In this document: in pieces, positions 1 through 64,000 of the stretch | Layout: each line of letters begins with the position of its first letter | How positions within the stretch are numbered: position 1 is the stretch's first letter | NCBI GenBank assembly: GCA_020341815.1 | Contig: CP070837.1 | Coordinates: 1,236,575-1,300,574 of the forward strand | From: Candidatus Omnitrophota bacterium | GTDB lineage: Bacteria; Omnitrophota; Gorgyraeia; JAFGHF01 | Reading direction: 5' to 3' | Length of the DNA: 64,000 bases | The notes under the pieces: model-generated | Seen by the model: only the letters and a program-made list of their open reading frames with translations | Databases searched by the model: none | Told to the model about the DNA's origin: nothing | Program-made: the position numbers and the translations under genes

Positions 1-3000
1 TTAATACGCCCCAGTACGGGCACATTGCTTGGCGGCACAGGGACAAGATGGCAGAATGATTTAAAATCAGATGAACCGGATAAAGTCAAATTCAAAGATA
101 AATTAATAAATAACCTCCGTCCAGAATTAAGGGAATACATACATTATTTTAAGGCTGCAGTGTCTGTTGGAAAAACAGGCAAGACTGTTTTAAGCGTAGC
201 TCATATAGATAAAGAAAGCTTAATGCAGTCAGGAATGTTTATAATGACTAATGAGACGAATCGAGAGGTGGCTGAGGAGTTTATAAAGGCAGTTATAGAA
301 GAAGAGCTTGGTGAGCGTGATGCTGAAACGGCAATAGCGAAAACTATGATGGTGGTGCAGCGGATAACGCCACGCCGCGTGCCAACCGAAGAAATGGCGA
401 GGAAATATTTTGAAAGAGAGCCCGATAAAATCCCCAGAAAAAAGAACGGAAAAATTATACATAGACAGGTTAAGAAAATCTATAAATATTGCAGAGAGCA
501 CGCGGGCGAGATAGCTATTGATATGAAGACATTGCTGCCAAAAAATAAATTTGGCAGTTTGTTAACGAAATTAGCCGTATTTTTTAAAGCTTTTTTACCT
601 GCTGGATTGCGAAGAAGACTATTTTGTAACAGCGTCGTATTTGGTCCTGAGAATCATTGGGATTTCATAAAGTATTTTGTGGCAAAAGCCTTCTTCCTTA
701 AGGTGTTAAAGAATGTAATGAGGGATGGCCAGATTCACGACCATTTCAAGCGCCTTGGAAACCAGGATGAGTTAGGCGGCGCCTTGGGAGAAGGAAGGCC
801 TGGGGAATTATCCTGGAAGTGGCTGTTGCATTCAGCCCAATCAAAAGGAGGATTATATGAGTTGATAGATGATACTGAGAAGATGCCTCTTGCAAAATGG
901 GAAGATTATTGGAAGAGCTCTGATTTTAGAAAGCGAATCTTGGGAATTGCCGGTGCAGTAATTGAAGGGGGAAGCACACCGGGTTATACCACTGGCGGTG
1001 GGATAGGTATCTTGGTAAGAAATATAGCTGGTGAAATAATCAGAACTATAGGTGTTTCAGAGCGAGGAAATTCAGCGTTGGGCGAGGATAAGATACAGAC
1101 CAGTATTACCAACTCTAATACAATTACTTACAGTGTGTTGGCAATAGCCTTATCCTGTGGTTTGAGGCCCAGTGATATACAGAAAATGATAAAAGAAATG
1201 GATGGCAATAATGGCCAGCTGCCTCTTGAACAAGAGAGCAGATTAAGCGAAAGGGTAAGATTTTTAGAGCAGCAATTTGTCCCTGTGCGTTATCAGGTGA
1301 AGTTAAGGCCGGGTAATCGTCCGGTAGTGGGCCAGGAGCGCGATATACATGGTTTATTAGGCAGAGGAATGGGCGACTTGCTTGTAATTGGCGAAACTAA
1401 AGATACTTATAAGCAGAAGATACAGCAATTAGATGAATTGTTATTAAAAGAAGAAATTACTTCTGGCGAACACCAGATTAAAGAAGAAAGGATAGCAAAA
1501 GATTTCACATTTTTACCCGGCAAACAATTTGACCATCTGAAGAATAGACAAAGGGCGGAAAAAGCGTTGATAAGGGTTTTGAAATTAGAAAATTCAAGCT
1601 CTCCTATTAATCCTGTAGCAGAAATAGACAGCAGAGATAAGACTGTTGATTCATTTAAGATCCCTGAAGAAATGAAGAAAGGCAAAGAAGGCCTGATTGT
1701 CTATGAAGTTGTTAATATTGGAAAGGTCCGAAAAAGAGGAGAGCCTTGTGTTTGGATTTGGTTTAGGGAAGAAGGTATTGCTGCTTGGGGCAGGGGAGTA
1801 GTTTGTACAAAAGAAATTATATATCCAACTTACACTATGTCCTGGGGCAAATATAGGTTAGAAATTTCCCATGACAGATTTAAGAAAAAAATAGTATTTA
1901 AGATTATTTGTCAGTCTTTTAAAGAAGAAGGGCAAGATAAGTCATTTGAGGCGGTAGTTGTGCCACGGAAATCTTTCTTAAACTCTCTTTGTCCTATTAT
2001 GACAAAGGAAACCTCCAGCCCGGCCATTTCAAAGACACAGACCTTCGGCGTGGTGAAGATTGGTTCTTTCTCCTCCCCAACAGAACAAAAGCCGACTAGG
2101 AAGCAGTTAGTGCTCAAGGCCTATAGCGGAGATAAAAGGCCTTCATTTAGTGAGTTATACGAGATTTTAATAACGGCTAACCCTGCCATAGCCTGTACAC
2201 TGTCCAAAGAAGATTTTCTGAAATGGCTAAAGGAAAGTGGATTGTGTAAAAAGATATGGTCTATGGTGATAAAGCAGATATATAGAGAAGTATTTTGCAC
2301 GGTCGATGTTATCTTGGCGTATCCGCCTAAGATTAAAACGGAAGAAGAATTATATAAAGAATTTAAGGAGAAATATGGCTTTGAAGGACTTAAAGAAGAC
2401 AGTTTTTATAATTTTTTGAACTTTGAATTGGCTTCCAAAAATACGACCTGGCAGAAAGAACGCTATAGAGAAACAAGAAGAAGAAAACGGCTAATATTAC
2501 AAGCTATGTTTCTGGAACGTGACATCAACTCAATAGGTGACTTGCGGGAAGTATTGGAAGAAAAAATAAAAGACTATACATTTACAACTTCTGTTGTTAA
2601 AAAGCTGATGCACTGCACGGGATATACTTTTAAAGCTCTGCGGGAGGAGTTTTCTCCTCTGAAGAAACAGTCACAAGAAAGAAACCGGCGCATATTAGAA
2701 GCTGTGTTTCAAGAACATAAAGTCAGTTCAATAGATGAGCTAAGGGAACTATTGGAAAAAAAGTTAAACTGCAGACTCACAGTTAAGACCGTTGAGGGCA
2801 TGCTAAACAGCGCGAGGTATACTTTGGAAGGCCTGCAGAAGAAGTTTTCTTCCGGGCAGGATAAAGCAGGCAGTCCCGTTAAGTCTATAGAAATATCTGA
2901 TATAGGAAGAACTACGGATACAGTGGACGTTTCCGATGCAATGATGGAAGGAAAAGAAGGCATAATTGTCTATAGACTATTTGATTGCGGTAGTATTAGG

Positions 3001-6000
3001 CAAGAGGCTCGCATTTGGATTTTCTTTAGAAAAGGCCACATTATTGTTTCTGCTACGGGAGACTTAAAGCCTATATCAGAAGGCTGTTGGCACTATTGTC
3101 CATGGTGGAATAGTTATGACTTGGAAATCAGATATCTTTCAGGAGATAAAAAAATACGCTTCCAGGTTCCCCGCGATGAGACTTCTTATAGATCTAAATC
3201 TACTGTACAGGAAAAAAAGTTAAGGTTTAAGATAGAAGTTGTATCTCGGGAAGATGGCGTAAACTCTCTTTGGCCTGTTAAGGGAAAAGAAACCTCCAGC
3301 CCGGCCAATTCAAAGACACAGACCTTCGGCGCAGTGGTGAAGGTCGATTCTTTCTCCTCTATTTCATCCCCTATTTCAATAGCTAAGTTGATAGAAAAAT
3401 GGTATATAAGGCAATTAAAGTCTCCATTTAGTATTTTTGGAGGAGGTTTGCATGCGGAAATTGAGATTAGTATGCGAGCTGTTGGTAAACTAGAAAATAT
3501 AGGTAGTGAGCAAGCTATAAAAGCATTGGCTGAAACATTACAGAATATGAATGCCGATAAGAGTGTTCTTAGTAAAGTGGCGGATGCCTTAGGCAACAAT
3601 ATCTCTTTAGTAAAAAATGACGCTGTTATTAAGGAAAAGATAATTCCTGCGCTAATCAAAGCTTTATTTGAAAAACGTGGTTTAGATAATAGAAGGGATA
3701 TTATTACAAAACATGCAGCTTTATCATTAAATAAAGCCATTGATTATATAGAAGATAATCCTATTATAGAAGAAATAGCAACTAATTTGATTAAGGCTTT
3801 TAGACTTAACCGGGAGGAGGAGATTATCAATGCTTTATTAAAAATCAGAAATTTTGCTATTCCTCTTCTAATTAAAGACTTAAAAAGCCCAGATGGCAAT
3901 GTCCGCCGCTCCGCCGCCAAGGCCTTAAGCTACTTTGGTCCTGAGCCCATTCCTCTTCTAATTAAAGACTTAAAAAGCCCAGATAATGATGTACGTCGGA
4001 AGGTCGTTGAAGCCTTAAGCTACTTTGGTCCTGAGGCCAAAGAAGCTGTTCCTGTATTAGTTAGAACTTTAGCTGATAAAGATAAATTTATTTTTGGCGC
4101 GGCAGTTTATGCCTTATATTGCATAACAGGAATTCCTTCAAACGAGATACTGCATAATTATTTGCAGAAAGGTGCTATTTCTAACGAAATTGCAGAACAA
4201 GCATCAATTAATATCGGTCCTGAAGCGGCAAAAACATTAATAGAGGTAGTTGGAATTAGTAAAAAATATGAACCAGAAGTAGTAAAAATATTGAAAGGTA
4301 ATGGACTAATAGCAAGATTTTTACTTATGGCAAGATTGAATGATAGATTATCTGGGATTGCCGATAATTTGTTGGCACGGCAAGGAGATTATTGTAAGCA
4401 AATATTGAATGACGACACAAGGCAATTATTTAATATCTTTTCTGAAGACATGTCTATAACTTCTCAAGAGGAATGGACAAAAAGATTTATGGATATTAAG
4501 GATGATAAACTATTTACTTATTGCATTATCCGCGCCAGGTATTTTATTAATAATTTTTCTGAGAAATCAAAATGGGATAATTTTATAAATTATTTGGATA
4601 GCAATAAAATCCATAATATCCAGGCGGTAAGCGATTTTCATTGTTATACAGGAGAATGTGTGAAATGTTGTGAAAAATGGCCCGTATCAATGACGATGCT
4701 CGATTTATACCGTATACGGTTTATTTTGCAGCAGCGAAAAGTTAGAAAGAGCCTAAAGGACTTATTTATAGAGAATGTTGATGCAACACATTTCTATATC
4801 TCTATTGTTGATAATGGATTTGTTGAAGTTATTCCTCGATTCAATCAACCATGCCCATTTATAGATTATGAGAATATGAATTGCAGTATCTATGATGTCA
4901 GGCCGTTAATATGCCGTATTTTCCCGGGATATACTATAAATAGTATAGCTAAAGAAAAGACACTGTCTTATAAAAAAGAAGGTCTTAAGTGCATTAAAGA
5001 AGGCATAAATATCTCTGAGGCAAGAAGCACATATCTTTATAAACTCCAAATAGCTAAATGGGAAGAAGAAATGTTTACAATTGACGAAATGGATTTGCAT
5101 ATAGAGGATGAAGGTATTATGAATGATACGCCAAGTTCTTATTGGGATATTGCAGTACAGAAAGATACATATAAAAAAATCATAACAAAGTTGATACAAC
5201 TTGATAATTCGGACAATTTAAATGAATTTCTTAAAAAAGCATTAATATATATTCAGCGGTTTAAGTTATTAGAGTATGGAGAGAATCTATTTGATGAGGA
5301 AATTCAATCCTCTCCTGTAGTCGGCGCAGTGGTGAGGATTGGGTATATAAATAATATAAATAGGGACAGCGACCATTTTAACGACTACCCAACGCAAGAA
5401 CCGAAGCAGGCAAGTACGCCGGATGAAAAGGTGGGCAGTTCGCCCGTGAAAAGTAATATAGTTTATCTGGAGACTTCCAATATCTTAGATGGAAATTGGA
5501 GAGAGAGATTAAACTCTTTGAGGATGTTAAGGCCTAAGAGACCACTAACATTGCTTTGTGGAGGCATATCAAGACAAATTACATCAACATTGTGCAATGT
5601 TACTTCCCATATTTGGACGACAGATACCTTGACTATGCTTACATACTCAGTTCCGCTGGCAGTAATTATCTCAATCTTTCTACGGGATTTGGTCGGATCG
5701 CAGCCTATGCTTAACGCTGCATCGCTGGGAATGCTGGTAATGCTAGCTCCTGTATCCAGAGCCATCGTTAGAAAGACAGGTTTACCTTTATTACCTTTTA
5801 AGGATATATTGATAGGTATTAGATGTAATTTTGGATTGAGGAAATATTTAGCCATAAATATTGAAGGCTGCAGCATATCCTTTAGGCAGGTCATCTTGAG
5901 AATAGGTAACAAAAATAGGATATTTAGAGTTATACTTGGCTATTTCTTTATATATAGTTGTTCTGTCAGGGCTGTGATCAAGAAGCTGTCCAGTGATGGG

Positions 6001-9000
6001 TTTAGCGTTTTTCACTTGCTTTACTTTTATCAAGAGCCATTCGTTTTTGAAAGCTTTTTTGATGTTGTCTATTTTCTGGATATTCTTCATCATTCTGCAC
6101 CTCCTGCCATTGGAGCGTTCCATAAGCGCCTTTATCTTTATAACATAGGCCATTTTGAAAGTCAAGGTAAAAAGGTAGGCCAGGAGTCGGGAATCCTGCT
6201 ATCCTCTTCGCCGGTTAAAGAAACCTCCAGCCCCGCCAATTCAAAGACACAGACCTTCGGCGCAGTGGTGAAGGTCGATTCTTTCTCCTCCCCAGCAGAA
6301 CAAAAGCCGATTGGACAGGGTAAGGGCAGCAGCCCCGTCAGGGCAAAGAAAAAGCCTGCTAAAACTGAATTTCAGAGATTGGAAAAAGAGGTCGGGAGAG
6401 TTTTGGAAATAGGCAGTGTGAGCGATTTAGATGAAATGTTCAATACATTAGAGAGCTTTATGGAGGGCAGTAGGAACGATAAAGAAATTGAAGAAGCTCG
6501 CAAGTTGCAGATAAAAGTTTTAAATAGAATTAACTATTTTGAAAATATGCAAAAACAGTGCATCTTTTTACAAAGGAAAGTTAATAGAGCCAAGGAATTA
6601 TATGATGCAGGAAATTTTACTGAGGCGCAAGATTGTCTTAATGAAATATCGCTGCCAGATATCCAAGATGGCTTTGAAACACAAATCGGCCATATCAATC
6701 GTCAGATAGAGGAATTAAGAGGCTTGTTGCAGCAGGAATTATCGGCATTAGATTTGTATAGAGAGGCCGAAAATGTATTGGAAGACAAAGATGCGCCTGT
6801 AGAAATACTGCAGGAAATACATGCGCGGATGTTAAATATAAATCCTGTAGAAGAGAATAAATCATTCCAGAAGTTGAAAAATATGCTAAACTCCCGCATT
6901 ATTTTAGAACGGAAGAGAATTGCAGAAAATAATCTAAAGAGACAGAAGGCGTTGGAAAAAACGTTGGAAGAGATGGACTCTATGCCGACTCATAAGATGG
7001 ATAATCTTATTCAATCCGGGAAGTTTAATCCGGAAGAAGTAAAGACTTTAGAGAGAAGACGCAATAAAATCGAGAGAAAAAGGGAGGAAGAGGAATTAAA
7101 CATAATATTTAATAAAGCTATAAAACTTGTGCAGTCTGGCAAAGCAAAGAAGGCTTTGCAAATGATTGATAGAGAAATTAAAATTTGTAATGCCACTTCT
7201 GAAAATACTTTAAGAGACCATAGAAGAAAAATAAGATTATTAATTCAGATATTAAAGGAAGAGCTTAAAAGGATATTTCTAAAATTTGGTTTTGTTGAAG
7301 AAGGGGATATAGCAGTGGCGAGAGATGTATTTAAGAATGTTGATATTCTATCGAATAGAGAAAGAATAAGAATGGGTATAAAAACATTGGAATTACTTGC
7401 ATTTGGTCCGGAACAGAGCTTATTAGAAATAGATCAGGGTTTATCTAGGGATTCTTTGTCTCTTGAATCTCTTTCTTTGTTTGCTATTGTTTGTGGAGCA
7501 AATGTTACATGTTGTGTTTCAAATGAATATAATAAAGAAGTCTTACAATTGAATATAAATAATCGTCTCAAGGAGATTGGTCATTTAATGATTAACGGGT
7601 TAAAATTAGGCAGAGTTTCTTGGGTAATAGGGTCTATTCATCGGGAAGATATAGTCAGACAATTGCAGAAAAGAGGCCCATTTACCCGTATTATTCATTC
7701 GCAAGCTATAAACCCATCTAAAAATAATGCGGAATATATTAAAAAAACTTACAATTCATTAGTCGGCCTATTAGAACCAAAATCAAAATCAGTCCTTTGT
7801 GTAAGCTGGAAAGAAAGAGATGGCTGTGGCATGTGTAGGTTAATAACTGAGTTGGTAACAGGCTCTTGCAATGCATGTGATTGCGATAGAGGGATGCTTG
7901 AAGAAGAGCTGAAAAATGTATTTGAAACAAATGGTTTATCAGTTAAGAAAAAGGCTATTGTAAAGGAGCCTTTAATTCCCGCAGAAGGAACTAATAGATA
8001 TATCTATATATTAGAAGGCAACCAGTCCTCTCCTGTAGTCGGCGCAGTGGTGCAAATTAATTCTTTCTCCTCAAATGCCCACTCCAGCCCTGCTGAGGCA
8101 AGGGAATTGGAGCGGGGAATGAAGGATGCTTTTGCTGCAAATCCAGATGAATGGCTTGAAGATTGTAGCGCGGAAACCAAATTATTCAGGCCGGGTGATG
8201 GCGTAAGGCCCCTGCAAAGGTATGCTCCGTATTTTATAGAAATCGTGGCCAGGGCTATTGTTTATGGGCTTGGCTGGCTGCCGAAGGAAAATATCCAAAG
8301 CGGCCTTCCCGCTGCGGAGTTAAATAAGGCTATCACCTGGCATCTGGTGCAGGGGTTAGAGAATTTAGGATTACAGAAAGGGGTTTCTTTTGAGGTATGG
8401 ATTAGGGAGACTCAAAGGAAGATGATTTCCGGCACTAATAAGGTAGGAGACATAATCGGCGATGAATCTGCAAAGAGATTTTTAATTTATTATGACCCTG
8501 TGGAGAACTCCGCTGGTGTCTCAGGCAAGAATGCGCAGGAGGTAATGACGGTTCTGGTATGCATTGATGGAGACAAAGAGCGCTTGTCTGCTATTCCTGA
8601 TGGCCTCTATATAGACCAGTTCATTTTGGGGGATGGGTTTAGAAAGGTGGACTTGGATTTTGGCAATATCGTGGGCACTTTAGAAAGCGCAGCCGGCGCA
8701 AGGCTAGGACAGATGAAAATAGTTATGTTAGGCCGAGAGGCAAACAGAGATATTATAGAGGAGTTGGTAAAATCAAAGAGAATACCTGTAAGAACTAAGA
8801 ATTTAGACCAAATGCAGGAGGCTTGGGAGAAAAGCGAAAGCGGAATCTGGCACAACGGGAATCTGATATTCTTCAAACAGGGCATTGCCGCAGCCGGCCC
8901 TTGGCTTGCTTCGGGGAAGGCCGATGTTGTATTGGGCCGCGCTCAACAAGAAGCCTTAATAGTGGCCCTGATGGCGCTATGCGCAGGCAAGGGGTGTCAG

Positions 9001-12000
9001 TTTGGATTAGAGCTATGTAATAAAGATAGAGAAAGAGGAAACTTCTCTGATGAGGACCTGGCGATTATGGATCAGGCTGATATCGGCCCTCCCGGGGCAA
9101 AAGGGCATCGGTTTAAATGGGATCAGCCGATTACAAATGAGACCATTGGAAAACCCAGGGATATTTCTGTTACTTGCGGCTATATTAAAGACAGCTCAAT
9201 AATTGGCTTGAAAGGCGTGCACGCAGAAGGCGATTTAGCTTTTGGAGATGTCATAACCTTAGGGTTGGGCGGAAGAAAGTGGGCCGGCAGATTAAAATAT
9301 AGGATAAAAGAGACAACATCTCCAGAAAAAGAAACTTCGGAAAACTGGGCAAGGCATTTTTATAATAGCGCAAAGCCAGATTATGTCTTTGGCCAGCATG
9401 AGCAGGCAGAGCAGCATGTTAACCATGCACTGCAGTTAGAATGCGATAATCCAGCATATTTAGCGGCAAAATTTTATCTTGAGGGAATAAGATTATTGCT
9501 GGAGTCACCTTCCCCGGAGGTTCTTGAGAAGGCCTGGAATAAGTTCTGGCAGGCGTTTAAGATATCTGCCGGCCATTTGAGCGAGGTCTTTGATGCTGGA
9601 AAAATACTGAAGAAGATGGTTTTTTATATGACAAACGTGAGCCACAGCACAAGGCTATATTGCAAGACATCGGCAGAGCTCTTTATGGGTATTGAGCTTG
9701 CCTACCTGAGGCAGATTCGCTATTTGCGCGAGAAAGAAACAGCCGTATTAAGATTTGTCTATAGCAAATATTCTCCCGAGCCTGGCTCCCGCGATGATTA
9801 TGGAAAGAGGTTAATATTGGCCCATTTAAAATACTACGGCTTAATAGAGCGGCTTGCCGCAGGCGATAGCAGCCTTGACCAAACTGTGGTGAACGGCGAG
9901 CTAATTCCAATATTTAAAGAGATGCAAGCAGCATTTGCCGGATTGAAGTACAATTGGGATGCCTGGGAGCTTCTATTGCTTGCTCTTAGCTGTTACGGGG
10001 ACACTCCTGTAACTGACTGGGGCGGCCTGGCTATGGGTAATGGTATCTGGCTGGCGGCCCAGGAGGCCCTGAAGGTAGGTTTTAAGCAAAAGGCGATAGA
10101 AGAGTTGGAGAAACTGCTGTTTTTTAATAGATTTAAAGCCATATTTATAGGTAATGCATTGCAGATAACATTGAGACAGCTTGAGGAAGGCAAAACACTA
10201 ACCGCCGATAAGCAGATGGGGATTAGAGAAGCAGAAGAAGCCGCTAGGATGTATTATACAGGGGGCGCAAATTGGCATTTGCTTAAGAAGGCTTTCTTTA
10301 GCTATATCGGCTTAATAATGAAATATGAGGGAAAAAGCGCAAAAGAGATAGCCCAGGTAAAGGAAAGCATTGAGAAGTGGCTCCAGGAGAACAATGTTAA
10401 CCATCTAAGATTAGAGAAAAGAGACGGAGAGGTCTTTGTCTATTTTGAAGACTGGAAATGGAGTTTTGAAAGATTGCCCTTATCAGAATTTATAGAAAAT
10501 AATATAAAGAAGGTATCCCAAAGAAAAGTAAAAACTAAAGTCACCTTTTGGCCAAAAGGGATTTACAGTGATAAAATGGAGTATCGTGCTAAAAGAGTTT
10601 TTACGGTAATTTGTAACGTTACAGGAATTGGCTTAATTTTTGTGAACTTTGGATGGAAATGGGCAACTGTATTCGCTATCTTTTTTGCAGCTTTGACCTG
10701 GATTGCGATAAAGGCCTGGCAGAAGATAAAACTCTTTATAAAATCCAAAAAAGGTGAAGATGCATATTATGATGATTCACAGACAACGGATAATCAAGAT
10801 TCTGGCGATGTATCAAGCAGCCCGATAAATATCTTTGAAAAGGATACCGCGCAGAATATTAGAGAAAAGAATAGAATTAAGCAGCAGCCCTCCAGCTCAC
10901 CGGCTGATAATGCTGAAAATAAGCTTGCTACCTTGACTCTTGAGGTAAGAAAAATACAATATTTATGGAATTTGTATGAATATCATTTTACGCTACCGCC
11001 TTCAGGATTAAAGACTAATATGCTCGGGCATATTGAAGACCCTGAATTTTTTCATGTTTATTTTGAAAATTCATTACACATAAAAGATTTTTTCGCTACT
11101 TTAGCCGCAACAGCAGATGAATCCACCGAAGAGATATTAGAAATATTAAAGAGAAGAAATATTCTATATTTTGCCGCTTTCGCTATCAATGGCTCAAATA
11201 AAGTTCCTATAGGATTCGGTTTATATTATATAGATAAGAATCATCTAGGGCATCATGTAGCAAAATGGATATTCCTCACACTTTCCGGAAACGATGTTTC
11301 AGGATTTATGAAAAATTATTTGCATGTTTTAAAGAAAAATATCGGAATGAAGAGCGAATATTTAGTTTGTAAACTTCCGAAAAGCTTTAAGTGCAGCACC
11401 CTTTCTTTAAATGAAGAGTCTGCAAAGTCGGATCATGTAAATCCATTGAATAGTGGATTTCCTTCTTTAAGCAATCTTCTCAATCCCGATACTTCTAAAT
11501 ATGATGTTTATCTTGCTGGAGAATTAACTGAAGAATTAAAAGAAGTATTTCCTGCCCAGCCTTTCTGGAAATTTTTACAATGTCCGGTTAAAGTTATAAA
11601 AGGGCATCTGAAACTTCTTATTTCTTCCAGTCCTGCGCAGGGAAAACCATTAAATATTCTTTTAGTAAAGCCAAGGCCTAAAAATCAGGAGATAAGCTCA
11701 CTTTGGTATCCGCTTGGTTTGATGAGCGTAGCATCTTTCTTGATAGATTCGGGACATAAGATAAAAATCTTAGATTTACAGATTATGTCAAAAAATTTCA
11801 ATTTCACAGAGTATATTGGGCAATTCCCTCCGGATATCATAGGGATAGGTGCTTTAACAGTTGAAATTGATGAGGCAGAGAAGTTATGCAGGGATGCTAA
11901 GCGTCTATTTCCCGATATGTTGGCAGTGTTAGGGGGAAATCATATTTCTGCTTTACCGGAAGAGGTTATGCAGGATACAGTTTTTGATGTGGGGGTTATT

Positions 12001-15000
12001 GGTGAAGGGGAAGAAACCTTCGCCGAACTTGTTAGGCACATATCGTTAGGCCTAATGGATTTATCACTCATAAAGGGAATCATTTATAAGACAAAAGAGG
12101 GAAAAATTAAAAAGACTGCACCGCGGGAGCTTATGAAAATTGAAAAATATCCTATGGCTTCTGAAAGTATAGATTTATTGGAAGTTAAAAAATATCCATT
12201 ACATAGAGGAGCAATTTTTACATCAAGAAAATGTCCGGGAAGATGTATTTTTTGTGCCTCACAGAAAATATTTGGAGACAGGAAATTAAATGATATCAAA
12301 AGTGCAGAAAGCATCTTTGGGGAGATTATGTATCTATACAATCGCAATATAAGAACAATAGATATATTAGACGATACTTTTACAATAAATAAGCAAAGAG
12401 TATTGAAATTAGCCGATTTAATAGAACAATCAAGAATAAAAATAAAATTCTTTATTTCAACACGGGCGGATTTTATAGATAAGAAGATAGCAGATGCCTT
12501 GAAGCGAATGGGTTGCGTAACTGTCAGGATAGGGGTGGAATCCGGCGACCAAGAATTGTTGGATAAGGTGATTGATAAAGGCATAAAATTACAACAGGTT
12601 ATTGATGCTACAAGGCTGTTACAGGAAATTAAAATATATATGGTGCACTATTTTATATTTGGTCTGCCGGACCAGAATTGGGATAGCGTTAGAAAATCGG
12701 CTCGATTTATGTTAAAAAATCCTCCAAATAGAGTAAATGTTTTTATGGCAGTGCCTATTCCCGGTTCCAGTTTGTATAGCGACCCAAGAATATCTGTAGT
12801 TGACCGAGAGAATTATTCTCTATATTACTCTATGCCATTAAGCACAGAAGCATTTTCTCGCCTTCCTTGCTTTACAAAAACCAATGTGATGAATAGCGGA
12901 AATATAAGTTTGGCCCGTTGGGCATCAATGGAAATCTTTAGAAATAGAAAAAATCCGAGAATTGTTAAGAAATGGATGAAAAAAATAGGGGTTTCCTCCC
13001 CGGTTTCATTTCTGGACAGGGCAGAAAATAAACTCAAGAGTATGGGGTATTTGGTGGAAAATAATCTTTTTTATTTTATATATGAACAAATCCTGCGCCA
13101 TATAAATTTGGACATGAAAAAGGCAGACTTTATGGATACGCGGGATGTTAGGTTAAAGGCAAGAAGGATAATAAATTTAATTTCTGCTATGAAAAATTTG
13201 GGCTATTTAGATAAAAAAGCCGATATAGTGAAATTTCTTGCTTACGGGTTAAAGCCAGAATTTTCTGATGACCTTGAGAATATGAATTACCGAGATCTTA
13301 CCGATGCGGCAATTTGCCAGTTAATTTATATTATATTAGATGGCTTATTGTGTGAAACCGGAGGGGAAATAGCAGTCTTTAACAGCGCTTCCAAACCCGT
13401 GATACTAGTTTTCCCTGATGGAAATATAGATATGCCTGATAGGCTGTGCTTGCTTATAGATATCGATTTTGATAGAGCAGGGCAGGAAATCCTGTATAAA
13501 CAATTTAGGGTGGGCTCCTTCTATCAGCCCCATTTTTATAGCAATAAATATGTAATATTCTTTTTGAAAAAAGGCATAGATATTACAGATTCTACCGGAA
13601 AATATTTGACAGAAAATTGCCCTTACCTTTATTCTGCGCTTCCTTTACGTAAAAATATGGGATTTTTGAATATGATTTGCACAAAACGCGCACAGGCTTA
13701 TGAAGATTTATTGAAAGATGTCCCCGCCGCTATTGCAGAATGTGAGAGGATGATTACAATTAGAGATAAAAAAGATGATAGCGATAGAAGATTTGATAAT
13801 TTGATTTATGGTAAATTCTTTAATCTTTGTAGCCAAAACGGCTGTTATGAGAAAATTAATCCCGAATTGCTTAGAGTTATCCGTGTTTATGCCGGAATTC
13901 TTAGTGAGATTTTTGACGATAATCCCGGCAATATAGATGAAATCGATTTAGTTGTTTTAAAAAAGACATTCAGAAAAAGCGAGGAATTTAAGTTATATGA
14001 GAATTGCGCAAAGCTGGACTGGAATACATTTTGCCGTGGATTAGAAAAAAGTTCTTTAAAGACATATTTCGAAAGGCTTATTAACAAAAAAACTGTATTT
14101 CTTGAAAGAGGAGACAGCTTTGATCCTGAAGTTGAGCGCCAGGTAAATGAATTAACTCGGCTCTTGGGCAATGCAATTATGTGGGTTAGATTAATGGCGT
14201 TCTTTGAGGATGATATTTCTGCAGAGACATTAGGGGTGTCTATAATGCCGAATATGTTTGACACAGTAATTACAAGCTATGCCGGCAGGCGCTCATCCAG
14301 GTCTTCGCCTATAAGGCCTACGGAAGAGCCGCTTTCTCCGATAGCCGCTTGCGCCTTGAAGAATCTTAGACAGACAATTTTACTTATCGATGTATTAGTA
14401 AGAGATAATTATGATAAAAAGGATATGGATATCCCCGATCTAATTTTTAGTAACCTGCAAGCTTTAGAAAAAGATTGTCAAGTAATTGAGAGCGAAGTAA
14501 TTAAAATATTCAAGGCATTATGCATAAAAGATAATTATGATAACATTCTGACATATATGAAAAATTTTCATTCAGAGATTGGGGTAATTTTGTATAGATT
14601 ATTTTTGGTGACTGCAAGAATTGATATCGCTAAAAATATTTACAAAAAACTGGGTGAAGCGATAAGCACCTTATATCTTGTTATTGAAATGACAATTAAT
14701 TTCATTCAATTCCAGACCATAGGCTTTCTGAATTTAACAGAATATTATGAAGTCACAGAGAATCGCAATGAGGAGACGAAGGAAAGTTCATATATTCTTT
14801 ACATTGGAAAAATGCTGCTGGGTATGTTCTGCCACTGGAAAAGACGCTTACGTAAATTAGAGGAAAGAGGCGGGATGAATTTGGCGTTAAGCGACCTAAA
14901 TGTCTTTGGTGAAGCCGGTTCCGGATTATGGGAATTGATAAAGATTTCTTATAATTTGAAAAAGGTGTTTGCAATAGCAGATCATTATTTTCCTCTGCTT

Positions 15001-18000
15001 CTGGATCCGGAAGATAAGAAAACGCCTTCCGATACGGAGGAAGAGAACGATACGGAAGTTGCTCATGTAGCGAAAGGGTTAATCGAAGTACTTCTGCTTG
15101 CTCAGGTAACCGGAGGTATATTCCCTTGGGGTATCAGAGGCCCAGGAGCGCATTCTTCTCCGGTGATCCAGATTGAACAGATACAAAACTGGCTTAAAGA
15201 GCGCATTAACAGCCCGCCTGACGAAGCCTTTGTGAATTTCTCCCCATCAGCCCAATCCAGCCCAATCCGCAATGAAAAATACCCCCAGACCCCCTCCCAA
15301 AAAATCAAACCCCTTAGCAGCCCAGCAATAAGTAAGAGCAGAGAAAAGATAGCGCAATTAAAGGAATTGCTTGAAGAGCCAAAAAATGCGGCCTGGCTGG
15401 CCTATCTTCCGATTAAGGGGCAGATGAAAGGCAGTAATAAAGATGAATTAATAAAGTCAGTTATGGCCTGGATTAGGAAAATAAAATCCTTTAAAGATAC
15501 TTACATGCAAGAATTGAAAGATATAGAAGATGAGATAAGCAATGTTTTTAAGCCGATTCTTATTGAGTTTAGCGATATTCTGGGCCAGGCTGCAGATATT
15601 GGGGAATATTTCGTGAAAAAATTAGAGAAGACTACTTCGAGAGACTTAAATATCTTTCTGCAACAAGGACAAGAGGTGCTTAGAGTCAGAAATTACATTG
15701 AAAAACTACTTAAAAATTTAGAAGAGGCAAGTAAAACGCGCAAGGGCACTTCCGGAGCCGAAGAATTTATGTTACTTTTCGGGTGTGAAAACTGCCTGGA
15801 AACCCTCAATAATGTTAAACAGATGAAAGGGCCGAGCCTGTTACAAGTCTTTACCGTATTGCACTTTAGCATTCAATGTTTATTGGCGGCATTAAGCTTT
15901 CTTGGCCAGGATGAGTGGTTCCTCCTTAAAGAAAGAAAACAGATATATGAGGAATCGCTAGGACGTATAAAAAAATTATTGAAGAAACTATATCAACTGC
16001 AAAATGAAGCTAAAGCTAAAGGTGTTAATAATAAGATAGTAGAAAGGCCAAAGACAGGAAAAAGGGCCCTGTATAGGTATTTTAAAACGGATATACAATA
16101 TTTGGTTGTTAAAATTGATTATTTAGATGCAAGATGGACTACATATGGGGAAGAAACAATGACAACCATAAGAGAGGAATTAGAAACGAACTGGGAAGAG
16201 AGGATTTCATGGTATGAGAAAGTATTGAAAGAATTAACATCGTCTTCGCCCCTGGAGAGCCCAATCATCCTATCTTTATCCCCGCCATCCAGTTCACCTG
16301 CCATTAAACAGACAGAAGATTCAAACGGAAAAATAAAAAATCAGTCGGCGTCTATACATATTGATTTTGACAAACTAGAAAGAGCAAAGCTGCTTTCCTG
16401 TTTAATCGAATTATCTTGCCTTGAAGGAAATAGAACCAAAGAGGAAGTCCTGAATATTATTATTTTATCTGAACAGGGATATACAGAAAAAGAAATCGCT
16501 AAAAAAATAGGAGGGTCTCAACAAAATATAAGCCAATTTTTTCAGTTTTTACGCAGGCGCCTGGAATTGCTTATAATGAATAGTCATATAATAAGATTAG
16601 GCATAGAAAAATTGCCGGAAGAAGCAGAAAATTATTCTTATCCTGTGAAAACATTAATGGTGCGGCTGTTTCTATTAAGAGAAGCAATGTTGAAACTCGC
16701 ATTGCAGGAGTGTAAAGAAGGAACAGAAGAATGCAAGAAAATAATAAAAAAATTAAAAACCCTAGACACAAAAAGTAAAAATTTAAATAGAGATATATCA
16801 ATCTTTATAGAATTCCTTATAACATTAAAAAAATCAATGCTTATTAAAAAATTTAGTATTTCTGAAGATGTAATATGGCGTGTTTTAAATAAATATGCAC
16901 CATTGCTTGAGGATATTCTTAAAAAAGATTACAAAATAAAAATAAATATAGGCAAAGACCCATCCTCAAGCTTCAGTTCACCCGCGTTTAATCGTGAGGA
17001 TAGGATGATTGAGGAGGCTTTACGGAGGACAGAAGTTATGCTGTATGGTATAGGTTATTCTCTGAGAGGTGACTTTGCTGAGATGTATAAAGATATCCTT
17101 GATAATATAGAATTTGGCGGCAGAAAGATAGATTTTATAGAAAAAACGCCGGAATGGCAAAAGGCGCATAAGATAATAGATTTTATTTCTGCTGTAAAAA
17201 GATATGGCTATTTGGATAAGAATAGCCCTATAGTGCGGTTTCTTGCTTATGACTTGTCCTGGAATCAGGAATTTCGCACTTCCTTTGAGAATTATGCAGA
17301 TCTTTTATATGCGGCGGCTTGTCAATTGATTTATATTTTATTAGATGCATTTTTATATAATAGTAATGAGAAAGATGATAAAGTTTCAGTCTTCAACAGC
17401 GCTTCAAAGCCCGTAATTGTAGTTTTTCTTGATAACAATAGAGATATGTCCGATAGACAATGTATGCTTATAGATATGGATTTTGGCATAAAAAAGGATA
17501 AAGAAAAAGACGAATTTTCATTTACATATACAAAGTTTAGGTTAGGGGACTTTTATTATCATCATTTTTTTGGTAGAAAATATCTGGTATGTCTTTTAAG
17601 GGAAATAGAAGATAATAGACAAAATAGGCCCATTAAAGATTACTTAAGCAAAGAATATGCTTATATTTATTCTGCATTACCTTTAGAGAGAAATACCGGA
17701 TTTCTAAGCCTGGTTTGCGGAAAGCGTGCACGAGCTTTGCATGATTTCCACAGTAAAACCGAAGCCGCCGTTCGAGAATGCCAAAACGTGCTTAAAATTA
17801 GACAGGGGGCTTTCGGTAATTTGATTTACGGAGAGCTATTTCATATCTGTATGCAAAATGAAGAGAATAGATATACGGCCTATAATTTGGTGGGGAATGT
17901 TTTTACTTACGCCCGTATTTTTTACGATATTTTTAAGAATAATATAGAAAAGGTTGATTTATCTATTTTGAAAGGTGCCATCAAAAACAGCGATGAGTTT

Positions 18001-21000
18001 AAAGGTATCTACAGACATTGCGTAAGATTATACTGGGATGAGTTTTGCGAGCAAATTCAGGGTAAAAATTTAGAGACTCATTTTTCAAGAATTATTAATA
18101 AAAATGATATATTTACAGAATTGAAATCCGATAATTTAGATTTATTATTCAAGAATATAATTATGTGGATTAGGCTAATGGCATATTTCGATGAGCACAT
18201 TACCCCGCAGACATTCGGCGGTAATATGCAGCAGCTTCTGAATACGATAATCCATAGGGCTTATGAATTGAATAATAAATTGTCCAGCTCTCCGACTTTC
18301 TTTGTAAAAGAACGGCCATATATGAGTGCAGAAGCGGAAGAGACGCTTAAATTTAAAGAGGAAACATTAGTAATTAAGTCTCTCACAAAAGAAGAAAGGG
18401 GCTTATTGGCTAAATATAGAGAAGAATGCAATGCCTTAAAGCAGAATCCAGTGCAGTATCTTAAGGCAGCCTTAGGGTTGATAAAGTATGAAATCTCCTT
18501 AGGGCGCATCCGTTCCGCCGCAAAGCTCCTTATGCGCGTGGAGGAAAAATTGACAGCCATTGCTGAAAAGAATACCGGGGACCTGCGGGAACTATTGGAA
18601 AGGGATAGTTGCATAGAAGATATCGCGGTTTATCCGCAGAAAAGAAAGGCACTATTGAAAACCATGAGGTTGCAGCCTTTTGCTTCTCAGGCCAAGAAAG
18701 AAATACTCGAATTGATAAAAAGGATAAAGCAACAAAGGGTAATCGTCAAGGTCGCTTTAGCACGCAGTCGATTATATATCGAGCTATCTCCTGATAAATT
18801 GGGTGTGGCCCGGGCTCATTTAACTATAGCTCGCCTCTGCGAAAATGCTCTTGAAGAAAATACAAAAGCAATATGGGCTTGCCTGTCTGCTTTGAACAAT
18901 TATAGAGTTGTCTTTCTGGAGACTCAAAATGAAGAAACGAAGGAAAGGGCTCGCCAAGACGCCAAAGTGGCGCAGATGTACTACAAGCGCCTATTGCGGA
19001 AATTCCCCAAAGCTCGCGAGGAATATCTAAGACAATTAAGTGAGTTTAGAGAAAAAAGAATATTTTTCAATAATAACAATGGAGCTTTCCGCTTCGATAT
19101 AGATACCCTATTGAATAATTTACCTCATTTACTAAGCCAAAGAGAAATCATCTATCTTTTAAATAAAAGAAAGCTTGACGAACATTTCTATAAGCGGCTC
19201 TTGAATAATAGAAACAAAGCACTTAGAAACCACAGAATACCGAATTTTAATGCAAAAATAATTAGAATTAGAAGTGGACAACGGCCAAAATTTAGCGGCT
19301 CTCGGCATAATTATTTCGATGAGATACTCTCTATTATAGCCGATACAGACGGGCAAGGAGAATTTACGGCTGACTCTATATGGATAAAGCTGAACATCGA
19401 TGTGCCGGGAGTAATAGAGCCAATATTTATTGCATTCAGAATTACAAAGATTGGTGCAAAATCAAGCGAAAGAGCTCTTACTAGCAGAGAGTTATGGCCG
19501 AATTACCGCATAGAAATTTATTGCGGAGCGGAGAATTATAACAAGGTGAGAGAAACTATTTCCTCGCCCATCGGGAAAAAGGCAGTTAAGCCGATTACGA
19601 ATCTTAATTTTAGCAGAATAAACACGCTAAAGATACTTTCCTGGATAATGAGATTATCTTCATCCAGCTCGCCGGTTATTATAAAAATTACTCTCCATGC
19701 GTTAAACGAGAAATCGAGTTCTTTGCTAAAGAATAAAAAGATCTTAAGAGGAAATCTCCTTAAATCCATATCCATAGAAGGAAGTTTCGATGAGATTGAA
19801 AGGCGGGCCGAGGAGCGCATTCCCGATGAGATTAACAGGAGAATATTTATTCTAAAAGTTTTGGGATTTAAAGGTCCAGAGATTGCCAAGATTCTTTATG
19901 AGGAATATTTGACAGAAAAAATTTTGCATAGGGCAAGTATAAGCCTTAGATATTTAGAGGCAAAAATGCAGTTTCTCGGAATTGCAGAAGAAAAGAAACC
20001 CAGAAAGATTAAAGAGAGAAAATGGACCTGGGACTTGCTTGTTGACCAGTGGTGCAACAAAGAGCTTGTGTTTCTTGCAAAAGTCAGTGCTAACGGCATC
20101 TGGATTGGCAACAGCCCGGATGGCAAGCAACTTGTGCTTAATAAAAGCCGCAAGAAGATATATCGGCAGATAGAACAAGTAGTCGTAAGAATATTAGCCA
20201 GAAATGGTTTTAAAATTGCCTATGTTTATTCATTAAACGGAGAAGAAATAGACGCAAAGCGTCTTTGGCTTAAAGAGAATAAGCTTTGCCAGGAGAGTTT
20301 TGCTGTTAATGTTCTTTCAGATGATTTCGAAATAGAAATGCTAAACGAAAATGGCCTAAATTGTTTTGCCCGGAAAATAGCCAGAGAGATGGGCAGGGCA
20401 TTGGAAATTATTGAAGAAGCCACGAAGAAAAGAGATTACAGAAAGGCTATGCAAGGCATCAAATCGCTTATCGAAAAGATATCTGAAGAGAAAAATAACT
20501 TATTGAAAAGTAAACAGGGGAAATCTCTTGAGCTATTGAGAAAATGGAAAGCTGTAATTTATGGAGTATTCTATATCTATGATGAAGAAATGAGTTTGAC
20601 TGATTGCCTGATAGGCCTAATGCGTAATTTCAGATTTTTAGATGAGGGAATATATCCAGCAGAAGCAAAAGAAAGTAACCGGAAAATAATATGCATCTTA
20701 AAAAAGATTAAAGGAAAATTACAATCAAAGTTTTTCAATGAGCTTGTTTTCAAAGATACCACTATAACTACAAAGCTTATTTTGGATAAGGTTGCTAAAG
20801 TTGAGTCTGTTGCCGATTTGGCCAATAATTTAGTCCTGGAGTTAAAGGGCTTAATAGATGATTTGCAAATAGAATTAAAACCAGGAGAGGATTATTCAAA
20901 TCTAAAGAAAAAAATAGATACATTTATTAATGATAATATTCCCCCTTCTGTTCAGTCCCTGGAAGCGCCTTCTCTTAAACGGTTTTTGGAAAATAAGAGC

Positions 21001-24000
21001 AAGAAGACCTCTCCCGATTTAAGTGAGGAAGGAATTGAATTAGAGAAGCAGATGGCTCTGCTTCAGTCATTTAGAGATAACGCAATCAATCCTTTATCAG
21101 GAATTCTATTAAATTTCCAGCTTATAAATCAAGAAGATTTCTTGGATAAGGTTTCTGAAATAAATAGGATGCGAATGGAGGCTTTAGTTAAATTAAGGAA
21201 TATTGTAATTCTTTTAGAGGAGCTAACTTATCCGCTGAGGCATTATTCAGGCAGGAACTTATATCCGATAATAGTTAAATATAAAGAAGATACTCTATTG
21301 CCATATATAGGCTTGCCTGAACATAACATGGGAGATGTTCAGAGGTACTCAAGCCCGGTAGTGTATTTCTTGGATGAGATAGACGTTTCTAAAGAGGTAT
21401 TGGAAGAAGAAATTGATACATGGAATCCTCTTGAGGATAATCCACGTGAAAAAGAAGAATATATTAACTGGAAATGTGGATGGGGATGGGCCTGGACCAA
21501 GGATCCCCTGGAGCGTTACATTGTTTTAGAACTGATACTTATGCGATGCCGCAAGGATAATATCATAGATGTAACTTCAGATGAGAAGGGCAGGACTAAG
21601 CTCATTTTCACTCTGCCGCCACCCAATAGGATAAAAGAAGCCGTTGTAGAAAGCCGTCTTATCCGGCCGGAACTTATTGCTTATGATGAAGCTTTTGCAT
21701 CTATAGTCAATCCCGAGTTTCAGCCATTAAAGGTTGTTGCCTATCTGGCAGCGGGAGCGAATATTTCCCATCTTTACTTTTTAACCCATTTTGCAGGGGA
21801 AGATACAGAAAGAGTCGAAATTGTCTTTGTTAAGACAAAATTACCAGAGATAGATACAGAGCTTCAAGAAGAACTTGAAGGAAAAGTCCAAATCTGCTGC
21901 CAGAGAGCAGCCTCTGTTCTTCCCAGTGATTATGGAAAGTTCTTGCCTGGCGTCTCTAAATGGCTGGGGCCGCAAGGATATCTGCTGTTGAATCCTTATA
22001 TTGAATCCAGGAAGCTCTTCAATCCTATGGATTCTTTGCAGAATAAGAATTTTACCCTTATATCTGAAAACGAGCAAATAGAAAGATATTTACAAGAAGT
22101 AAGGCGTGTCTCTATTGAGATGAAAGTTCAGCCTTACGGCTGGTATATGAATTTGCTCCAGAAAAGCAGCTCACCAGTAAATATAGAAATCTCTAATTAT
22201 GAGATAGGTTCGGAATTGCTTATTAATCCTTATGGCGAAGGCCTAATGCCGTTGCATAACTTAGCTTCTGGGCTGGGGCCTCTTGACTGCGCAAAAGAAG
22301 GGAATCATGATATTGCGCTCTCAAATGGAATTGCTGCATTGGCAAAAGTTATAGCAGCTAAAGTGAGCCAGAGGCCGCAGCAGCATATGATTATAGTGCT
22401 CTTTGGAGGAGTTGCGCAGGCTGGGGGAGATGCCTATCGGAGAGAATTGGAGCTATCAATTAACGAATGCTTGAAAAAATTCAAGGTCAACAAGGAAGTA
22501 ACAGTTAAGCTTTCTTCTATGGGTAATGAGAATGTTATCATTGGCGCGATAGATTATGCCATATCAAAAATGTCTGCTTCTAAATACGATAAATATGAAT
22601 GGTTCTGCGGTGTGGATTTGGGAGGTAGTGGAGTGCGGCTAGTTTTGGTAAATCCGAAAACGGGAGAGAAGAAAACTATACACCAGTTCGATTTCTCTAA
22701 GCTGGAAGAGACTATTGAGGGAAAGCCTATACTAGCGTATTGGGGAGATTTAAGAAAGGAGTTTCGCAAGGGAGCTCAAAAATTAAATATAGACTTAAAT
22801 AATAGTGTGCCCGATAATCTGACAGGCAGAATTTTTAATAAAAAACAAAAGGGTATTCACAACAAGATTTCCGATATTTTCTTGAAGCATATAACGGCAT
22901 TAATAAGAGAAGTAGTGGGGGATAAAAAGTGCCCTGTATGTATTGGCGCGCCGGGAATATTTGGTGACGAAGGCCGGGTGAGGCTTATGTATAATTTACC
23001 TTTTACGGGCATTAATGTAAAAGAGGCCTTAGAAGAAGCGCTGGGTTTACCGGTATATATGGGTAACGATATGTACTGTGCGGGAAGAGGGGAGGCATTA
23101 GAAGGCTGGGGTAAGAACAGGTCCTGGAGAGAATTTCTTATCGTGGGAATAGGAAGCGGGATTAATATGTGTTTGGTAAAGAGGCGATATCGGGTTTTAA
23201 CCGATGTTCGGCTAAGGGCCTATTTATTTGCTTCGGCATGGAATATTGCAAATGAGGCCGTTAATAGAGGAATAAAGATAGTATTTATCAATGGTAAAAG
23301 CGCAGTACAGACAATGCTGTTATTTGAAGAATGCCGAAAAAGACTATATCCGGAAAGCGATAGGCCGATATATATATGGTTACAAGGCGCTAATAGAGCA
23401 GGCACAGGCGGGTATTATGCAGAAAGGGTTATTAATATAATTAGATACATTGAAGAGTGCCTTAATGAGCCTGTTCTTATTATTGATGACTCTGTAAGCG
23501 GTACTTTAGCGAAGACAAAAGAAATATTAAAAAATGAGTTCGGCAAGAAAGATGAGGTGTATACCGCAGCTTTAATATTGCAGCCTTGTTGCCGGAGCTT
23601 AGATATTGAGCTGACAATTATGCCAAAAGAAATAATGCTTGAGGAGTTATGGTATAGAACCTGGAATTGGTATTTGGCAAGAATTAACAATAACTCTGCC
23701 CCGGATAAATTATTAGGCCTTCTTAACCAAGACTTGCCCTGTGATTTTGAGCTTTTGGTTGAGGAGGGGGCAAAGTCAGATGCCTGGGAGAAAATTAGAT
23801 TTAGAAATCAGGTCGATTCATTGCTACAAGAATATCCTTATCTAAAATTATCATATAGTTTTCTTAGAGAAAACCCGGAGGTTTGCAGGAATTTAGGTAT
23901 AGATTTGCAAATTCCCTTCGCAACAGTAAATATGCAATTTAGCCGCATGGTGCAAGAGGTCTTTGGTATGAAGTGGAAAGAATTAAAAAGAAAATATCAG

Positions 24001-27000
24001 GCCACGGATGGGCCATTTTTCACGGCATTGAGAAAACAGATAAAGCCGATATTAAAAGAATATCCTCGCATTCCCGAGAAAAGATTGTATTACATCATCA
24101 AAAATGATAAGCCGGCCTCAAGAATGCATAGCTTGGAAATTTTTTATCTCAGGCTAAAACAGATGGGCGGATTAAAAGGATTGCGTCGAGAGGTAACTGG
24201 GAAACAGGGTGCAAAGATACTTTCCTCGCCTGCTACACAGGAAAGTTCCATAGAGAAGAAATACGATTTGACTTGTCTAGGTTTGCTTAAATTTGCAACG
24301 GAGGTAAAAGGAAATCACGAATTTACCAAATTACTTGTAACTTTGATACAGGAAATAAGAAGGATCTTGTTGTACTATTCTGATAAAACGCCATTGACTC
24401 TTTCCAAAAAGGAAATTTTTGAAATTATTCAAAATAAAAAGGACGCAAAAGAGCTTTATGGATTCCTCCGGGAAGATCAAAAGTTACACGAAAAACATCC
24501 CTCCTATCCTCCCAAATATAATCTGGTAATTCAATTGATGGAGAGATTTCTATCCCAAATCAAAAAGAATCCTTATATAAAATGCTGTAAACGAAAATAT
24601 TTTGATAGTTGTATTCATTGCTTACTTGCTTTTGATAATGAAGAAGTAATAAAAGCGATTCTTGATGTTTTATCTCATTCAGAAGAAGAAATCAAACAGT
24701 TCGCAAATAAGCTGATTAAGGAATATTTACAGAATGATAATATCCTTTCAATAAGAGAATTGATGGATGCATCTTTAGCGAAAAAAAATAATCTTTGTCA
24801 TTTCTTGGATAGCCTCTCCGTTAATAACAGCACTGTCAAAAATATTTTAATTGTCTTGCTGGGCATTCTATTTGCCTCTTCTGAAGATGAAAGATTTGAA
24901 TTGGCTAAGAAAGAAAGAAGGGATATTGTTCTCAATGCATTTGAGAATAAGGCCTTAAATAAACTTATTGAGTTTTTGAAGAAAAAGGAAAGTTCTATAT
25001 TAAGGGCCTTAAAGAAGAAGCGTTGGAAGAAGTTAGAAGCGGAGAAGAAATCATTAGATGAGCGCCTGAAGACATTACGTTCTGATTATGGAAATAATGC
25101 TATTGGCATTATTTCGCATACGATTAGCGATGGGGCCGTTATAATTCCTTCCGAAACTTCAGAAGTTAAAGGTTGCAATCTGGCTGAGTTTGATTTGGAA
25201 GATGGTGTTCTTTGTAGAATAACTTTCCTGCTAGATAGCGAAAGAGATTCTTCGGAGAAAATCCATGGGAATGAAGCGCAACAGATAAAAAAGAGATTTG
25301 ACAGGACATTAGGGTTACTTGAGTATATTTTCAATATGGTCAGGGAACAAAGACCTGTGCCGTTTGCCAGCGTAAAGATTAGAGATAATGATTACAAGAT
25401 TTTTGTGGATGCGGGAAAGATCTATCCAGAACTCATCAAGGTTTATCAAGTTTCCAGCTCGCCTATTAAGATATCTGAACATAATATAGAAGCCATAAAG
25501 CAAGTCGGTGAGCTTATTAAAAAAGATTTCTATATTCATGTAAGTACAGCAATGGAGAAATCAGAATATACAGACACCAGGGAACATTTTTCAAGAGATA
25601 TCAAGACTATTTTAAGGAAGAAATGGCATGTCTTAAGGGCTGAATCCAAGAAGAAAAATAAAGAAAAGTTTAAAAAAGAAATAGATGCGTTGTTTAGCAA
25701 TGATCCATGGATGGAGGTGGATGAGATATCGAAAAGCCTTGAGTATGATTTCAGGTCCAGAACAGAGTTAAGGGAAGCAGTAAAATATGCTTTTGGGAAA
25801 AATTTAGGACCATTGAGAAAAGAATATCAAGAAAAATATTTGGCGCAGGTTGAAATGCTGGCGCAGTTATTATTAGATAAAGACATTTTTATAAACTTTA
25901 AAAAAGCAAAAGATGAAATAGCCAAAATGATTCCCAGTATAGCTGACATATCCAATGCTACATTTCACAGAAGGCTTCCCTCCGGGGGATGGTATATGAT
26001 GCAGGTCCGCAAAACAGACAGACTTCTAAGGGCATATTATAGAAGATTCTTTAAAGAGGAAAAGAAAGAATTTAACTTGGCTAATCTTTATCCAGTCTTT
26101 AAGAATGAAGGATATTCTATATCATTATCAGAATTCCGCAAAAAGATGCGTTTTGTTTTAGTGCAGCTTGCTTTAGAGAAATTAGAGAAAGACAAATCTA
26201 TTTTAAAGAGCATTTTAGCCTTTAAAAAGAAAGGATATCCTATATTAGTGCTGTCATTTCACAAAAAGATGTATTCTAATTTAGTGGAATCTGCTTTAAA
26301 GGCAATAAAAGAAGATGAAGAAAAGAACACGGCTCAGAGCTCGCCTGTAGTGTCATCTGTGGAAGACAGGATAAAAAGGGTTTGCGAAAGAGCAGCTGTG
26401 CTTTTTAAATCAAGGTTGCCTAGTAAGGCCATAGAGACATATGAGCAGGCTATTGAATTAGCCCTTAAGCATAATTATGGCACTATCGGGCAACTTTATC
26501 TTACTGTAGCCAGGACTTGTTATTATTCCCAGCAGTATAAAAAAGCCATTAGATATTATGAATTAGCCCTTAAGCACGGTATGAATAACAGGTCTCTGTA
26601 TTATTATATAGCAGTTTCATGTTATAAATCTAAAAGGTATAATCGGACAATAAAAAATTGCAGAAAAACAATTAAACAATGCTATAGACAAAAGGATTCA
26701 TATCATTATTTAGCCATGTCATATATGATATTAGCAAAAAAAATAATGGGCCGATATATAAGAAAAGATACAGGCAGGAAAAGCAATAAAATTATCAGGG
26801 CAGCAAAATCAAATAACATATGGGTAACTCTTTTTAAGAAAGCTGTTGCTTATTTTGAAAAAGCTGATCCTAGGCATGAACATTTACAGATTGCGGCAAA
26901 ATGCTGCTATTTTTTAGGATTTATTGATCAGGATTTCTTTATTCGGGCAGTTGAAAAATTAGAAAAAGATATCAATGATTATGGAGATGATCCCTGGTCA

Positions 27001-30000
27001 TATTTATTTTTGGCGAATACCTTGAACCAGTTAGAAAGATACGAGGAAGCTATTTATAATTATTTGCAGGCGTTTAAATGCGGCCATGACGAAATAAAGG
27101 TGTATTTTAATTTGGCAGAGGCCTATATACGTAACGGGGAATGTCCCAAGGCTGTGGAGATACTTGAGCCGTTCTTGAAGTCGTACAGTAAGAATTTCCG
27201 CTTGCAGCTTACTCTGGCAAAAGCATATTTCATAAACCAGGAATATTACAAGGCCCAGCAATGCTACAACGAAGCTGGTACATTAAAACCTGAAAATACA
27301 TCCGTGCTTTTGGGATTGGCTGGGGTTTGGAGGATAAAAGAGAATTATGATATGGCTGAAAGATATCTCACAAAAGCTATAAAATACGATCCCGAGGATT
27401 GGCTTTTGTATAAGGAGCGGGGATATGTTTATTTATTAAAAGGTGATTTTAATAAGGCTATTGAAGATTATAAGAAGGCGATATCCCTTAATCCCGGCAA
27501 CGAAAGATTATATATATTCTTAGCAGAAGTATATAGTGCAATGAGTGACCTCTCTTCCGCCAGAGAAATGGTTAACAAGGCAAAACAAATTGACCCTAAC
27601 ACGCATATTCCTAATAAGTTAGGCATAAGCTCACCTGTAGAAGAAAAGGGAATGCTGAAAAGTCTTGATATGGAAGATTATGTTTCAATAGGATTTAAGC
27701 TTCCAACAGGGGACAATATTATCCAAATTCACAAAGAATTATTTAATGTTATTATTCTTGAATGGTCTAAGCAGAAGGGTTTGGATGTTTCTCCTGAGGC
27801 GATTCTTTATGTACTTTCAGGATTTTTGGAAAAAGAATATGCTTTTTTAAAGGAAAAAATTAAGGATGAGGATATATTTAATTTTTATATAAGTAAAAAG
27901 GTAATACCTGACTTGTTAGATATAGCAAGAGAAATGCCTCCCGATAAAATTCCCGATAAAGATATATGCTGGACGAAAAAAGAAGAAGTATCTAATATTG
28001 AGGATATTTTCCCGAATATAGCAATCTATCTTTTTAGGCTTTGGAGGCTTATCCAATGTAAACAAAAAGAATCATGGAATGATTTTTTTAAGCGTCATCC
28101 CGTGCCGGTTGTAAATTATGGCAATAAGAAGCATTTAATCTTTGGATATGGAAGTCATCGTTTTCTTCTAAGTTGCCTGTTGGGACATACAAAAATTCCC
28201 GTAGTGGTTTACAGAGCCAAAGATAATAATGACTCAAAACATATATCTTTACCGATAGCTACGGGATATCTTTATAGAAAATATATGTGCGGACACAGGT
28301 ATCTTCAGGATACCGAACAGACTATCGTAGGAACTATATTTGCCCGCTTGGGAGAAATTGCCGATAATTTTGGAGCATTTTCAAAAATAAATCGCGATAA
28401 GGATGGAAACACAGTAATCCGGTTCGATGTGCCTTCCTTTCCCGACAATTTTTCAGAGAGAGAAAAAAATAAAATAACAGCCGAATATGAGGGAGCATTA
28501 TTTGAAGTAAGTTCGGGCTTTCGCTCTTCGCCTATAAATAGCTCTGTTAAGGATATGGAGATTTTGGTAGTTACTTCCAGTTCACCTGTAAAAATTGGGT
28601 TTGAGCCGCCTGAGGCTAAAATGTATGAAGAATATAAAAAATTAGGGATAGAAGTGCCGCAGAAGGTCTCTCCTGAATCAATAGAAAAAGTCCATTTAAT
28701 AAACAAGCGGAAGGCACCTATCCAAGAGGAGATTATTAAATGGTTGAATAAGAATAACGCAAACTTCAATGACTCAGGATTGAGCGATGAGCAGCGGGCT
28801 GATGCGTTGTTATCAGCGCAGAAGAATCCGGAAATATACGACTTAACCACTACTTGGTGCCGGAAAAAGGTAAAGGAACTTAATAAGCTTAAAGGCTCGG
28901 CCGATGAAATTTTAATTGAGACGCTTGCTTTTATTCGCGAAGTATGCTGGTTGACTATCGGAAAGTGGCCTCGGGATGTGCAGGTATTGGGCGGTGTAGT
29001 CCTGCATGAAGGCGGCTGGGCAATCGAGATGGGTTCCGGAGAAGGCAAGACCCTGACTGGTCTTTTTCCCGTAGCCTATAATGCCATTCGCGGAAAACGG
29101 GTTTGGGCTGTAACGATTAATGATTATCTTGCCTGCAGGGATCTCCAGTTTTTGGGTCCAGTGTATGAACGCATGGATTTTCCTGCGGGAGTGACGGCAT
29201 GGGAAGGTAAAAGCTTTAAGTATACTCCCGATGCTGAACCCAGTCGTCGCATATGGCCTAACCTCCAAGCTCTTCATTATATGTATGGCTCTCCTGAGGC
29301 ACGAAAAAAAATTCATGAAATGCCTATTGTTTATGGTTCAGAACATGCATTTGTCGGAGATTATTTACATGACGGCATGATCTACACTTTAAAAGACCAG
29401 ATGTTCGGTAGATTGCCGGATTTTGTTCTTTTTGATGAAGTTGACTTTGTACTTATCAGTAAGGCGGATGATCCGCTAGTTATTAGTATGCCAAGAAGGG
29501 GTAGCAGAAGTAATATTATACACTATCCCTGGCTTTGTCGCCTTGCCTTAAAACATTTAAATGAAGGGGATGATTATGTCGTCAATAGAAGATCTAAAAA
29601 GGCTTTTCTTACCGATCGAGGAAAAGAAAAAATAATAGAAATTTCAGAGGAATATGATGAATTGAAAAGGTTAAAAGATAAGAAGCCTATAACATTAATT
29701 TTGCTTTTTGAGGCGGCTTTGACTGCAGCTCATCCTGAGCTTTATCGCAAGGATAAAGAGTATGTTATTAGAGGAGACAAGGGAATAATTCTCATTGACC
29801 CAGAGACCGGTGCCAGGAGGCCAGGGGAAGCCTTAGGCAACTATTTGCATGGGCCTGTGGAACATTTCGCAAAAATTCCTATTAGTATGGATTTCAATCC
29901 GCAGGCAAGAATGACTCGATGTGATTTTGCAAAGACATTGTCCGATGCAGGAGTAGAAGTAGCCGCTATGAGCGCTACTATAGGTCCAGATGCAGAGCTT

Positions 30001-33000
30001 TTAAAGACGTATGGACTTAAGGTGCGATATCTGCCTCGGCATTTTCAAAATATATGTAACCATTATCCTCTTATCCTCTGCATAAGCAGGAAGGGGAAGG
30101 AAAAAGCTATTCTTAAAGAGGTGCGTACGATGGGAAAAGAAGGCAGGCCAATAGTAATACTTGCTCCATTTGTTGATGAAGTTCACAATCTTTCCGATCT
30201 GCTTAAGCATGAAGGCATTAAGCATCAGGTTATCGATGGCAGCAAGCCCGAAAAAGAGCCTTATTTAATATCCCAAGCAGGCCAGAAGGGACAAGTAACC
30301 ATAGGTATAATTAAGTTGGGATGGGGCACAGACTTTACTTTGTCGGAAGAAACAAGAGCATTAGGAGGTTTCCATATAATTATCCCGCCTTTGAGCTCTT
30401 GGCGAGCATATCAACAAGCCAGGGGGCGTGCGGGCCGACAGGACGATCCGGGAAGTACGCGGATAATTGCATCTATATGGGATGAACTTATCCAGATACT
30501 TGGAGGAGAAAATTTAAAGAAAATTCTTGAGAAGGTTAAAGACTTGCCTGAGGATGAGCCTATTGAAGATGAAGAAATAAGGGCTTTGTTTGAAAAAATC
30601 CTTCTTGAAATTGAGAAATATAACAAAGAGCACCGTGCTGAAATGTTAGAACAGGAGAAGCATTTTAAGCAACAAAGAGAATCGCTTTGCTCCTTAAGAA
30701 AGTTTATTCTTCACAATCCAAGGCTTAAGGCCAAGGAAAGAGAAGGCATATTGAAAGTATTGGATAGCAATTGGAGGAAATATTTAATCCGCCTGGAAGA
30801 ATTGAAGAGGGAACGATTGCTGGAAGATTTTGATTTGAGCAAATGTTTGGAGGATACACAATTTGCGGAAGTGATGGCCAGCGCCTTACTTAGTCAAATC
30901 GAATTTATCTATATTTTAAGGAAAAAATTCAATAAAAAATGGAAAGGAACCTTGACTTTCCCCTTTGAAGGAAAATTTTTAAGCGTTTTAATAGATATTA
31001 TTCAAAAAAGATACCATCATACTATAGAACATGAGGAATTACTTCAGGAGATAACAAAATCGAGGAGACCTCAAGAATTATCCGCACTTGATGATTTGAA
31101 AAGGCTATGGGATAGAGAAACAATAGAACCATATTCTTCAGAAGAAAGAAATTTAAGTTTGGACGATCGCAAAAATGAAATTTCAATTAGCATAATAAGA
31201 ATTAATTTTCCGGTTGGCGAAAGAGTTCTTTCTGCCATGGCAGTAAAGATTTATAAAGATGATAAGAAGACGAGAAAACTTTTGGGATATCTTATTAAGA
31301 TTCCCTATGGCATAAATACTTTTACAAAATATTGGCGCAAGCCAGAGGAGGGAGAATTATCTCATGTGGAATTTTATCCCCAAATAATAAAGGAAATATA
31401 CCGGATAAAAGAGAAAATGCCCCTTATAAAAAAGGCTATAGAAGATGTGGAAAAAGCAGAGTCGCCTATGAAAATCGACCCTATATTTAACCATATTAAA
31501 TATGCTGCAGAAATTATTGTAAAATCCCATATAGAACCAGATAGTAACGATGGAAAATTCATCAAATTCCTTTACGATTTATTGCTGAATGCCGAAAATA
31601 TTCCTTCATCAACGCAAGACCCTTTGATTCGATTGAAGAAAAAAAAGAGAATGGAACCATTGAAAGAACTTTTAAAGGATAGAAGCTTGGAAGATGTCGT
31701 GGCGGAAATGAGACGTAACAACTTGCTAAGATTAACTACCGATACCGAGAAGATTTTTTTAGCGCTTTATTATAGAAAATCAATAAGCGAAGCAATGCGA
31801 GATTATAATCGTTCCAGGGCGGCAATAAATAACATTTTCAGGAATTGGGAGAAGGCAATATCATCTTTTTTAATAAACATGGATCGTTTTTCCAATCTTC
31901 CGAAGATAAAAAGGAATTGTTTAAATGAAATTATTTCCAAAGGGATTATTTGCGTAAACGAACCGGATGATTTTTTGGATATTCATCACGATTTACTTAA
32001 AAATGTATGCAAAGTTTTAGATAAAATAGAAAAATATTTAGATATTTCAATCTTTAAAGGCGCAGAATTAAAGTTTGAGTATGGTTATTTGTCGATATTA
32101 ATAGACAATATAATTTTCACTCTTGATGCCCCCGGGTCTATCGATTCTATAGGTAAGCATTTTGTAAAATTATTTATCGATAAGAAGATTCCAGGGACAT
32201 CGCTAAAGCAATGGAAGGAGTTTATACAAAAAGCGGGATTTGAATATATAAGGGATGGCAAGCCGATTAAACCTACGGCTATAAGAGAAAAAACAATATA
32301 TAAAACTGAAGGATGGACAAATCTGGACTCGGGCCCTTGTAAAAAATTGAGAGATTTATTAAAAGAAATTCAAGATCCGTACAATTATTTAGTGGAAGCG
32401 TTATGGCTATTATTAAATAATCCGGATTTGGTAAATGAGAAAGATCCTATTTCTGTATTTATTCAAGAGGCTTTAGGGTTTGGCGCTGCTTCTATAGAAA
32501 GCTCATCGCCTATAGATAATGTATCTATAACAATAGAGATGAAGGATAGATTCACAAATGCAAAGCCAAAAAGAATAATTAATAAAAAATTTGCAAAAGA
32601 AATAATTGTTTTATTAATAGATGATCCTTGGATGAGATCAAGGGAAATAATGGAAAATTTGGTAAATGAATATTTTAGATTTCCGAAACAATTGTCCAGA
32701 AGAATAAAAACTACTTTTGGAAAGGATTTAGAAGTATTGAAGCGGGAATATCAGGTCAAATGGCTTGAGCATATGGATAAAGAAGCATTGACAATCTTAA
32801 ATGATTGCCCTTGCATGAGAGGTATGGAAGAGCTTAAGGAAAAGTTGGCAAAGCATATTCCTATCCTGGATAAGATGCCCATAAATACTTTTAGAGGAAG
32901 ATTGCGGTCAATTCCGAAATTACACGAAAAAGTATTATCATTGCTGAAGTCCGCTAGAAAACTCCGCAGCCTCTCCAGCCCGGCAAATATTTTTTATCAA

Positions 33001-36000
33001 AAACTTTTTTCTTTTTTAAGTAAAAAGAAAGACCTTTGGGTTGAAATAAAGCGGATATCCCGGACAAATAAACTTCCTAAGAATGGGATATATGGCTCTT
33101 CCAGGATAATTCAGTTAGGGACAGAAAGCCTAAATTCGGTTATAAAGCATTTTATGCTCTATCAGGGGTATGTAGTTCGAGGAAACATCAAGTATATTAA
33201 CGATGAGGCTTGTTTAAAGGGAATAAGCATTACAGACATACTTGATTATTTAAGCAAGATCGGCATTAAGGAAGTTCTGTTGCTTGTTAAAAATTGTGAG
33301 GGTGAAAAAGGAATTTTAATTCCGGAAGGCATGAAAGTTATTATCCCTTTAACTAATATTTCTGAAGTTTATTGTTCTATGGATAACATAGACTATCGGT
33401 TTATAGATGGTCATGATATAGAAGAGAGAAGCAAAAATTTGGAAAAAGCACTTAAAGAGAAGACAGAAATAAAGACTTGGATCAGCGAGCGCTATCTTGC
33501 CGGAGGTTGGAAGGTCATTGATAAGCGAGACAAAAAAGATAAAGCCTATTTATATACATGGGAAGATGTCCTCCCCAGGATAATAAAGCGGGCTCTTAGA
33601 AAAAAGATCGAATCTGAGCACGAGGAATCTTTTCAGAAGGCAACTCAAATAATAGTAGAATTTCATTTCGCAGGCTATTCTTCTCAATTGGGTAATATCT
33701 ATAGAAGAGATGCATATGATGAGAAGCTTATTCCGGAAGATAGGAAAATTAGATTAAAAAATAAAAGTAAAGATAAGGTTATAAAATATTTAGTTGAGAA
33801 AACCGGCAAATCTAAAAAATATTTTGAAAGGATGAAAGAAAAAGAGCTTCGTGAGCTTTCTATAATGATATGCGGTAAGAGTCATTTCAAGGAAAGACTT
33901 ATATTTGAGCTCTTAGCAGACAAGGCTAAGCTTAAGCTTAACTGTAAGGTGAGAATTATTACACAGTATCATGCTGAAGATTTTGAAATAGAAATTGATA
34001 AAAATGAATTATTTTCCTCCAGCCCGGCAGTAATAGAATTAGGGAAAACACAAAAGATAATGCAGAAATATCTTAGTAGGAAATTGGGGGCAGCAGTTTC
34101 CTCGCCAATGGAAAGGGATAAGTGCGTTCATTCAAGAGATAAAGCCTCACCGGCTACAAAAATACCTTCTCTAGCAGCTAATATCATACGCTTTATGCCG
34201 CGAAAGGATAAGGTGAGGGTAAGGCCTCCGGGGTCAATGACAAAGGCAATGGCATGGATAAAGGATAGCAATAAGCTTATCTATGACAGAATGTTAGAGA
34301 CCTTTATGTCGGAGATTCCCAGGAAATTATTGGGTGAATTTTTAGAGAAGTATTTAATCTCAGAACATCCCCTGCTTACTCCTTTGCAGAAGCAGGCGAT
34401 GAAGGGTTATTTGATTAAGGTAGTAGAGGCTCTTGGTGATAACATGCAGCTTGCCCAGCGGTTTGTTGTTTTGCGGAAAATAGATAACCCTGTGCTTAAT
34501 GTTAAAGATTTAGCAGATGAATTAGGGCAGACATCGCGCTGGGTGGAGAGCTTATTATATGGCGAAAGATATCCAGATTATTATTATCAGGGTTCATATG
34601 AGAAAATTATAAATTATATCCAGAGAAACGATGAGGGTATGTATCAGCTTATATTAAAATGTATGATCGATGATTTTATGAATAATATGTTTGTATTTCT
34701 ATTAAATGGCGGAAGTAAGGTAAAGAAAGAAGATATATCCAGAGATTTTAGAAAATATTTACATAAGGCTTTATCTAAAGCCGGTCTCGATAAGTCTCAA
34801 AAGAAATATTATGAATATTTGTTGAATAATCCATCCAGCAGTGAAAAAGATATTGCAAATGAATTAAATGTTTCTGAATCAACCGTAAATAATAATTTAA
34901 AAGGAAAAGACCATTATTATAAGGCAAGTGGATATAACTATCAGGCAACAAGCGCTGAGAAAGAATTAATAGATTTTATCGATAAGCAGTTGACGCCAAG
35001 ACAGGATACGGCATATCTTGAAAAATTAAAAAGGAAATTACACCAGAAAAGGGTGGCAAAAATAGCCGATAATATTCAAGGAATCGCAATTTATAGAGAA
35101 ACAATAAGTTATATATGTAGTTTTGCGAAAAAAGCAGACCTTGAAGATATATGGATGCTGGGTTATTCTTTGGCGAAAAAAGCCGTGAAGGATAAATGGA
35201 GCCTTAAGAAAATGATGTTTATGGTTTTTCTTATTGAGGAATTGTTGAATAATATGTTCGAAGAAGGCAATCGTCCTGAGGCAGCCGAAATTATTTGTAA
35301 ACAGGCAGGAAATAAAAGATTGTTTGATTTAACTAAGGAAGAAATGCACAGCTTAAATCGAAAATTAAAGGCATCTGGTGCGCATGTTATTAGACAGAAG
35401 AAAGCTTTTTTCTTTATCATGCCCGATTCGAGTGCAATAGAAATGTTAGTTAATATAATATTGAAGAATAAAAAGAGAGCTAAACAGGAAGCCAAGGAGC
35501 TATTGCAAGGATTAAGGAATAGAAGGAGATTAAAAAAATTCATTAGCAATCAAATGAATAATAAAGTGCGTTCTATTGGACTGCCGCAAGAGCCTGCCCT
35601 GCCCCGGAAAAGAGGAGATGAAGTTATCCTCAATCAGAAAAATGAAAGCGGGCAGCGCATAAAGATACAATATAACACAGAAGGCTCTTTGCGGATCTTT
35701 TATAAAAAAGGTGGCGAACAAAAAACGGGAATTATCAGCTTTATGAAGGAAGAAGAGAATAGCATAACTATAATGGTGGATTGTGATTTTTTCTTGGAGT
35801 CGGATATAATGACGGAACTTGTACTCTGGTTTTCCCGGTTGTTGTTGTCGAAACAGGAAAAGGGAAAATACATCGCTATGCTCTTTTCATTCACTGATCC
35901 CCCTGTAAATATCTTGTTATCTATACTTGAGAGATACGGGAGTGTCATAGGCTATTGGGACGGCAAGCGGTATCGCGGGAAAAGGGTTTGGAGGAGGATT

Positions 36001-39000
36001 GGAGATAGGACTCTTTCAATAAATTATCTTGGTTTGCGCGTCAAACCCACAAGAGAAAAAGTTTATGGCCCTAATATAAGAAAAACCAGGACACTTTCCT
36101 CTCCCGCAAAAGATGGTTCTAAGGATAAAAAAGTAAAATTTCTAAACTGTCCCGATACAATAAAACCGATTTCCGGTATTTTCTTAAGTGGGATAGAGCC
36201 GTCTGAGCAGAAAATGCAACAGCTTCTCCCTGCATCCGGCAATAGGGCAGAAAAAAGAATAAGGGGCGTGGCGGAAGTTGTTGGGGTGTTCTTAAGCAAG
36301 AATGAGGATACTTCTGATTCCGCCGCCTCGCCAATAGACTCAAGTAAAGAAAATAAATTAGATCTCGGAAAAATAGAGCCCTATATTGATTGTTTGGAAA
36401 ATATCATAAGATTAGCAGCAATGCTCCCTGATAGTAGAGAAGAAGGCTTTTATTCAATTATATTTTCTCTGAATTGCAATCTCAAAACATTAAAAGATAA
36501 TTTTGATGAAAATAGTATTCAAGATATAGAAAATTTATTTAAAAAATTATGGCAAAGTACAGTGCAGATATTGAAGGATAGAGCAAGAGAAGTTCACAAA
36601 AATTTAAATCCTAAAGAAATATATAAATTTGGCTGTATGATTAAAGAATTTGGGGTGCTTAAAGAAAGTTTATTTTTGGGCCAAGAGCCTATAAAATCGG
36701 TTTTAGAAATAGAACAAGAAATAGTAGAAAATATTTTAAAAAGATTGAAATACTATCTGAAGACAAAATTGATAGACTTAGATTTTAGAGATTCCAATCT
36801 TGATGAATGGAATAAATTTATAATGCAAAGAGCAACTTCTATAGAACTTCTGCAGGAAGATAAATGGAGAAAAGCATGGTCATCCGTTGATGGAAATAGG
36901 AACCGAGATTCCATCTCCTCGCCGATAAATCCGGGTTTGCCGCAGAGCGAGAAAGACATTCTTGAAATCATTTCCCACTTTATAATTACTGATAAAGAAA
37001 GCTTATCTGAATTGACAAAGGGTGTTAGCCAATTAATTTCTTCAAGACAAAAAGATTTTCTTGCTATTGAAAATAAGTTAAATATGGATAGCTCGGAAGA
37101 AATGATATCGGGCCTGCAAGATTTGCGTCTATTAATATTAGGAGATGTAATAAATACCAATAATATCAATTTTCTTGTTGAGTATGACAGAATAGATAAA
37201 AATCTTATAGGATATGTTGCGTTACCTGTATTTACATATATCTTTTTGCGTCTTTTATTAAAGCAAAAAAATGTATGGTGCTTTTGTGCACCGGAACATA
37301 TAGTTAATTTGATTTCTATTAATGAGTCAGAAGGCTTATTTGTAGATAGCTTTTTAGCAGAGTTTTTTGAGATAGACTTGCGTGAATATTATAGATGTCA
37401 GAATAAGCAGTTATCTTTAAAAATTGAATATATGCCTGAGAGCCAAAGGGCCTTAGGATTGCAAGATAAACTTAATCTGTTTTACAATCCTTTGAGATGG
37501 CAGATAGATATTCCCGCTTTAGTAGAAAAAATAAAGCATAATACCTTACGTATTAAGAGAGATAGCTTTTCTGTTTTCTATGTTCCTATTTTGGGAAAAA
37601 ATGGAAGAAAGGAAAAAATATTCGAAATATATCAGATAAGGTCCTCTGATGGGTTAGGAATAAAGTTGACAGAAAAGAAGATGGTAACAGAACTGTTATT
37701 GAAAGAGAAATTTTGCAAAGATGCAAAGTTGATTACTTTTCCCGTGGGGAGGGATGAGCAACTGCTTAATCGCAGAGAAGAGCTTTTTGAAGAGTCATGG
37801 GACAAACTGATGCACAGGTTTCCGATAAAAAGAGATAAGCCATTGCTTCCATGGGGCTTTTTAAGCAATATAAGAGGCATAAAAGAAGATGCTTCTAATT
37901 TTTATCTCAGTTCTCCGGCTACGGATGCCGTATTTAAAGCATTAATCAAAAATCCTTTTATTTCCAAAACAAAATTTAATTTTGCGGTCAGCTTGTCTGT
38001 TTTTAATCAGATGTGTGCGAAGGCTTTAGTAGAAAGAATAAAAATAATTTTAAGGGATGAACTGTTAGAAAATTTGCCTAATTTTACTCTGGATAATTTA
38101 TATGAGAAATTGCAAGAAATATACAGCTTAATCACAGATAAAAACTGTTTAGAAAATAATAAAAAGAAAAATAAATCTTTTATTGCACATATAGAGAAGA
38201 TGCTGAAATTAGCTAATACTTCCTGGATAAAAATAAAAAAAGAAATTATGCTAGAAAAAGCAAGACAATTATATCCTTTTGTTCAGCAAAAAGAGGAAAT
38301 CGCCAAAGAATTAAAGGACTTATATATAAAAGATAAAAATAAAGGGGTAGATTTTAGGAAAGCACTAAAAAGAAGGGTGAAGGGATTATTAAAAAATAAT
38401 CTCTGTATGCCCGAAAATAAAATAAGAGCTCAAATAGTGAAAGATTTAGGTGTGAGAAGAATTTATCGGCAGAGACTTTATGAATGGCTAGAGCCGTTGG
38501 GAGGTCTTAAGCATTTACGTGCTGAGGCGCTATATGAAATATTGGAAGAAATAACTGCAAAAAGACAACAAGAGCAAAAAGTCTTTACCCTGGATACATT
38601 TTTTTATATGTTTATTGTATTAGGATGGCTTGGCTTAGGTTCCGGCATAAGTAAAAACTTTTTCCGCAGAGAGATAAATGAGTTATTAGCCAGATTGGAT
38701 ACGTCTTTTGAAGAAACAGAGGCTGTTGCCTTTCTGAAGACGAAAGGAGTAGATTTAGAAAGTAGTATATTTAGGAGGCGGTCTAATGATGATCCCAGGC
38801 CAAGATGCACTTATCAAAGAGCATATAGAAGGTTGAAGCTGATTGAGAAAACATGGAATGAAGCGGATTGGCAGGGAGTAGAGCATGAGCCTTTTTCTGT
38901 AAAGGAGATAAACTTAAAATGGCTGGCACAATGTTCTCCCGAAAGACTTAAGCAGAAAGTATTAGAACGAATTCAGCAAAGAATAGAAGAAGCAAAGGCA

Positions 39001-42000
39001 GATGAGTATATTTTAGAGACTTTAATCAGCCACGGCGGCCATCAAGGGCAGGCAGCGTATGCATTGGGCCTGACCAGGTACCAGCTAAGCTGGCGATTAA
39101 AGCAAAACCCGTTTTTAAGAGGACTGATCGACCCCAAGAAAGTTATTGCAGAGAGCAATAGGCGGAAATGGAAAGAAAAGAAAATACACAAGGCATTAAC
39201 AGAGCTTATCTTAGGTATTGCCGCAGAGACAGAAGAAACATTTAAGGGTCAAAGCCCGGATGTGCTTATTTTGAAAGCAACAGATTTGGTATTGGATAGA
39301 TATAATAATATAAGAAAAGACAATCTTCAGTTTGCCTTAATGAAGACAAAAATAATTCTGGGCACGCTTAAATATGAAAAAGATCCTATTTTAAGAAAAA
39401 TAGTCCTTTTATTGGAAGACTTTATATGGCTTTGCCATCAGATTATAGCATTAAAAACTTTTACAAAAGCAGAAAACTCATTATTGCTGAAGAATTATAA
39501 GAAAGCAAAAGAATTATTTTCTGAAATTAGCGCGATTGCGCCTGAAGGAAGCGACTTTGCCGCGCGGGCGGTTGTGTCTATAAAACGATGTGATGACCTG
39601 ATATTGGCAGTATCGGAATTTACTGCGGCAAAAAGAATGATGAGGTGGCAACGATTGGAAGATTATCAATGTGCACTGGGAAACTTTATAAGAGGTATAA
39701 ACAGGATTGAGAGATATAAGGATGAGCCTTTGGAAGGGAGTATTATTTCCGAGGTATGGCAATATATAGATGAAATTATAGATGAGTCATCATCAATATA
39801 CTATAGGCTGGGTAAAAAGCTGATTTTAAATGAAGAGTTTGAAAGAGCAGAAGAAGTTTTCGAAGAAGCAATACTTCTATTTGCGCCGATTGTCAATATG
39901 CCGCAGGATACGACAATCATTGATAAAACAGAAGGACATAAAGATGCTTTTGCTGATTTGAAGAAAATAGCATCTATGCTTGCAGTCTCTAAGCAATTAA
40001 GGATAAATGGATGTTATGAAAGGGAAAGACTTTTATTGCAAAAAATTATTGATTATATAAGGAATGTAAGCGGAATGATTCTTACGGGTTTTTGTGCGGA
40101 TGTTGCCCAGCACCATATGAAAAAATGCGCAAAATCCATTTGGGCTAATTCCAATTGCAATAAAATAGATAGTAATAATTTTATTTCCAAAGAATCCTTT
40201 AAAGAAGAATTTTCTTTAGAAAAACTTAGAATTTATCGTATATTGCAGAAATTTTCTATAGAGAATAAAGTTATTTTAGAAAAGCTAAAAATAGATATCC
40301 TTGCTTTAATAAATATTATAATAAATCTTGAGCCGAAAATTAATGCGTGTCTGGAAGGTTTAGAGGACAGGAAAGACCTATATGCTTATATCAGAAAGGA
40401 ATTGAATTGGGCAAGGGAACGCGGATACCCTTTAGGGGCAATTATTGCTATTATTGATAACATTTTATTGGAGAGAAAAAAATGCTTTTTAGAAAAATTC
40501 GGGGGTGTCTCTGTTATCTCTTCTTTCGAAGGACGGCATATTTATGGCAGGGGAGGGTATCTTCATAAAATAGAGGCAGAAGAGGGAGGAGCAGTAATAT
40601 TTGACGAAAGAGGTTTTTTAACAGAGATTATTTTGACAGACGATAGATATAGGCCGATAGGGGTTATAAGAATTAAACGTCTGAATAATAATAATAACAC
40701 TAAAATTACTGCTGATTTTAGTGAATATGGGGATATGACTAAGACTAAGACTAAGGATAAGGTGTCGAGATATAAACTAAATTACTTAGTAGCCGCCTCG
40801 CCGGCTCACCGGCAGGAGGAAAATAGTGACACAGACCGCATATTTATAGGAAAAGCATTCTTGCGATGTTTTGATATTGGACTTGCGGGCCTTGTGAGTC
40901 TTATTTCTATCATTGGTTATACATATTTTTATACTAAATTTTATGCTCCCCAGGTAGATTTTTATAGCCATCTGAATGAAAATATATTCGGTTGGTTTCT
41001 TGTTATATTTATTTGTGTAGGATTGCATGAATTGGTGCATCGTTCAGCGATTAGATATTATAAATATAAGAAGAAACATCAGTTGGAATATAAATTTAAC
41101 TGGTTTAGTTTTAAAAAGGGCACATACTTTACTATAACTACTAAAAATAGAAAAATTATTAAAAAAATAGAAAAAAGAGGCAAGTATACTAGCCGGATAT
41201 TATTTGCATTTTTTGTTATTTCAGGAATTATATTACCGGGTTTCAATTTTGAGATAAAAATAACGGGTTTTATAATAACAATATTTAGAAAAATTCATTT
41301 ATCTTTGATGGGGTTAATAAAGTTGTTTTTTAGTTTTTCTTCAAAAGATATAGAAGAAATAAAAGAAGTAACTTATGAAGAATCACAGCAGATTATTATG
41401 CGAATGATTAGGCAATGTCAAGCGGCTTTAGAGAGGCTCATCGTAAAAAAACCTACAATGATTATGTGGGGCGGGAAAGGGCCTTGTGTAGGTAAAGGAT
41501 GGACAGCTCGTAATTTTAGTAATTATTACAATAAGCATAAAAAAGGTAAGAAAGGTCAATCTTATGTTATCAGAGGAGATAATAGTATATATCATTATAA
41601 AGACCGGCCACCCCCATCTAAGGTAGGTTATCCTGAGAATACCTTTGATATTGAAAGATTAGAAATAGTAGTAAAAAGCGCTGCTTCTTTAAAAGAAGTG
41701 CTTATGACTATTTATGACGATACATTTAGGATGCCTTTAGGGGTTTCGGAAGAAATGCTTGCAGAAGCTTTGAAGAATTGCCCTGTTATGCAAAAAGGAG
41801 GTTATGAATTATTGCTTCTGCCGGATGCTGTAAAAGATGTAGAATTGAAATATTTTTTACCCGAAGATTTCATTGATGAAATGATTGAAAAAGTTAAAAA
41901 TAATGGCGATGATGAGAAAATAATCGAGAAACAGATTAAAACTATAATTAATAGAAGCAATCAGCCTTTAAATAGTAGAAAATATTTAATTAGTCCGGCA

Positions 42001-45000
42001 GTTAAAATATATATTGATACGAGAACGGGATATTTAATACAAGGATTTAATTTTGCCAAGGAAGATACCGTAATAATTGAATTTGAACAAGCTTTGACTT
42101 TTGAGGATATAAGAAAATATGCGGATATTTGTGTGTTTGTATATGCAGAGCAACAAATTCAAAAAGATTTATTTATGGGAAGAAGAGAAAACGGGGAAAG
42201 ATACCCAGACCTTACTGAGGAACAAGCAAGAGAAAAATTTAAAGAATTATGTGCAAGGGTAAATGCCAATCCTCTATGTAGAGAAGGGGAACAACACGCA
42301 AATATTATTATTGTTAATACAGCTTATCTTGCCCGTAGTTTGCAGCATGAATTTGGTATCATGAATCCACATACATCTTCCCCGATAGTGAAAAAAGGGA
42401 ACGGTTCTAATTCTTTATCCGCCTCGCCGGTGGAAGGGGAAACATCCCATTCTCAAGATATTAAATTGAGCCAAAGAGAAATCGATTCTTTGATTCAAAA
42501 TTTAAGAACAGATAGTTATTATGAAGTATTTAAATATTATTGGAATAAATTTGCTATATACGGAGAAAAATGCCCTAAAGAACTTATCATAGTGAATAAG
42601 TTGAAGTATAGAATTTTATTGATATCTAATACCGTAGGTCTTCCGGAGTCACCGGAGGATACCTATGGGCGAATTTTAAAGTTTATTGAGTGTAAGATTA
42701 AAAAAGACCTTAATTCTTTAAAAGAAATTAGAGAAACATCGTTATCTTATGATGAATGGCCTCTCGAGCTTAAAAAAATAGTAAAACAAGTACAAAATTT
42801 TTTGTGCAAAATTTTTTGGGAAAGATACAAATTAAACGTTACAATAGATTTAGCACAAAAAATGCTGATAGATAATCAGTTTGGATCATATAATTACGAC
42901 ACTTCCCGTTTAATTGACAAATTTTTTGTGAGTTATGAAAAAGATATCGGCAATTTCATTGTTAAGATTATCCATGAGGCTTTACATGTTTATTTACCCT
43001 TTGGTTTTTTCGATATTTTTGATTTATTATTTTTAGAAGAAGGTTTTGTTTCTGAGGAGACAATTGCATTAGGTCAATTTTTTCAGCAACAAACCGATAT
43101 TCAAATAAAAGAGGATTCTCATCTTTTGAATAGAGAGGTTTATAATAAGATTGAGCGAAAGGTTGGACGAGATGCGGTTATGGAATTTATCCTTAGAGGG
43201 TCAAGAGATTTATTTCTTGATAGATTTGGAGAAAACAGCCATATTGTATTCGCTATCTTAAATTATCTACAGCATTTAGATAACATAAAATGGCCTGAAC
43301 GTATGGAGATAGCAAAGAATATTATAGACAATAGTTGTAATTTGCATGTGTTGAAGAATTTTATTATAAAGGAGAAGGAACAATATCTGTTAGATAAGAG
43401 ATTTGTTTGTAATGTCTGGAATGTCGTTAATAAAAGAGGGACTATTTTCAATCCAAATTTATTGTTATCCAATCCCATAAACGCCGCCGCTTCGCCGGTG
43501 GAAAAAAAAGTAACGGAGACAATCGCAGACTGTCTACAGAAAGGACATTTTGTAAGATTTGATACCATTGCAAAAATGACAGATGTCAAAGTCAATGAGG
43601 TTATGATTATTGCGTCAAAGAGATATCCCAGGCAAAATATAAAGGAAGATGGGATTTGCAGTAAGTCCTATCCGGGCGATAGAAGGGTATCTTCATATGA
43701 AAAATGGTATATAAATTATATTATAAAAAAAGAAGGAGGATGTCCACTAGAGATAGATAAATTTGTGAATCTGACAGAGGAAGGCTTTTATTTCGGGTTA
43801 AAAGAAAAAAATAAGGAACCTCATCAGGGCATCGAAGGTTTTTATGTAGATGGCAAATATCTAAAAGCCAAGAAGGTTTATTATATATCTTCCCCAGTGA
43901 ATAACGCTTTTGTGAAAAAAGGAAATGGTTCTACTTATTTATCCGCCTCGCCGGTGGATAAGTTGAGACCCCGCGCGTCAATCTCCCGATATATTTTAGA
44001 AGGAGAGGTAAACATAAGCCTTTTAAATTATAACTTTCTTATAACTCTTGCACCAGTCCTACCATTGCCATGTTTTGAACTTTACACATTACGCTTTGTG
44101 GATAGAGATGACAAATTCCAAAAGACAGCAGCCGAGATTGAAATATATATTCCTTTTGAAAGACAAGAAGAAATAGGACAAAAGAAAGAAATAGAGATTA
44201 GAGGGTTTGAGATAATGGCCCCTTATTTGCGGAAATCATTAGCTAAATATTTTCTCGTTGTATTTTTAGAAATTTTAGATAAGTATTCTCTTTTTAATAA
44301 TTGTAATTTTAAGAGAGTTAATATAGTGGGCCATCCTTTATTGGCCAAGGAATTACTGGAATTCGGCTTTGAACCTATTGATAAAGAAACACCAATATAT
44401 CTTGATATGGGAAAAACAGGAGAGCATATTTTCGTTTATATACCCAATGATAGTATAAAGGAGAGGCTTGTTTTACCTCCAAATAGTTGTATTAAGTTCC
44501 TTGAAGAAGAGCCCGGCGATAATTATATAAAATTATTTGTCGATACGCCTTATTATTTATCTAACAGCACCAAGATGGACGAGAGATATGAAACGCTTAT
44601 TAAAGAAATTAAGCTTTCTTCTATAGAAGAAGGTAAGGAATGCTTATCTTTTAAACTAAACTCTAAAAGGGAGCCTTATTTTGCAATACTTACTGTTTTA
44701 AGATGTTGGTTAGAAGAAATGGATATTTGTAACAGAAAACATTCTGAGGGGCTGCAACGTTATGCAGCACTAATTGCACAAGAGATGAGATTGAAACCTG
44801 AGGAATGTAAAGCAATGGTGATAGGGGCATTATTGCACGATATAGGTAAAAGAAATATCCCAGAAGAAATCCTTTTAAAGCCCGGAGAGCTCAATAAAGA
44901 AGAAGAAACTATAGTGCATGAGCATTGCGTGGAAGGCTTGGCAATGATTTTGGGAGAAAAAAACTTTGAGTGTATAATTCCCTTTATGACTACAAAATAT

Positions 45001-48000
45001 AAAATTAGAAAGCGCATATTTATATATAACCTTCTGCAAATAATTCATGATTGCATTTTGCATCATCATGAACGTTATGCAGGAGAAGGTTATCCTGCAG
45101 GAGGAAAAAGAGGTAAGGGCATTCCTTTGGCAGCACGAATTATAGCAGTTATAGATCACTTTCATACCTTAATTTCATTAAGGCCATTTAAGCAAGCATT
45201 ATCTTTGGAAGAAGCATTAGAAAAATTAAGGGAGGAAAAAGGTAAGAAGCTGGATCCGGATATAGTAGACCGTTTTATAGAAATTATTAAACAGACTGGA
45301 ATAATTGATTGCTGGGATACGGATATGTGGTGGAGGCCTCGCAGAAATACTAAAAGACATTCTTTAACAAAACTTTTCCATCCTGCGCATTTCCTAATGG
45401 ATGGCACTTCTGCTTCTCTTGTTTCCGCCTCGCCGGTATCTCATGATGTATATGCTGCGGCGGTACATATCCTTGGTTTAAACATAGGGGAGTTAACCAA
45501 AGAGACAGCATGCGAATTTCTTCTCAAATTTTTCCAAACAGAAGATGGAAACATTAGAGAAATAAGAGGTATTCTAAGTTTTAGGGATAAGGATAGCAAA
45601 GAAATAGAAATTACAGATCTAATAAAAGCTATAGAACAGACAGGCCTTGATTCTTTCTATCGTCTTCTGGTTAGGGATCTTGCTGCCATTACCGTGATTA
45701 ACAGTAGTGATAAACAAATAGAATTTTACAGGAAGTATGTCGTTCTGCTGAAATATTGGGAGACATCCTCAAAGGAGGATATAAAGAATGAATGTAAACA
45801 ATGTATGGATGAGATATGTAGGTATTATTTATCTAAAGAGGTACAAAGGCGAAGTGAGAAATTTAAATATGAACATTTTTCCTATCGTGTTCCAATTAAG
45901 GATGACTTGATAACACAGCTTTATGAGTCTTACGATGTTTTAGACGATTTAGTGAAGATGTTGTTTTTAGAGTATATTAAACGCACAAAGGAGTTTCCTC
46001 ATTTTGAGACACTTAGTGAAGAAGATATTAAAAACAAAACTTTAGTTATACTATTTTATCCTTGCGAAGAGAGAGAGCTAAATAGAGGAATTTTACCTCC
46101 CAATATTTTTTCTCTCGCTAACAGTATGGTGGCAGAAGATATCAATGTAGTTTTAGCGCCTATGCCGACCAGACTTGCAGAGAAAAACTTTGCCTATAGG
46201 TATTTAAATACAATAAATGCCTATTTAGATCTAAGAGATGTATATAGTGGCCATCCGGTTATGTATGCATGGATGAATATGCTTGTCGGCAGGTATATGC
46301 GAATTTTTAAACAGTTAGGTATGGAAGAAAAAGAAATCCGTATAAAGTTTAATTTTGGTGTATCAATGTTAGATTCTACTTATCCCGATGGCCTGGCTCT
46401 TAATGAGATGTTAAAGCAAAAATTCCCTGAGTCTAAGGTTTATGTAGGTGGGCCTACTGTATCAGCCGAGCCAGAATTGGCGTTTAAAGAAATGTTTGAA
46501 AAAGTTCCCCATAACCCAAATTTTTTGATAAATGGAGAAGCAGAGATTGTATTCCCCTATGTAGTGAAAACGTTAAATAATTGCAATGGGGCAGAAAAAT
46601 TGGAAGATTCTATTATTCAGAAATTATCCGGATGCCATGGTCTTGCGCTTAAGTTTGGCGGAAAGATATCTACTTTTAGATTTAAAGAAAAAAATATGAT
46701 CAATGAAGAAACGATGAATGGATTACCTTTCTTTCCGGAAATTATCGCTGATGATTCCGCAATTTATTATGTTCCTGAAAGGGGATGCCGACACAATTGT
46801 TTCTTTTGTGCGCGGATCACATCGCATAAAGTGCGTATGTCCAGCGCCGATAAAATATTAAGTGATTTAAGGATGATGGATAGAGCTATAGGAGAGTTTA
46901 GACAGACGCTTTTAAAGCGTATAAAAGATAAAGATATGCTGTGGCTATTTGAATTTCCTTTTAATGTTGAAGATAGAGTTTCGATTTTTGAAATTTCTCT
47001 AGTTTTGTTAAATATATTTGAGAATTTAGGAGAAAAAGGAGAAAACATAATCCCGAATAAGTATACCGAACTAATACAAAAATGGGACAGAGACGGAAAT
47101 ATTGAGAGAATAAAGCTATCTTACAAAAGAGCCGGTGATGATATATTTGAAAAATTACAAATTATTATAAATGAAACAGCCGTAAACTTTAGTATGCATG
47201 AGAAGGTGCATATTGATATTGATGATAATAGTTTTTTGCATGATAAGTTTATAGCGATAAAGGTGCTTAAGGATTTAATAGATAAACCTTTACAGCATAT
47301 CCGGGTTAAAAGATTCCAGGCTCATGTAAAAGATTTTAATACACCAACGGGAGAGCCCGATGAAGAAATTGCTGATGTTATAAGAGAAGTTCTTAATGAA
47401 GAGGATGAAGGAGTAATTTTGGGTCTAGAAAGTGGAAGCAACAGGGCTTTAGCCGATTGGTGCAAAGATTTTGATTGGGAATACGCCCGGCAGCGTATTT
47501 CCTGGCTCGATAAGAAAGTCAAGGTTTTTATAAATCTGATTATTTCAAGACTTGAAAGCAATCCTCAGGAAATTATTGAATCTCTAGGCAACATTGCATT
47601 ATTACTTTTAGATACAGAAAATGTAAAGATAACATATGTATCTTTTCTTATGCCTCTTCGTGGCTCATCAGCAGGTAAAAGATTTAACGAAAATAAGCAT
47701 AAAGGAATTAAACCTTTTAGATTTATGGATCGTTATTTAGAGAAACAAATATATTTCTATGAGTTTCCCGATGATGAGGTAGTGAGAAATGTTCTTCCAA
47801 GCAATTATGAAGATTTAGCTAATTGCATGTATTATATAAAAAGCAAGAAAGAAATCATAGCGACCTTTAAGAAAGTTATGACACTTTTAATGGAGGAAGC
47901 TAAGTTAACTCATCACAAGGATCTACGAAAGATAGAGAAGATATATTTTAAGAAGATACAGAGGCTTGAGCAATATTTAGCTAGCAGCCCTGTAGAGATT

Positions 48001-51000
48001 ATAGAGGAATGTCTTGTTAGTTCTGAAAACAGTTCGCCGGTGGATTCAAATAAAGAAAGTAAATTAGGCCTCGAAGTGCCTATTTTTGTGTATGGTATCT
48101 TGGATGGTGCTTTATCTATTGGAAACGTAGAACGATATTGTGATAAGTTGAAAATATTGTTAAAAGAAGATGAACGTATTGTTGAGGTGAAATTTGGCTA
48201 TGATGTGAATGACTACAAGTTTTCAAATTTTATAAAATTTTTCAAGGAGGCACAATCTCTTTCTCCGGAAGGCGCAATAATTTCTATTATGGGTAGGTGG
48301 TATGAACATTGCGTAAAAACTGCCTGTCAAAATGCAGCGGAATTGGCAGAGGATTCAAATTTCCCTATATTTATCATTCTTATTGAAACATATATAGAGA
48401 CTATGTTATCTCGATATTCATTGGCACAAAATAGAATAAAAAAGGGTTTAATTGAGATTGATAAAACTAAAGGAATAAATTTTATTGTTTTTGTTAATGA
48501 CGAAGTAAAAGAATGCAATCCACATATATATAAAGATAAAAACCCCATAATTATAGATATTTATTCAAACGAAAAACAATTTTCTTTGCATGATTTCCTT
48601 ATGAGAATTAAGGCATGGCGCGAGAAAGATCTTTATTGGCTAAGGCAAGAAAAAAAGCCTGAGTTTTTATCCGATGAGACGACCAAAGAATCTATTGAAA
48701 GTGCTGAATTTAATGCATTAGTTAAAGACCCTTTTATTTCCAAAACAAAATCAAACTTTAAAGGTAACTTATCTGTTTTTAAGCAGATGTGCGCGAAGGC
48801 TTTAGTAGAAAGGATAAAAATAGTTTTAAGGGGTGTGCCTTTAGAAAAACTGCCTAATTTTACTCTGGATGATTTATACGAGGAATTAAAAGAAATATAT
48901 AACTCAAATACAGATAAAGCAAATAATCGAAAGAAAAAAAATTCTTTCATTATACGCATAGAGAACATGCTGAAATTAGCCGATCCACCCGATACTTCCT
49001 GGATAAAAATAAAAAAAGAAATTATGCTAGAAAAAGCAAGACAATTATATCCTCCTGTTCGACAAAACAGGGAAATTATCAAACAATTAAATGACTTATT
49101 GCCTTATATAAAATATAAGAATGAAGGAGCAACTTTTAGGAAGATACTAAAAATAAGAGTAAAGGAATTGTTAAAAAATAACCCCTATATGCTCGAAAAT
49201 AAAATAAGAGCTCAAATAACAGAAGATTTATCTCTTCCGGAAAGGATTAGCCAGCAGAGATTTTATGAATGGTTAATACCGTTGGGCGGTCTTAAGCAAT
49301 TGCGCGCTGAGGCATTATATGAAATATTGGAAGAAATAACTGCAAAAAGACAAGAACAAGAAGCCTTTAGTCTGGATAGATTTTTTTATATATTTGCTGG
49401 ATTGGGATTGTTTGGCGAATATCATATAACTAAAAAAAATTTTCTTAAAAAGATAAATAATTTATTAATCAGATTAAATACATCTTTTGAAGAAACAGTA
49501 GGAAAAAATAATGTTTCCAACTCACCGATTGGAAAAGAGGTAGGGCCCGGGATTTCTTCACCGGTCAATAGAGCTGAAATTAAAAAGTTCCGGATAAGAA
49601 AAAGGCAGAGAAGAGCATTCCTGCATAACTTAGTTAAGAAGTTTCCTTGTCTTAAAGTTATATATTTGCTTGAAGATGAGAGGAAAGCCTTAGAGGTAAC
49701 AATAGATAGTTTCTTGAAGAAAATAGATATCTATCTATCAAAGCTCGAAAGCAATTTTAATAATTATAAAGTTGGGAAGGGAGAAGACAAGGAAAACAGT
49801 AAAGAATTAGTTAGGAATAACATTAAATCAATACTTGATAGTATAGACGATCATTTTGCCGATTGCCGGATTATAGAAGGTGTAGTTTTTACAACATTAG
49901 GCCATTTTTTAGCAAATAGTTTAATTGCTTTATCCGGAGCTTTGCATCTTAATGAAGAAGAAAAACAATTTTATCAGGATTTTACACAGATAATCTCACA
50001 ATTAAAATTATTAAAATCTGCTTCAGTAATTCTTGTAAAAGAATTTGGAACTATAAGACATATTGAATTAGATGCTACTGTTTCAGTTGATTCCTGCGGG
50101 AAAAGGATAGAAATACCGGGTGCCTATTCCAGCTTCACCACATATATCAGGCAACTTCCTTCTAAGTTTCTTCTGCGTAATATTTCTCCTAATCTTACTG
50201 TTAGAGCACTGGGGCAGTTGGGAAATATCTATTTAAATCCGCTGGAAAAGGATAAATTAACTCAATTTGCAGAAGATATGCGAGCTATTATAATTTGTAT
50301 TTATGAAAACTTAGCTTTAATCCATGCTCCCCCCGTGAAGAAGTCTAATGCCGAAACCTTCCCTATAATTTTCTGCAACCCAAGAAAATCCCCATCTTAC
50401 AATAAGAACCTTTCACTAAAATCAGCCAAGCAAGACCTGCCGTTGCTAAAAGCCGCCTTCTATCTACTTTCTCACAGAGATAAGTCTTATTTGAATTTTG
50501 GTTTGAAGACCATACTTGAGGCTCTGGAAGCTTACCGCTCAGAATCAACACAAGAAGACAGAATGCGCAGGCTGGTTAAGGTGCTTAAGGCCCGCACGGG
50601 TGGCAATATTCAAGCCGCCGCCTCGCCGGTTAATTTTGACTGCCAAAGTAGCAAAAATAGAACCGTCCCCTTTTCCTTGCAAGGGACTTGTGGTGAGCGA
50701 GCGAAAGTGAGTCGAACCACCGCCTCGCCGGTTTCTCCATTGACATTTAGTTCTAAAAAACAACTATTAACTACATACATGATGCTTTTATCTAGGCAAA
50801 TGGCTTTTAATCATTCCAAATCAGAATTATCACAACTAAAAGAGATTTGGAAAAAGTTCTTTAATAACTTAATAGTCAATATAAATAAACAAATTTTCAA
50901 TAAAGCATTTATACCTACTAAGCAATTTCTTGATAAATGCATCAAAATAGAATCCATCGATAGTTTAATAACTATGTTCTGTAATCGCCAATTAGTGCCT

Positions 51001-54000
51001 TTTCATGGTAAATACGCTTCCCATTATAGCTATGTAGATAATATTTTAGAGAAAATAAAAACAGCAAATAATTTTTCCGATACCTGTAAGATTATGTTTA
51101 TGTTTTCAGATAACCCAGAACATATCAGTTGCGTCTATATCGATTTTATCGAAATTAATTATTACTTTATGGAAATATTGACTGATGATGAATGGGCTGC
51201 GATTTGCACCCATGAATTAGCACATAAAAAGAAAAATCATTTTGAACAATTGTTAAAACTTAAATGTACACATAAAGGCGCTCTTACTAGAAATAGTGAA
51301 ACATGGAAGAATTTTATAAGAAAGATACAGATTGAAGCCGATAAATTTGGTTTGGAGTATGCAATAAAAGCAGGATATAGGCCTGAAGGAGCAGTTACTC
51401 TGTTAAAGAGAGACCTCGAATATTATCTAAGAAAAGAGGAATATCCCCAGTGGTTAATGAAAGATAGCATAGAGATAGAGTCTATACGTGTATTAAAAGA
51501 TAGAATCGAAGCTCTAAAGAAGCACCCTTCGTTATCTCATCTTGCCGCCTCGCCCGCCACAAAGCTTGGCGAGACTTCGTTGCTTCGCTCCAGCTTGCCG
51601 GTGGATTTAGTTAGCCGGTTCCCTTTGATGTTAATGAGACTGGAAGGATATGACTTCTTTTTGTTCATCAAAGGTAATTTTGAAGCGCGGAAAGATATCC
51701 ATCCTGCCCAAAAGGAGAGGTACTTCTTCTATAAGTGCCCAGGCAATGCGTATTTTAAGCCTGTATTTGCCAATAGTCAGATAAGCGGTTTTGAGGATGT
51801 AAGCAACCCCTCCTCCGGAAACACCTCTAATTTCATAAATTTTGTCAGAAGGAGTTTGCTTAAACCCCAGAGCCCTGCCCAGATTAAGGGGCAGCATAGT
51901 GATGTCTGCTCCAGAGTCAATATACATAGGAGTTTCTATTTTCTTTTGATTAACTTCAAGAATTACTGTGGCAATTGGGCGGAGGATTTTGCCCCAGTGC
52001 AAGGATGGCTGGCGTTCGTATTTAAAACGGATCATCTTTCGGTTATTAGAACGAGTAATCGTTGGTCAGGGACCTTGGCTACAAAGGGAATCTTATGGGG
52101 GTATTTTCTTCTTGCCGCCTTAAGCATTTCTTCAATATTGGTCCCCGTAGCCACAGGATTGCCCTCAATTATAACTACATATTGGTTAATAAGCTTATCT
52201 TTATTTAGCTTAATATATGCTTGTAAATTCTTATCCATTCTCTCTTTCTCCAAGAGCAAATATAACACACCGCCGACATTAAGTCAACAGAGAATTTTTT
52301 CAACTTTGTTAAGACCGGCAGGCAGGCATCGTTCATCGGTTGAAGATAAAATACTATCGACCAACGACCAACGACCATCGACTATCGAATCTGCCGTTTA
52401 CGCTGAGCAAGGCCGAAGTGCCTCGCCGGTGAAGGATGACCGGAACAAGATCGGCTATAGCCTTTATGATCGGGAGCTGCGCAGGTTGTATTTAAACCGC
52501 GGTTGCAGTTATATTAGTCCTAAGGACATTAGAGAGGAAAAGAATTTTTATGAAAAATGGAGAGAAAGCCAAAAAGTACCACGGATTGAAGACAATCAAA
52601 AACTCAGCTTAGTAAAGAGTACCTTGCTTCCAAGAGAATTAGGGGAATGGACTTTAGAGTTTCCCATTGGAACTCTTGACAGTTTTTCTGTAATTATTAG
52701 AGCATTTGGAGGAAATGTTGTAGCTGTTGTGGAAGATGAAAAAAGAAGAAAAACTTTAATAAAATACAATGAGAAATACGATAAGTCGATTGCGAAGTTA
52801 AAAGGAGGAGTTTTATACGATGTCCTTATAGGCCGAATTGATTCAGCGGAAATTGAACAAACTTTAAAAAAGATTATTCAAAAACAAGGTAAGTTCAAAA
52901 ATATAATTAATTTTGGGAGAAATTCAATAAATAGAGCTTTTGCTAATTGCGCAGATTTTAAATCATCTGGAGGATTCTATTGGTTTGATGTGCAATTTAA
53001 TCTGAAAAATTTTGAACTGGATTGCAGTAATAAATGGATAAGATTTATATTGAGATGGATATTCTGGAGGCATGGTTTCGGAGTTAAAGAACTTATTAAT
53101 TTGCCCAGTCCCAACATGCCTGATTTTCTGTATAAAGCCTGTCTTATTAGATTGAAGGATGATAAACCTAGTAAGACTGCAATAATTTCTTCTCCTGCAA
53201 GCAACCGAAAAGAAATTGATCCTTTGATTCAAGATTTAAGAGGTGACAGAAAAAATGATGGTTCTATTGCTCTCGCCTCGCCGGTGAGGATGAAAAATGA
53301 CTCTGGCCCCATTTTTACTACTTCCTCGCCTGTGAAACTAAGAAATCTTATTATAGGGATAATTGAGGCATCAAAAAAAAATAACAACGAAGACATATCG
53401 CATTATCGCAAGCTTATTTTAAAAGAAGCAAAAAGCAGACCTGCTGAGGTTTGCAATTTATTACGTACGGGCTTAGGGAGGCCAGAGATCGATAAAATCT
53501 ATTTAACAATAGCTGAATATTTTCGGCGTGATTATGAAGTCATCGGCTCTTTAGTAAAAACATTCGAAGGGGATAATAAAGATTCAATAGCATTCCTCTC
53601 CGCTCAAAAAATCCTTTTAGAAATAGCAGATTTTTCTATTAAAGGTTCTTTTGGCAGGGTTTTTATCGCAATTAGAAAAAGCTTACTTAAAAAATCATCA
53701 TCTCAGCTGGCTAGAGAATTTGTTTATGCGATGATAGAAAGAAAACATGGCAAATTAGTAAGAAGAATGATACCCATTTTTGGCGGTTCAGCTAAAACCA
53801 GAATTATTTTTGAAGATATCTTTTGGGAAAAATTCGAATTATGCGTTTTTCCTTTAGCATCTGCCTTGGGCGATAAAGTTAAAGATACCAGAAGATGCGT
53901 TAAAAATTTCTTTTTAAAGAAAGGAAAAGAATCAAGAGAATCGTATAAACTAATTAAATCGGAGCTGAATAAGGTTCAAAGGAGGTTTGGAAGATTTCCC

Positions 54001-56190: not shown

Positions 56191-56278
56191 GCATCAAAAC
56201 GTCCTTTACGACTTCCGGGTAGACTTCCGGGGACAGGTCACTTAATTCTGAATCGCAAGGACGGTTCTAATTCTTCCC

Positions 56279-56292
56279 CCGCCTCGCCGGTT
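56279..56292 (+). repeat. Linker-repeat copy located 3' of the giant-gene stop (non-coding context)
   Basis: cgcaaggacggttctaattcttcccccgcctcgccggtt compares with the in-frame copy at 42395-42432 (aaaaaagggaacggttctaattctttatccgcctcgccggtg) and with 43921-43956. Confidence 0.75.
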
Positions 56293-56408
56293 ACAGGAGA
56301 TACAGAAAAACGGTCGCTGTCCCTATTTTCTATAAAGGTATTCTTATTTCAGAAAGTCCCTATAAATAGGGATTAAGTGAAATGAGGTCTTTGGCTTCTT
56401 GCTACCTG

Positions 56409-56437
56409 CTTGACAAATAAAAGGTATTATGATAATC
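56409..56437 (+). promoter_or_regulatory. Sigma-70-like promoter for the downstream ABC transporter operon
   Basis: TTGACA (56409-56414), a 17-nt spacer, then TAATCT (-10-like). It sits ~50 nt upstream of the RBS AAAGGAGAAA and the GTG start at 56485. Confidence 0.45.
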
Positions 56438-56484
56438 TATATTACTATAATTAAGGCTTATTTAACTTCTTAAGAAAGGAGAAA

Positions 56485-57780
56485 GTGTTGGTGAAGAGGA
56501 CAGGCATATTCAGTATGTTATTAATCAGCTTAATAGTCTCCTTGGCGGGCTGCGGGCGTACGGAAACGAAAAAAGCGGATGTGGTTATCTGGCACTGGAT
56601 GACCGACCGAAAGAAGGCCTTTAACGAACTGGCGAAGAGGTATCAGGCGGAAAGCGGAAGACAGGTTGAGTTTAAGTTGTTCGCTCCTTCCGAAATATAT
56701 AGCCAGAAGGTGCGCGCGGCAACTCAGGCCGGGACATTGCCGGATATATACGGTATTTTGGGTGAAAAAAAGGATTTTGCTATCTTTGTTAAGGCCGGGC
56801 ACGTGCTTAATCTGAATACAGAGATGTCGGACAATATTCATGAGTGGAGAAATAAGTTCTTTTCCAAGGCCCTTATCGTTAATGAATTTGAGCCGAACAA
56901 TGAATTTGGCGCCCCGGCGGGAATTTACGGTGTGCCCATTGATGTCACCAATATCCAGATGCTTTATAATAAGGACCTGTTTAAGAAGGCAGGGCTGGAT
57001 CCCGAAAGCCCGCCGCAGACTTTTAGTGAGTTTATCACCGCCGGAAAGAAGCTGAAAAAAGCAGGCACACAGGGACTGGTTTCCGGATGGGCAGAGACCT
57101 GGATGATTGACTGCCTGGCCTCCAATTTTGCCTTTAATATAATGGGTGAGAAAAAGGTAATGCGCACCTATGCCGGAGAGGTCCCTTACACCGACCCGGA
57201 CTGGATTCGTGTATTTAGCCTTTTTAAGGAAATGGCCGACAGTGGTGTTTTAGCTAGCGGTATCGTTTCAATGAACAACAAGGATGCCGAGCAGAACTTT
57301 GCCAATGGACGTGCTGCCTTTGCCTTTAACGGTTCCTGGTGCGTGAACGTGTACAAGGGAATGAATCCCGATTTAAATTATGCGGCGATGTTTGTGCCGC
57401 GGGTTTCCGATGAATATCCGATGCTTATCTGGGGCGGGGCAGGCTCTTCCTTTATGGTCAATGCCCGTTCCGAAAATAAAGAAAAGGCCGTAGAATTTCT
57501 CAAATGGCTCACCGACGAAAAACAGCAGGCCTATTTAGCCCAGGATACCAATAACTTACCTGCCAATAAATATAGTTTAACTAATATTAGTCCGCTTCTT
57601 TCCCAGTTTGCTCAAACTATGGAGAACACCACTCATCCGAATATCTGGCCCCGGCATGAAAAAAGCGTAGTAATTGAGGCCTTTGATATCGGCATTCAGT
57701 CGATTATTCTGGGCACCAAAACACCTGAAGAAGTTGCCCGGGAGGTGCAGGAGGTCAAAGAAAGAGAAATGGCTAAGTGA
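56485..57780 (+). CDS. ABC transporter extracellular solute-binding lipoprotein (carbohydrate, family 1)
   Basis: Lipoprotein signal MLVKRTGIFSMLLISLIVSLAGC (lipobox LAGC). The length and the WHWMTD...LPDIY...GVPIDV...LYNKDLFKKAG pattern are typical of sugar SBPs. A good RBS is present; the start codon is GTG. Confidence 0.8.
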   Translation: MLVKRTGIFSMLLISLIVSLAGCGRTETKKADVVIWHWMTDRKKAFNELAKRYQAESGRQVEFKLFAPSEIYSQKVRAATQAGTLPDIYGILGEKKDFAIFVKAGHVLNLNTEMSDNIHEWRNKFFSKALIVNEFEPNNEFGAPAGIYGVPIDVTNIQMLYNKDLFKKAGLDPESPPQTFSEFITAGKKLKKAGTQGLVSGWAETWMIDCLASNFAFNIMGEKKVMRTYAGEVPYTDPDWIRVFSLFKEMADSGVLASGIVSMNNKDAEQNFANGRAAFAFNGSWCVNVYKGMNPDLNYAAMFVPRVSDEYPMLIWGGAGSSFMVNARSENKEKAVEFLKWLTDEKQQAYLAQDTNNLPANKYSLTNISPLLSQFAQTMENTTHPNIWPRHEKSVVIEAFDIGIQSIILGTKTPEEVAREVQEVKEREMAK

Positions 57781-58658
57781 GGCTTAAAAGATCTACAGCA
57801 GAAAATTACCTGTTTATACTTCCGGCGGTAATAATTTTTGCCATCTTTTATATATATCCTTTTTATGCCACTTTCAATCTGGGCCTGCGCGCCTGGGACG
57901 GGGTTTCGCCGGTAAGCCAGCTCGTGGGTTTGAGGAATTTTAAAGAGGTGTTGTTTCAGGACCGCCTCTGGTGGCCGTCAATGTGGCATGCCACTTATAT
58001 TACTTTAATTGCCTTAACCCTTCAGAATGCCCTGGCACTGGCCTTGGCTTTGGCTTGTGACCGGCAGATAAAATTAGGCAACTTTTACCGGCTGATTTTC
58101 TTCATCCCGCCGGTATTATCGGAAGTGGTGGTTGGTTTAGTCTGGAAATGGATTTATAACGGTGATTACGGCTTGCTTAATTACTGGCTGACGAATATAG
58201 GTCTGGGGCACCTTGCGCGTTCCTGGCTGTCTAACCCCCAGACTGCCTTAACGTGTGTGGCCGTTATCCATTCCTGGAAAGGATTCGGCTGGGGCTTTAT
58301 AATTCTTTTGGCGGGCCTGCAGACTATTCCCCGGCAATTGTATGAAGCCGCCCGGGTTGACGGAGCCAATTCCTGGCAGCGGTTCTGGCATGTTACTATA
58401 CCTCTGATGGTGCCTGTTTTTGTATTGGTGTCTATTCTTACCATTCTCGGTTCAATGCAGGCCTTTGTTTTGATTTTGACGATGACGGGGGGCAGTCCCG
58501 CTTTAGGATGTTCTGTGCCGGTAACCAGGATTCTGGGCTCTATGCGAGCGTCTTTACGTTTTGGGTATGCCTGCGCCCAGGGTATTATTTTCGGTCTTAT
58601 CCTTCTGGCGCTTTCTTTTATGCAGATTCGTATTTCCAAAAAGATGAAACAGGCTTAA
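57777..58658 (+). CDS. Carbohydrate ABC transporter permease (MalF/UgpA-type)
   Basis: Six predicted TM helices. EAA loop LYEAARVDGANSWQRFWHVTIPLMVP. 4-nt start/stop overlap with the SBP gene. Confidence 0.8.
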   Translation: MRLKRSTAENYLFILPAVIIFAIFYIYPFYATFNLGLRAWDGVSPVSQLVGLRNFKEVLFQDRLWWPSMWHATYITLIALTLQNALALALALACDRQIKLGNFYRLIFFIPPVLSEVVVGLVWKWIYNGDYGLLNYWLTNIGLGHLARSWLSNPQTALTCVAVIHSWKGFGWGFIILLAGLQTIPRQLYEAARVDGANSWQRFWHVTIPLMVPVFVLVSILTILGSMQAFVLILTMTGGSPALGCSVPVTRILGSMRASLRFGYACAQGIIFGLILLALSFMQIRISKKMKQA

Positions 58659-58665
58659 GACAAAT

Positions 58666-59523
58666 ATGAATCACAAAAGAAACGATATAAAATATAAGGT
58701 GAGAAGATTTAGCTCCGGGGCTATGGTCAATCTGTTTTTGCTTCTTATAGCCATAAGCTGTCTGTTTCCTCTTTTGTGGATGTTCGGCTCAAGCCTGAAG
58801 ACGCAGGCCACGGTCTTTTCCGATATGTCCATAATCCCCAAGGTCCTGCACTGGGGAAATTACTATCGGGCCTGGACAGAAGGCAACTTCGGGGTTTATT
58901 TCTTAAACAGTGTATTGTATACGGTGAGCGTGGTGATAGGTATAGTTTTAGTTTCATCATTGGCCGCCTATGCCTTCTCGCGCCTGCAATTTCCCGGAAA
59001 GAACTTTTTCTTCTATATGTTTCTGGCGGCAATGATGATTCCCCTTCCGGGAAGCTTTGTGCCATTATATGTTTTGATGGACAAGCTTCACCTGCGCAAT
59101 ACCCCCCACGGGTATATTCTCTGCTTGATTAACGTGGGACTTTCCTTAAGCATCTTTCTTTTAAAGACCTTTTTTGATAAAATGCCCACGGACTTAGAAG
59201 ACGCCGCGCGCATCGACGGATGCAGTAAGCTGGGTATCTGGTGGAACGTGGCGCTTCCTTTGGCGAAGCCGGCGCTGGCGGTAATCGTAATCTTCAACTC
59301 CTTGAATGTGTGGAACGAATATATCCTTGCCCTTATCCTTTTTGATGACGCAAAATTTATGCCTTTACAGGTGGGGCTGGCTACCTTTCACGGAGAATTT
59401 GTCACCCAATACCATCTTTTGATGGCCGGAGTAACTATTACGGTAATTCCGATACTGCTAATTTATATATTTATGCAGAAGCACATTGTCAAGGGCTTGA
59501 CTGCCGGAGCGATTGTGGGGTAG
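58666..59523 (+). CDS. Carbohydrate ABC transporter permease (MalG/UgpE-type)
   Basis: EAA loop DLEDAARIDGCSKLGIWWNVALPLAKPALAV; TM-rich. Confidence 0.8.
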   Translation: MNHKRNDIKYKVRRFSSGAMVNLFLLLIAISCLFPLLWMFGSSLKTQATVFSDMSIIPKVLHWGNYYRAWTEGNFGVYFLNSVLYTVSVVIGIVLVSSLAAYAFSRLQFPGKNFFFYMFLAAMMIPLPGSFVPLYVLMDKLHLRNTPHGYILCLINVGLSLSIFLLKTFFDKMPTDLEDAARIDGCSKLGIWWNVALPLAKPALAVIVIFNSLNVWNEYILALILFDDAKFMPLQVGLATFHGEFVTQYHLLMAGVTITVIPILLIYIFMQKHIVKGLTAGAIVG

Positions 59524-59524
59524 G

Positions 59525-60025
59525 ATGTTTTACGAGAGCATTTTTAGGCAGTTAAATAAATATCGGGTTGAGTATCTGGTTGCCGGTGGGGTAGCTGTAG
59601 TTTTACACGGAATAGTGAGATTTACGGCTGATTTGGATATTTTTGCGAAGTTAAGCTTTGAGAATTGGGATAAGTTTATTCGGGCAATGAAAGAATTGGG
59701 TTATAAAGCAAAGCTACCAGTGAAGCTGGAAGACTTTGCCGAAGAAAGCAAGCGAAAAGAATGGATAGCAAAAAAGAATATGAAAGTCTTTTCTTTTTAC
59801 CATCCTAAAAAACATTTAGAATTAATTGACATCTTTGTTAAGGAATATATCGATTTTGATGCAGCATATAAACGTAGAAAGATGGTAAGGGCAAAAGATA
59901 TCAATATCCCTGTTGTTTGCATCAAAGACCTTAAAAAACTAAAAAAGATTGCCGGACGGCCTCAGGATTTAGCCGACATTGGTTCGCTTGAAGAATTAGA
60001 GAGAATAGAAAAAGGTAAAAAATGA
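59525..60025 (+). CDS. Small nucleotidyltransferase-fold-like protein (minimal NTase / DUF-type). The ORF track starts it at TTG 59513; ATG 59525 is preferred.
   Basis: YLVAGGVAVVLHGIVRFTADLDIF resembles a GG...HG..R.T.D.D NTase-like motif. ~167 aa. Confidence 0.4.
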   Translation: MFYESIFRQLNKYRVEYLVAGGVAVVLHGIVRFTADLDIFAKLSFENWDKFIRAMKELGYKAKLPVKLEDFAEESKRKEWIAKKNMKVFSFYHPKKHLELIDIFVKEYIDFDAAYKRRKMVRAKDINIPVVCIKDLKKLKKIAGRPQDLADIGSLEELERIEKGKK

Positions 60026-60200
60026 GTAAAGGTAAAGTTAGAGGTTTTGGTTTTCAGCTTGACCGCGAGAAGATCTTATTATATAAAGACAGTCCTGCAT
60101 GGGAAAAATTGCAATGGCTGGAAGAAGCTAATCGCTTCTGTCAAAAATTTGTTACCGGCAGGCGCCGCAAAATATGGGAGAGTATCCGCCGAGGATAATT

Positions 60201-62504
60201 ATGAAAAAAAATTGTCTGCTTATTTTGGCTATACTGTTAATTCTCTTGCAGGCAGGTCTTGTCTGCGCCGAATATGATTTCGGGGATGAGTCTTCCAGTT
60301 ATCTGGCTATGAAGGCCTGGGAGGCCCTGGGAAAGAAGGATTACGAAGCTGTCTGGGCCTATACGCAGAAGTGTATAGACCTTTATCAGAAGGAAGCACG
60401 CAGGCAGCAGAGTTCCTTAAGCGCTTTCCCCGCCCGGGAAAAACAAATGATTTTCAATGTCTTGAATAATGTAGCCACCTGTTATTTTATTCGGGCAGAA
60501 GTGCTGATGCGCCAGAATAAATTGGAAGAGGCGCGTGAGACTTTTCAGATAATTATAGAGGATTATAGCTTTGCCCAGTACTGGGATCCCCGCGGCTGGT
60601 TCTGGAAGGTAGCGGAAAAAAGCCAGGAGAGCATTGAGAAGATTGACCAGCAGATTAAAGGGGGAGCAGAACCCGGAAAGGAAATTAAACCCAAGGCGCA
60701 GGCATCTAAGTTAGTGCTTTTTGACCCCGGAAGCGAGAAGCTTGTCGATTATTCTAAATATGGTAAATTTGAAAATGCGGGCACAAAAGATTACCGCTAC
60801 GAAATTACCGACCCTGTTGGTCTGGCCAGGGCTTGCGGCGAAGGAGTCTACCCAAACAGCACATCCGTGCGCCGCTCCCCGGGTTATATTGCGCTAAAGG
60901 GAAGCCAGCGGCTTAAGGGAAACCACTGGGATTTTCTTTACACAGATGATATGCAGGCCAATTTCTACAAATGGAATACCGCTCCCGAGCCCCCGGGTGT
61001 AAAGCAATTTTATATCGCTTTTATTCTTGAGCGCGCCGGACTGATGGAGCAGGCCGTCAAGGCCTATTATTCAATAGTGGTGCATTTTCCTGAAGCTGTC
61101 GGCTGGACTTATTGGCATACGCCATGGTATATTGGCCCTGTGGCGATAAGCAAAATCAATTACATTTTAAGGCATCATCCTGAGCTGGGAATGAAGCTGG
61201 AGGAGGCCAGGATTAAGATTGAGAATTCCTTCGATAACGATGTGCGCAATGATGTGGTCATTTGTAATCCCGGGCGTCTGATTAAATGTCCGCCTGATGA
61301 GGTTGTTTCAGGGCGACAGAAGGATGTAGATGGGCTAAAGATTATTAAGCGCATCGGCAGTAAGCATACTCAGCTGGTTCAGTATACAAACGGACACTGG
61401 CAGTTATTGGTCGATGGGAAACCCTTTCCCGTGCGCGCGGTGACATATTCGCCGACGAAGATTGGCCAGAGCCCCGACGAAGGCACGCTGGGCAACTGGA
61501 TGGAAGAAGATTTTAATCGGAACGGAAAAATTGACGGGCCGTATGATGCCTGGGTGGATAAAAACGGAAATAATATCCAGGATAGAGGCGAGCGCAGCGT
61601 AGGCGACTTCCAGTTAATGAAAGAGATGGGCGTTAATTGCATCCGTGTTTATCATCATCCCCAGAAGGTAAGTAAAAAATTACTTGGCGATTTATATAAG
61701 AAGTATGGTATTATGACTATTATGGGAGATTTTCTGGGTGCCTATACTCTTGGCAGCGGGGCAACCTGGTATGAAGGCACCGATTATGCAAACCCCGAGC
61801 ATCAAAAAAATATGCTGGACAGCGTAGAGAAGATGGTGAATGAATTTAAGAATGAACCCTGGGTTTTGTTTTGGCTGTTAGGAAATGAAAATAATTACGG
61901 CGTTGCCAATAATGCCAAAAAGAATCCCCGCGCTTATTATCAATTTGTAAATCGGGCGGCAAAGCTCGTGCATGAGCTCGACCCTACGCGAGCGGTGGCT
62001 GTCTGCAATGGCGATGTGCTCTTTTTGGATATCTTTGCTCAGGAGACGCCGGAGGTAGATATCTTCGGGGCCAATGCCTATCGGGGTAAAGAGGGCTTTG
62101 GTAACTTCTGGCAGGATGTTAAAGAAGTCACCGGCAAGGCTGCGGTGATTACCGAATACGGTTGCGGGGCATATATTCAAGGTAAAGATTCCCAGGCGCG
62201 CGCCGAAGAGGCGCAGGCCGAATATCACGAAGGCAACTGGGAGGACATAGAGTATAATATGGCCGGCAGCGGTGCGGGATGCGCCCTGGGAGGCATAATC
62301 TTCGAATGGCTGGATGAGTGGTGGAAGGCCTATGAGCCGGCGCGCCATGATGGGAAGGGTCAGTTCTACGGTCCTTTTCCCGATGGGTTTATGCATGAGG
62401 AATGGCTGGGTATATGCGGCCAGGGTAACGGAAGCCAAAGCCCATTTTTGCGCAATTTACGCAAGAGTTATTATACTTATAAAGAATTATGGAGCAGAGA
62501 GTAA
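60201..62504 (+). CDS. Secreted glycoside hydrolase, GH2-like TIM-barrel catalytic region with an N-terminal helical (TPR-like) region. The ORF track starts it at 60174; a signal peptide follows Met-10 at 60201.
   Basis: Signal peptide MKKNCLLILAILLILLQAGLVCA. VNCIRVYHHPQ...EPWVLFWLLGNENNYG...AVITEYGCGAY parallels the GH2 barrel blocks (N.VR.SHYP ... WS.GNE ... TEYG). Confidence 0.5.
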   Translation: MKKNCLLILAILLILLQAGLVCAEYDFGDESSSYLAMKAWEALGKKDYEAVWAYTQKCIDLYQKEARRQQSSLSAFPAREKQMIFNVLNNVATCYFIRAEVLMRQNKLEEARETFQIIIEDYSFAQYWDPRGWFWKVAEKSQESIEKIDQQIKGGAEPGKEIKPKAQASKLVLFDPGSEKLVDYSKYGKFENAGTKDYRYEITDPVGLARACGEGVYPNSTSVRRSPGYIALKGSQRLKGNHWDFLYTDDMQANFYKWNTAPEPPGVKQFYIAFILERAGLMEQAVKAYYSIVVHFPEAVGWTYWHTPWYIGPVAISKINYILRHHPELGMKLEEARIKIENSFDNDVRNDVVICNPGRLIKCPPDEVVSGRQKDVDGLKIIKRIGSKHTQLVQYTNGHWQLLVDGKPFPVRAVTYSPTKIGQSPDEGTLGNWMEEDFNRNGKIDGPYDAWVDKNGNNIQDRGERSVGDFQLMKEMGVNCIRVYHHPQKVSKKLLGDLYKKYGIMTIMGDFLGAYTLGSGATWYEGTDYANPEHQKNMLDSVEKMVNEFKNEPWVLFWLLGNENNYGVANNAKKNPRAYYQFVNRAAKLVHELDPTRAVAVCNGDVLFLDIFAQETPEVDIFGANAYRGKEGFGNFWQDVKEVTGKAAVITEYGCGAYIQGKDSQARAEEAQAEYHEGNWEDIEYNMAGSGAGCALGGIIFEWLDEWWKAYEPARHDGKGQFYGPFPDGFMHEEWLGICGQGNGSQSPFLRNLRKSYYTYKELWSRE

Positions 62505-62616
62505 CCTCTCCAGATCGGTAGGAGGTGATGCATAGCGACGACAACTCGGGGGCGGCAACATTTAACTTAGTATTAAGTCATAAGTTGTAAGTTTTAGAAG
62601 AAGGAGGAAAAAACAA

Positions 62617-63933
62617 ATGAAGAAGAACTTGCCTTATTTTTTGGTGATTGCTGCGCTAATATTCTTGATTATCGGTGTGCTTAGCTCGGGGAAAGAAAGA
62701 ACTCCCTCGATTACGCCCGTTGTGGAGCAGAGCTTGTTGGAGAGTAAAGAGATTGCCAAAGAGGTTCAGATCGAAGAACCTGAGGCGCCATTCTCTTTTA
62801 GTACGGAAAGCACCCCTGTCGAAGCTGCCCAGGAGCAAAGGCCTGTTTTTAAATCTTTAGATAAGATCTTCAACGTTTATACGGATAAACGTGCCCCCGA
62901 TAACCATTTTGCCCCTTCGGGCTGGATGGGCGACTTCGGAGACGTAAGTTTAAATGACCAATATATGAAGGAACCTCACTCAGGAAGTACCTCTATCCAG
63001 ATATCTTATTCGGCTGAAAGGAGTCAGGGAGCTGGCTGGGCAGGTATGTTCTGGCAGAATCCGCCGAACAACTGGGGCGAGAAAATGGGCGGTTTTGATC
63101 TTACCGGATACAACAAACTCACCTTCTGGGCCCGCGGGGAAAATGGCGGAGAAGCCATTGAAAAAGTTAAGGTAGGCGGCATCAAGGGCACTTATCCCGA
63201 TTCTCTGGAAGTAGGAATAGGTCCGCTGGTTTTGAGCAACGAGTGGAAGGAATACAGCATTAATCTGGTTGATCAGGACTTGTCCTATGTAAGCGGTGGA
63301 TTTTGTTGGATTAGCGCCAGCCGCCTTAATCCCAATGGCGCAACTTTCTATTTTGACGATATCAGGTTTGAGTATGATCCCTATCTTCAGCCTCAGGTAG
63401 AGAATACACCTGAAGAGATGCCTTTTAATGTTTACACGGAAAGAAGCTCTGTGTTCAATCACTTTATTCCTTCGGGCTGGATGGGCGACTATAGTGATTT
63501 AAAGATTGATGAGGCCTGGACTGCGGATCCTCATTCCGGAGTCACCTGTTTGAGAGTTGTCTATTCGGGAAAAGTTTCGCAAGGTGCCCGCTGGGCAGGT
63601 ATGTTCTGGCAGAATCCGCCGAACAACTGGGGTCAGGTTAAAGATGCAGGTTTTGACTTATCCCAAGCCAGAAAGCTCACCTTCTGGGCCCGCGGGGAAA
63701 ATGGCGGAGAAAGAATTGAGGAATTTAAGATGGGGGGCATCAGCGGCGATTATGGTGATTCCGATACCGCCGGAATCGGTCCGGTTATGCTTACGCCCGA
63801 ATGGAAACAATATACCATCGACTTAAGCGGTAAAGACCTCTCTTATATTATCGGCGGGTTTTGCTTCTCCACCAATGTGGATGTCAATCCTGAGGGTTGC
63901 ATATTTTACCTGGATGATATAAAATACGAATAG
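62617..63933 (+). CDS. Signal-anchored secreted protein with two tandem ~170-aa repeats (putative carbohydrate-binding beta-sandwich modules)
   Basis: RBS GAAGGAGG. The N-terminal hydrophobic helix is LPYFLVIAALIFLIIGVL. Internal duplication: FNVYTDKRAPDNHFAPSGWMGDFGD...GWAGMFWQNPPNNWG...LTFWARGENGGE...YFDDIRFEYD and FNVYTERSSVFNHFIPSGWMGDYSD...RWAGMFWQNPPNNWG...LTFWARGENGGE...YLDDIKYE. Confidence 0.6.
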   Translation: MKKNLPYFLVIAALIFLIIGVLSSGKERTPSITPVVEQSLLESKEIAKEVQIEEPEAPFSFSTESTPVEAAQEQRPVFKSLDKIFNVYTDKRAPDNHFAPSGWMGDFGDVSLNDQYMKEPHSGSTSIQISYSAERSQGAGWAGMFWQNPPNNWGEKMGGFDLTGYNKLTFWARGENGGEAIEKVKVGGIKGTYPDSLEVGIGPLVLSNEWKEYSINLVDQDLSYVSGGFCWISASRLNPNGATFYFDDIRFEYDPYLQPQVENTPEEMPFNVYTERSSVFNHFIPSGWMGDYSDLKIDEAWTADPHSGVTCLRVVYSGKVSQGARWAGMFWQNPPNNWGQVKDAGFDLSQARKLTFWARGENGGERIEEFKMGGISGDYGDSDTAGIGPVMLTPEWKQYTIDLSGKDLSYIIGGFCFSTNVDVNPEGCIFYLDDIKYE

Positions 63934-64000
63934 TATAATGAGAAAAGCAAAACTTATTTTGACTGCAACGATAGCACTGCTTTGTCTGATTCTGGGGTTA

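Follow-up and report, generated by a model that had tools for sequence, protein, structure and literature searches.

A diverged SecA-derived module embedded in a giant Omnitrophota protein

The window analysed here, a 64,000-nt stretch of contig CP070837.1 (assembly GCA_020341815.1) from Candidatus Omnitrophota, contains a giant open reading frame (ORF) whose single in-frame stop lies at its 3' end (Table 1). As nucleotides 1-24 also contain no in-frame stop, the gene probably extends upstream of the window. Pfam matches along the ORF comprise HEAT, CxxCxxCC, B12-binding with Radical_SAM, and ROK domains, a TPR array, SecA, TrmB/HTH, HD_5 and a weak M48 match. The flanking sugar-importer genes, including an ABC permease, are 85-90% identical to genes of Candidatus Omnitrophota metagenome-assembled genomes (MAGs), and no fewer than 25 loci have, upstream of this importer, a huge ORF that continues past the end of the locus. 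No accessory SecY2/Asp genes were found within the window.

The SecA-like module lies mid-protein, about 8,400 amino acids from the C-terminus. A preliminary description of this DNA had reported SecA/DEAD motifs within a much larger polypeptide, and both points are borne out: every motif quoted there occurs in frame on the plus strand at its coordinates, inside the uninterrupted ORF. The span given, 28890-30480, contains the motifs, but the module is wider than this and is preceded by a conserved leader (Table 1). In NBD1, motifs Ia and Ib are separated by a variable insert that is also present in T. maritima-type SecAs and in the proteins P0001-P0007.

Table 1. Positions of the giant ORF and of the parts of its SecA-like module.
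Feature	Position (nt)	Strand	Basis and remarks
Giant ORF with SecA-like module	25..56190	+	At least 18,721 codons, 5' end open at window edge (ORF list)
SecA-like module overall	about 28780 to about 30930	+	Alignments; conserved leader from 28567
Conserved leader, giant aa 9515-9620, including 'SPESIEKVHLIN...IQEEI'	28567..28884	+	Common to P0122 (BLASTP)
NBD1 (Pfam SecA_DEAD)	28837..29622	+	SecA_DEAD 3e-45, residues 105-366 of query window:28525-31200
Walker A GSGEGKT in NBD1	29032-29052	+	
Motif Ia VTINDYLACRD in NBD1	29110-29142	+	
Walker B DEVD(FVLI) in NBD1	29434-29445 (DEVD)	+	
SKADDPLVIS	29458-29487	+	
PPXD (preprotein cross-linking domain), inserted in NBD1	29548..29862	+	SecA_PP_bind 7.1e-11, profile 13-110/110
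Motif III region AAMSATIG	29962..29985	+	Canonical SecA has GMTGTA
NBD2 (Pfam P-loop_SecA)	30019..30537	+	P-loop_SecA 8.7e-27; AlphaFold2 residues 414-586
Motif V/Va GWGTD	30319..30333	+	Trp is TGG, nt 30322-30324, giant aa 10100
Motif VI region SSWRAYQQARGRAGRQDDPGSTR	30394..30462	+	RGRxGR arginines and R566 equivalent kept
GRAGRQDDPGSTR	30424-30462	+	Previously quoted motif, confirmed in frame
Long scaffold helix (helical scaffold domain)	30571..30714	+	AlphaFold2 helix 598-645, phmmer, hhalign
Helical remainder after scaffold helix, including 'ILKVLDSNWRKYLIRLEELKRE'	30748..30930	+	phmmer weak second domain, AlphaFold2

The GC content of the module (0.41-0.47) exceeds that of its flanks (0.32-0.35) and resembles that of the normal downstream genes. 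Moreover, confirmation by an independent Logan assembly (L001, SRR14739666; the Logan contig of the window's organism is 6.4 kb) is limited to the final 1.7 kb of the giant ORF, whose last 553 codons are 100% identical there, as are the downstream genes. Both observations would fit a normal secA joined to its neighbours through misassembly or through sequencing errors that removed stops. We nevertheless regard such an artefact as extremely improbable: raised GC is also seen in other recognised domains of the ORF, about 9,500 codons upstream and 8,400 downstream of the module are in frame with zero stops, and the module, which lacks the C-terminal features of SecA, shares no more than 33% identity with canonical SecAs and 36% with its nearest relative. 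Its relatives are embedded as well, and reports of embedding include curated complete genomes (10.1101/2023.11.21.568195; 10.64898/2026.06.07.730766).

In a phmmer comparison with T. maritima SecA (3jux_A), query residues 94-729 aligned with SecA residues 26-663 (5.2e-83), a similarity well outside what chance would produce, and the N-terminal signature of NBD1 was alignable from SecA residue 26. The PPXD-like insert that had been suggested is recognised by SecA_PP_bind (Table 1). The AlphaFold2 model of the 835-aa query (pLDDT 76.9, pTM 0.78) is confident at residues 21-650, with pLDDT mostly 72-94 in the PPXD region, strands and helices at residues 414-586 in NBD2, and about 78-89 in the scaffold helix; hhalign matched this helix to the canonical one with 94% probability. 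SecA accounts for all of the best 36 PDB fold matches of the model (36/36), and the next fold class, DinG/XPD/UvrB, follows at E values of 2.5e-10 or worse and TM-scores of about 0.3. A generic DEAD helicase is ruled out by the PPXD detection, the NBD1 signature and these fold matches, in agreement with the earlier reading of the segment as SecA-like. Judged by its sequence and predicted fold, the segment genuinely derives from SecA but has diverged strongly, and consists of NBD1 with PPXD, NBD2 and a long scaffold helix.

The module is not, however, the 'complete' SecA that had been described. While SecA_DEAD and SecA_PP_bind are matched, Pfam SecA_SW (wing and scaffold) scores 17.6 bits, below its 26.7 cut-off, and no wing domain is recognisable between the scaffold helix and the helical remainder. 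The alignments show no C-terminal linker or Zn finger in the module, which also has no free N-terminal helix or N-terminus. With the NCBIfam models for SecA and SecA2 the module reaches 183-356 bits, where the cut-offs lie at 725-1493; for comparison, the canonical Omnitrophota SecA P0067 scores 1176 against 814. The helical remainder has a pLDDT of only 40-57. It forms a weak second phmmer domain with T. maritima residues 754-779, an alternative hhalign alignment of it is weak (E 0.011, probability 3.8%), and 'ILKVLDSNWRKYLIRLEELKRE' within it is similar to the canonical IDxxWxxHL helix. This remainder may form a short hairpin resembling the two-helix finger, the part of SecA that enters SecY.

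Several conserved motifs are also changed. A published paper names R509 of E. coli SecA the arginine finger; this column holds Arg in 238 of 238 canonical SecAs and Trp in the window module. In motif III two canonical glycines (100% and 97.5% conserved) are each replaced by Ala, 'ERHESRRIDNQL' within the motif VI region is degenerate in the alignment, and DEARTP, TFQNYFR and ERHESRR are replaced by SKADDP, TRCDFAK and PPLSSWR, respectively. The Arg509 to Trp change and the latter three replacements suggest that ATPase activity is weak or lacking, which counts against the reading preferred below. Another possible reading is decay: the module would be a relic or pseudo-enzyme, carried as a SecA-derived passenger in a fast-evolving mosaic gene, that has lost catalysis and has a structural or protein-binding role, or none; the preliminary description had raised the same idea as 'one more cargo domain', next to that of a 'dedicated motor'. 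Consistent with decay, the window copy keeps 65 of 106 near-invariant SecA columns (41 changed) whereas its relatives keep 72-82, it alone among them carries Trp at the arginine finger, and it forms the longest branch of the embedded clade in a neighbour-joining tree. In addition, the giant ORFs at the importer locus cannot be aligned across MAGs although adjoining genes there are 65-90% identical, which points to very fast turnover. We consider decay rather unlikely, given that the 2.2-kb module contains no stops or frameshifts, that in GC and amino-acid composition it looks constrained, as a domain would be, whereas its flanks are AT-rich, and that the fold, Walker A (with its Lys) and Walker B (with Asp-Glu), motif Ia and the arginines of motif VI are retained. 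The Q-motif Gln is likewise kept, as is the R566/D212 pair. Five embedded modules with 24-36% overall identity show no variation in Walker A GKT or Walker B DE.

When 1.84 billion representatives were searched exhaustively with HMMER, the best matches were two multi-domain proteins, P0121 (E 2e-114) and P0122 (E 1e-111), with a wide gap to the canonical SecAs, which follow from E 1.6e-81; the window protein and module themselves are absent from the databases searched. P0121 (MFH1846136.1, 4930 aa, from the Candidatus Omnitrophota MAG GCA_043823005.1) contains two SecA-like modules, P0121a and P0121b. P0122 (ENA ERZ24794656, 1423 aa) aligns by BLASTP over aa 84-864 with giant aa 9515-10312 (36% identity, E 9e-121). 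Neighbour-joining placed the window module in one clade with those of P0122, P0121a and P0121b (100/100), and with L064 added the value was 85/100. All five embedded modules share the 'LDSxWxxYL' motif (5/5), in a common layout of scaffold helix, short linker and then the helix bearing this motif.

It is conceivable that proteases, encoded by the giant ORF or by the host, release the window module as a free SecA2-like accessory ATPase. In favour of this, the module of P0122 lies within about 160 aa of a true N-terminus in its 1423-aa product, the giant ORF has a hydrophobic segment ending in HELVH (nt 41026-41040) and a weak M48 match, cleavage of giant proteins by their peptidase domains has been suggested (West-Roberts et al. 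2023, 10.1101/2023.11.21.568195), and M. tuberculosis SecA2 (4uaq) is among the structures matching the AlphaFold2 model. Yet cleavage sites are not recognisable, NCBIfam SecA2 models score far under their cut-offs, and the P0122 gene borders, on its 3' side, a transposase at the contig end, so that P0122 may be a fragment of something larger. Release from a polyprotein appears improbable.

Immediately after each of their SecA-like modules, P0121 and P0122 have 6-8 Fis-type HTH_8 domains: P0122 has eight HTH_8 matches, and P0121, named 'helix-turn-helix domain-containing protein' by NCBI, has HTH arrays behind both modules. We found no description of this pairing in the literature searched. 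That the closest relatives' modules are paired with DNA-binding-type arrays, and not with secretion components, counts against the reading preferred below. The module might instead be a repurposed SF2-type ATPase that, together with DNA-binding HTH domains, acts on nucleic acid or has a regulatory role, and the giant protein does contain a TrmB-type HTH and an HTH_8-like element (aa 12980-13028), which shares 44% identity with the final HTH of P0122. This element is single, weak and some 2,700 aa C-terminal to the module, however, and HTH_8 is absent from L064 and other giant ORF fragments. With the polypeptide-binding PPXD kept and no nucleic-acid-specific features found, we judge such repurposing quite improbable.

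The reading we prefer, to which we give about an even chance, is that the embedded SecA-derived module would act in the cytoplasm as a polypeptide clamp, tethered in cis and gated by nucleotide, and would probably be a slow ATPase. It would most likely lie on the cytoplasmic side, where the few hydrophobic segments of the giant protein would probably keep it at the membrane in cis, in place of the lipid- and SecB-binding ends of SecA. The module would probably bind nucleotide, and its PPXD/NBD2 clamp would probably hold or feed an unfolded polypeptide. The loss of R509 and of about 40% of the near-invariant residues makes a slow nucleotide-gated clamp likelier than a processive translocation motor. 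Against a membrane-held clamp, a crude hydrophobicity scan found no transmembrane candidates at giant aa 5778-12394, which places the module inside about 6,600 aa without a nearby membrane anchor. Nor did AlphaFold2 and hhalign confirm a two-helix finger, another point against this reading. All recognisable domains of the giant protein (radical SAM, ROK, HD, HTH, TPR, HEAT) are, from sequence, of cytoplasmic type, and a need for export is obvious for little of it, which counts against the clamp or export reading.

The module shares with P0121 and P0122 the shortened layout after the scaffold helix and, with P0122, the upstream leader. Both relatives are far shorter proteins, have HTH_8 domains directly after their modules, and retain the arginine finger (Arg in P0122, P0121a and P0121b) and more canonical motifs. 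Canonical SecA (T. maritima 3jux/3din, B. subtilis 1m6n/6itc, E. coli 2fsf) has the same order of NBD1, PPXD, NBD2 and scaffold helix, the same Walker A/B, Ia and VI motifs, and a similar fold (TM-scores up to 0.71/0.77), but is a free protein of 800-1000 aa, whereas the module is embedded, 27-33% identical, and without recognisable wing, C-terminal linker, Zn finger, free N-terminus or R509. Like SecA2 (M. tuberculosis 4uaq, C. difficile 6sxh/6t4h), whose structures match the AlphaFold2 model, the module is a diverged second SecA paralogue that would coexist with a housekeeping SecA, is C-terminally shortened and presumably has a dedicated substrate; mycobacterial SecA2 also has no wing domain. 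Unlike SecA2 it does not stand alone, it scores 183-308 bits with NCBIfam SecA2 models (cut-offs 725-1100), and it groups in the tree with the Omnitrophota embedded modules.

The fusion had been considered unusual, but divergent SecA_DEAD and PP_bind domains have been reported in most Omnitrophota giant genes, adjoining carbohydrate importers (West-Roberts et al. 2023, bioRxiv 10.1101/2023.11.21.568195), and a PF07517 architecture cluster among Omnitrophota giant proteins (Nielsen & Lui 2026, bioRxiv 10.64898/2026.06.07.730766). According to West-Roberts et al., these domains lack both scaffold and wing, form a clade apart from the canonical SecA that these complete genomes also encode, and are proposed to have a part in exporting the giant protein itself. 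The window module agrees with them in phylum, in the HEAT, Radical_SAM and TPR domains of its giant ORF, in its divergent SecA_DEAD and PP_bind with no detectable wing, and in its long branch, its position outside canonical SecA and the adjoining carbohydrate ABC importer. It differs in having a scaffold helix, in its mid-protein position far from hydrophobic segments and in its lost arginine finger. The module belongs to this already described class of Omnitrophota giant-protein SecA-like domains ('Archaeovorin-type').

A complete SecA-like translocase motor had been described in preliminary form as an internal segment of a giant protein. All of its quoted motifs are in frame at the positions tabulated here, and the segment does lie within a much larger polypeptide, encoded by an ORF of at least 18,721 codons. 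Since nt 1-24 of the window hold no in-frame stop, this giant ORF probably extends upstream of the window. A stretch of 56 kb free of stop codons in AT-rich DNA cannot be a product of chance, and an independent Logan assembly (run SRR14739666) contains, at 100% identity, the last 553 codons of the ORF and the genes that follow it. That the embedding is an artefact of assembly would require misassembly, which we reject as extremely improbable.

Positions of features in the 64-kb window (nucleotides; aa, residues of the giant protein)
Feature	Position	Strand	Remark
Giant ORF	25-56190	+	18,721 codons, ORF list
GC-rich block	8001-10000		GC 0.463
B12-binding + radical SAM pair	11692-12708
Antisense ORF	28305-29048	-	247 aa
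Region of raised GC across the SecA-like module	28400-30800
Leader of the module	28567-28884
GSGEGKT (Walker A)	29032	+	in frame
VTINDYLACRD (motif Ia)	29110	+	in frame
Insert between motifs Ia and Ib	29150-29330		aa ~9710-9770
DEVD (Walker B)	29434	+	in frame
...DPLVIS	ending 29487	+	in frame
AAMSATIG	29962	+	in frame
TGG codon (Trp, aa 10100) at the R509 position	30322-30324
GRAGRQDDPGSTR	30424	+	in frame
TrmB-type winged helix	~34771-34902
HTH_8-like element	38962-39108		aa 12980-13028
Three hydrophobic segments	40858-41241		aa 13612-13740
HELVH (HExxH)	41026-41040
Peptidase_M48 match	~51166-51534
Importer/GH2-like operon	56485-63933

Pfam searches of the module returned SecA_DEAD (3e-45), P-loop_SecA (8.7e-27) and SecA_PP_bind (7.1e-11; 43.1 bits against a cut-off of 23.5), all of which exceed their curated cut-offs; the generic Helicase_C family reached merely E 0.17. 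A phmmer comparison with PDB sequences matched T. maritima SecA at E 5.2e-83, pairing its residues 26-663 with residues 94-729 of the segment; this span takes in NBD1, the PPXD and NBD2 and extends into the first part of the helical scaffold. From an alignment of 54 sequences, AlphaFold2 gave an 835-residue model with a mean pLDDT of 76.9 and a pTM of 0.78, confident over residues ~21-650, which include the PPXD and the scaffold helix. Surveying the PDB with this model in Foldseek returned SecA or SecA2 for 36 of the 36 best matches (top E-value 2.9e-46), with the best TM-scores, 0.71/0.77, for SecY-bound B. subtilis SecA (6itc). DinG, XPD and UvrB, the fold class that ranked after these, had E-values of 2.5e-10 or worse and TM-scores of ~0.3. 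The generic DEAD-box/SF2 helicase, comprising the core only, which had been named as the case against a SecA assignment, is ruled out by the SecA-specific domains, PPXD and scaffold, and by the Helicase_C score. Together these analyses show that a giant Omnitrophota protein contains an embedded NBD1-PPXD-NBD2-scaffold module that derives from SecA and has kept its nucleotide-binding motifs.

The closest relatives of the module are two proteins, P0121 and P0122. Word-indexed protein searches, with the single sequence or with a profile of five embedded modules, found canonical SecAs alone (27-33% identity). P0121 and P0122 were missed by these searches and were recovered only when 1.84 billion cluster representatives were scanned exhaustively with HMMER. 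P0121, at the top of the scan (E 2.1e-114), is a protein of 4930 aa with two SecA-like modules, P0121a and P0121b; it is listed at NCBI as MFH1846136.1, [quoted passage not shown] (locus L007:10001-24793). P0122 (E 1.1e-111; 1423 aa; locus L005:10001-14272) is 36% identical to the module over 820 aa. The best canonical SecA in the scan scored clearly below both (E 1.6e-81). Matches of 1,200-2,200 aa from the same scan were considered as further fusions and dismissed; their consensus is colinear with whole SecA and has the Zn finger at its end, so that they look like canonical proteins with long insertions. No relative was found among the GTDB species genomes, and the JGI metagenomes yielded three canonical secA genes and nothing else. 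No orthologue near enough for selection analysis was present among the HMMER representatives, the GTDB species genomes, the JGI metagenomes or the giant ORFs of importer loci. A fifth embedded module was located in L064, from the Omnitrophica GWA2_41_15 bin, ~270 aa before the end of a giant ORF fragment, and locus L077 holds a fragment of another. At the contig end, the P0122 gene overlaps at its 3' end with an oppositely oriented rve_3 transposase gene (L005:14232-15371), and P0122 may represent the N-terminal portion of a larger gene broken by an insertion sequence.

In neighbour-joining analysis the window module, P0122 and both P0121 modules formed a clade in 100 of 100 bootstrap replicates, within which the window and P0122 were sisters (99-100/100); these are distance trees with long branches and are not decisive, and long-branch attraction is possible. 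Addition of the L064 module left a single embedded clade (85/100), and P0067, a canonical Omnitrophota SecA, was placed outside it, among the canonical SecAs. The clade is supported independently by an arrangement common to all five modules, in which the scaffold helix is followed by a short linker and LDSxWxxYL. A leader of ~100 aa ahead of the window module, containing SPESIEKVHLIN...IQEEI, is conserved with aa 84-163 of P0122. As this upstream leader is common to the two proteins, the conserved unit is larger than SecA itself. The window module also carries an insert in NBD1, between motifs Ia and Ib, that occurs in T. maritima SecA and in the best canonical matches P0001-P0007 and is absent from P0067 and the L064 module; judged by this distribution, it may hint at the ancestry of the module.

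The module is not the complete SecA of the preliminary description: it has no recognisable wing and no C-terminal linker/Zn finger, and Trp replaces R509. In the HMM check proposed there, SecA_DEAD and SecA_PP_bind pass, and SecA_SW, at 17.6 bits against a cut-off of 26.7, does not. The long scaffold helix is nevertheless present; it spans 48 residues in the AlphaFold2 model, the phmmer alignment extends to T. maritima residue 663, and hhalign assigns it a probability of 94%. In local alignments ILKVLDSNWRKYL follows the scaffold helix after ~10 residues and resembles the IDxxWxxHL helix that comes after the wing in canonical SecA, and a conserved "LDSNW" helix is found at this distance in 5/5 embedded modules. 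The wing domain therefore appears to have been deleted or reduced beyond recognition. Global HMM alignments run colinear through the wing region, and a remnant too reduced for recognition is possible. Past the scaffold helix the pLDDT falls to 40-57. In the region of the two-helix finger (IRA1), which in SecA inserts into SecY, ILKVLDSNWRKYL... weakly matches the canonical IDxxWxxHL helix (phmmer domain 2), and profile-profile alignment of the post-scaffold region with the two-helix finger gave a weak alternative match (hhalign E 0.011, probability 3.8%). The "LRGYGQxDP" loop of this finger is not conserved. At the C-terminus, the alignment stops before the tail and the module contains no CxCxSGxKxKxC. 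The C-terminal linker and Zn-finger (SecB-binding) tail is common, though not universal, in SecAs.

Among 238 canonical SecAs, 106 columns are near-invariant (each at least 95% conserved), and the window module retains 65 of these; one or two of the 41 changed columns are alignment artefacts near the wing gap. The retained residues include the Walker A GKT, the Q-motif Gln, motif Ia, the Walker B DEVD, the R566 equivalent and the arginines of motif VI (RGRxGR). Elsewhere the canonical DEARTPLIIS has become SKADDPLVIS, GMTGTA has become AMSATI, TFQNYFR has become TRCDFAK, and ERHESRRIDNQL has become PPLSSWRAYQQA. The canonical TNMAGRGTDI of motif V/Va reads IIKLGWGTDF, with TNMA changed to IIKL, and NBD2 thus lacks an intact GRGTD although its fold and the motif VI arginines are kept. 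The tryptophan of this sequence stands at the position of E. coli R509, a column that is Arg in 238/238 canonical SecAs. In a preprint, R509 is described as the arginine finger, crucial for recognition of the gamma-phosphate (bioRxiv 10.1101/2021.08.31.458331, citing Keramisanou 2006).

The arginine finger is kept in P0122, P0121a and P0121b, and L064 has GRGTD in the alignment; within the embedded clade the window module is the longest-branched and the poorest in conserved residues. That it is a decaying relic, or a purely structural domain, is a reading that we hold to be rather unlikely. Walker A and B are invariant across the clade, from which we infer that the module binds nucleotide. Since R509 and several motor-coupling motifs have been lost, ATP turnover would be expected to be slow or merely regulatory.

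Scores against curated families place the module outside both SecA and SecA2. All NCBIfam SecA/SecA2 models gave 183-356 bits against cut-offs of 725-1493; for SecA these were 356 against 862 (NF006630), 323 against 814 (NF009538) and 306 against 800 (TIGR00963), and for SecA2 308 against 930 (TIGR03714), 183 against 725 (TIGR04221) and 217 against 1100 (NF012136). The canonical control P0067 passes, at 1176 bits against a cut-off of 814. The Foldseek matches include SecA2, and it could be argued that proteolysis frees the module to act as a SecA2-like ATPase. The 64-kb window contains no SecY2/Asp accessory genes, and we judge this alternative distinctly unlikely. Likewise, no sec genes are found among the genes of the window.

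Immediately after every SecA-like module of P0121 and P0122 comes an array of 6-8 Fis-type HTH_8 domains, so that P0121 contains two "SecA-like plus HTH array" units. An HTH_8 search of the window giant protein found one weak copy and no array, and no HTH_8 arrays were found in other Omnitrophota giant-ORF fragments. The single HTH_8-like element lies ~2,700 aa downstream of the module and shares 44% identity with the final HTH of P0122; the giant protein also has a TrmB-type winged helix. The available part of West-Roberts et al. (bioRxiv 10.1101/2023.11.21.568195) makes no mention of HTH domains, and searching the literature for SecA-like domains combined with HTH_8 returned nothing. Re-use of the module with HTH domains in a nucleic-acid-related or regulatory function would accord with the arrays of the two relatives; for the window protein, with its one weak copy, we rate it very unlikely. 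For the sub-clade of the window, P0121 and P0122 it seems unlikely that the role is something other than secretion, with the SecA-derived ATPase and the HTH_8 array forming a repeat unit of which the Trp-for-Arg window copy would be a catalytically dead clamp. If such re-use were true, the unit could have nucleic acid as its target, or it could connect the membrane with the giant gene's locus, its mRNA or its nascent chain.

The giant ORF is followed, in order, by genes for a solute-binding protein, two ABC permeases, a DUF6036-like small ORF, a GH2-like/TPR protein and an uncharacterised ORF. Genes of Candidatus Omnitrophota MAGs match the first permease at 85-90% identity, and nearly all of the best 80 permease loci are named Candidatus Omnitrophota. 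The SBP-permease-permease-GH2-like-unknown operon is kept at 65-90% identity in the closest MAGs (L008-L013). In at least 25 of the loci a very long + strand ORF lies upstream of the importer and extends beyond the 5' end of the retrieved DNA, so the synteny of a giant gene followed by a sugar importer is conserved. In related MAGs, the giant ORFs that precede orthologous importers have C-terminal parts with no detectable similarity to the window giant protein, with the sole exceptions of the SecA-like module of L064 and a B12/radical-SAM region in L046. On these sequence comparisons the giant-gene locus is hypervariable. The importer/GH2-like operon can be aligned across MAGs and the adjoining giant ORF cannot, which points to extreme turnover of giant genes at a conserved locus.

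Across the module GC content is 0.41-0.47, compared with 0.32-0.35 in both flanks and 0.44-0.48 in the normal downstream genes. Another GC-rich block, at nt 8001-10000, has no Pfam match and may contain an unrecognised conserved domain. The locally raised GC probably accounts for the antisense ORF that runs across the beginning of the module. Neither a second, more degenerate SecA module nor internal repeats were found in the giant protein.

The other Pfam domains of the giant protein are HEAT, CxxCxxCC, B12-binding and Radical_SAM, ROK, a TPR array (~400 aa upstream of the module), a TrmB-type HTH, the HTH_8-like element, HD_5 and a weak M48, and all are of cytoplasmic type. The B12-binding and radical SAM pair (Pfam 1.4e-20 and 4.1e-22) represents an oxygen-sensitive cytoplasmic enzyme type, and that part of the protein fits poorly with an extracellular adhesin. 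A simple Kyte-Doolittle scan gave ~14 transmembrane candidates, none of them between aa 5778 and 12394; the module (aa ~9586-10300) consequently lies in a long stretch without a hydrophobic segment. We make no claim of in/out topology, as the Kyte-Doolittle topology conflicts with the radical-SAM domain lying between single hydrophobic segments. Further downstream, HELVH closes the middle one of three hydrophobic segments, a region that may form a membrane-embedded metalloprotease able to process the giant protein; the Peptidase_M48 match is separate and weak.

We give an even chance to the proposal that the module is a cytoplasmic, cis-tethered, nucleotide-gated holdase or clamp for unfolded polypeptide, with slow or regulatory ATP turnover, rather than a processive pump. 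It would reside in the cytoplasm, like SecA and every recognisable surrounding domain, and would be tethered in cis instead of by the ends with which SecA itself binds the membrane and SecB, and which the module lacks. The PPXD/NBD2 clamp would act on unfolded polypeptide, and the nucleotide-gated holdase would aid the insertion or hand-over of parts of the giant chain, or of a partner. The module bears on how bacteria make, fold, insert and export polypeptides of tens of thousands of residues, as the recurrent SecA-derived module is the sole obvious machinery-like element of the giant proteins.

Like canonical SecA, the module contains an NBD1 with Walker A, Ia and Walker B, a PPXD within NBD1 and a scaffold helix; unlike canonical SecA, it does not stand alone, being internal to an ORF, and it scores below the curated family thresholds. 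It differs from SecA2 in falling below the SecA2 thresholds and in having no accessory-system gene context in the window. The closest parallel is the class described by West-Roberts et al. (bioRxiv 10.1101/2023.11.21.568195), where, in the part of the text available, giant-gene SecA-like domains have the SecA DEAD and preprotein-binding domains and lack scaffold and wing, form a very long-branched clade apart from canonical SecA, and co-occur with canonical SecA in the same complete genomes. The same text reports that giant genes are often near carbohydrate import systems, with HEAT_2, Radical_SAM and TPR among the frequent domains. A PF07517 architecture cluster of 20 proteins among Omnitrophota long proteins appears in the available part of Nielsen & Lui 2026.

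The window module resembles the West-Roberts class in lying inside an Omnitrophota giant gene of more than 10 kaa, in having SecA_DEAD and SecA_PP_bind with Pfam scaffold/wing undetected, in belonging to a long-branched neighbour-joining clade separate from canonical and Omnitrophota SecA, and in the HEAT, Radical_SAM and TPR domains of its giant protein. In contrast to that description, so far as the available text gives it, the window module keeps the scaffold helix, which Pfam misses here and detects above threshold in P0122 (43.5 bits, profile positions 1-62). Relative to the available parts of both giant-gene texts, three points are additional and refine what has been published: the module has shed wing and tail yet retains its scaffold helix, a module can lose its catalytic arginine finger, as this one has, and HTH_8 arrays are paired with the module in its nearest relatives. 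These refinements leave the basic published observation unchanged, and the window module is a very divergent addition to the described class of Omnitrophota giant proteins, whose central fact is already published.

Follow-up and report, generated by a model that had tools for sequence, protein, structure and literature searches.

A predicted retropepsin-like protease operon nested antisense in a spacer module of an Omnitrophota giant gene

Bacterial antisense overlapping genes, as known from E. coli, Pseudomonas and Streptomyces, are small, young ORFs lying opposite conserved genes. Retropepsins are the classic polyprotein processors, and APRc of Rickettsia, which has the same fold, is a membrane-anchored enzyme. 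The retropepsin-like enzymes of Pseudomonas aeruginosa are described as secreted (PMC12239564). Giant multi-enzyme genes are described from Omnitrophota, and the main text of one study states the cleavage points of giant proteins as unknown (West-Roberts et al. 2023, bioRxiv 10.1101/2023.11.21.568195). By keyword, the main texts of West-Roberts et al. 2023 and Nielsen & Lui 2026 (bioRxiv 10.64898/2026.06.07.730766) contain no antisense or nested genes, no junction motif and no retropepsin (the word "motif" occurs once, in a reference title). The public catalogue of Nielsen & Lui comprises 5,761 Omnitrophota proteins of at least 10,000 aa. A literature search found no work on the function of DUF5678, none on antitoxin systems of the retropepsin type and none on antisense genes in Omnitrophota.

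The window, the whole stretch of 64,000 nucleotides that was analysed, is largely a single open reading frame:

1..56190, plus strand: giant ORF without a stop from the first base of the window on; earliest TTG at 25, stop codon at 56188-56190

This ORF is a multi-enzyme giant gene of the Omnitrophota type. It encodes at least 18,721 aa (more than 56,000 bases), where such genes are defined by at least 10,000 aa, and it is tiled by many distinct enzyme domains. A scan at E < 1e-4 found B12-binding and radical SAM, HEAT, CxxCxxCC, ROK and TPR domains, together with a divergent SecA-DEAD domain (SecA_DEAD/PP_bind/P-loop) and an HD domain (HD_5). SBP_bac_1/8, two BPD_transp_1 permeases and Glyco_hydro_2_C lie 3' of the ORF and form a carbohydrate-import neighbourhood. 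The closest named relatives of both cassettes described below are Omnitrophota MAGs; the window itself contains no marker gene. Scans of the window for tRNAs and Rfam families gave no matches.

A short peptide motif, [AS]SP[AVI], punctuates the giant ORF: 59 copies are present against 0.9 expected, an enrichment of about 60-fold. Since all six Ser codons are used in it, selection on the motif acts at the peptide level. It sits at the edges of Pfam domains, which fall inside the inter-motif modules, and internal duplications in the ORF likewise have the motif-bounded module as their unit. Two related giant ORFs, at loci L082 and L085, are likewise enriched in the motif. One spacer module, at about 92% of the length of the giant ORF, carries the two-gene cassette of main interest (cassette 2) on its minus strand:

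51547..51558, plus strand: ASPA, left bracket of the spacer
51552..51576, no strand assigned: small inverted repeat CTCGCC-N13-GGCGAG, sharing bases with the motif codons; on the minus strand it follows the protease stop at a distance of about 55 nt
51559..52419, plus strand: read-through spacer of the giant frame, 287 codons, no family match
51588-51602, plus strand: SSLPV, a degenerate copy of the motif
51631..52035, minus strand: predicted retropepsin-like aspartic protease gene, 134 aa (Pfam match, fold model, dN/dS)
52032..52238, minus strand: DUF5678 small-protein gene, 68 aa, ATG at 52238, 4-nt overlap with the protease start, GGAG at 52248-52251
52259..52287, minus strand: promoter-like site TTGACT-17-TATATT with a TG extension
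52420..52431, plus strand: ASPV, right bracket of the spacer, DNA GCCTCGCCGGTG

Judged from its sequence, cassette 2 is a complete, predicted functional two-gene operon nested antisense in one inter-motif spacer module. A sigma-70-like promoter and a Shine-Dalgarno site are predicted, followed by genes for a DUF5678 small protein and for a retropepsin-like aspartic protease whose translation would be coupled to it. Both minus-strand ORFs of the preliminary description, 52032-52268 (78 aa) and 51631-52035 (134 aa), are present, and each exceeds a Pfam gathering threshold: the 134-aa ORF that of Asp_protease_2 / PF13650 (28.2 vs 24.3 bits), and the 78-aa ORF that of DUF5678 (PF18929; 45.2 vs 23.2 bits). 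The most likely start of the DUF5678 gene is ATG 52238 and not GTG 52268, because GGAG precedes this ATG, all homologues have the same start and GTG 52268 lies upstream of the predicted -10 box.

The protease has its catalytic DSGA at residues 40-43 and a C-terminal hydrophobic-hydrophobic-Gly element, LLLGR, at 107-111. D40, S41, A43 and G110 are invariant across 30 homologues, and G42 is kept in at least 90% of them. A search of the PDB with the protease sequence gave no significant match, so a fold search was needed. The AlphaFold2 model (pLDDT 91.1) has a single-lobe retropepsin fold, and Foldseek matches it with probability 1.00 to HIV-1, HIV-2 and SIV proteases (TM 0.60-0.68 on target) and to Rickettsia APRc (5c9b).

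The related embedded copy at L009 keeps both the -35 and the -10 box of the promoter-like site; the spacer sequence between the boxes differs, and homology stops just upstream of the -35 box. AT skew changes sign across the cassette. The inverted repeat reported for the left flank exists, yet tested as a terminator it folds no better than shuffled sequences (z = -0.95) and has no T-run. Hairpins 3' of the protease stops at five loci gave z values of -0.2 to -2.0 and mostly lack a T-run. GC-rich stems 3' of these stops overlap motif codons.

A comparable cassette (cassette 1) lies near the opposite end of the giant ORF, at about 10% of its length:

5437..5448, plus strand: SSPV, left bracket of the cassette 1 spacer; the protease stop is 14 nt away, and the motif codons make up the hairpin GGGCAGTTCGCCC
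5463..5855, minus strand: retropepsin-like protease gene, 130 aa, D-T-G-A, Pfam gag-asp_proteas E = 7e-15
5848..6093, minus strand: small-protein gene, 81 aa, AGGAGG before the ATG, stop overlapping the protease start; conserved in L082, L084, L085 and L086
6137..6165, minus strand: promoter-like TTGACT-17-TATAAA upstream of the small gene
6205..6216, plus strand: SSPV, right bracket of the cassette 1 spacer

Cassette 2 had been described as a second, independent cassette of the same architecture. The two are indeed separate instances of one layout, their proteases being only 22% identical, and the cassette 1 protease scores 55.9 bits against PF13975 (threshold 28.2). Likeness of architecture extends to gene order and size but not to the small partners: the cassette 1 small protein matches no Pfam family, DUF5678 included, and homology between the partners was not detected by hhalign (probability 0.2% against the DUF5678 alignment, from shallow alignments). 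Promoter-like elements akin to that of cassette 1 precede the cassettes at L085 and L082. A six-frame HMM scan of the window, L082, L084 and L085 found no cassettes beyond the known ones. The ASPV-type repeats reported to flank cassette 2 are real (ASPA at 51547, ASPV at 52420); they are not specific to the cassette, being the general punctuation of the giant ORF. At every locus the cassette with its promoter fills the entire inter-motif interval; the remaining gap is 2-72 nt at one end and 75-193 nt at the other. The bracketing motif of cassette 1 is SSPV, and the brackets of cassette 2 are ASPA and ASPV; at loci seen with cassette 1 only, 22 of 23 motifs are SSPx.

The constraint of coding on two strands is visible in codon choice. 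The proposed phase alignment with the giant frame is exact for the protease (phase 0), whereas the DUF5678 gene is offset by 2. A recount of TTA, CTA and TCA, which were expected to be avoided, gave 0 in the 135 codons of the protease against 57.6 per 1000 in the giant ORF. The nearest free-standing homologues carry 7-10 such codons each; 31 homologues with GC <= 0.45 carry a mean of 5.3, and only one of them has 0. In free-standing whole cassettes each antisense frame is interrupted by at least 5 stops, while embedded ones have 0 in exactly one frame; none of the seven embedded copies has an antisense stop. With the amino-acid sequence fixed and codons drawn as in free-standing copies, an antisense frame free of stops has a probability of about 5e-5, and these controls rule out coincidence, as had been argued. 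The open giant frame is achieved through synonymous recoding, which leaves the protease without TTA/CTA/TCA and the DUF5678 gene without the equivalent cross-codon trinucleotides.

Substitution patterns separate the two strands. Compared with two related embedded copies, the protease frame has a dN/dS of 0.04-0.05 (dS 0.9-2.0), against 1.3-2.3 for the giant frame across the same codons; constraint thus lies on the protease, and the giant frame has only to stay open. The DUF5678 gene shows purifying selection in comparison with L009 (pN 0.05, pS 0.39), and cassette 1 compared with L082 gives pN 0.15-0.17 and pS 0.83-0.86. Both strands are under selection simultaneously: the cassette proteins under strong purifying selection, the giant frame free in its amino acids and barred only from stops. 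Two TM-like hydrophobic stretches in the read-through spacer are by-products of the antisense coding.

The arrangement had been called recurrent, and embedded relatives with an open antisense frame and flanking motifs do occur at L009, L010, L082/L083, L085 and L086, which come from other samples and genomes. Relatives are also present in groundwater of the Hainich wells H14, H51 and H52, and giant genes that can be set beside this one lie on CAYIMR010000002.1 (82 kb) and JBMONJ010000100.1. Relatives of cassette 1 are embedded likewise in at least three other giant ORFs. In three giant ORFs compared by BLASTP the cassette is the sole alignable region, and their cargo is unrelated (rSAM/ROK/SecA/HD in the window, LpxR/PRK/methyltransferase at L082, alpha-amylase at L085). 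Cassette-1-type proteases of at least 72% identity lie in motif-punctuated giant ORFs at 4 of the 4 loci read, and the 58%-identity relative at L084 adjoins large ORFs without the motif. Because the related giant ORFs were found through a protease search, the association of motif and cassette is ascertainment-biased. An exhaustive HMMER search with the SecA-like module for sister giants independent of the cassette gave P0121 and P0122 as best matches, both without the motif.

Outside giant genes, a search for the two-gene module found free-standing DUF5678 and protease pairs. The cassette 2 family has more than 400 homologues, patchily distributed over Omnitrophota, CPR, DPANN and WOR-3. Where context was read, these are typically free-standing pairs with a 4-nt overlap amid HicB, PIN and AbiEii genes. 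Within this large free-standing family the embedded type 2 copies make up one small tip (at least 82-92% identity): homologues checked at <=70% identity are all free-standing, and scans of GTDB and JGI with the protease gave only free-standing relatives, at <=64% identity. In PADLOC, both proteases match B-component models (PDC-M08B and PDC-M52B; E = 1e-7 and 7e-12), and the small partners of both cassettes match no model.

Taken together, these observations suggest that the nested antisense operon is a long-term resident of a spacer module that is disposable, an overall reading to which we give an even chance of being right. That the cassette is a long-term passenger, drawn from an abundant family of small modules that stand free and resemble toxin-antitoxin systems or are defence candidates, is of about the same probability, or marginally below it. 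The cassette would have become fixed within the giant gene and would be transcribed from a promoter of its own, in convergence with the giant gene. The protease may act as a homodimer modulated by the small partner. Ribosomes on the giant mRNA would read through the opposite strand and make a filler peptide of about 290 aa of arbitrary sequence. This filler would be tolerated because it forms a bead of its own, bracketed on both sides by [AS]SP[AVI], the separator of all modules. Only the antisense orientation allows the cassette stops together with an open giant frame, which would account for both cassettes being antisense. The passenger reading leaves three things unexplained: why the two nested modules carry one and the same type of protease, why cassette-1-type proteases of at least 72% identity lay in punctuated giants at all loci read, and how a cassette interrupted by 5 or more antisense stops could initially insert without truncating downstream translation.

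Other readings account for parts of this evidence. Coding sequence often has long open stretches on its antisense strand, so the cassette ORFs could be spurious shadows of a genuine sense-strand domain. Here, the sense translation of 51547-52440 has no family match, that of the surrounding region (50722-54120) has no homologue among 5.8 billion proteins, and the giant frame across the protease codons has a dN/dS of at least 1.3. Curated families match the antisense ORFs, for which there are hundreds of homologues, a retropepsin fold and the low dN/dS given above. These results refute the shadow reading, whose probability is practically nil, and agree with the preliminary description that the antisense ORFs are real genes with the sense frame merely held open. 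It had further suggested a mobile or invertible module, that is, a phase-variation switch or transposon toggling or colonising the giant gene. A layout recurring at loci with non-aligning flanks and the patchy distribution of the family would fit this. Invertibility is not supported: inverted and direct repeats around both cassettes are only at chance level (10-18 nt, none bracketing a cassette), the cassette contains no recombinase or transposase, and inversion would place 6-19 stops in any giant-gene frame. Nor is recent movement, since embedded copies differ widely at synonymous sites (cassette 2, pS 0.54-0.70; cassette 1, pS 0.83-0.86), the GC of each cassette 1 copy is nearer to its own host than the other copy is, terminal repeats are lacking, IMG/VR viral contigs hold no relatives and PLSDB plasmids none above 35% identity. 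An invertible or recently mobile element is very improbable; the nested arrangement is old and orientation-specific, and cassette 2 is one of two independent instances of it in the giant gene.

The two remaining alternatives concern the role of the cassette. In one, the giant ORF would be a polyprotein cut at [AS]SP[AVI] by the nested protease as a dedicated maturation enzyme, for example at S|P with A/V/I at P2'; the small partner would possibly restrain the protease, and an antisense gene with its own promoter inside the substrate gene would always be co-inherited with it. The enrichment and peptide-level selection of the motif, its place at the edges of domains and duplicated modules, and the motif and cassette being all that three giants of unrelated cargo share are in its favour. 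So are two divergent protease cassettes in one gene with differing brackets, together with the SSPx dominance at cassette-1-only loci. Polyprotein processing would be in character for a retropepsin. The sense frame of the giant ORF contains no C39 or S8 peptidase domain at E < 1e-4, and the cleavage points left as unknown in the main text of West-Roberts et al. would find candidates. Type-1 retroviral sites have Pro at P1', and APRc favours A/V/I at P2' (PMC4140852). Against this, retropepsins do not typically accept Ser at P1, and in APRc Pro is disfavoured at P1/P1' (PMC4140852). Most members of the protease family stand free, near toxin-antitoxin or defence genes in genomes without such giants; the giant-ORF association carries the search bias noted above, and the L084 relative adjoins large ORFs without the motif. 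As to the hallmarks of polyproteins, a junction sequence lies at the module boundaries; the protease is not part of the putative polyprotein, being encoded opposite to it from a promoter and start of its own. We regard a maturation role as unlikely, though it is the strongest competitor of the passenger reading. The alternative of an antisense regulator supposes that convergent transcription or an RNA duplex of about 700 nt throttles or cleaves the giant transcript (RNase III-type), the proteins being secondary. A strong conserved promoter faces giant-gene transcription, the cassettes lie near both ends of the ORF, and the literature raises the question of giant transcripts being cut into smaller ones; but both cassette proteins are under strong purifying selection with catalytic residues intact, and a purely RNA-level role needs neither. 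This alternative is distinctly improbable, more so than maturation.

The locus is an unusually clean natural case of two-strand coding, with an old conserved operon and a 56-kb frame on the same DNA. The cost of such coding is visible as forbidden synonymous codons, and selection is measurable per strand. The locus also bears on whether a giant gene yields one chain or is cut, and where: the junction motif offers candidate cut sites, and the nested retropepsin is a clonable candidate enzyme. Omnitrophota giants of this class might be true polyproteins, in which the candidate site [AS]SP[AVI] frees some 60 ordinary-sized proteins, the nested retropepsin is the maturation enzyme and protease clades match the SSP and ASP dialects; this is a tentative proposal with well under an even chance. 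If true, it would bring retrovirus-like processing logic into cellular gene organisation and provide a first cleavage map for giant bacterial proteins. For annotation, the locus is a warning: gene callers suppress nested genes (the cassette 2 protease itself is absent from the gene collection searched), and read-through filler adds spurious "transmembrane" segments to giant-protein annotations.

The closest counterparts of cassette 2 are the free-standing DUF5678 and retropepsin-like pairs (PF18929 with PF13650/PF13975; PADLOC PDC-M08/PDC-M52). They have the same genes, order, 4-nt overlap and sizes (64-70 aa and 131-136 aa), with proteases 58-70% identical. They differ in being intergenic amid toxin-antitoxin and defence genes, with 5-12 TTA/CTA/TCA codons and stops in all antisense frames, whereas cassette 2 is nested in a giant ORF and recoded to open one antisense frame. 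With the Omnitrophota "multi-enzyme metabolic cluster" giants (West-Roberts et al. 2023, Nielsen & Lui 2026) the host gene shares a length above 10,000 aa, a domain content of SecA-DEAD, radical SAM, ROK, HD, HEAT and TPR, an adjoining sugar ABC importer and glycoside hydrolase, and unique sequence without close homologues. Rickettsia APRc (PMC4140852, PDB 5c9b), the Pseudomonas aeruginosa retropepsin-like enzymes (PMC12239564) and HIV-1 protease have the same single-lobe fold and D-[ST]-G-A. The characterised bacterial enzymes are only about 20% identical to the protease described here, which, unlike APRc and the Pseudomonas enzymes, has about 130 aa and a small, predicted co-transcribed partner. 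Retroviral and retroelement Gag-Pol shares a multi-module product, a short junction peptide with Pro followed by an aliphatic residue, and a retropepsin in the gene region; here, however, the protease lies on the opposite strand, outside the putative polyprotein, and P1 of the candidate site is Ser, not aromatic. Bacterial antisense overlapping genes share the reading of one DNA from opposite strands, with codon choice limited by the partner frame. The polarity is reversed: here the old, conserved genes with assigned families are the nested ones, and the unconstrained filler is the host frame over them. Unlike those single ORFs, a whole operon with its promoter is nested here, and the arrangement recurs across genomes.

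Cassette 2 consists of a small DUF5678 gene and a retropepsin-like protease gene lying antisense within the giant ORF, the plus-strand multi-enzyme frame of the window. Comparison with its relatives shows that it is a functional operon, seated antisense in a spacer module where both strands are under selection. Its features are as follows:

51631-52035, minus strand: protease gene (134 aa, above the Pfam threshold for Asp_protease_2)
52032-52268, minus strand: ORF of the small-protein gene, probable start ATG 52238 (above the Pfam threshold for DUF5678)
52287-52259, minus strand: promoter-like site, TG-extended TTGACT-17-TATATT

The two genes overlap by 4 nt. ATG 52238, which is preceded by GGAG and on which all homologues agree, is the most likely start of the small gene. 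The AlphaFold2 model of the protease (pLDDT 91) resembles HIV-1/2 and SIV proteases as well as Rickettsia APRc, and its DSGA catalytic motif is conserved among 30 aligned homologues. In P0003, an embedded-clade protease homologue (82% identity, 522-bp contig), DSWAD replaces DSGAD at the catalytic motif, which points either to a copy in decay or to an error in sequencing. Two close relatives, L009 (92% aa identity, run SRR22387764) and L010 (88%, ERZ1292638), are likewise embedded, i.e. antisense inside an open giant frame. L009 retains the -35 and -10 boxes with a changed spacer between them, and its similarity to the window stops just upstream of the -35 box; the cassette-2 unit therefore comprises promoter, small gene and protease (~660 bp). 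With its promoter, the cassette fills one module between two copies (brackets) of the junction tetrapeptide [AS]SP[AVI], at gaps of 72 and 181 nt.

Because the protease codons coincide with giant-frame codons, TTA, CTA and TCA are forbidden. The avoidance proposed in the preliminary description was borne out on recount: 0 of 135 protease codons are of these types, although the protein has 14 Leu and 6 Ser and their frequency in the giant ORF as a whole is 57.6 per 1000. Free-standing homologues, which occupy their own intergenic loci, carry 7-10 each at 65-69% identity; homologues with GC ≤ 0.45 (n=31) average 5.3, only one having none. L009 and L010 have zero each, and their antisense frame is open over the entire contig. 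Complete free-standing cassettes contain at least 5 stops in each antisense frame; in embedded cassettes exactly one antisense frame has 0, and the remaining two have 11-22 each. For the protease alone, an antisense frame free of stops has a probability of ~5e-5, given its amino-acid sequence.

Selection differs between the strands. By the Nei-Gojobori method, dN/dS is 0.04-0.05 in the protease frame (dS 0.9-2.0) and 1.3-2.3 in the giant frame over the protease codons; the DUF5678 gene has pN 0.05 vs pS 0.39. The cassette proteins are thus under strong purifying selection, and the giant frame over cassette 2 is constrained only to stay open, a constraint that has held through near-saturating synonymous change. 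AT skew changes sign across cassette 2. The Pfam matches and low dN/dS on the minus strand, together with the sense translation of the protease/DUF5678 DNA, which gave no family match, refute the idea of spurious antisense ORFs. Of the 17 strongly hydrophobic 19-mers in the entire giant ORF, 3 lie in the sense-frame read-through fillers (51559-52419 and 5449-6204); antisense-derived segments could inflate the transmembrane-helix counts reported for giant proteins.

That the window holds two cassettes of one layout, as first described, is confirmed: cassette 1, like cassette 2, has a protease gene, a small gene and a promoter-like site.

5463-5855, minus strand: cassette 1 protease gene
5848-6093, minus strand: cassette 1 small gene
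6165-6137, minus strand: cassette 1 promoter-like site, TTGACT-17-TATAAA

The two proteases share only 22% identity, and no relatedness of the cassette 1 small partner to DUF5678 was detected. The closest cassette-1 relatives (72-76% identity) are again embedded, so that the suggested recurrence holds for both types:

L082/L083 (GCA_964364455.1, Hainich groundwater, 52% GC): frame open over the entire 15.9-kb locus, 11 motifs
L085 (Omnitrophota GCA_049324655.1, 47.5% GC): frame open over the entire 9.9-kb contig, 10 motifs
L086: antisense frame open across the cassette and nearly the entire contig, with a stop ~130 codons beyond; ASSPV and SSSPV brackets

The motif brackets the cassette on both sides in every embedded locus. 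The surrounding giant ORFs carry other domains (LpxR, uridine kinase, methyltransferase, alpha-amylase), and in BLASTP nothing but the cassette read-through is common to them and the window's giant protein, or to any two of them. Synonymous sites are saturated in the comparison of cassette 1 with L082 (pS 0.83-0.86; pN 0.15-0.17), and each copy is nearer its own host's GC than the other copy is. A more distant locus, L084 (JGI 3300020833, Ga0206995_1001, 1-1100; 58% identity to cassette 1), lies convergent between large motif-less minus-strand ORFs (1756 aa and > 1256 aa) and adjoins a Peptidase_S26 gene. The antisense frame of L084 spans the entire cassette, with 263 open codons bounded by stops, and the locus may represent an unfused or recently broken state.

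The giant ORF, with 37% GC and at least 18,721 codons, is open from base 1 until its stop codon at 56188-56190. Its in-frame domains (B12-binding and radical SAM, HEAT, CxxCxxCC, ROK, TPR, SecA-DEAD/PP-bind/P-loop, HD), with a glycoside hydrolase and a sugar-type ABC importer encoded downstream, fit the giant genes of the 'multi-enzyme' class known from Omnitrophota (West-Roberts et al. 2023, Nielsen & Lui 2026). Assignment to this phylum comes from the relatives of the two cassettes rather than from a marker gene. The 'ASPV repeats' said to flank cassette 2 do include ASP-type motifs at its borders, which belong to the ORF-wide [AS]SP[AVI] tetrapeptide. This occurs 59 times (window 25-56190) vs 0.9 expected, with a maximum of 4 in 200 shuffles. 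Its density is 3.2 per 1000 aa, vs 0.12 at unrelated loci (ORFs ≥ 300 aa); none of the five ordinary downstream ORFs examined contains the motif, and other frames seldom do. The giant ORFs of L082 (11 copies) and L085 (10 copies) are enriched in it to the same effect. Examples are:

51547 and 52420, plus strand: motif copies at cassette 2
5437 and 6205, plus strand: motif copies at cassette 1

All six Ser codons, including AGC/AGT, are used at the invariant position, so selection acts on the motif at the peptide level. Its copies are candidate module junctions or cleavage sites. Pfam domains sit within inter-motif modules, e.g. the TPR block 8789-9192 between motifs at 8772 and 9202. Five pairs of internal paralogous modules (27-68% identity overall) were found, in giant-ORF residues:

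aa 4324-4759 and 5651-6512
aa 12629-13590 and 16003-16510
aa 12101-12297 and 18520-18721
aa 525-663 and 664-1090
aa 8478-8771 and 10827-10983

In several pairs the alignment begins within 2-16 residues of a motif, duplicated modules aligning from 7-16 aa beyond one, so the duplication unit appears to be the motif-bounded module. A DNA version of the motif, the GC-rich 14-mer CCGCCTCGCCGGTG (≤ 2 mismatches), has 11 plus-strand copies (40793-56292) vs 0.04 expected, all confined to the last third of the giant gene, which suggests recent module accretion or recombination at motif-coding DNA. Beyond the TAA stop, over 56188-56350, the same frame runs ~60 codons with another double motif, NSSPASPVTGD, at ~56270-56300. 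This has the look of a further junction cut short, or of a role for the repeat as DNA outside the ORF. A GC-rich island at 50400-50800 (up to 52% GC vs ~30% in its flanks) carries two ASPV motifs separated by just 34 codons, and each strand has several short ORFs there; Rfam and tRNA scans gave no match, and the island may be what is left of another insertion.

The most likely reading, to which we give slightly less than even weight, is that the cassette is a long-term passenger tolerated as disposable, motif-bracketed filler. This ranking rests on the abundance of the cassette family, whose members normally stand free amid toxin-antitoxin and defence genes, on both proteases matching PADLOC candidate-defence models, and on embedded type-2 copies being the small tip of a large free-standing family. 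The giant frame would read through the cassette between its brackets, and only in antisense can the cassette hold on to its stop codons without closing the giant frame, which explains the orientation of both cassettes. Neither inversion of the module, as initially envisaged, nor its recent movement is supported: no inverted repeats bracket cassette 2, and an inverted cassette would put 6-19 stops into any giant-gene reading frame. As for recent mobility, no terminal repeats or recombinase were found at the cassette, no relatives in IMG/VR, and none on plasmids above 35% identity.

The main rival, possible though on balance improbable, is polyprotein maturation, in which the nested protease would cut the giant product at the motif. 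West-Roberts et al. (bioRxiv 10.1101/2023.11.21.568195) call the cleavage points of giant proteins unknown; they also describe a conserved gene for a Rotamase_2 peptidyl-prolyl isomerase in the vicinity of giant genes in Omnitrophota, and an enzyme of this type would have a natural target in the Ser-Pro junction motif. Retropepsin sites in which P1' is Pro and P2' is A/V/I are on record (PMC4140852), although Ser is unusual at P1. Each of the two nested modules encodes a retropepsin, the SSP vs ASP dialect follows cassette type, and cassette plus motif are all that otherwise unrelated giant genes have in common; this association is, however, ascertainment-biased, because related giant ORFs were found via the protease. 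A word search of West-Roberts et al. 2023 and Nielsen & Lui 2026 found no mention of antisense or nested genes, and neither paper describes such a motif or a retropepsin. The passenger reading is preferred.

Antisense overlapping genes are a known kind of arrangement. The present case differs in that a whole conserved operon is nested, that the partner free of constraint is the host frame and not the nested gene, and that the arrangement recurs across genomes; on these three grounds it is a new form of that kind.
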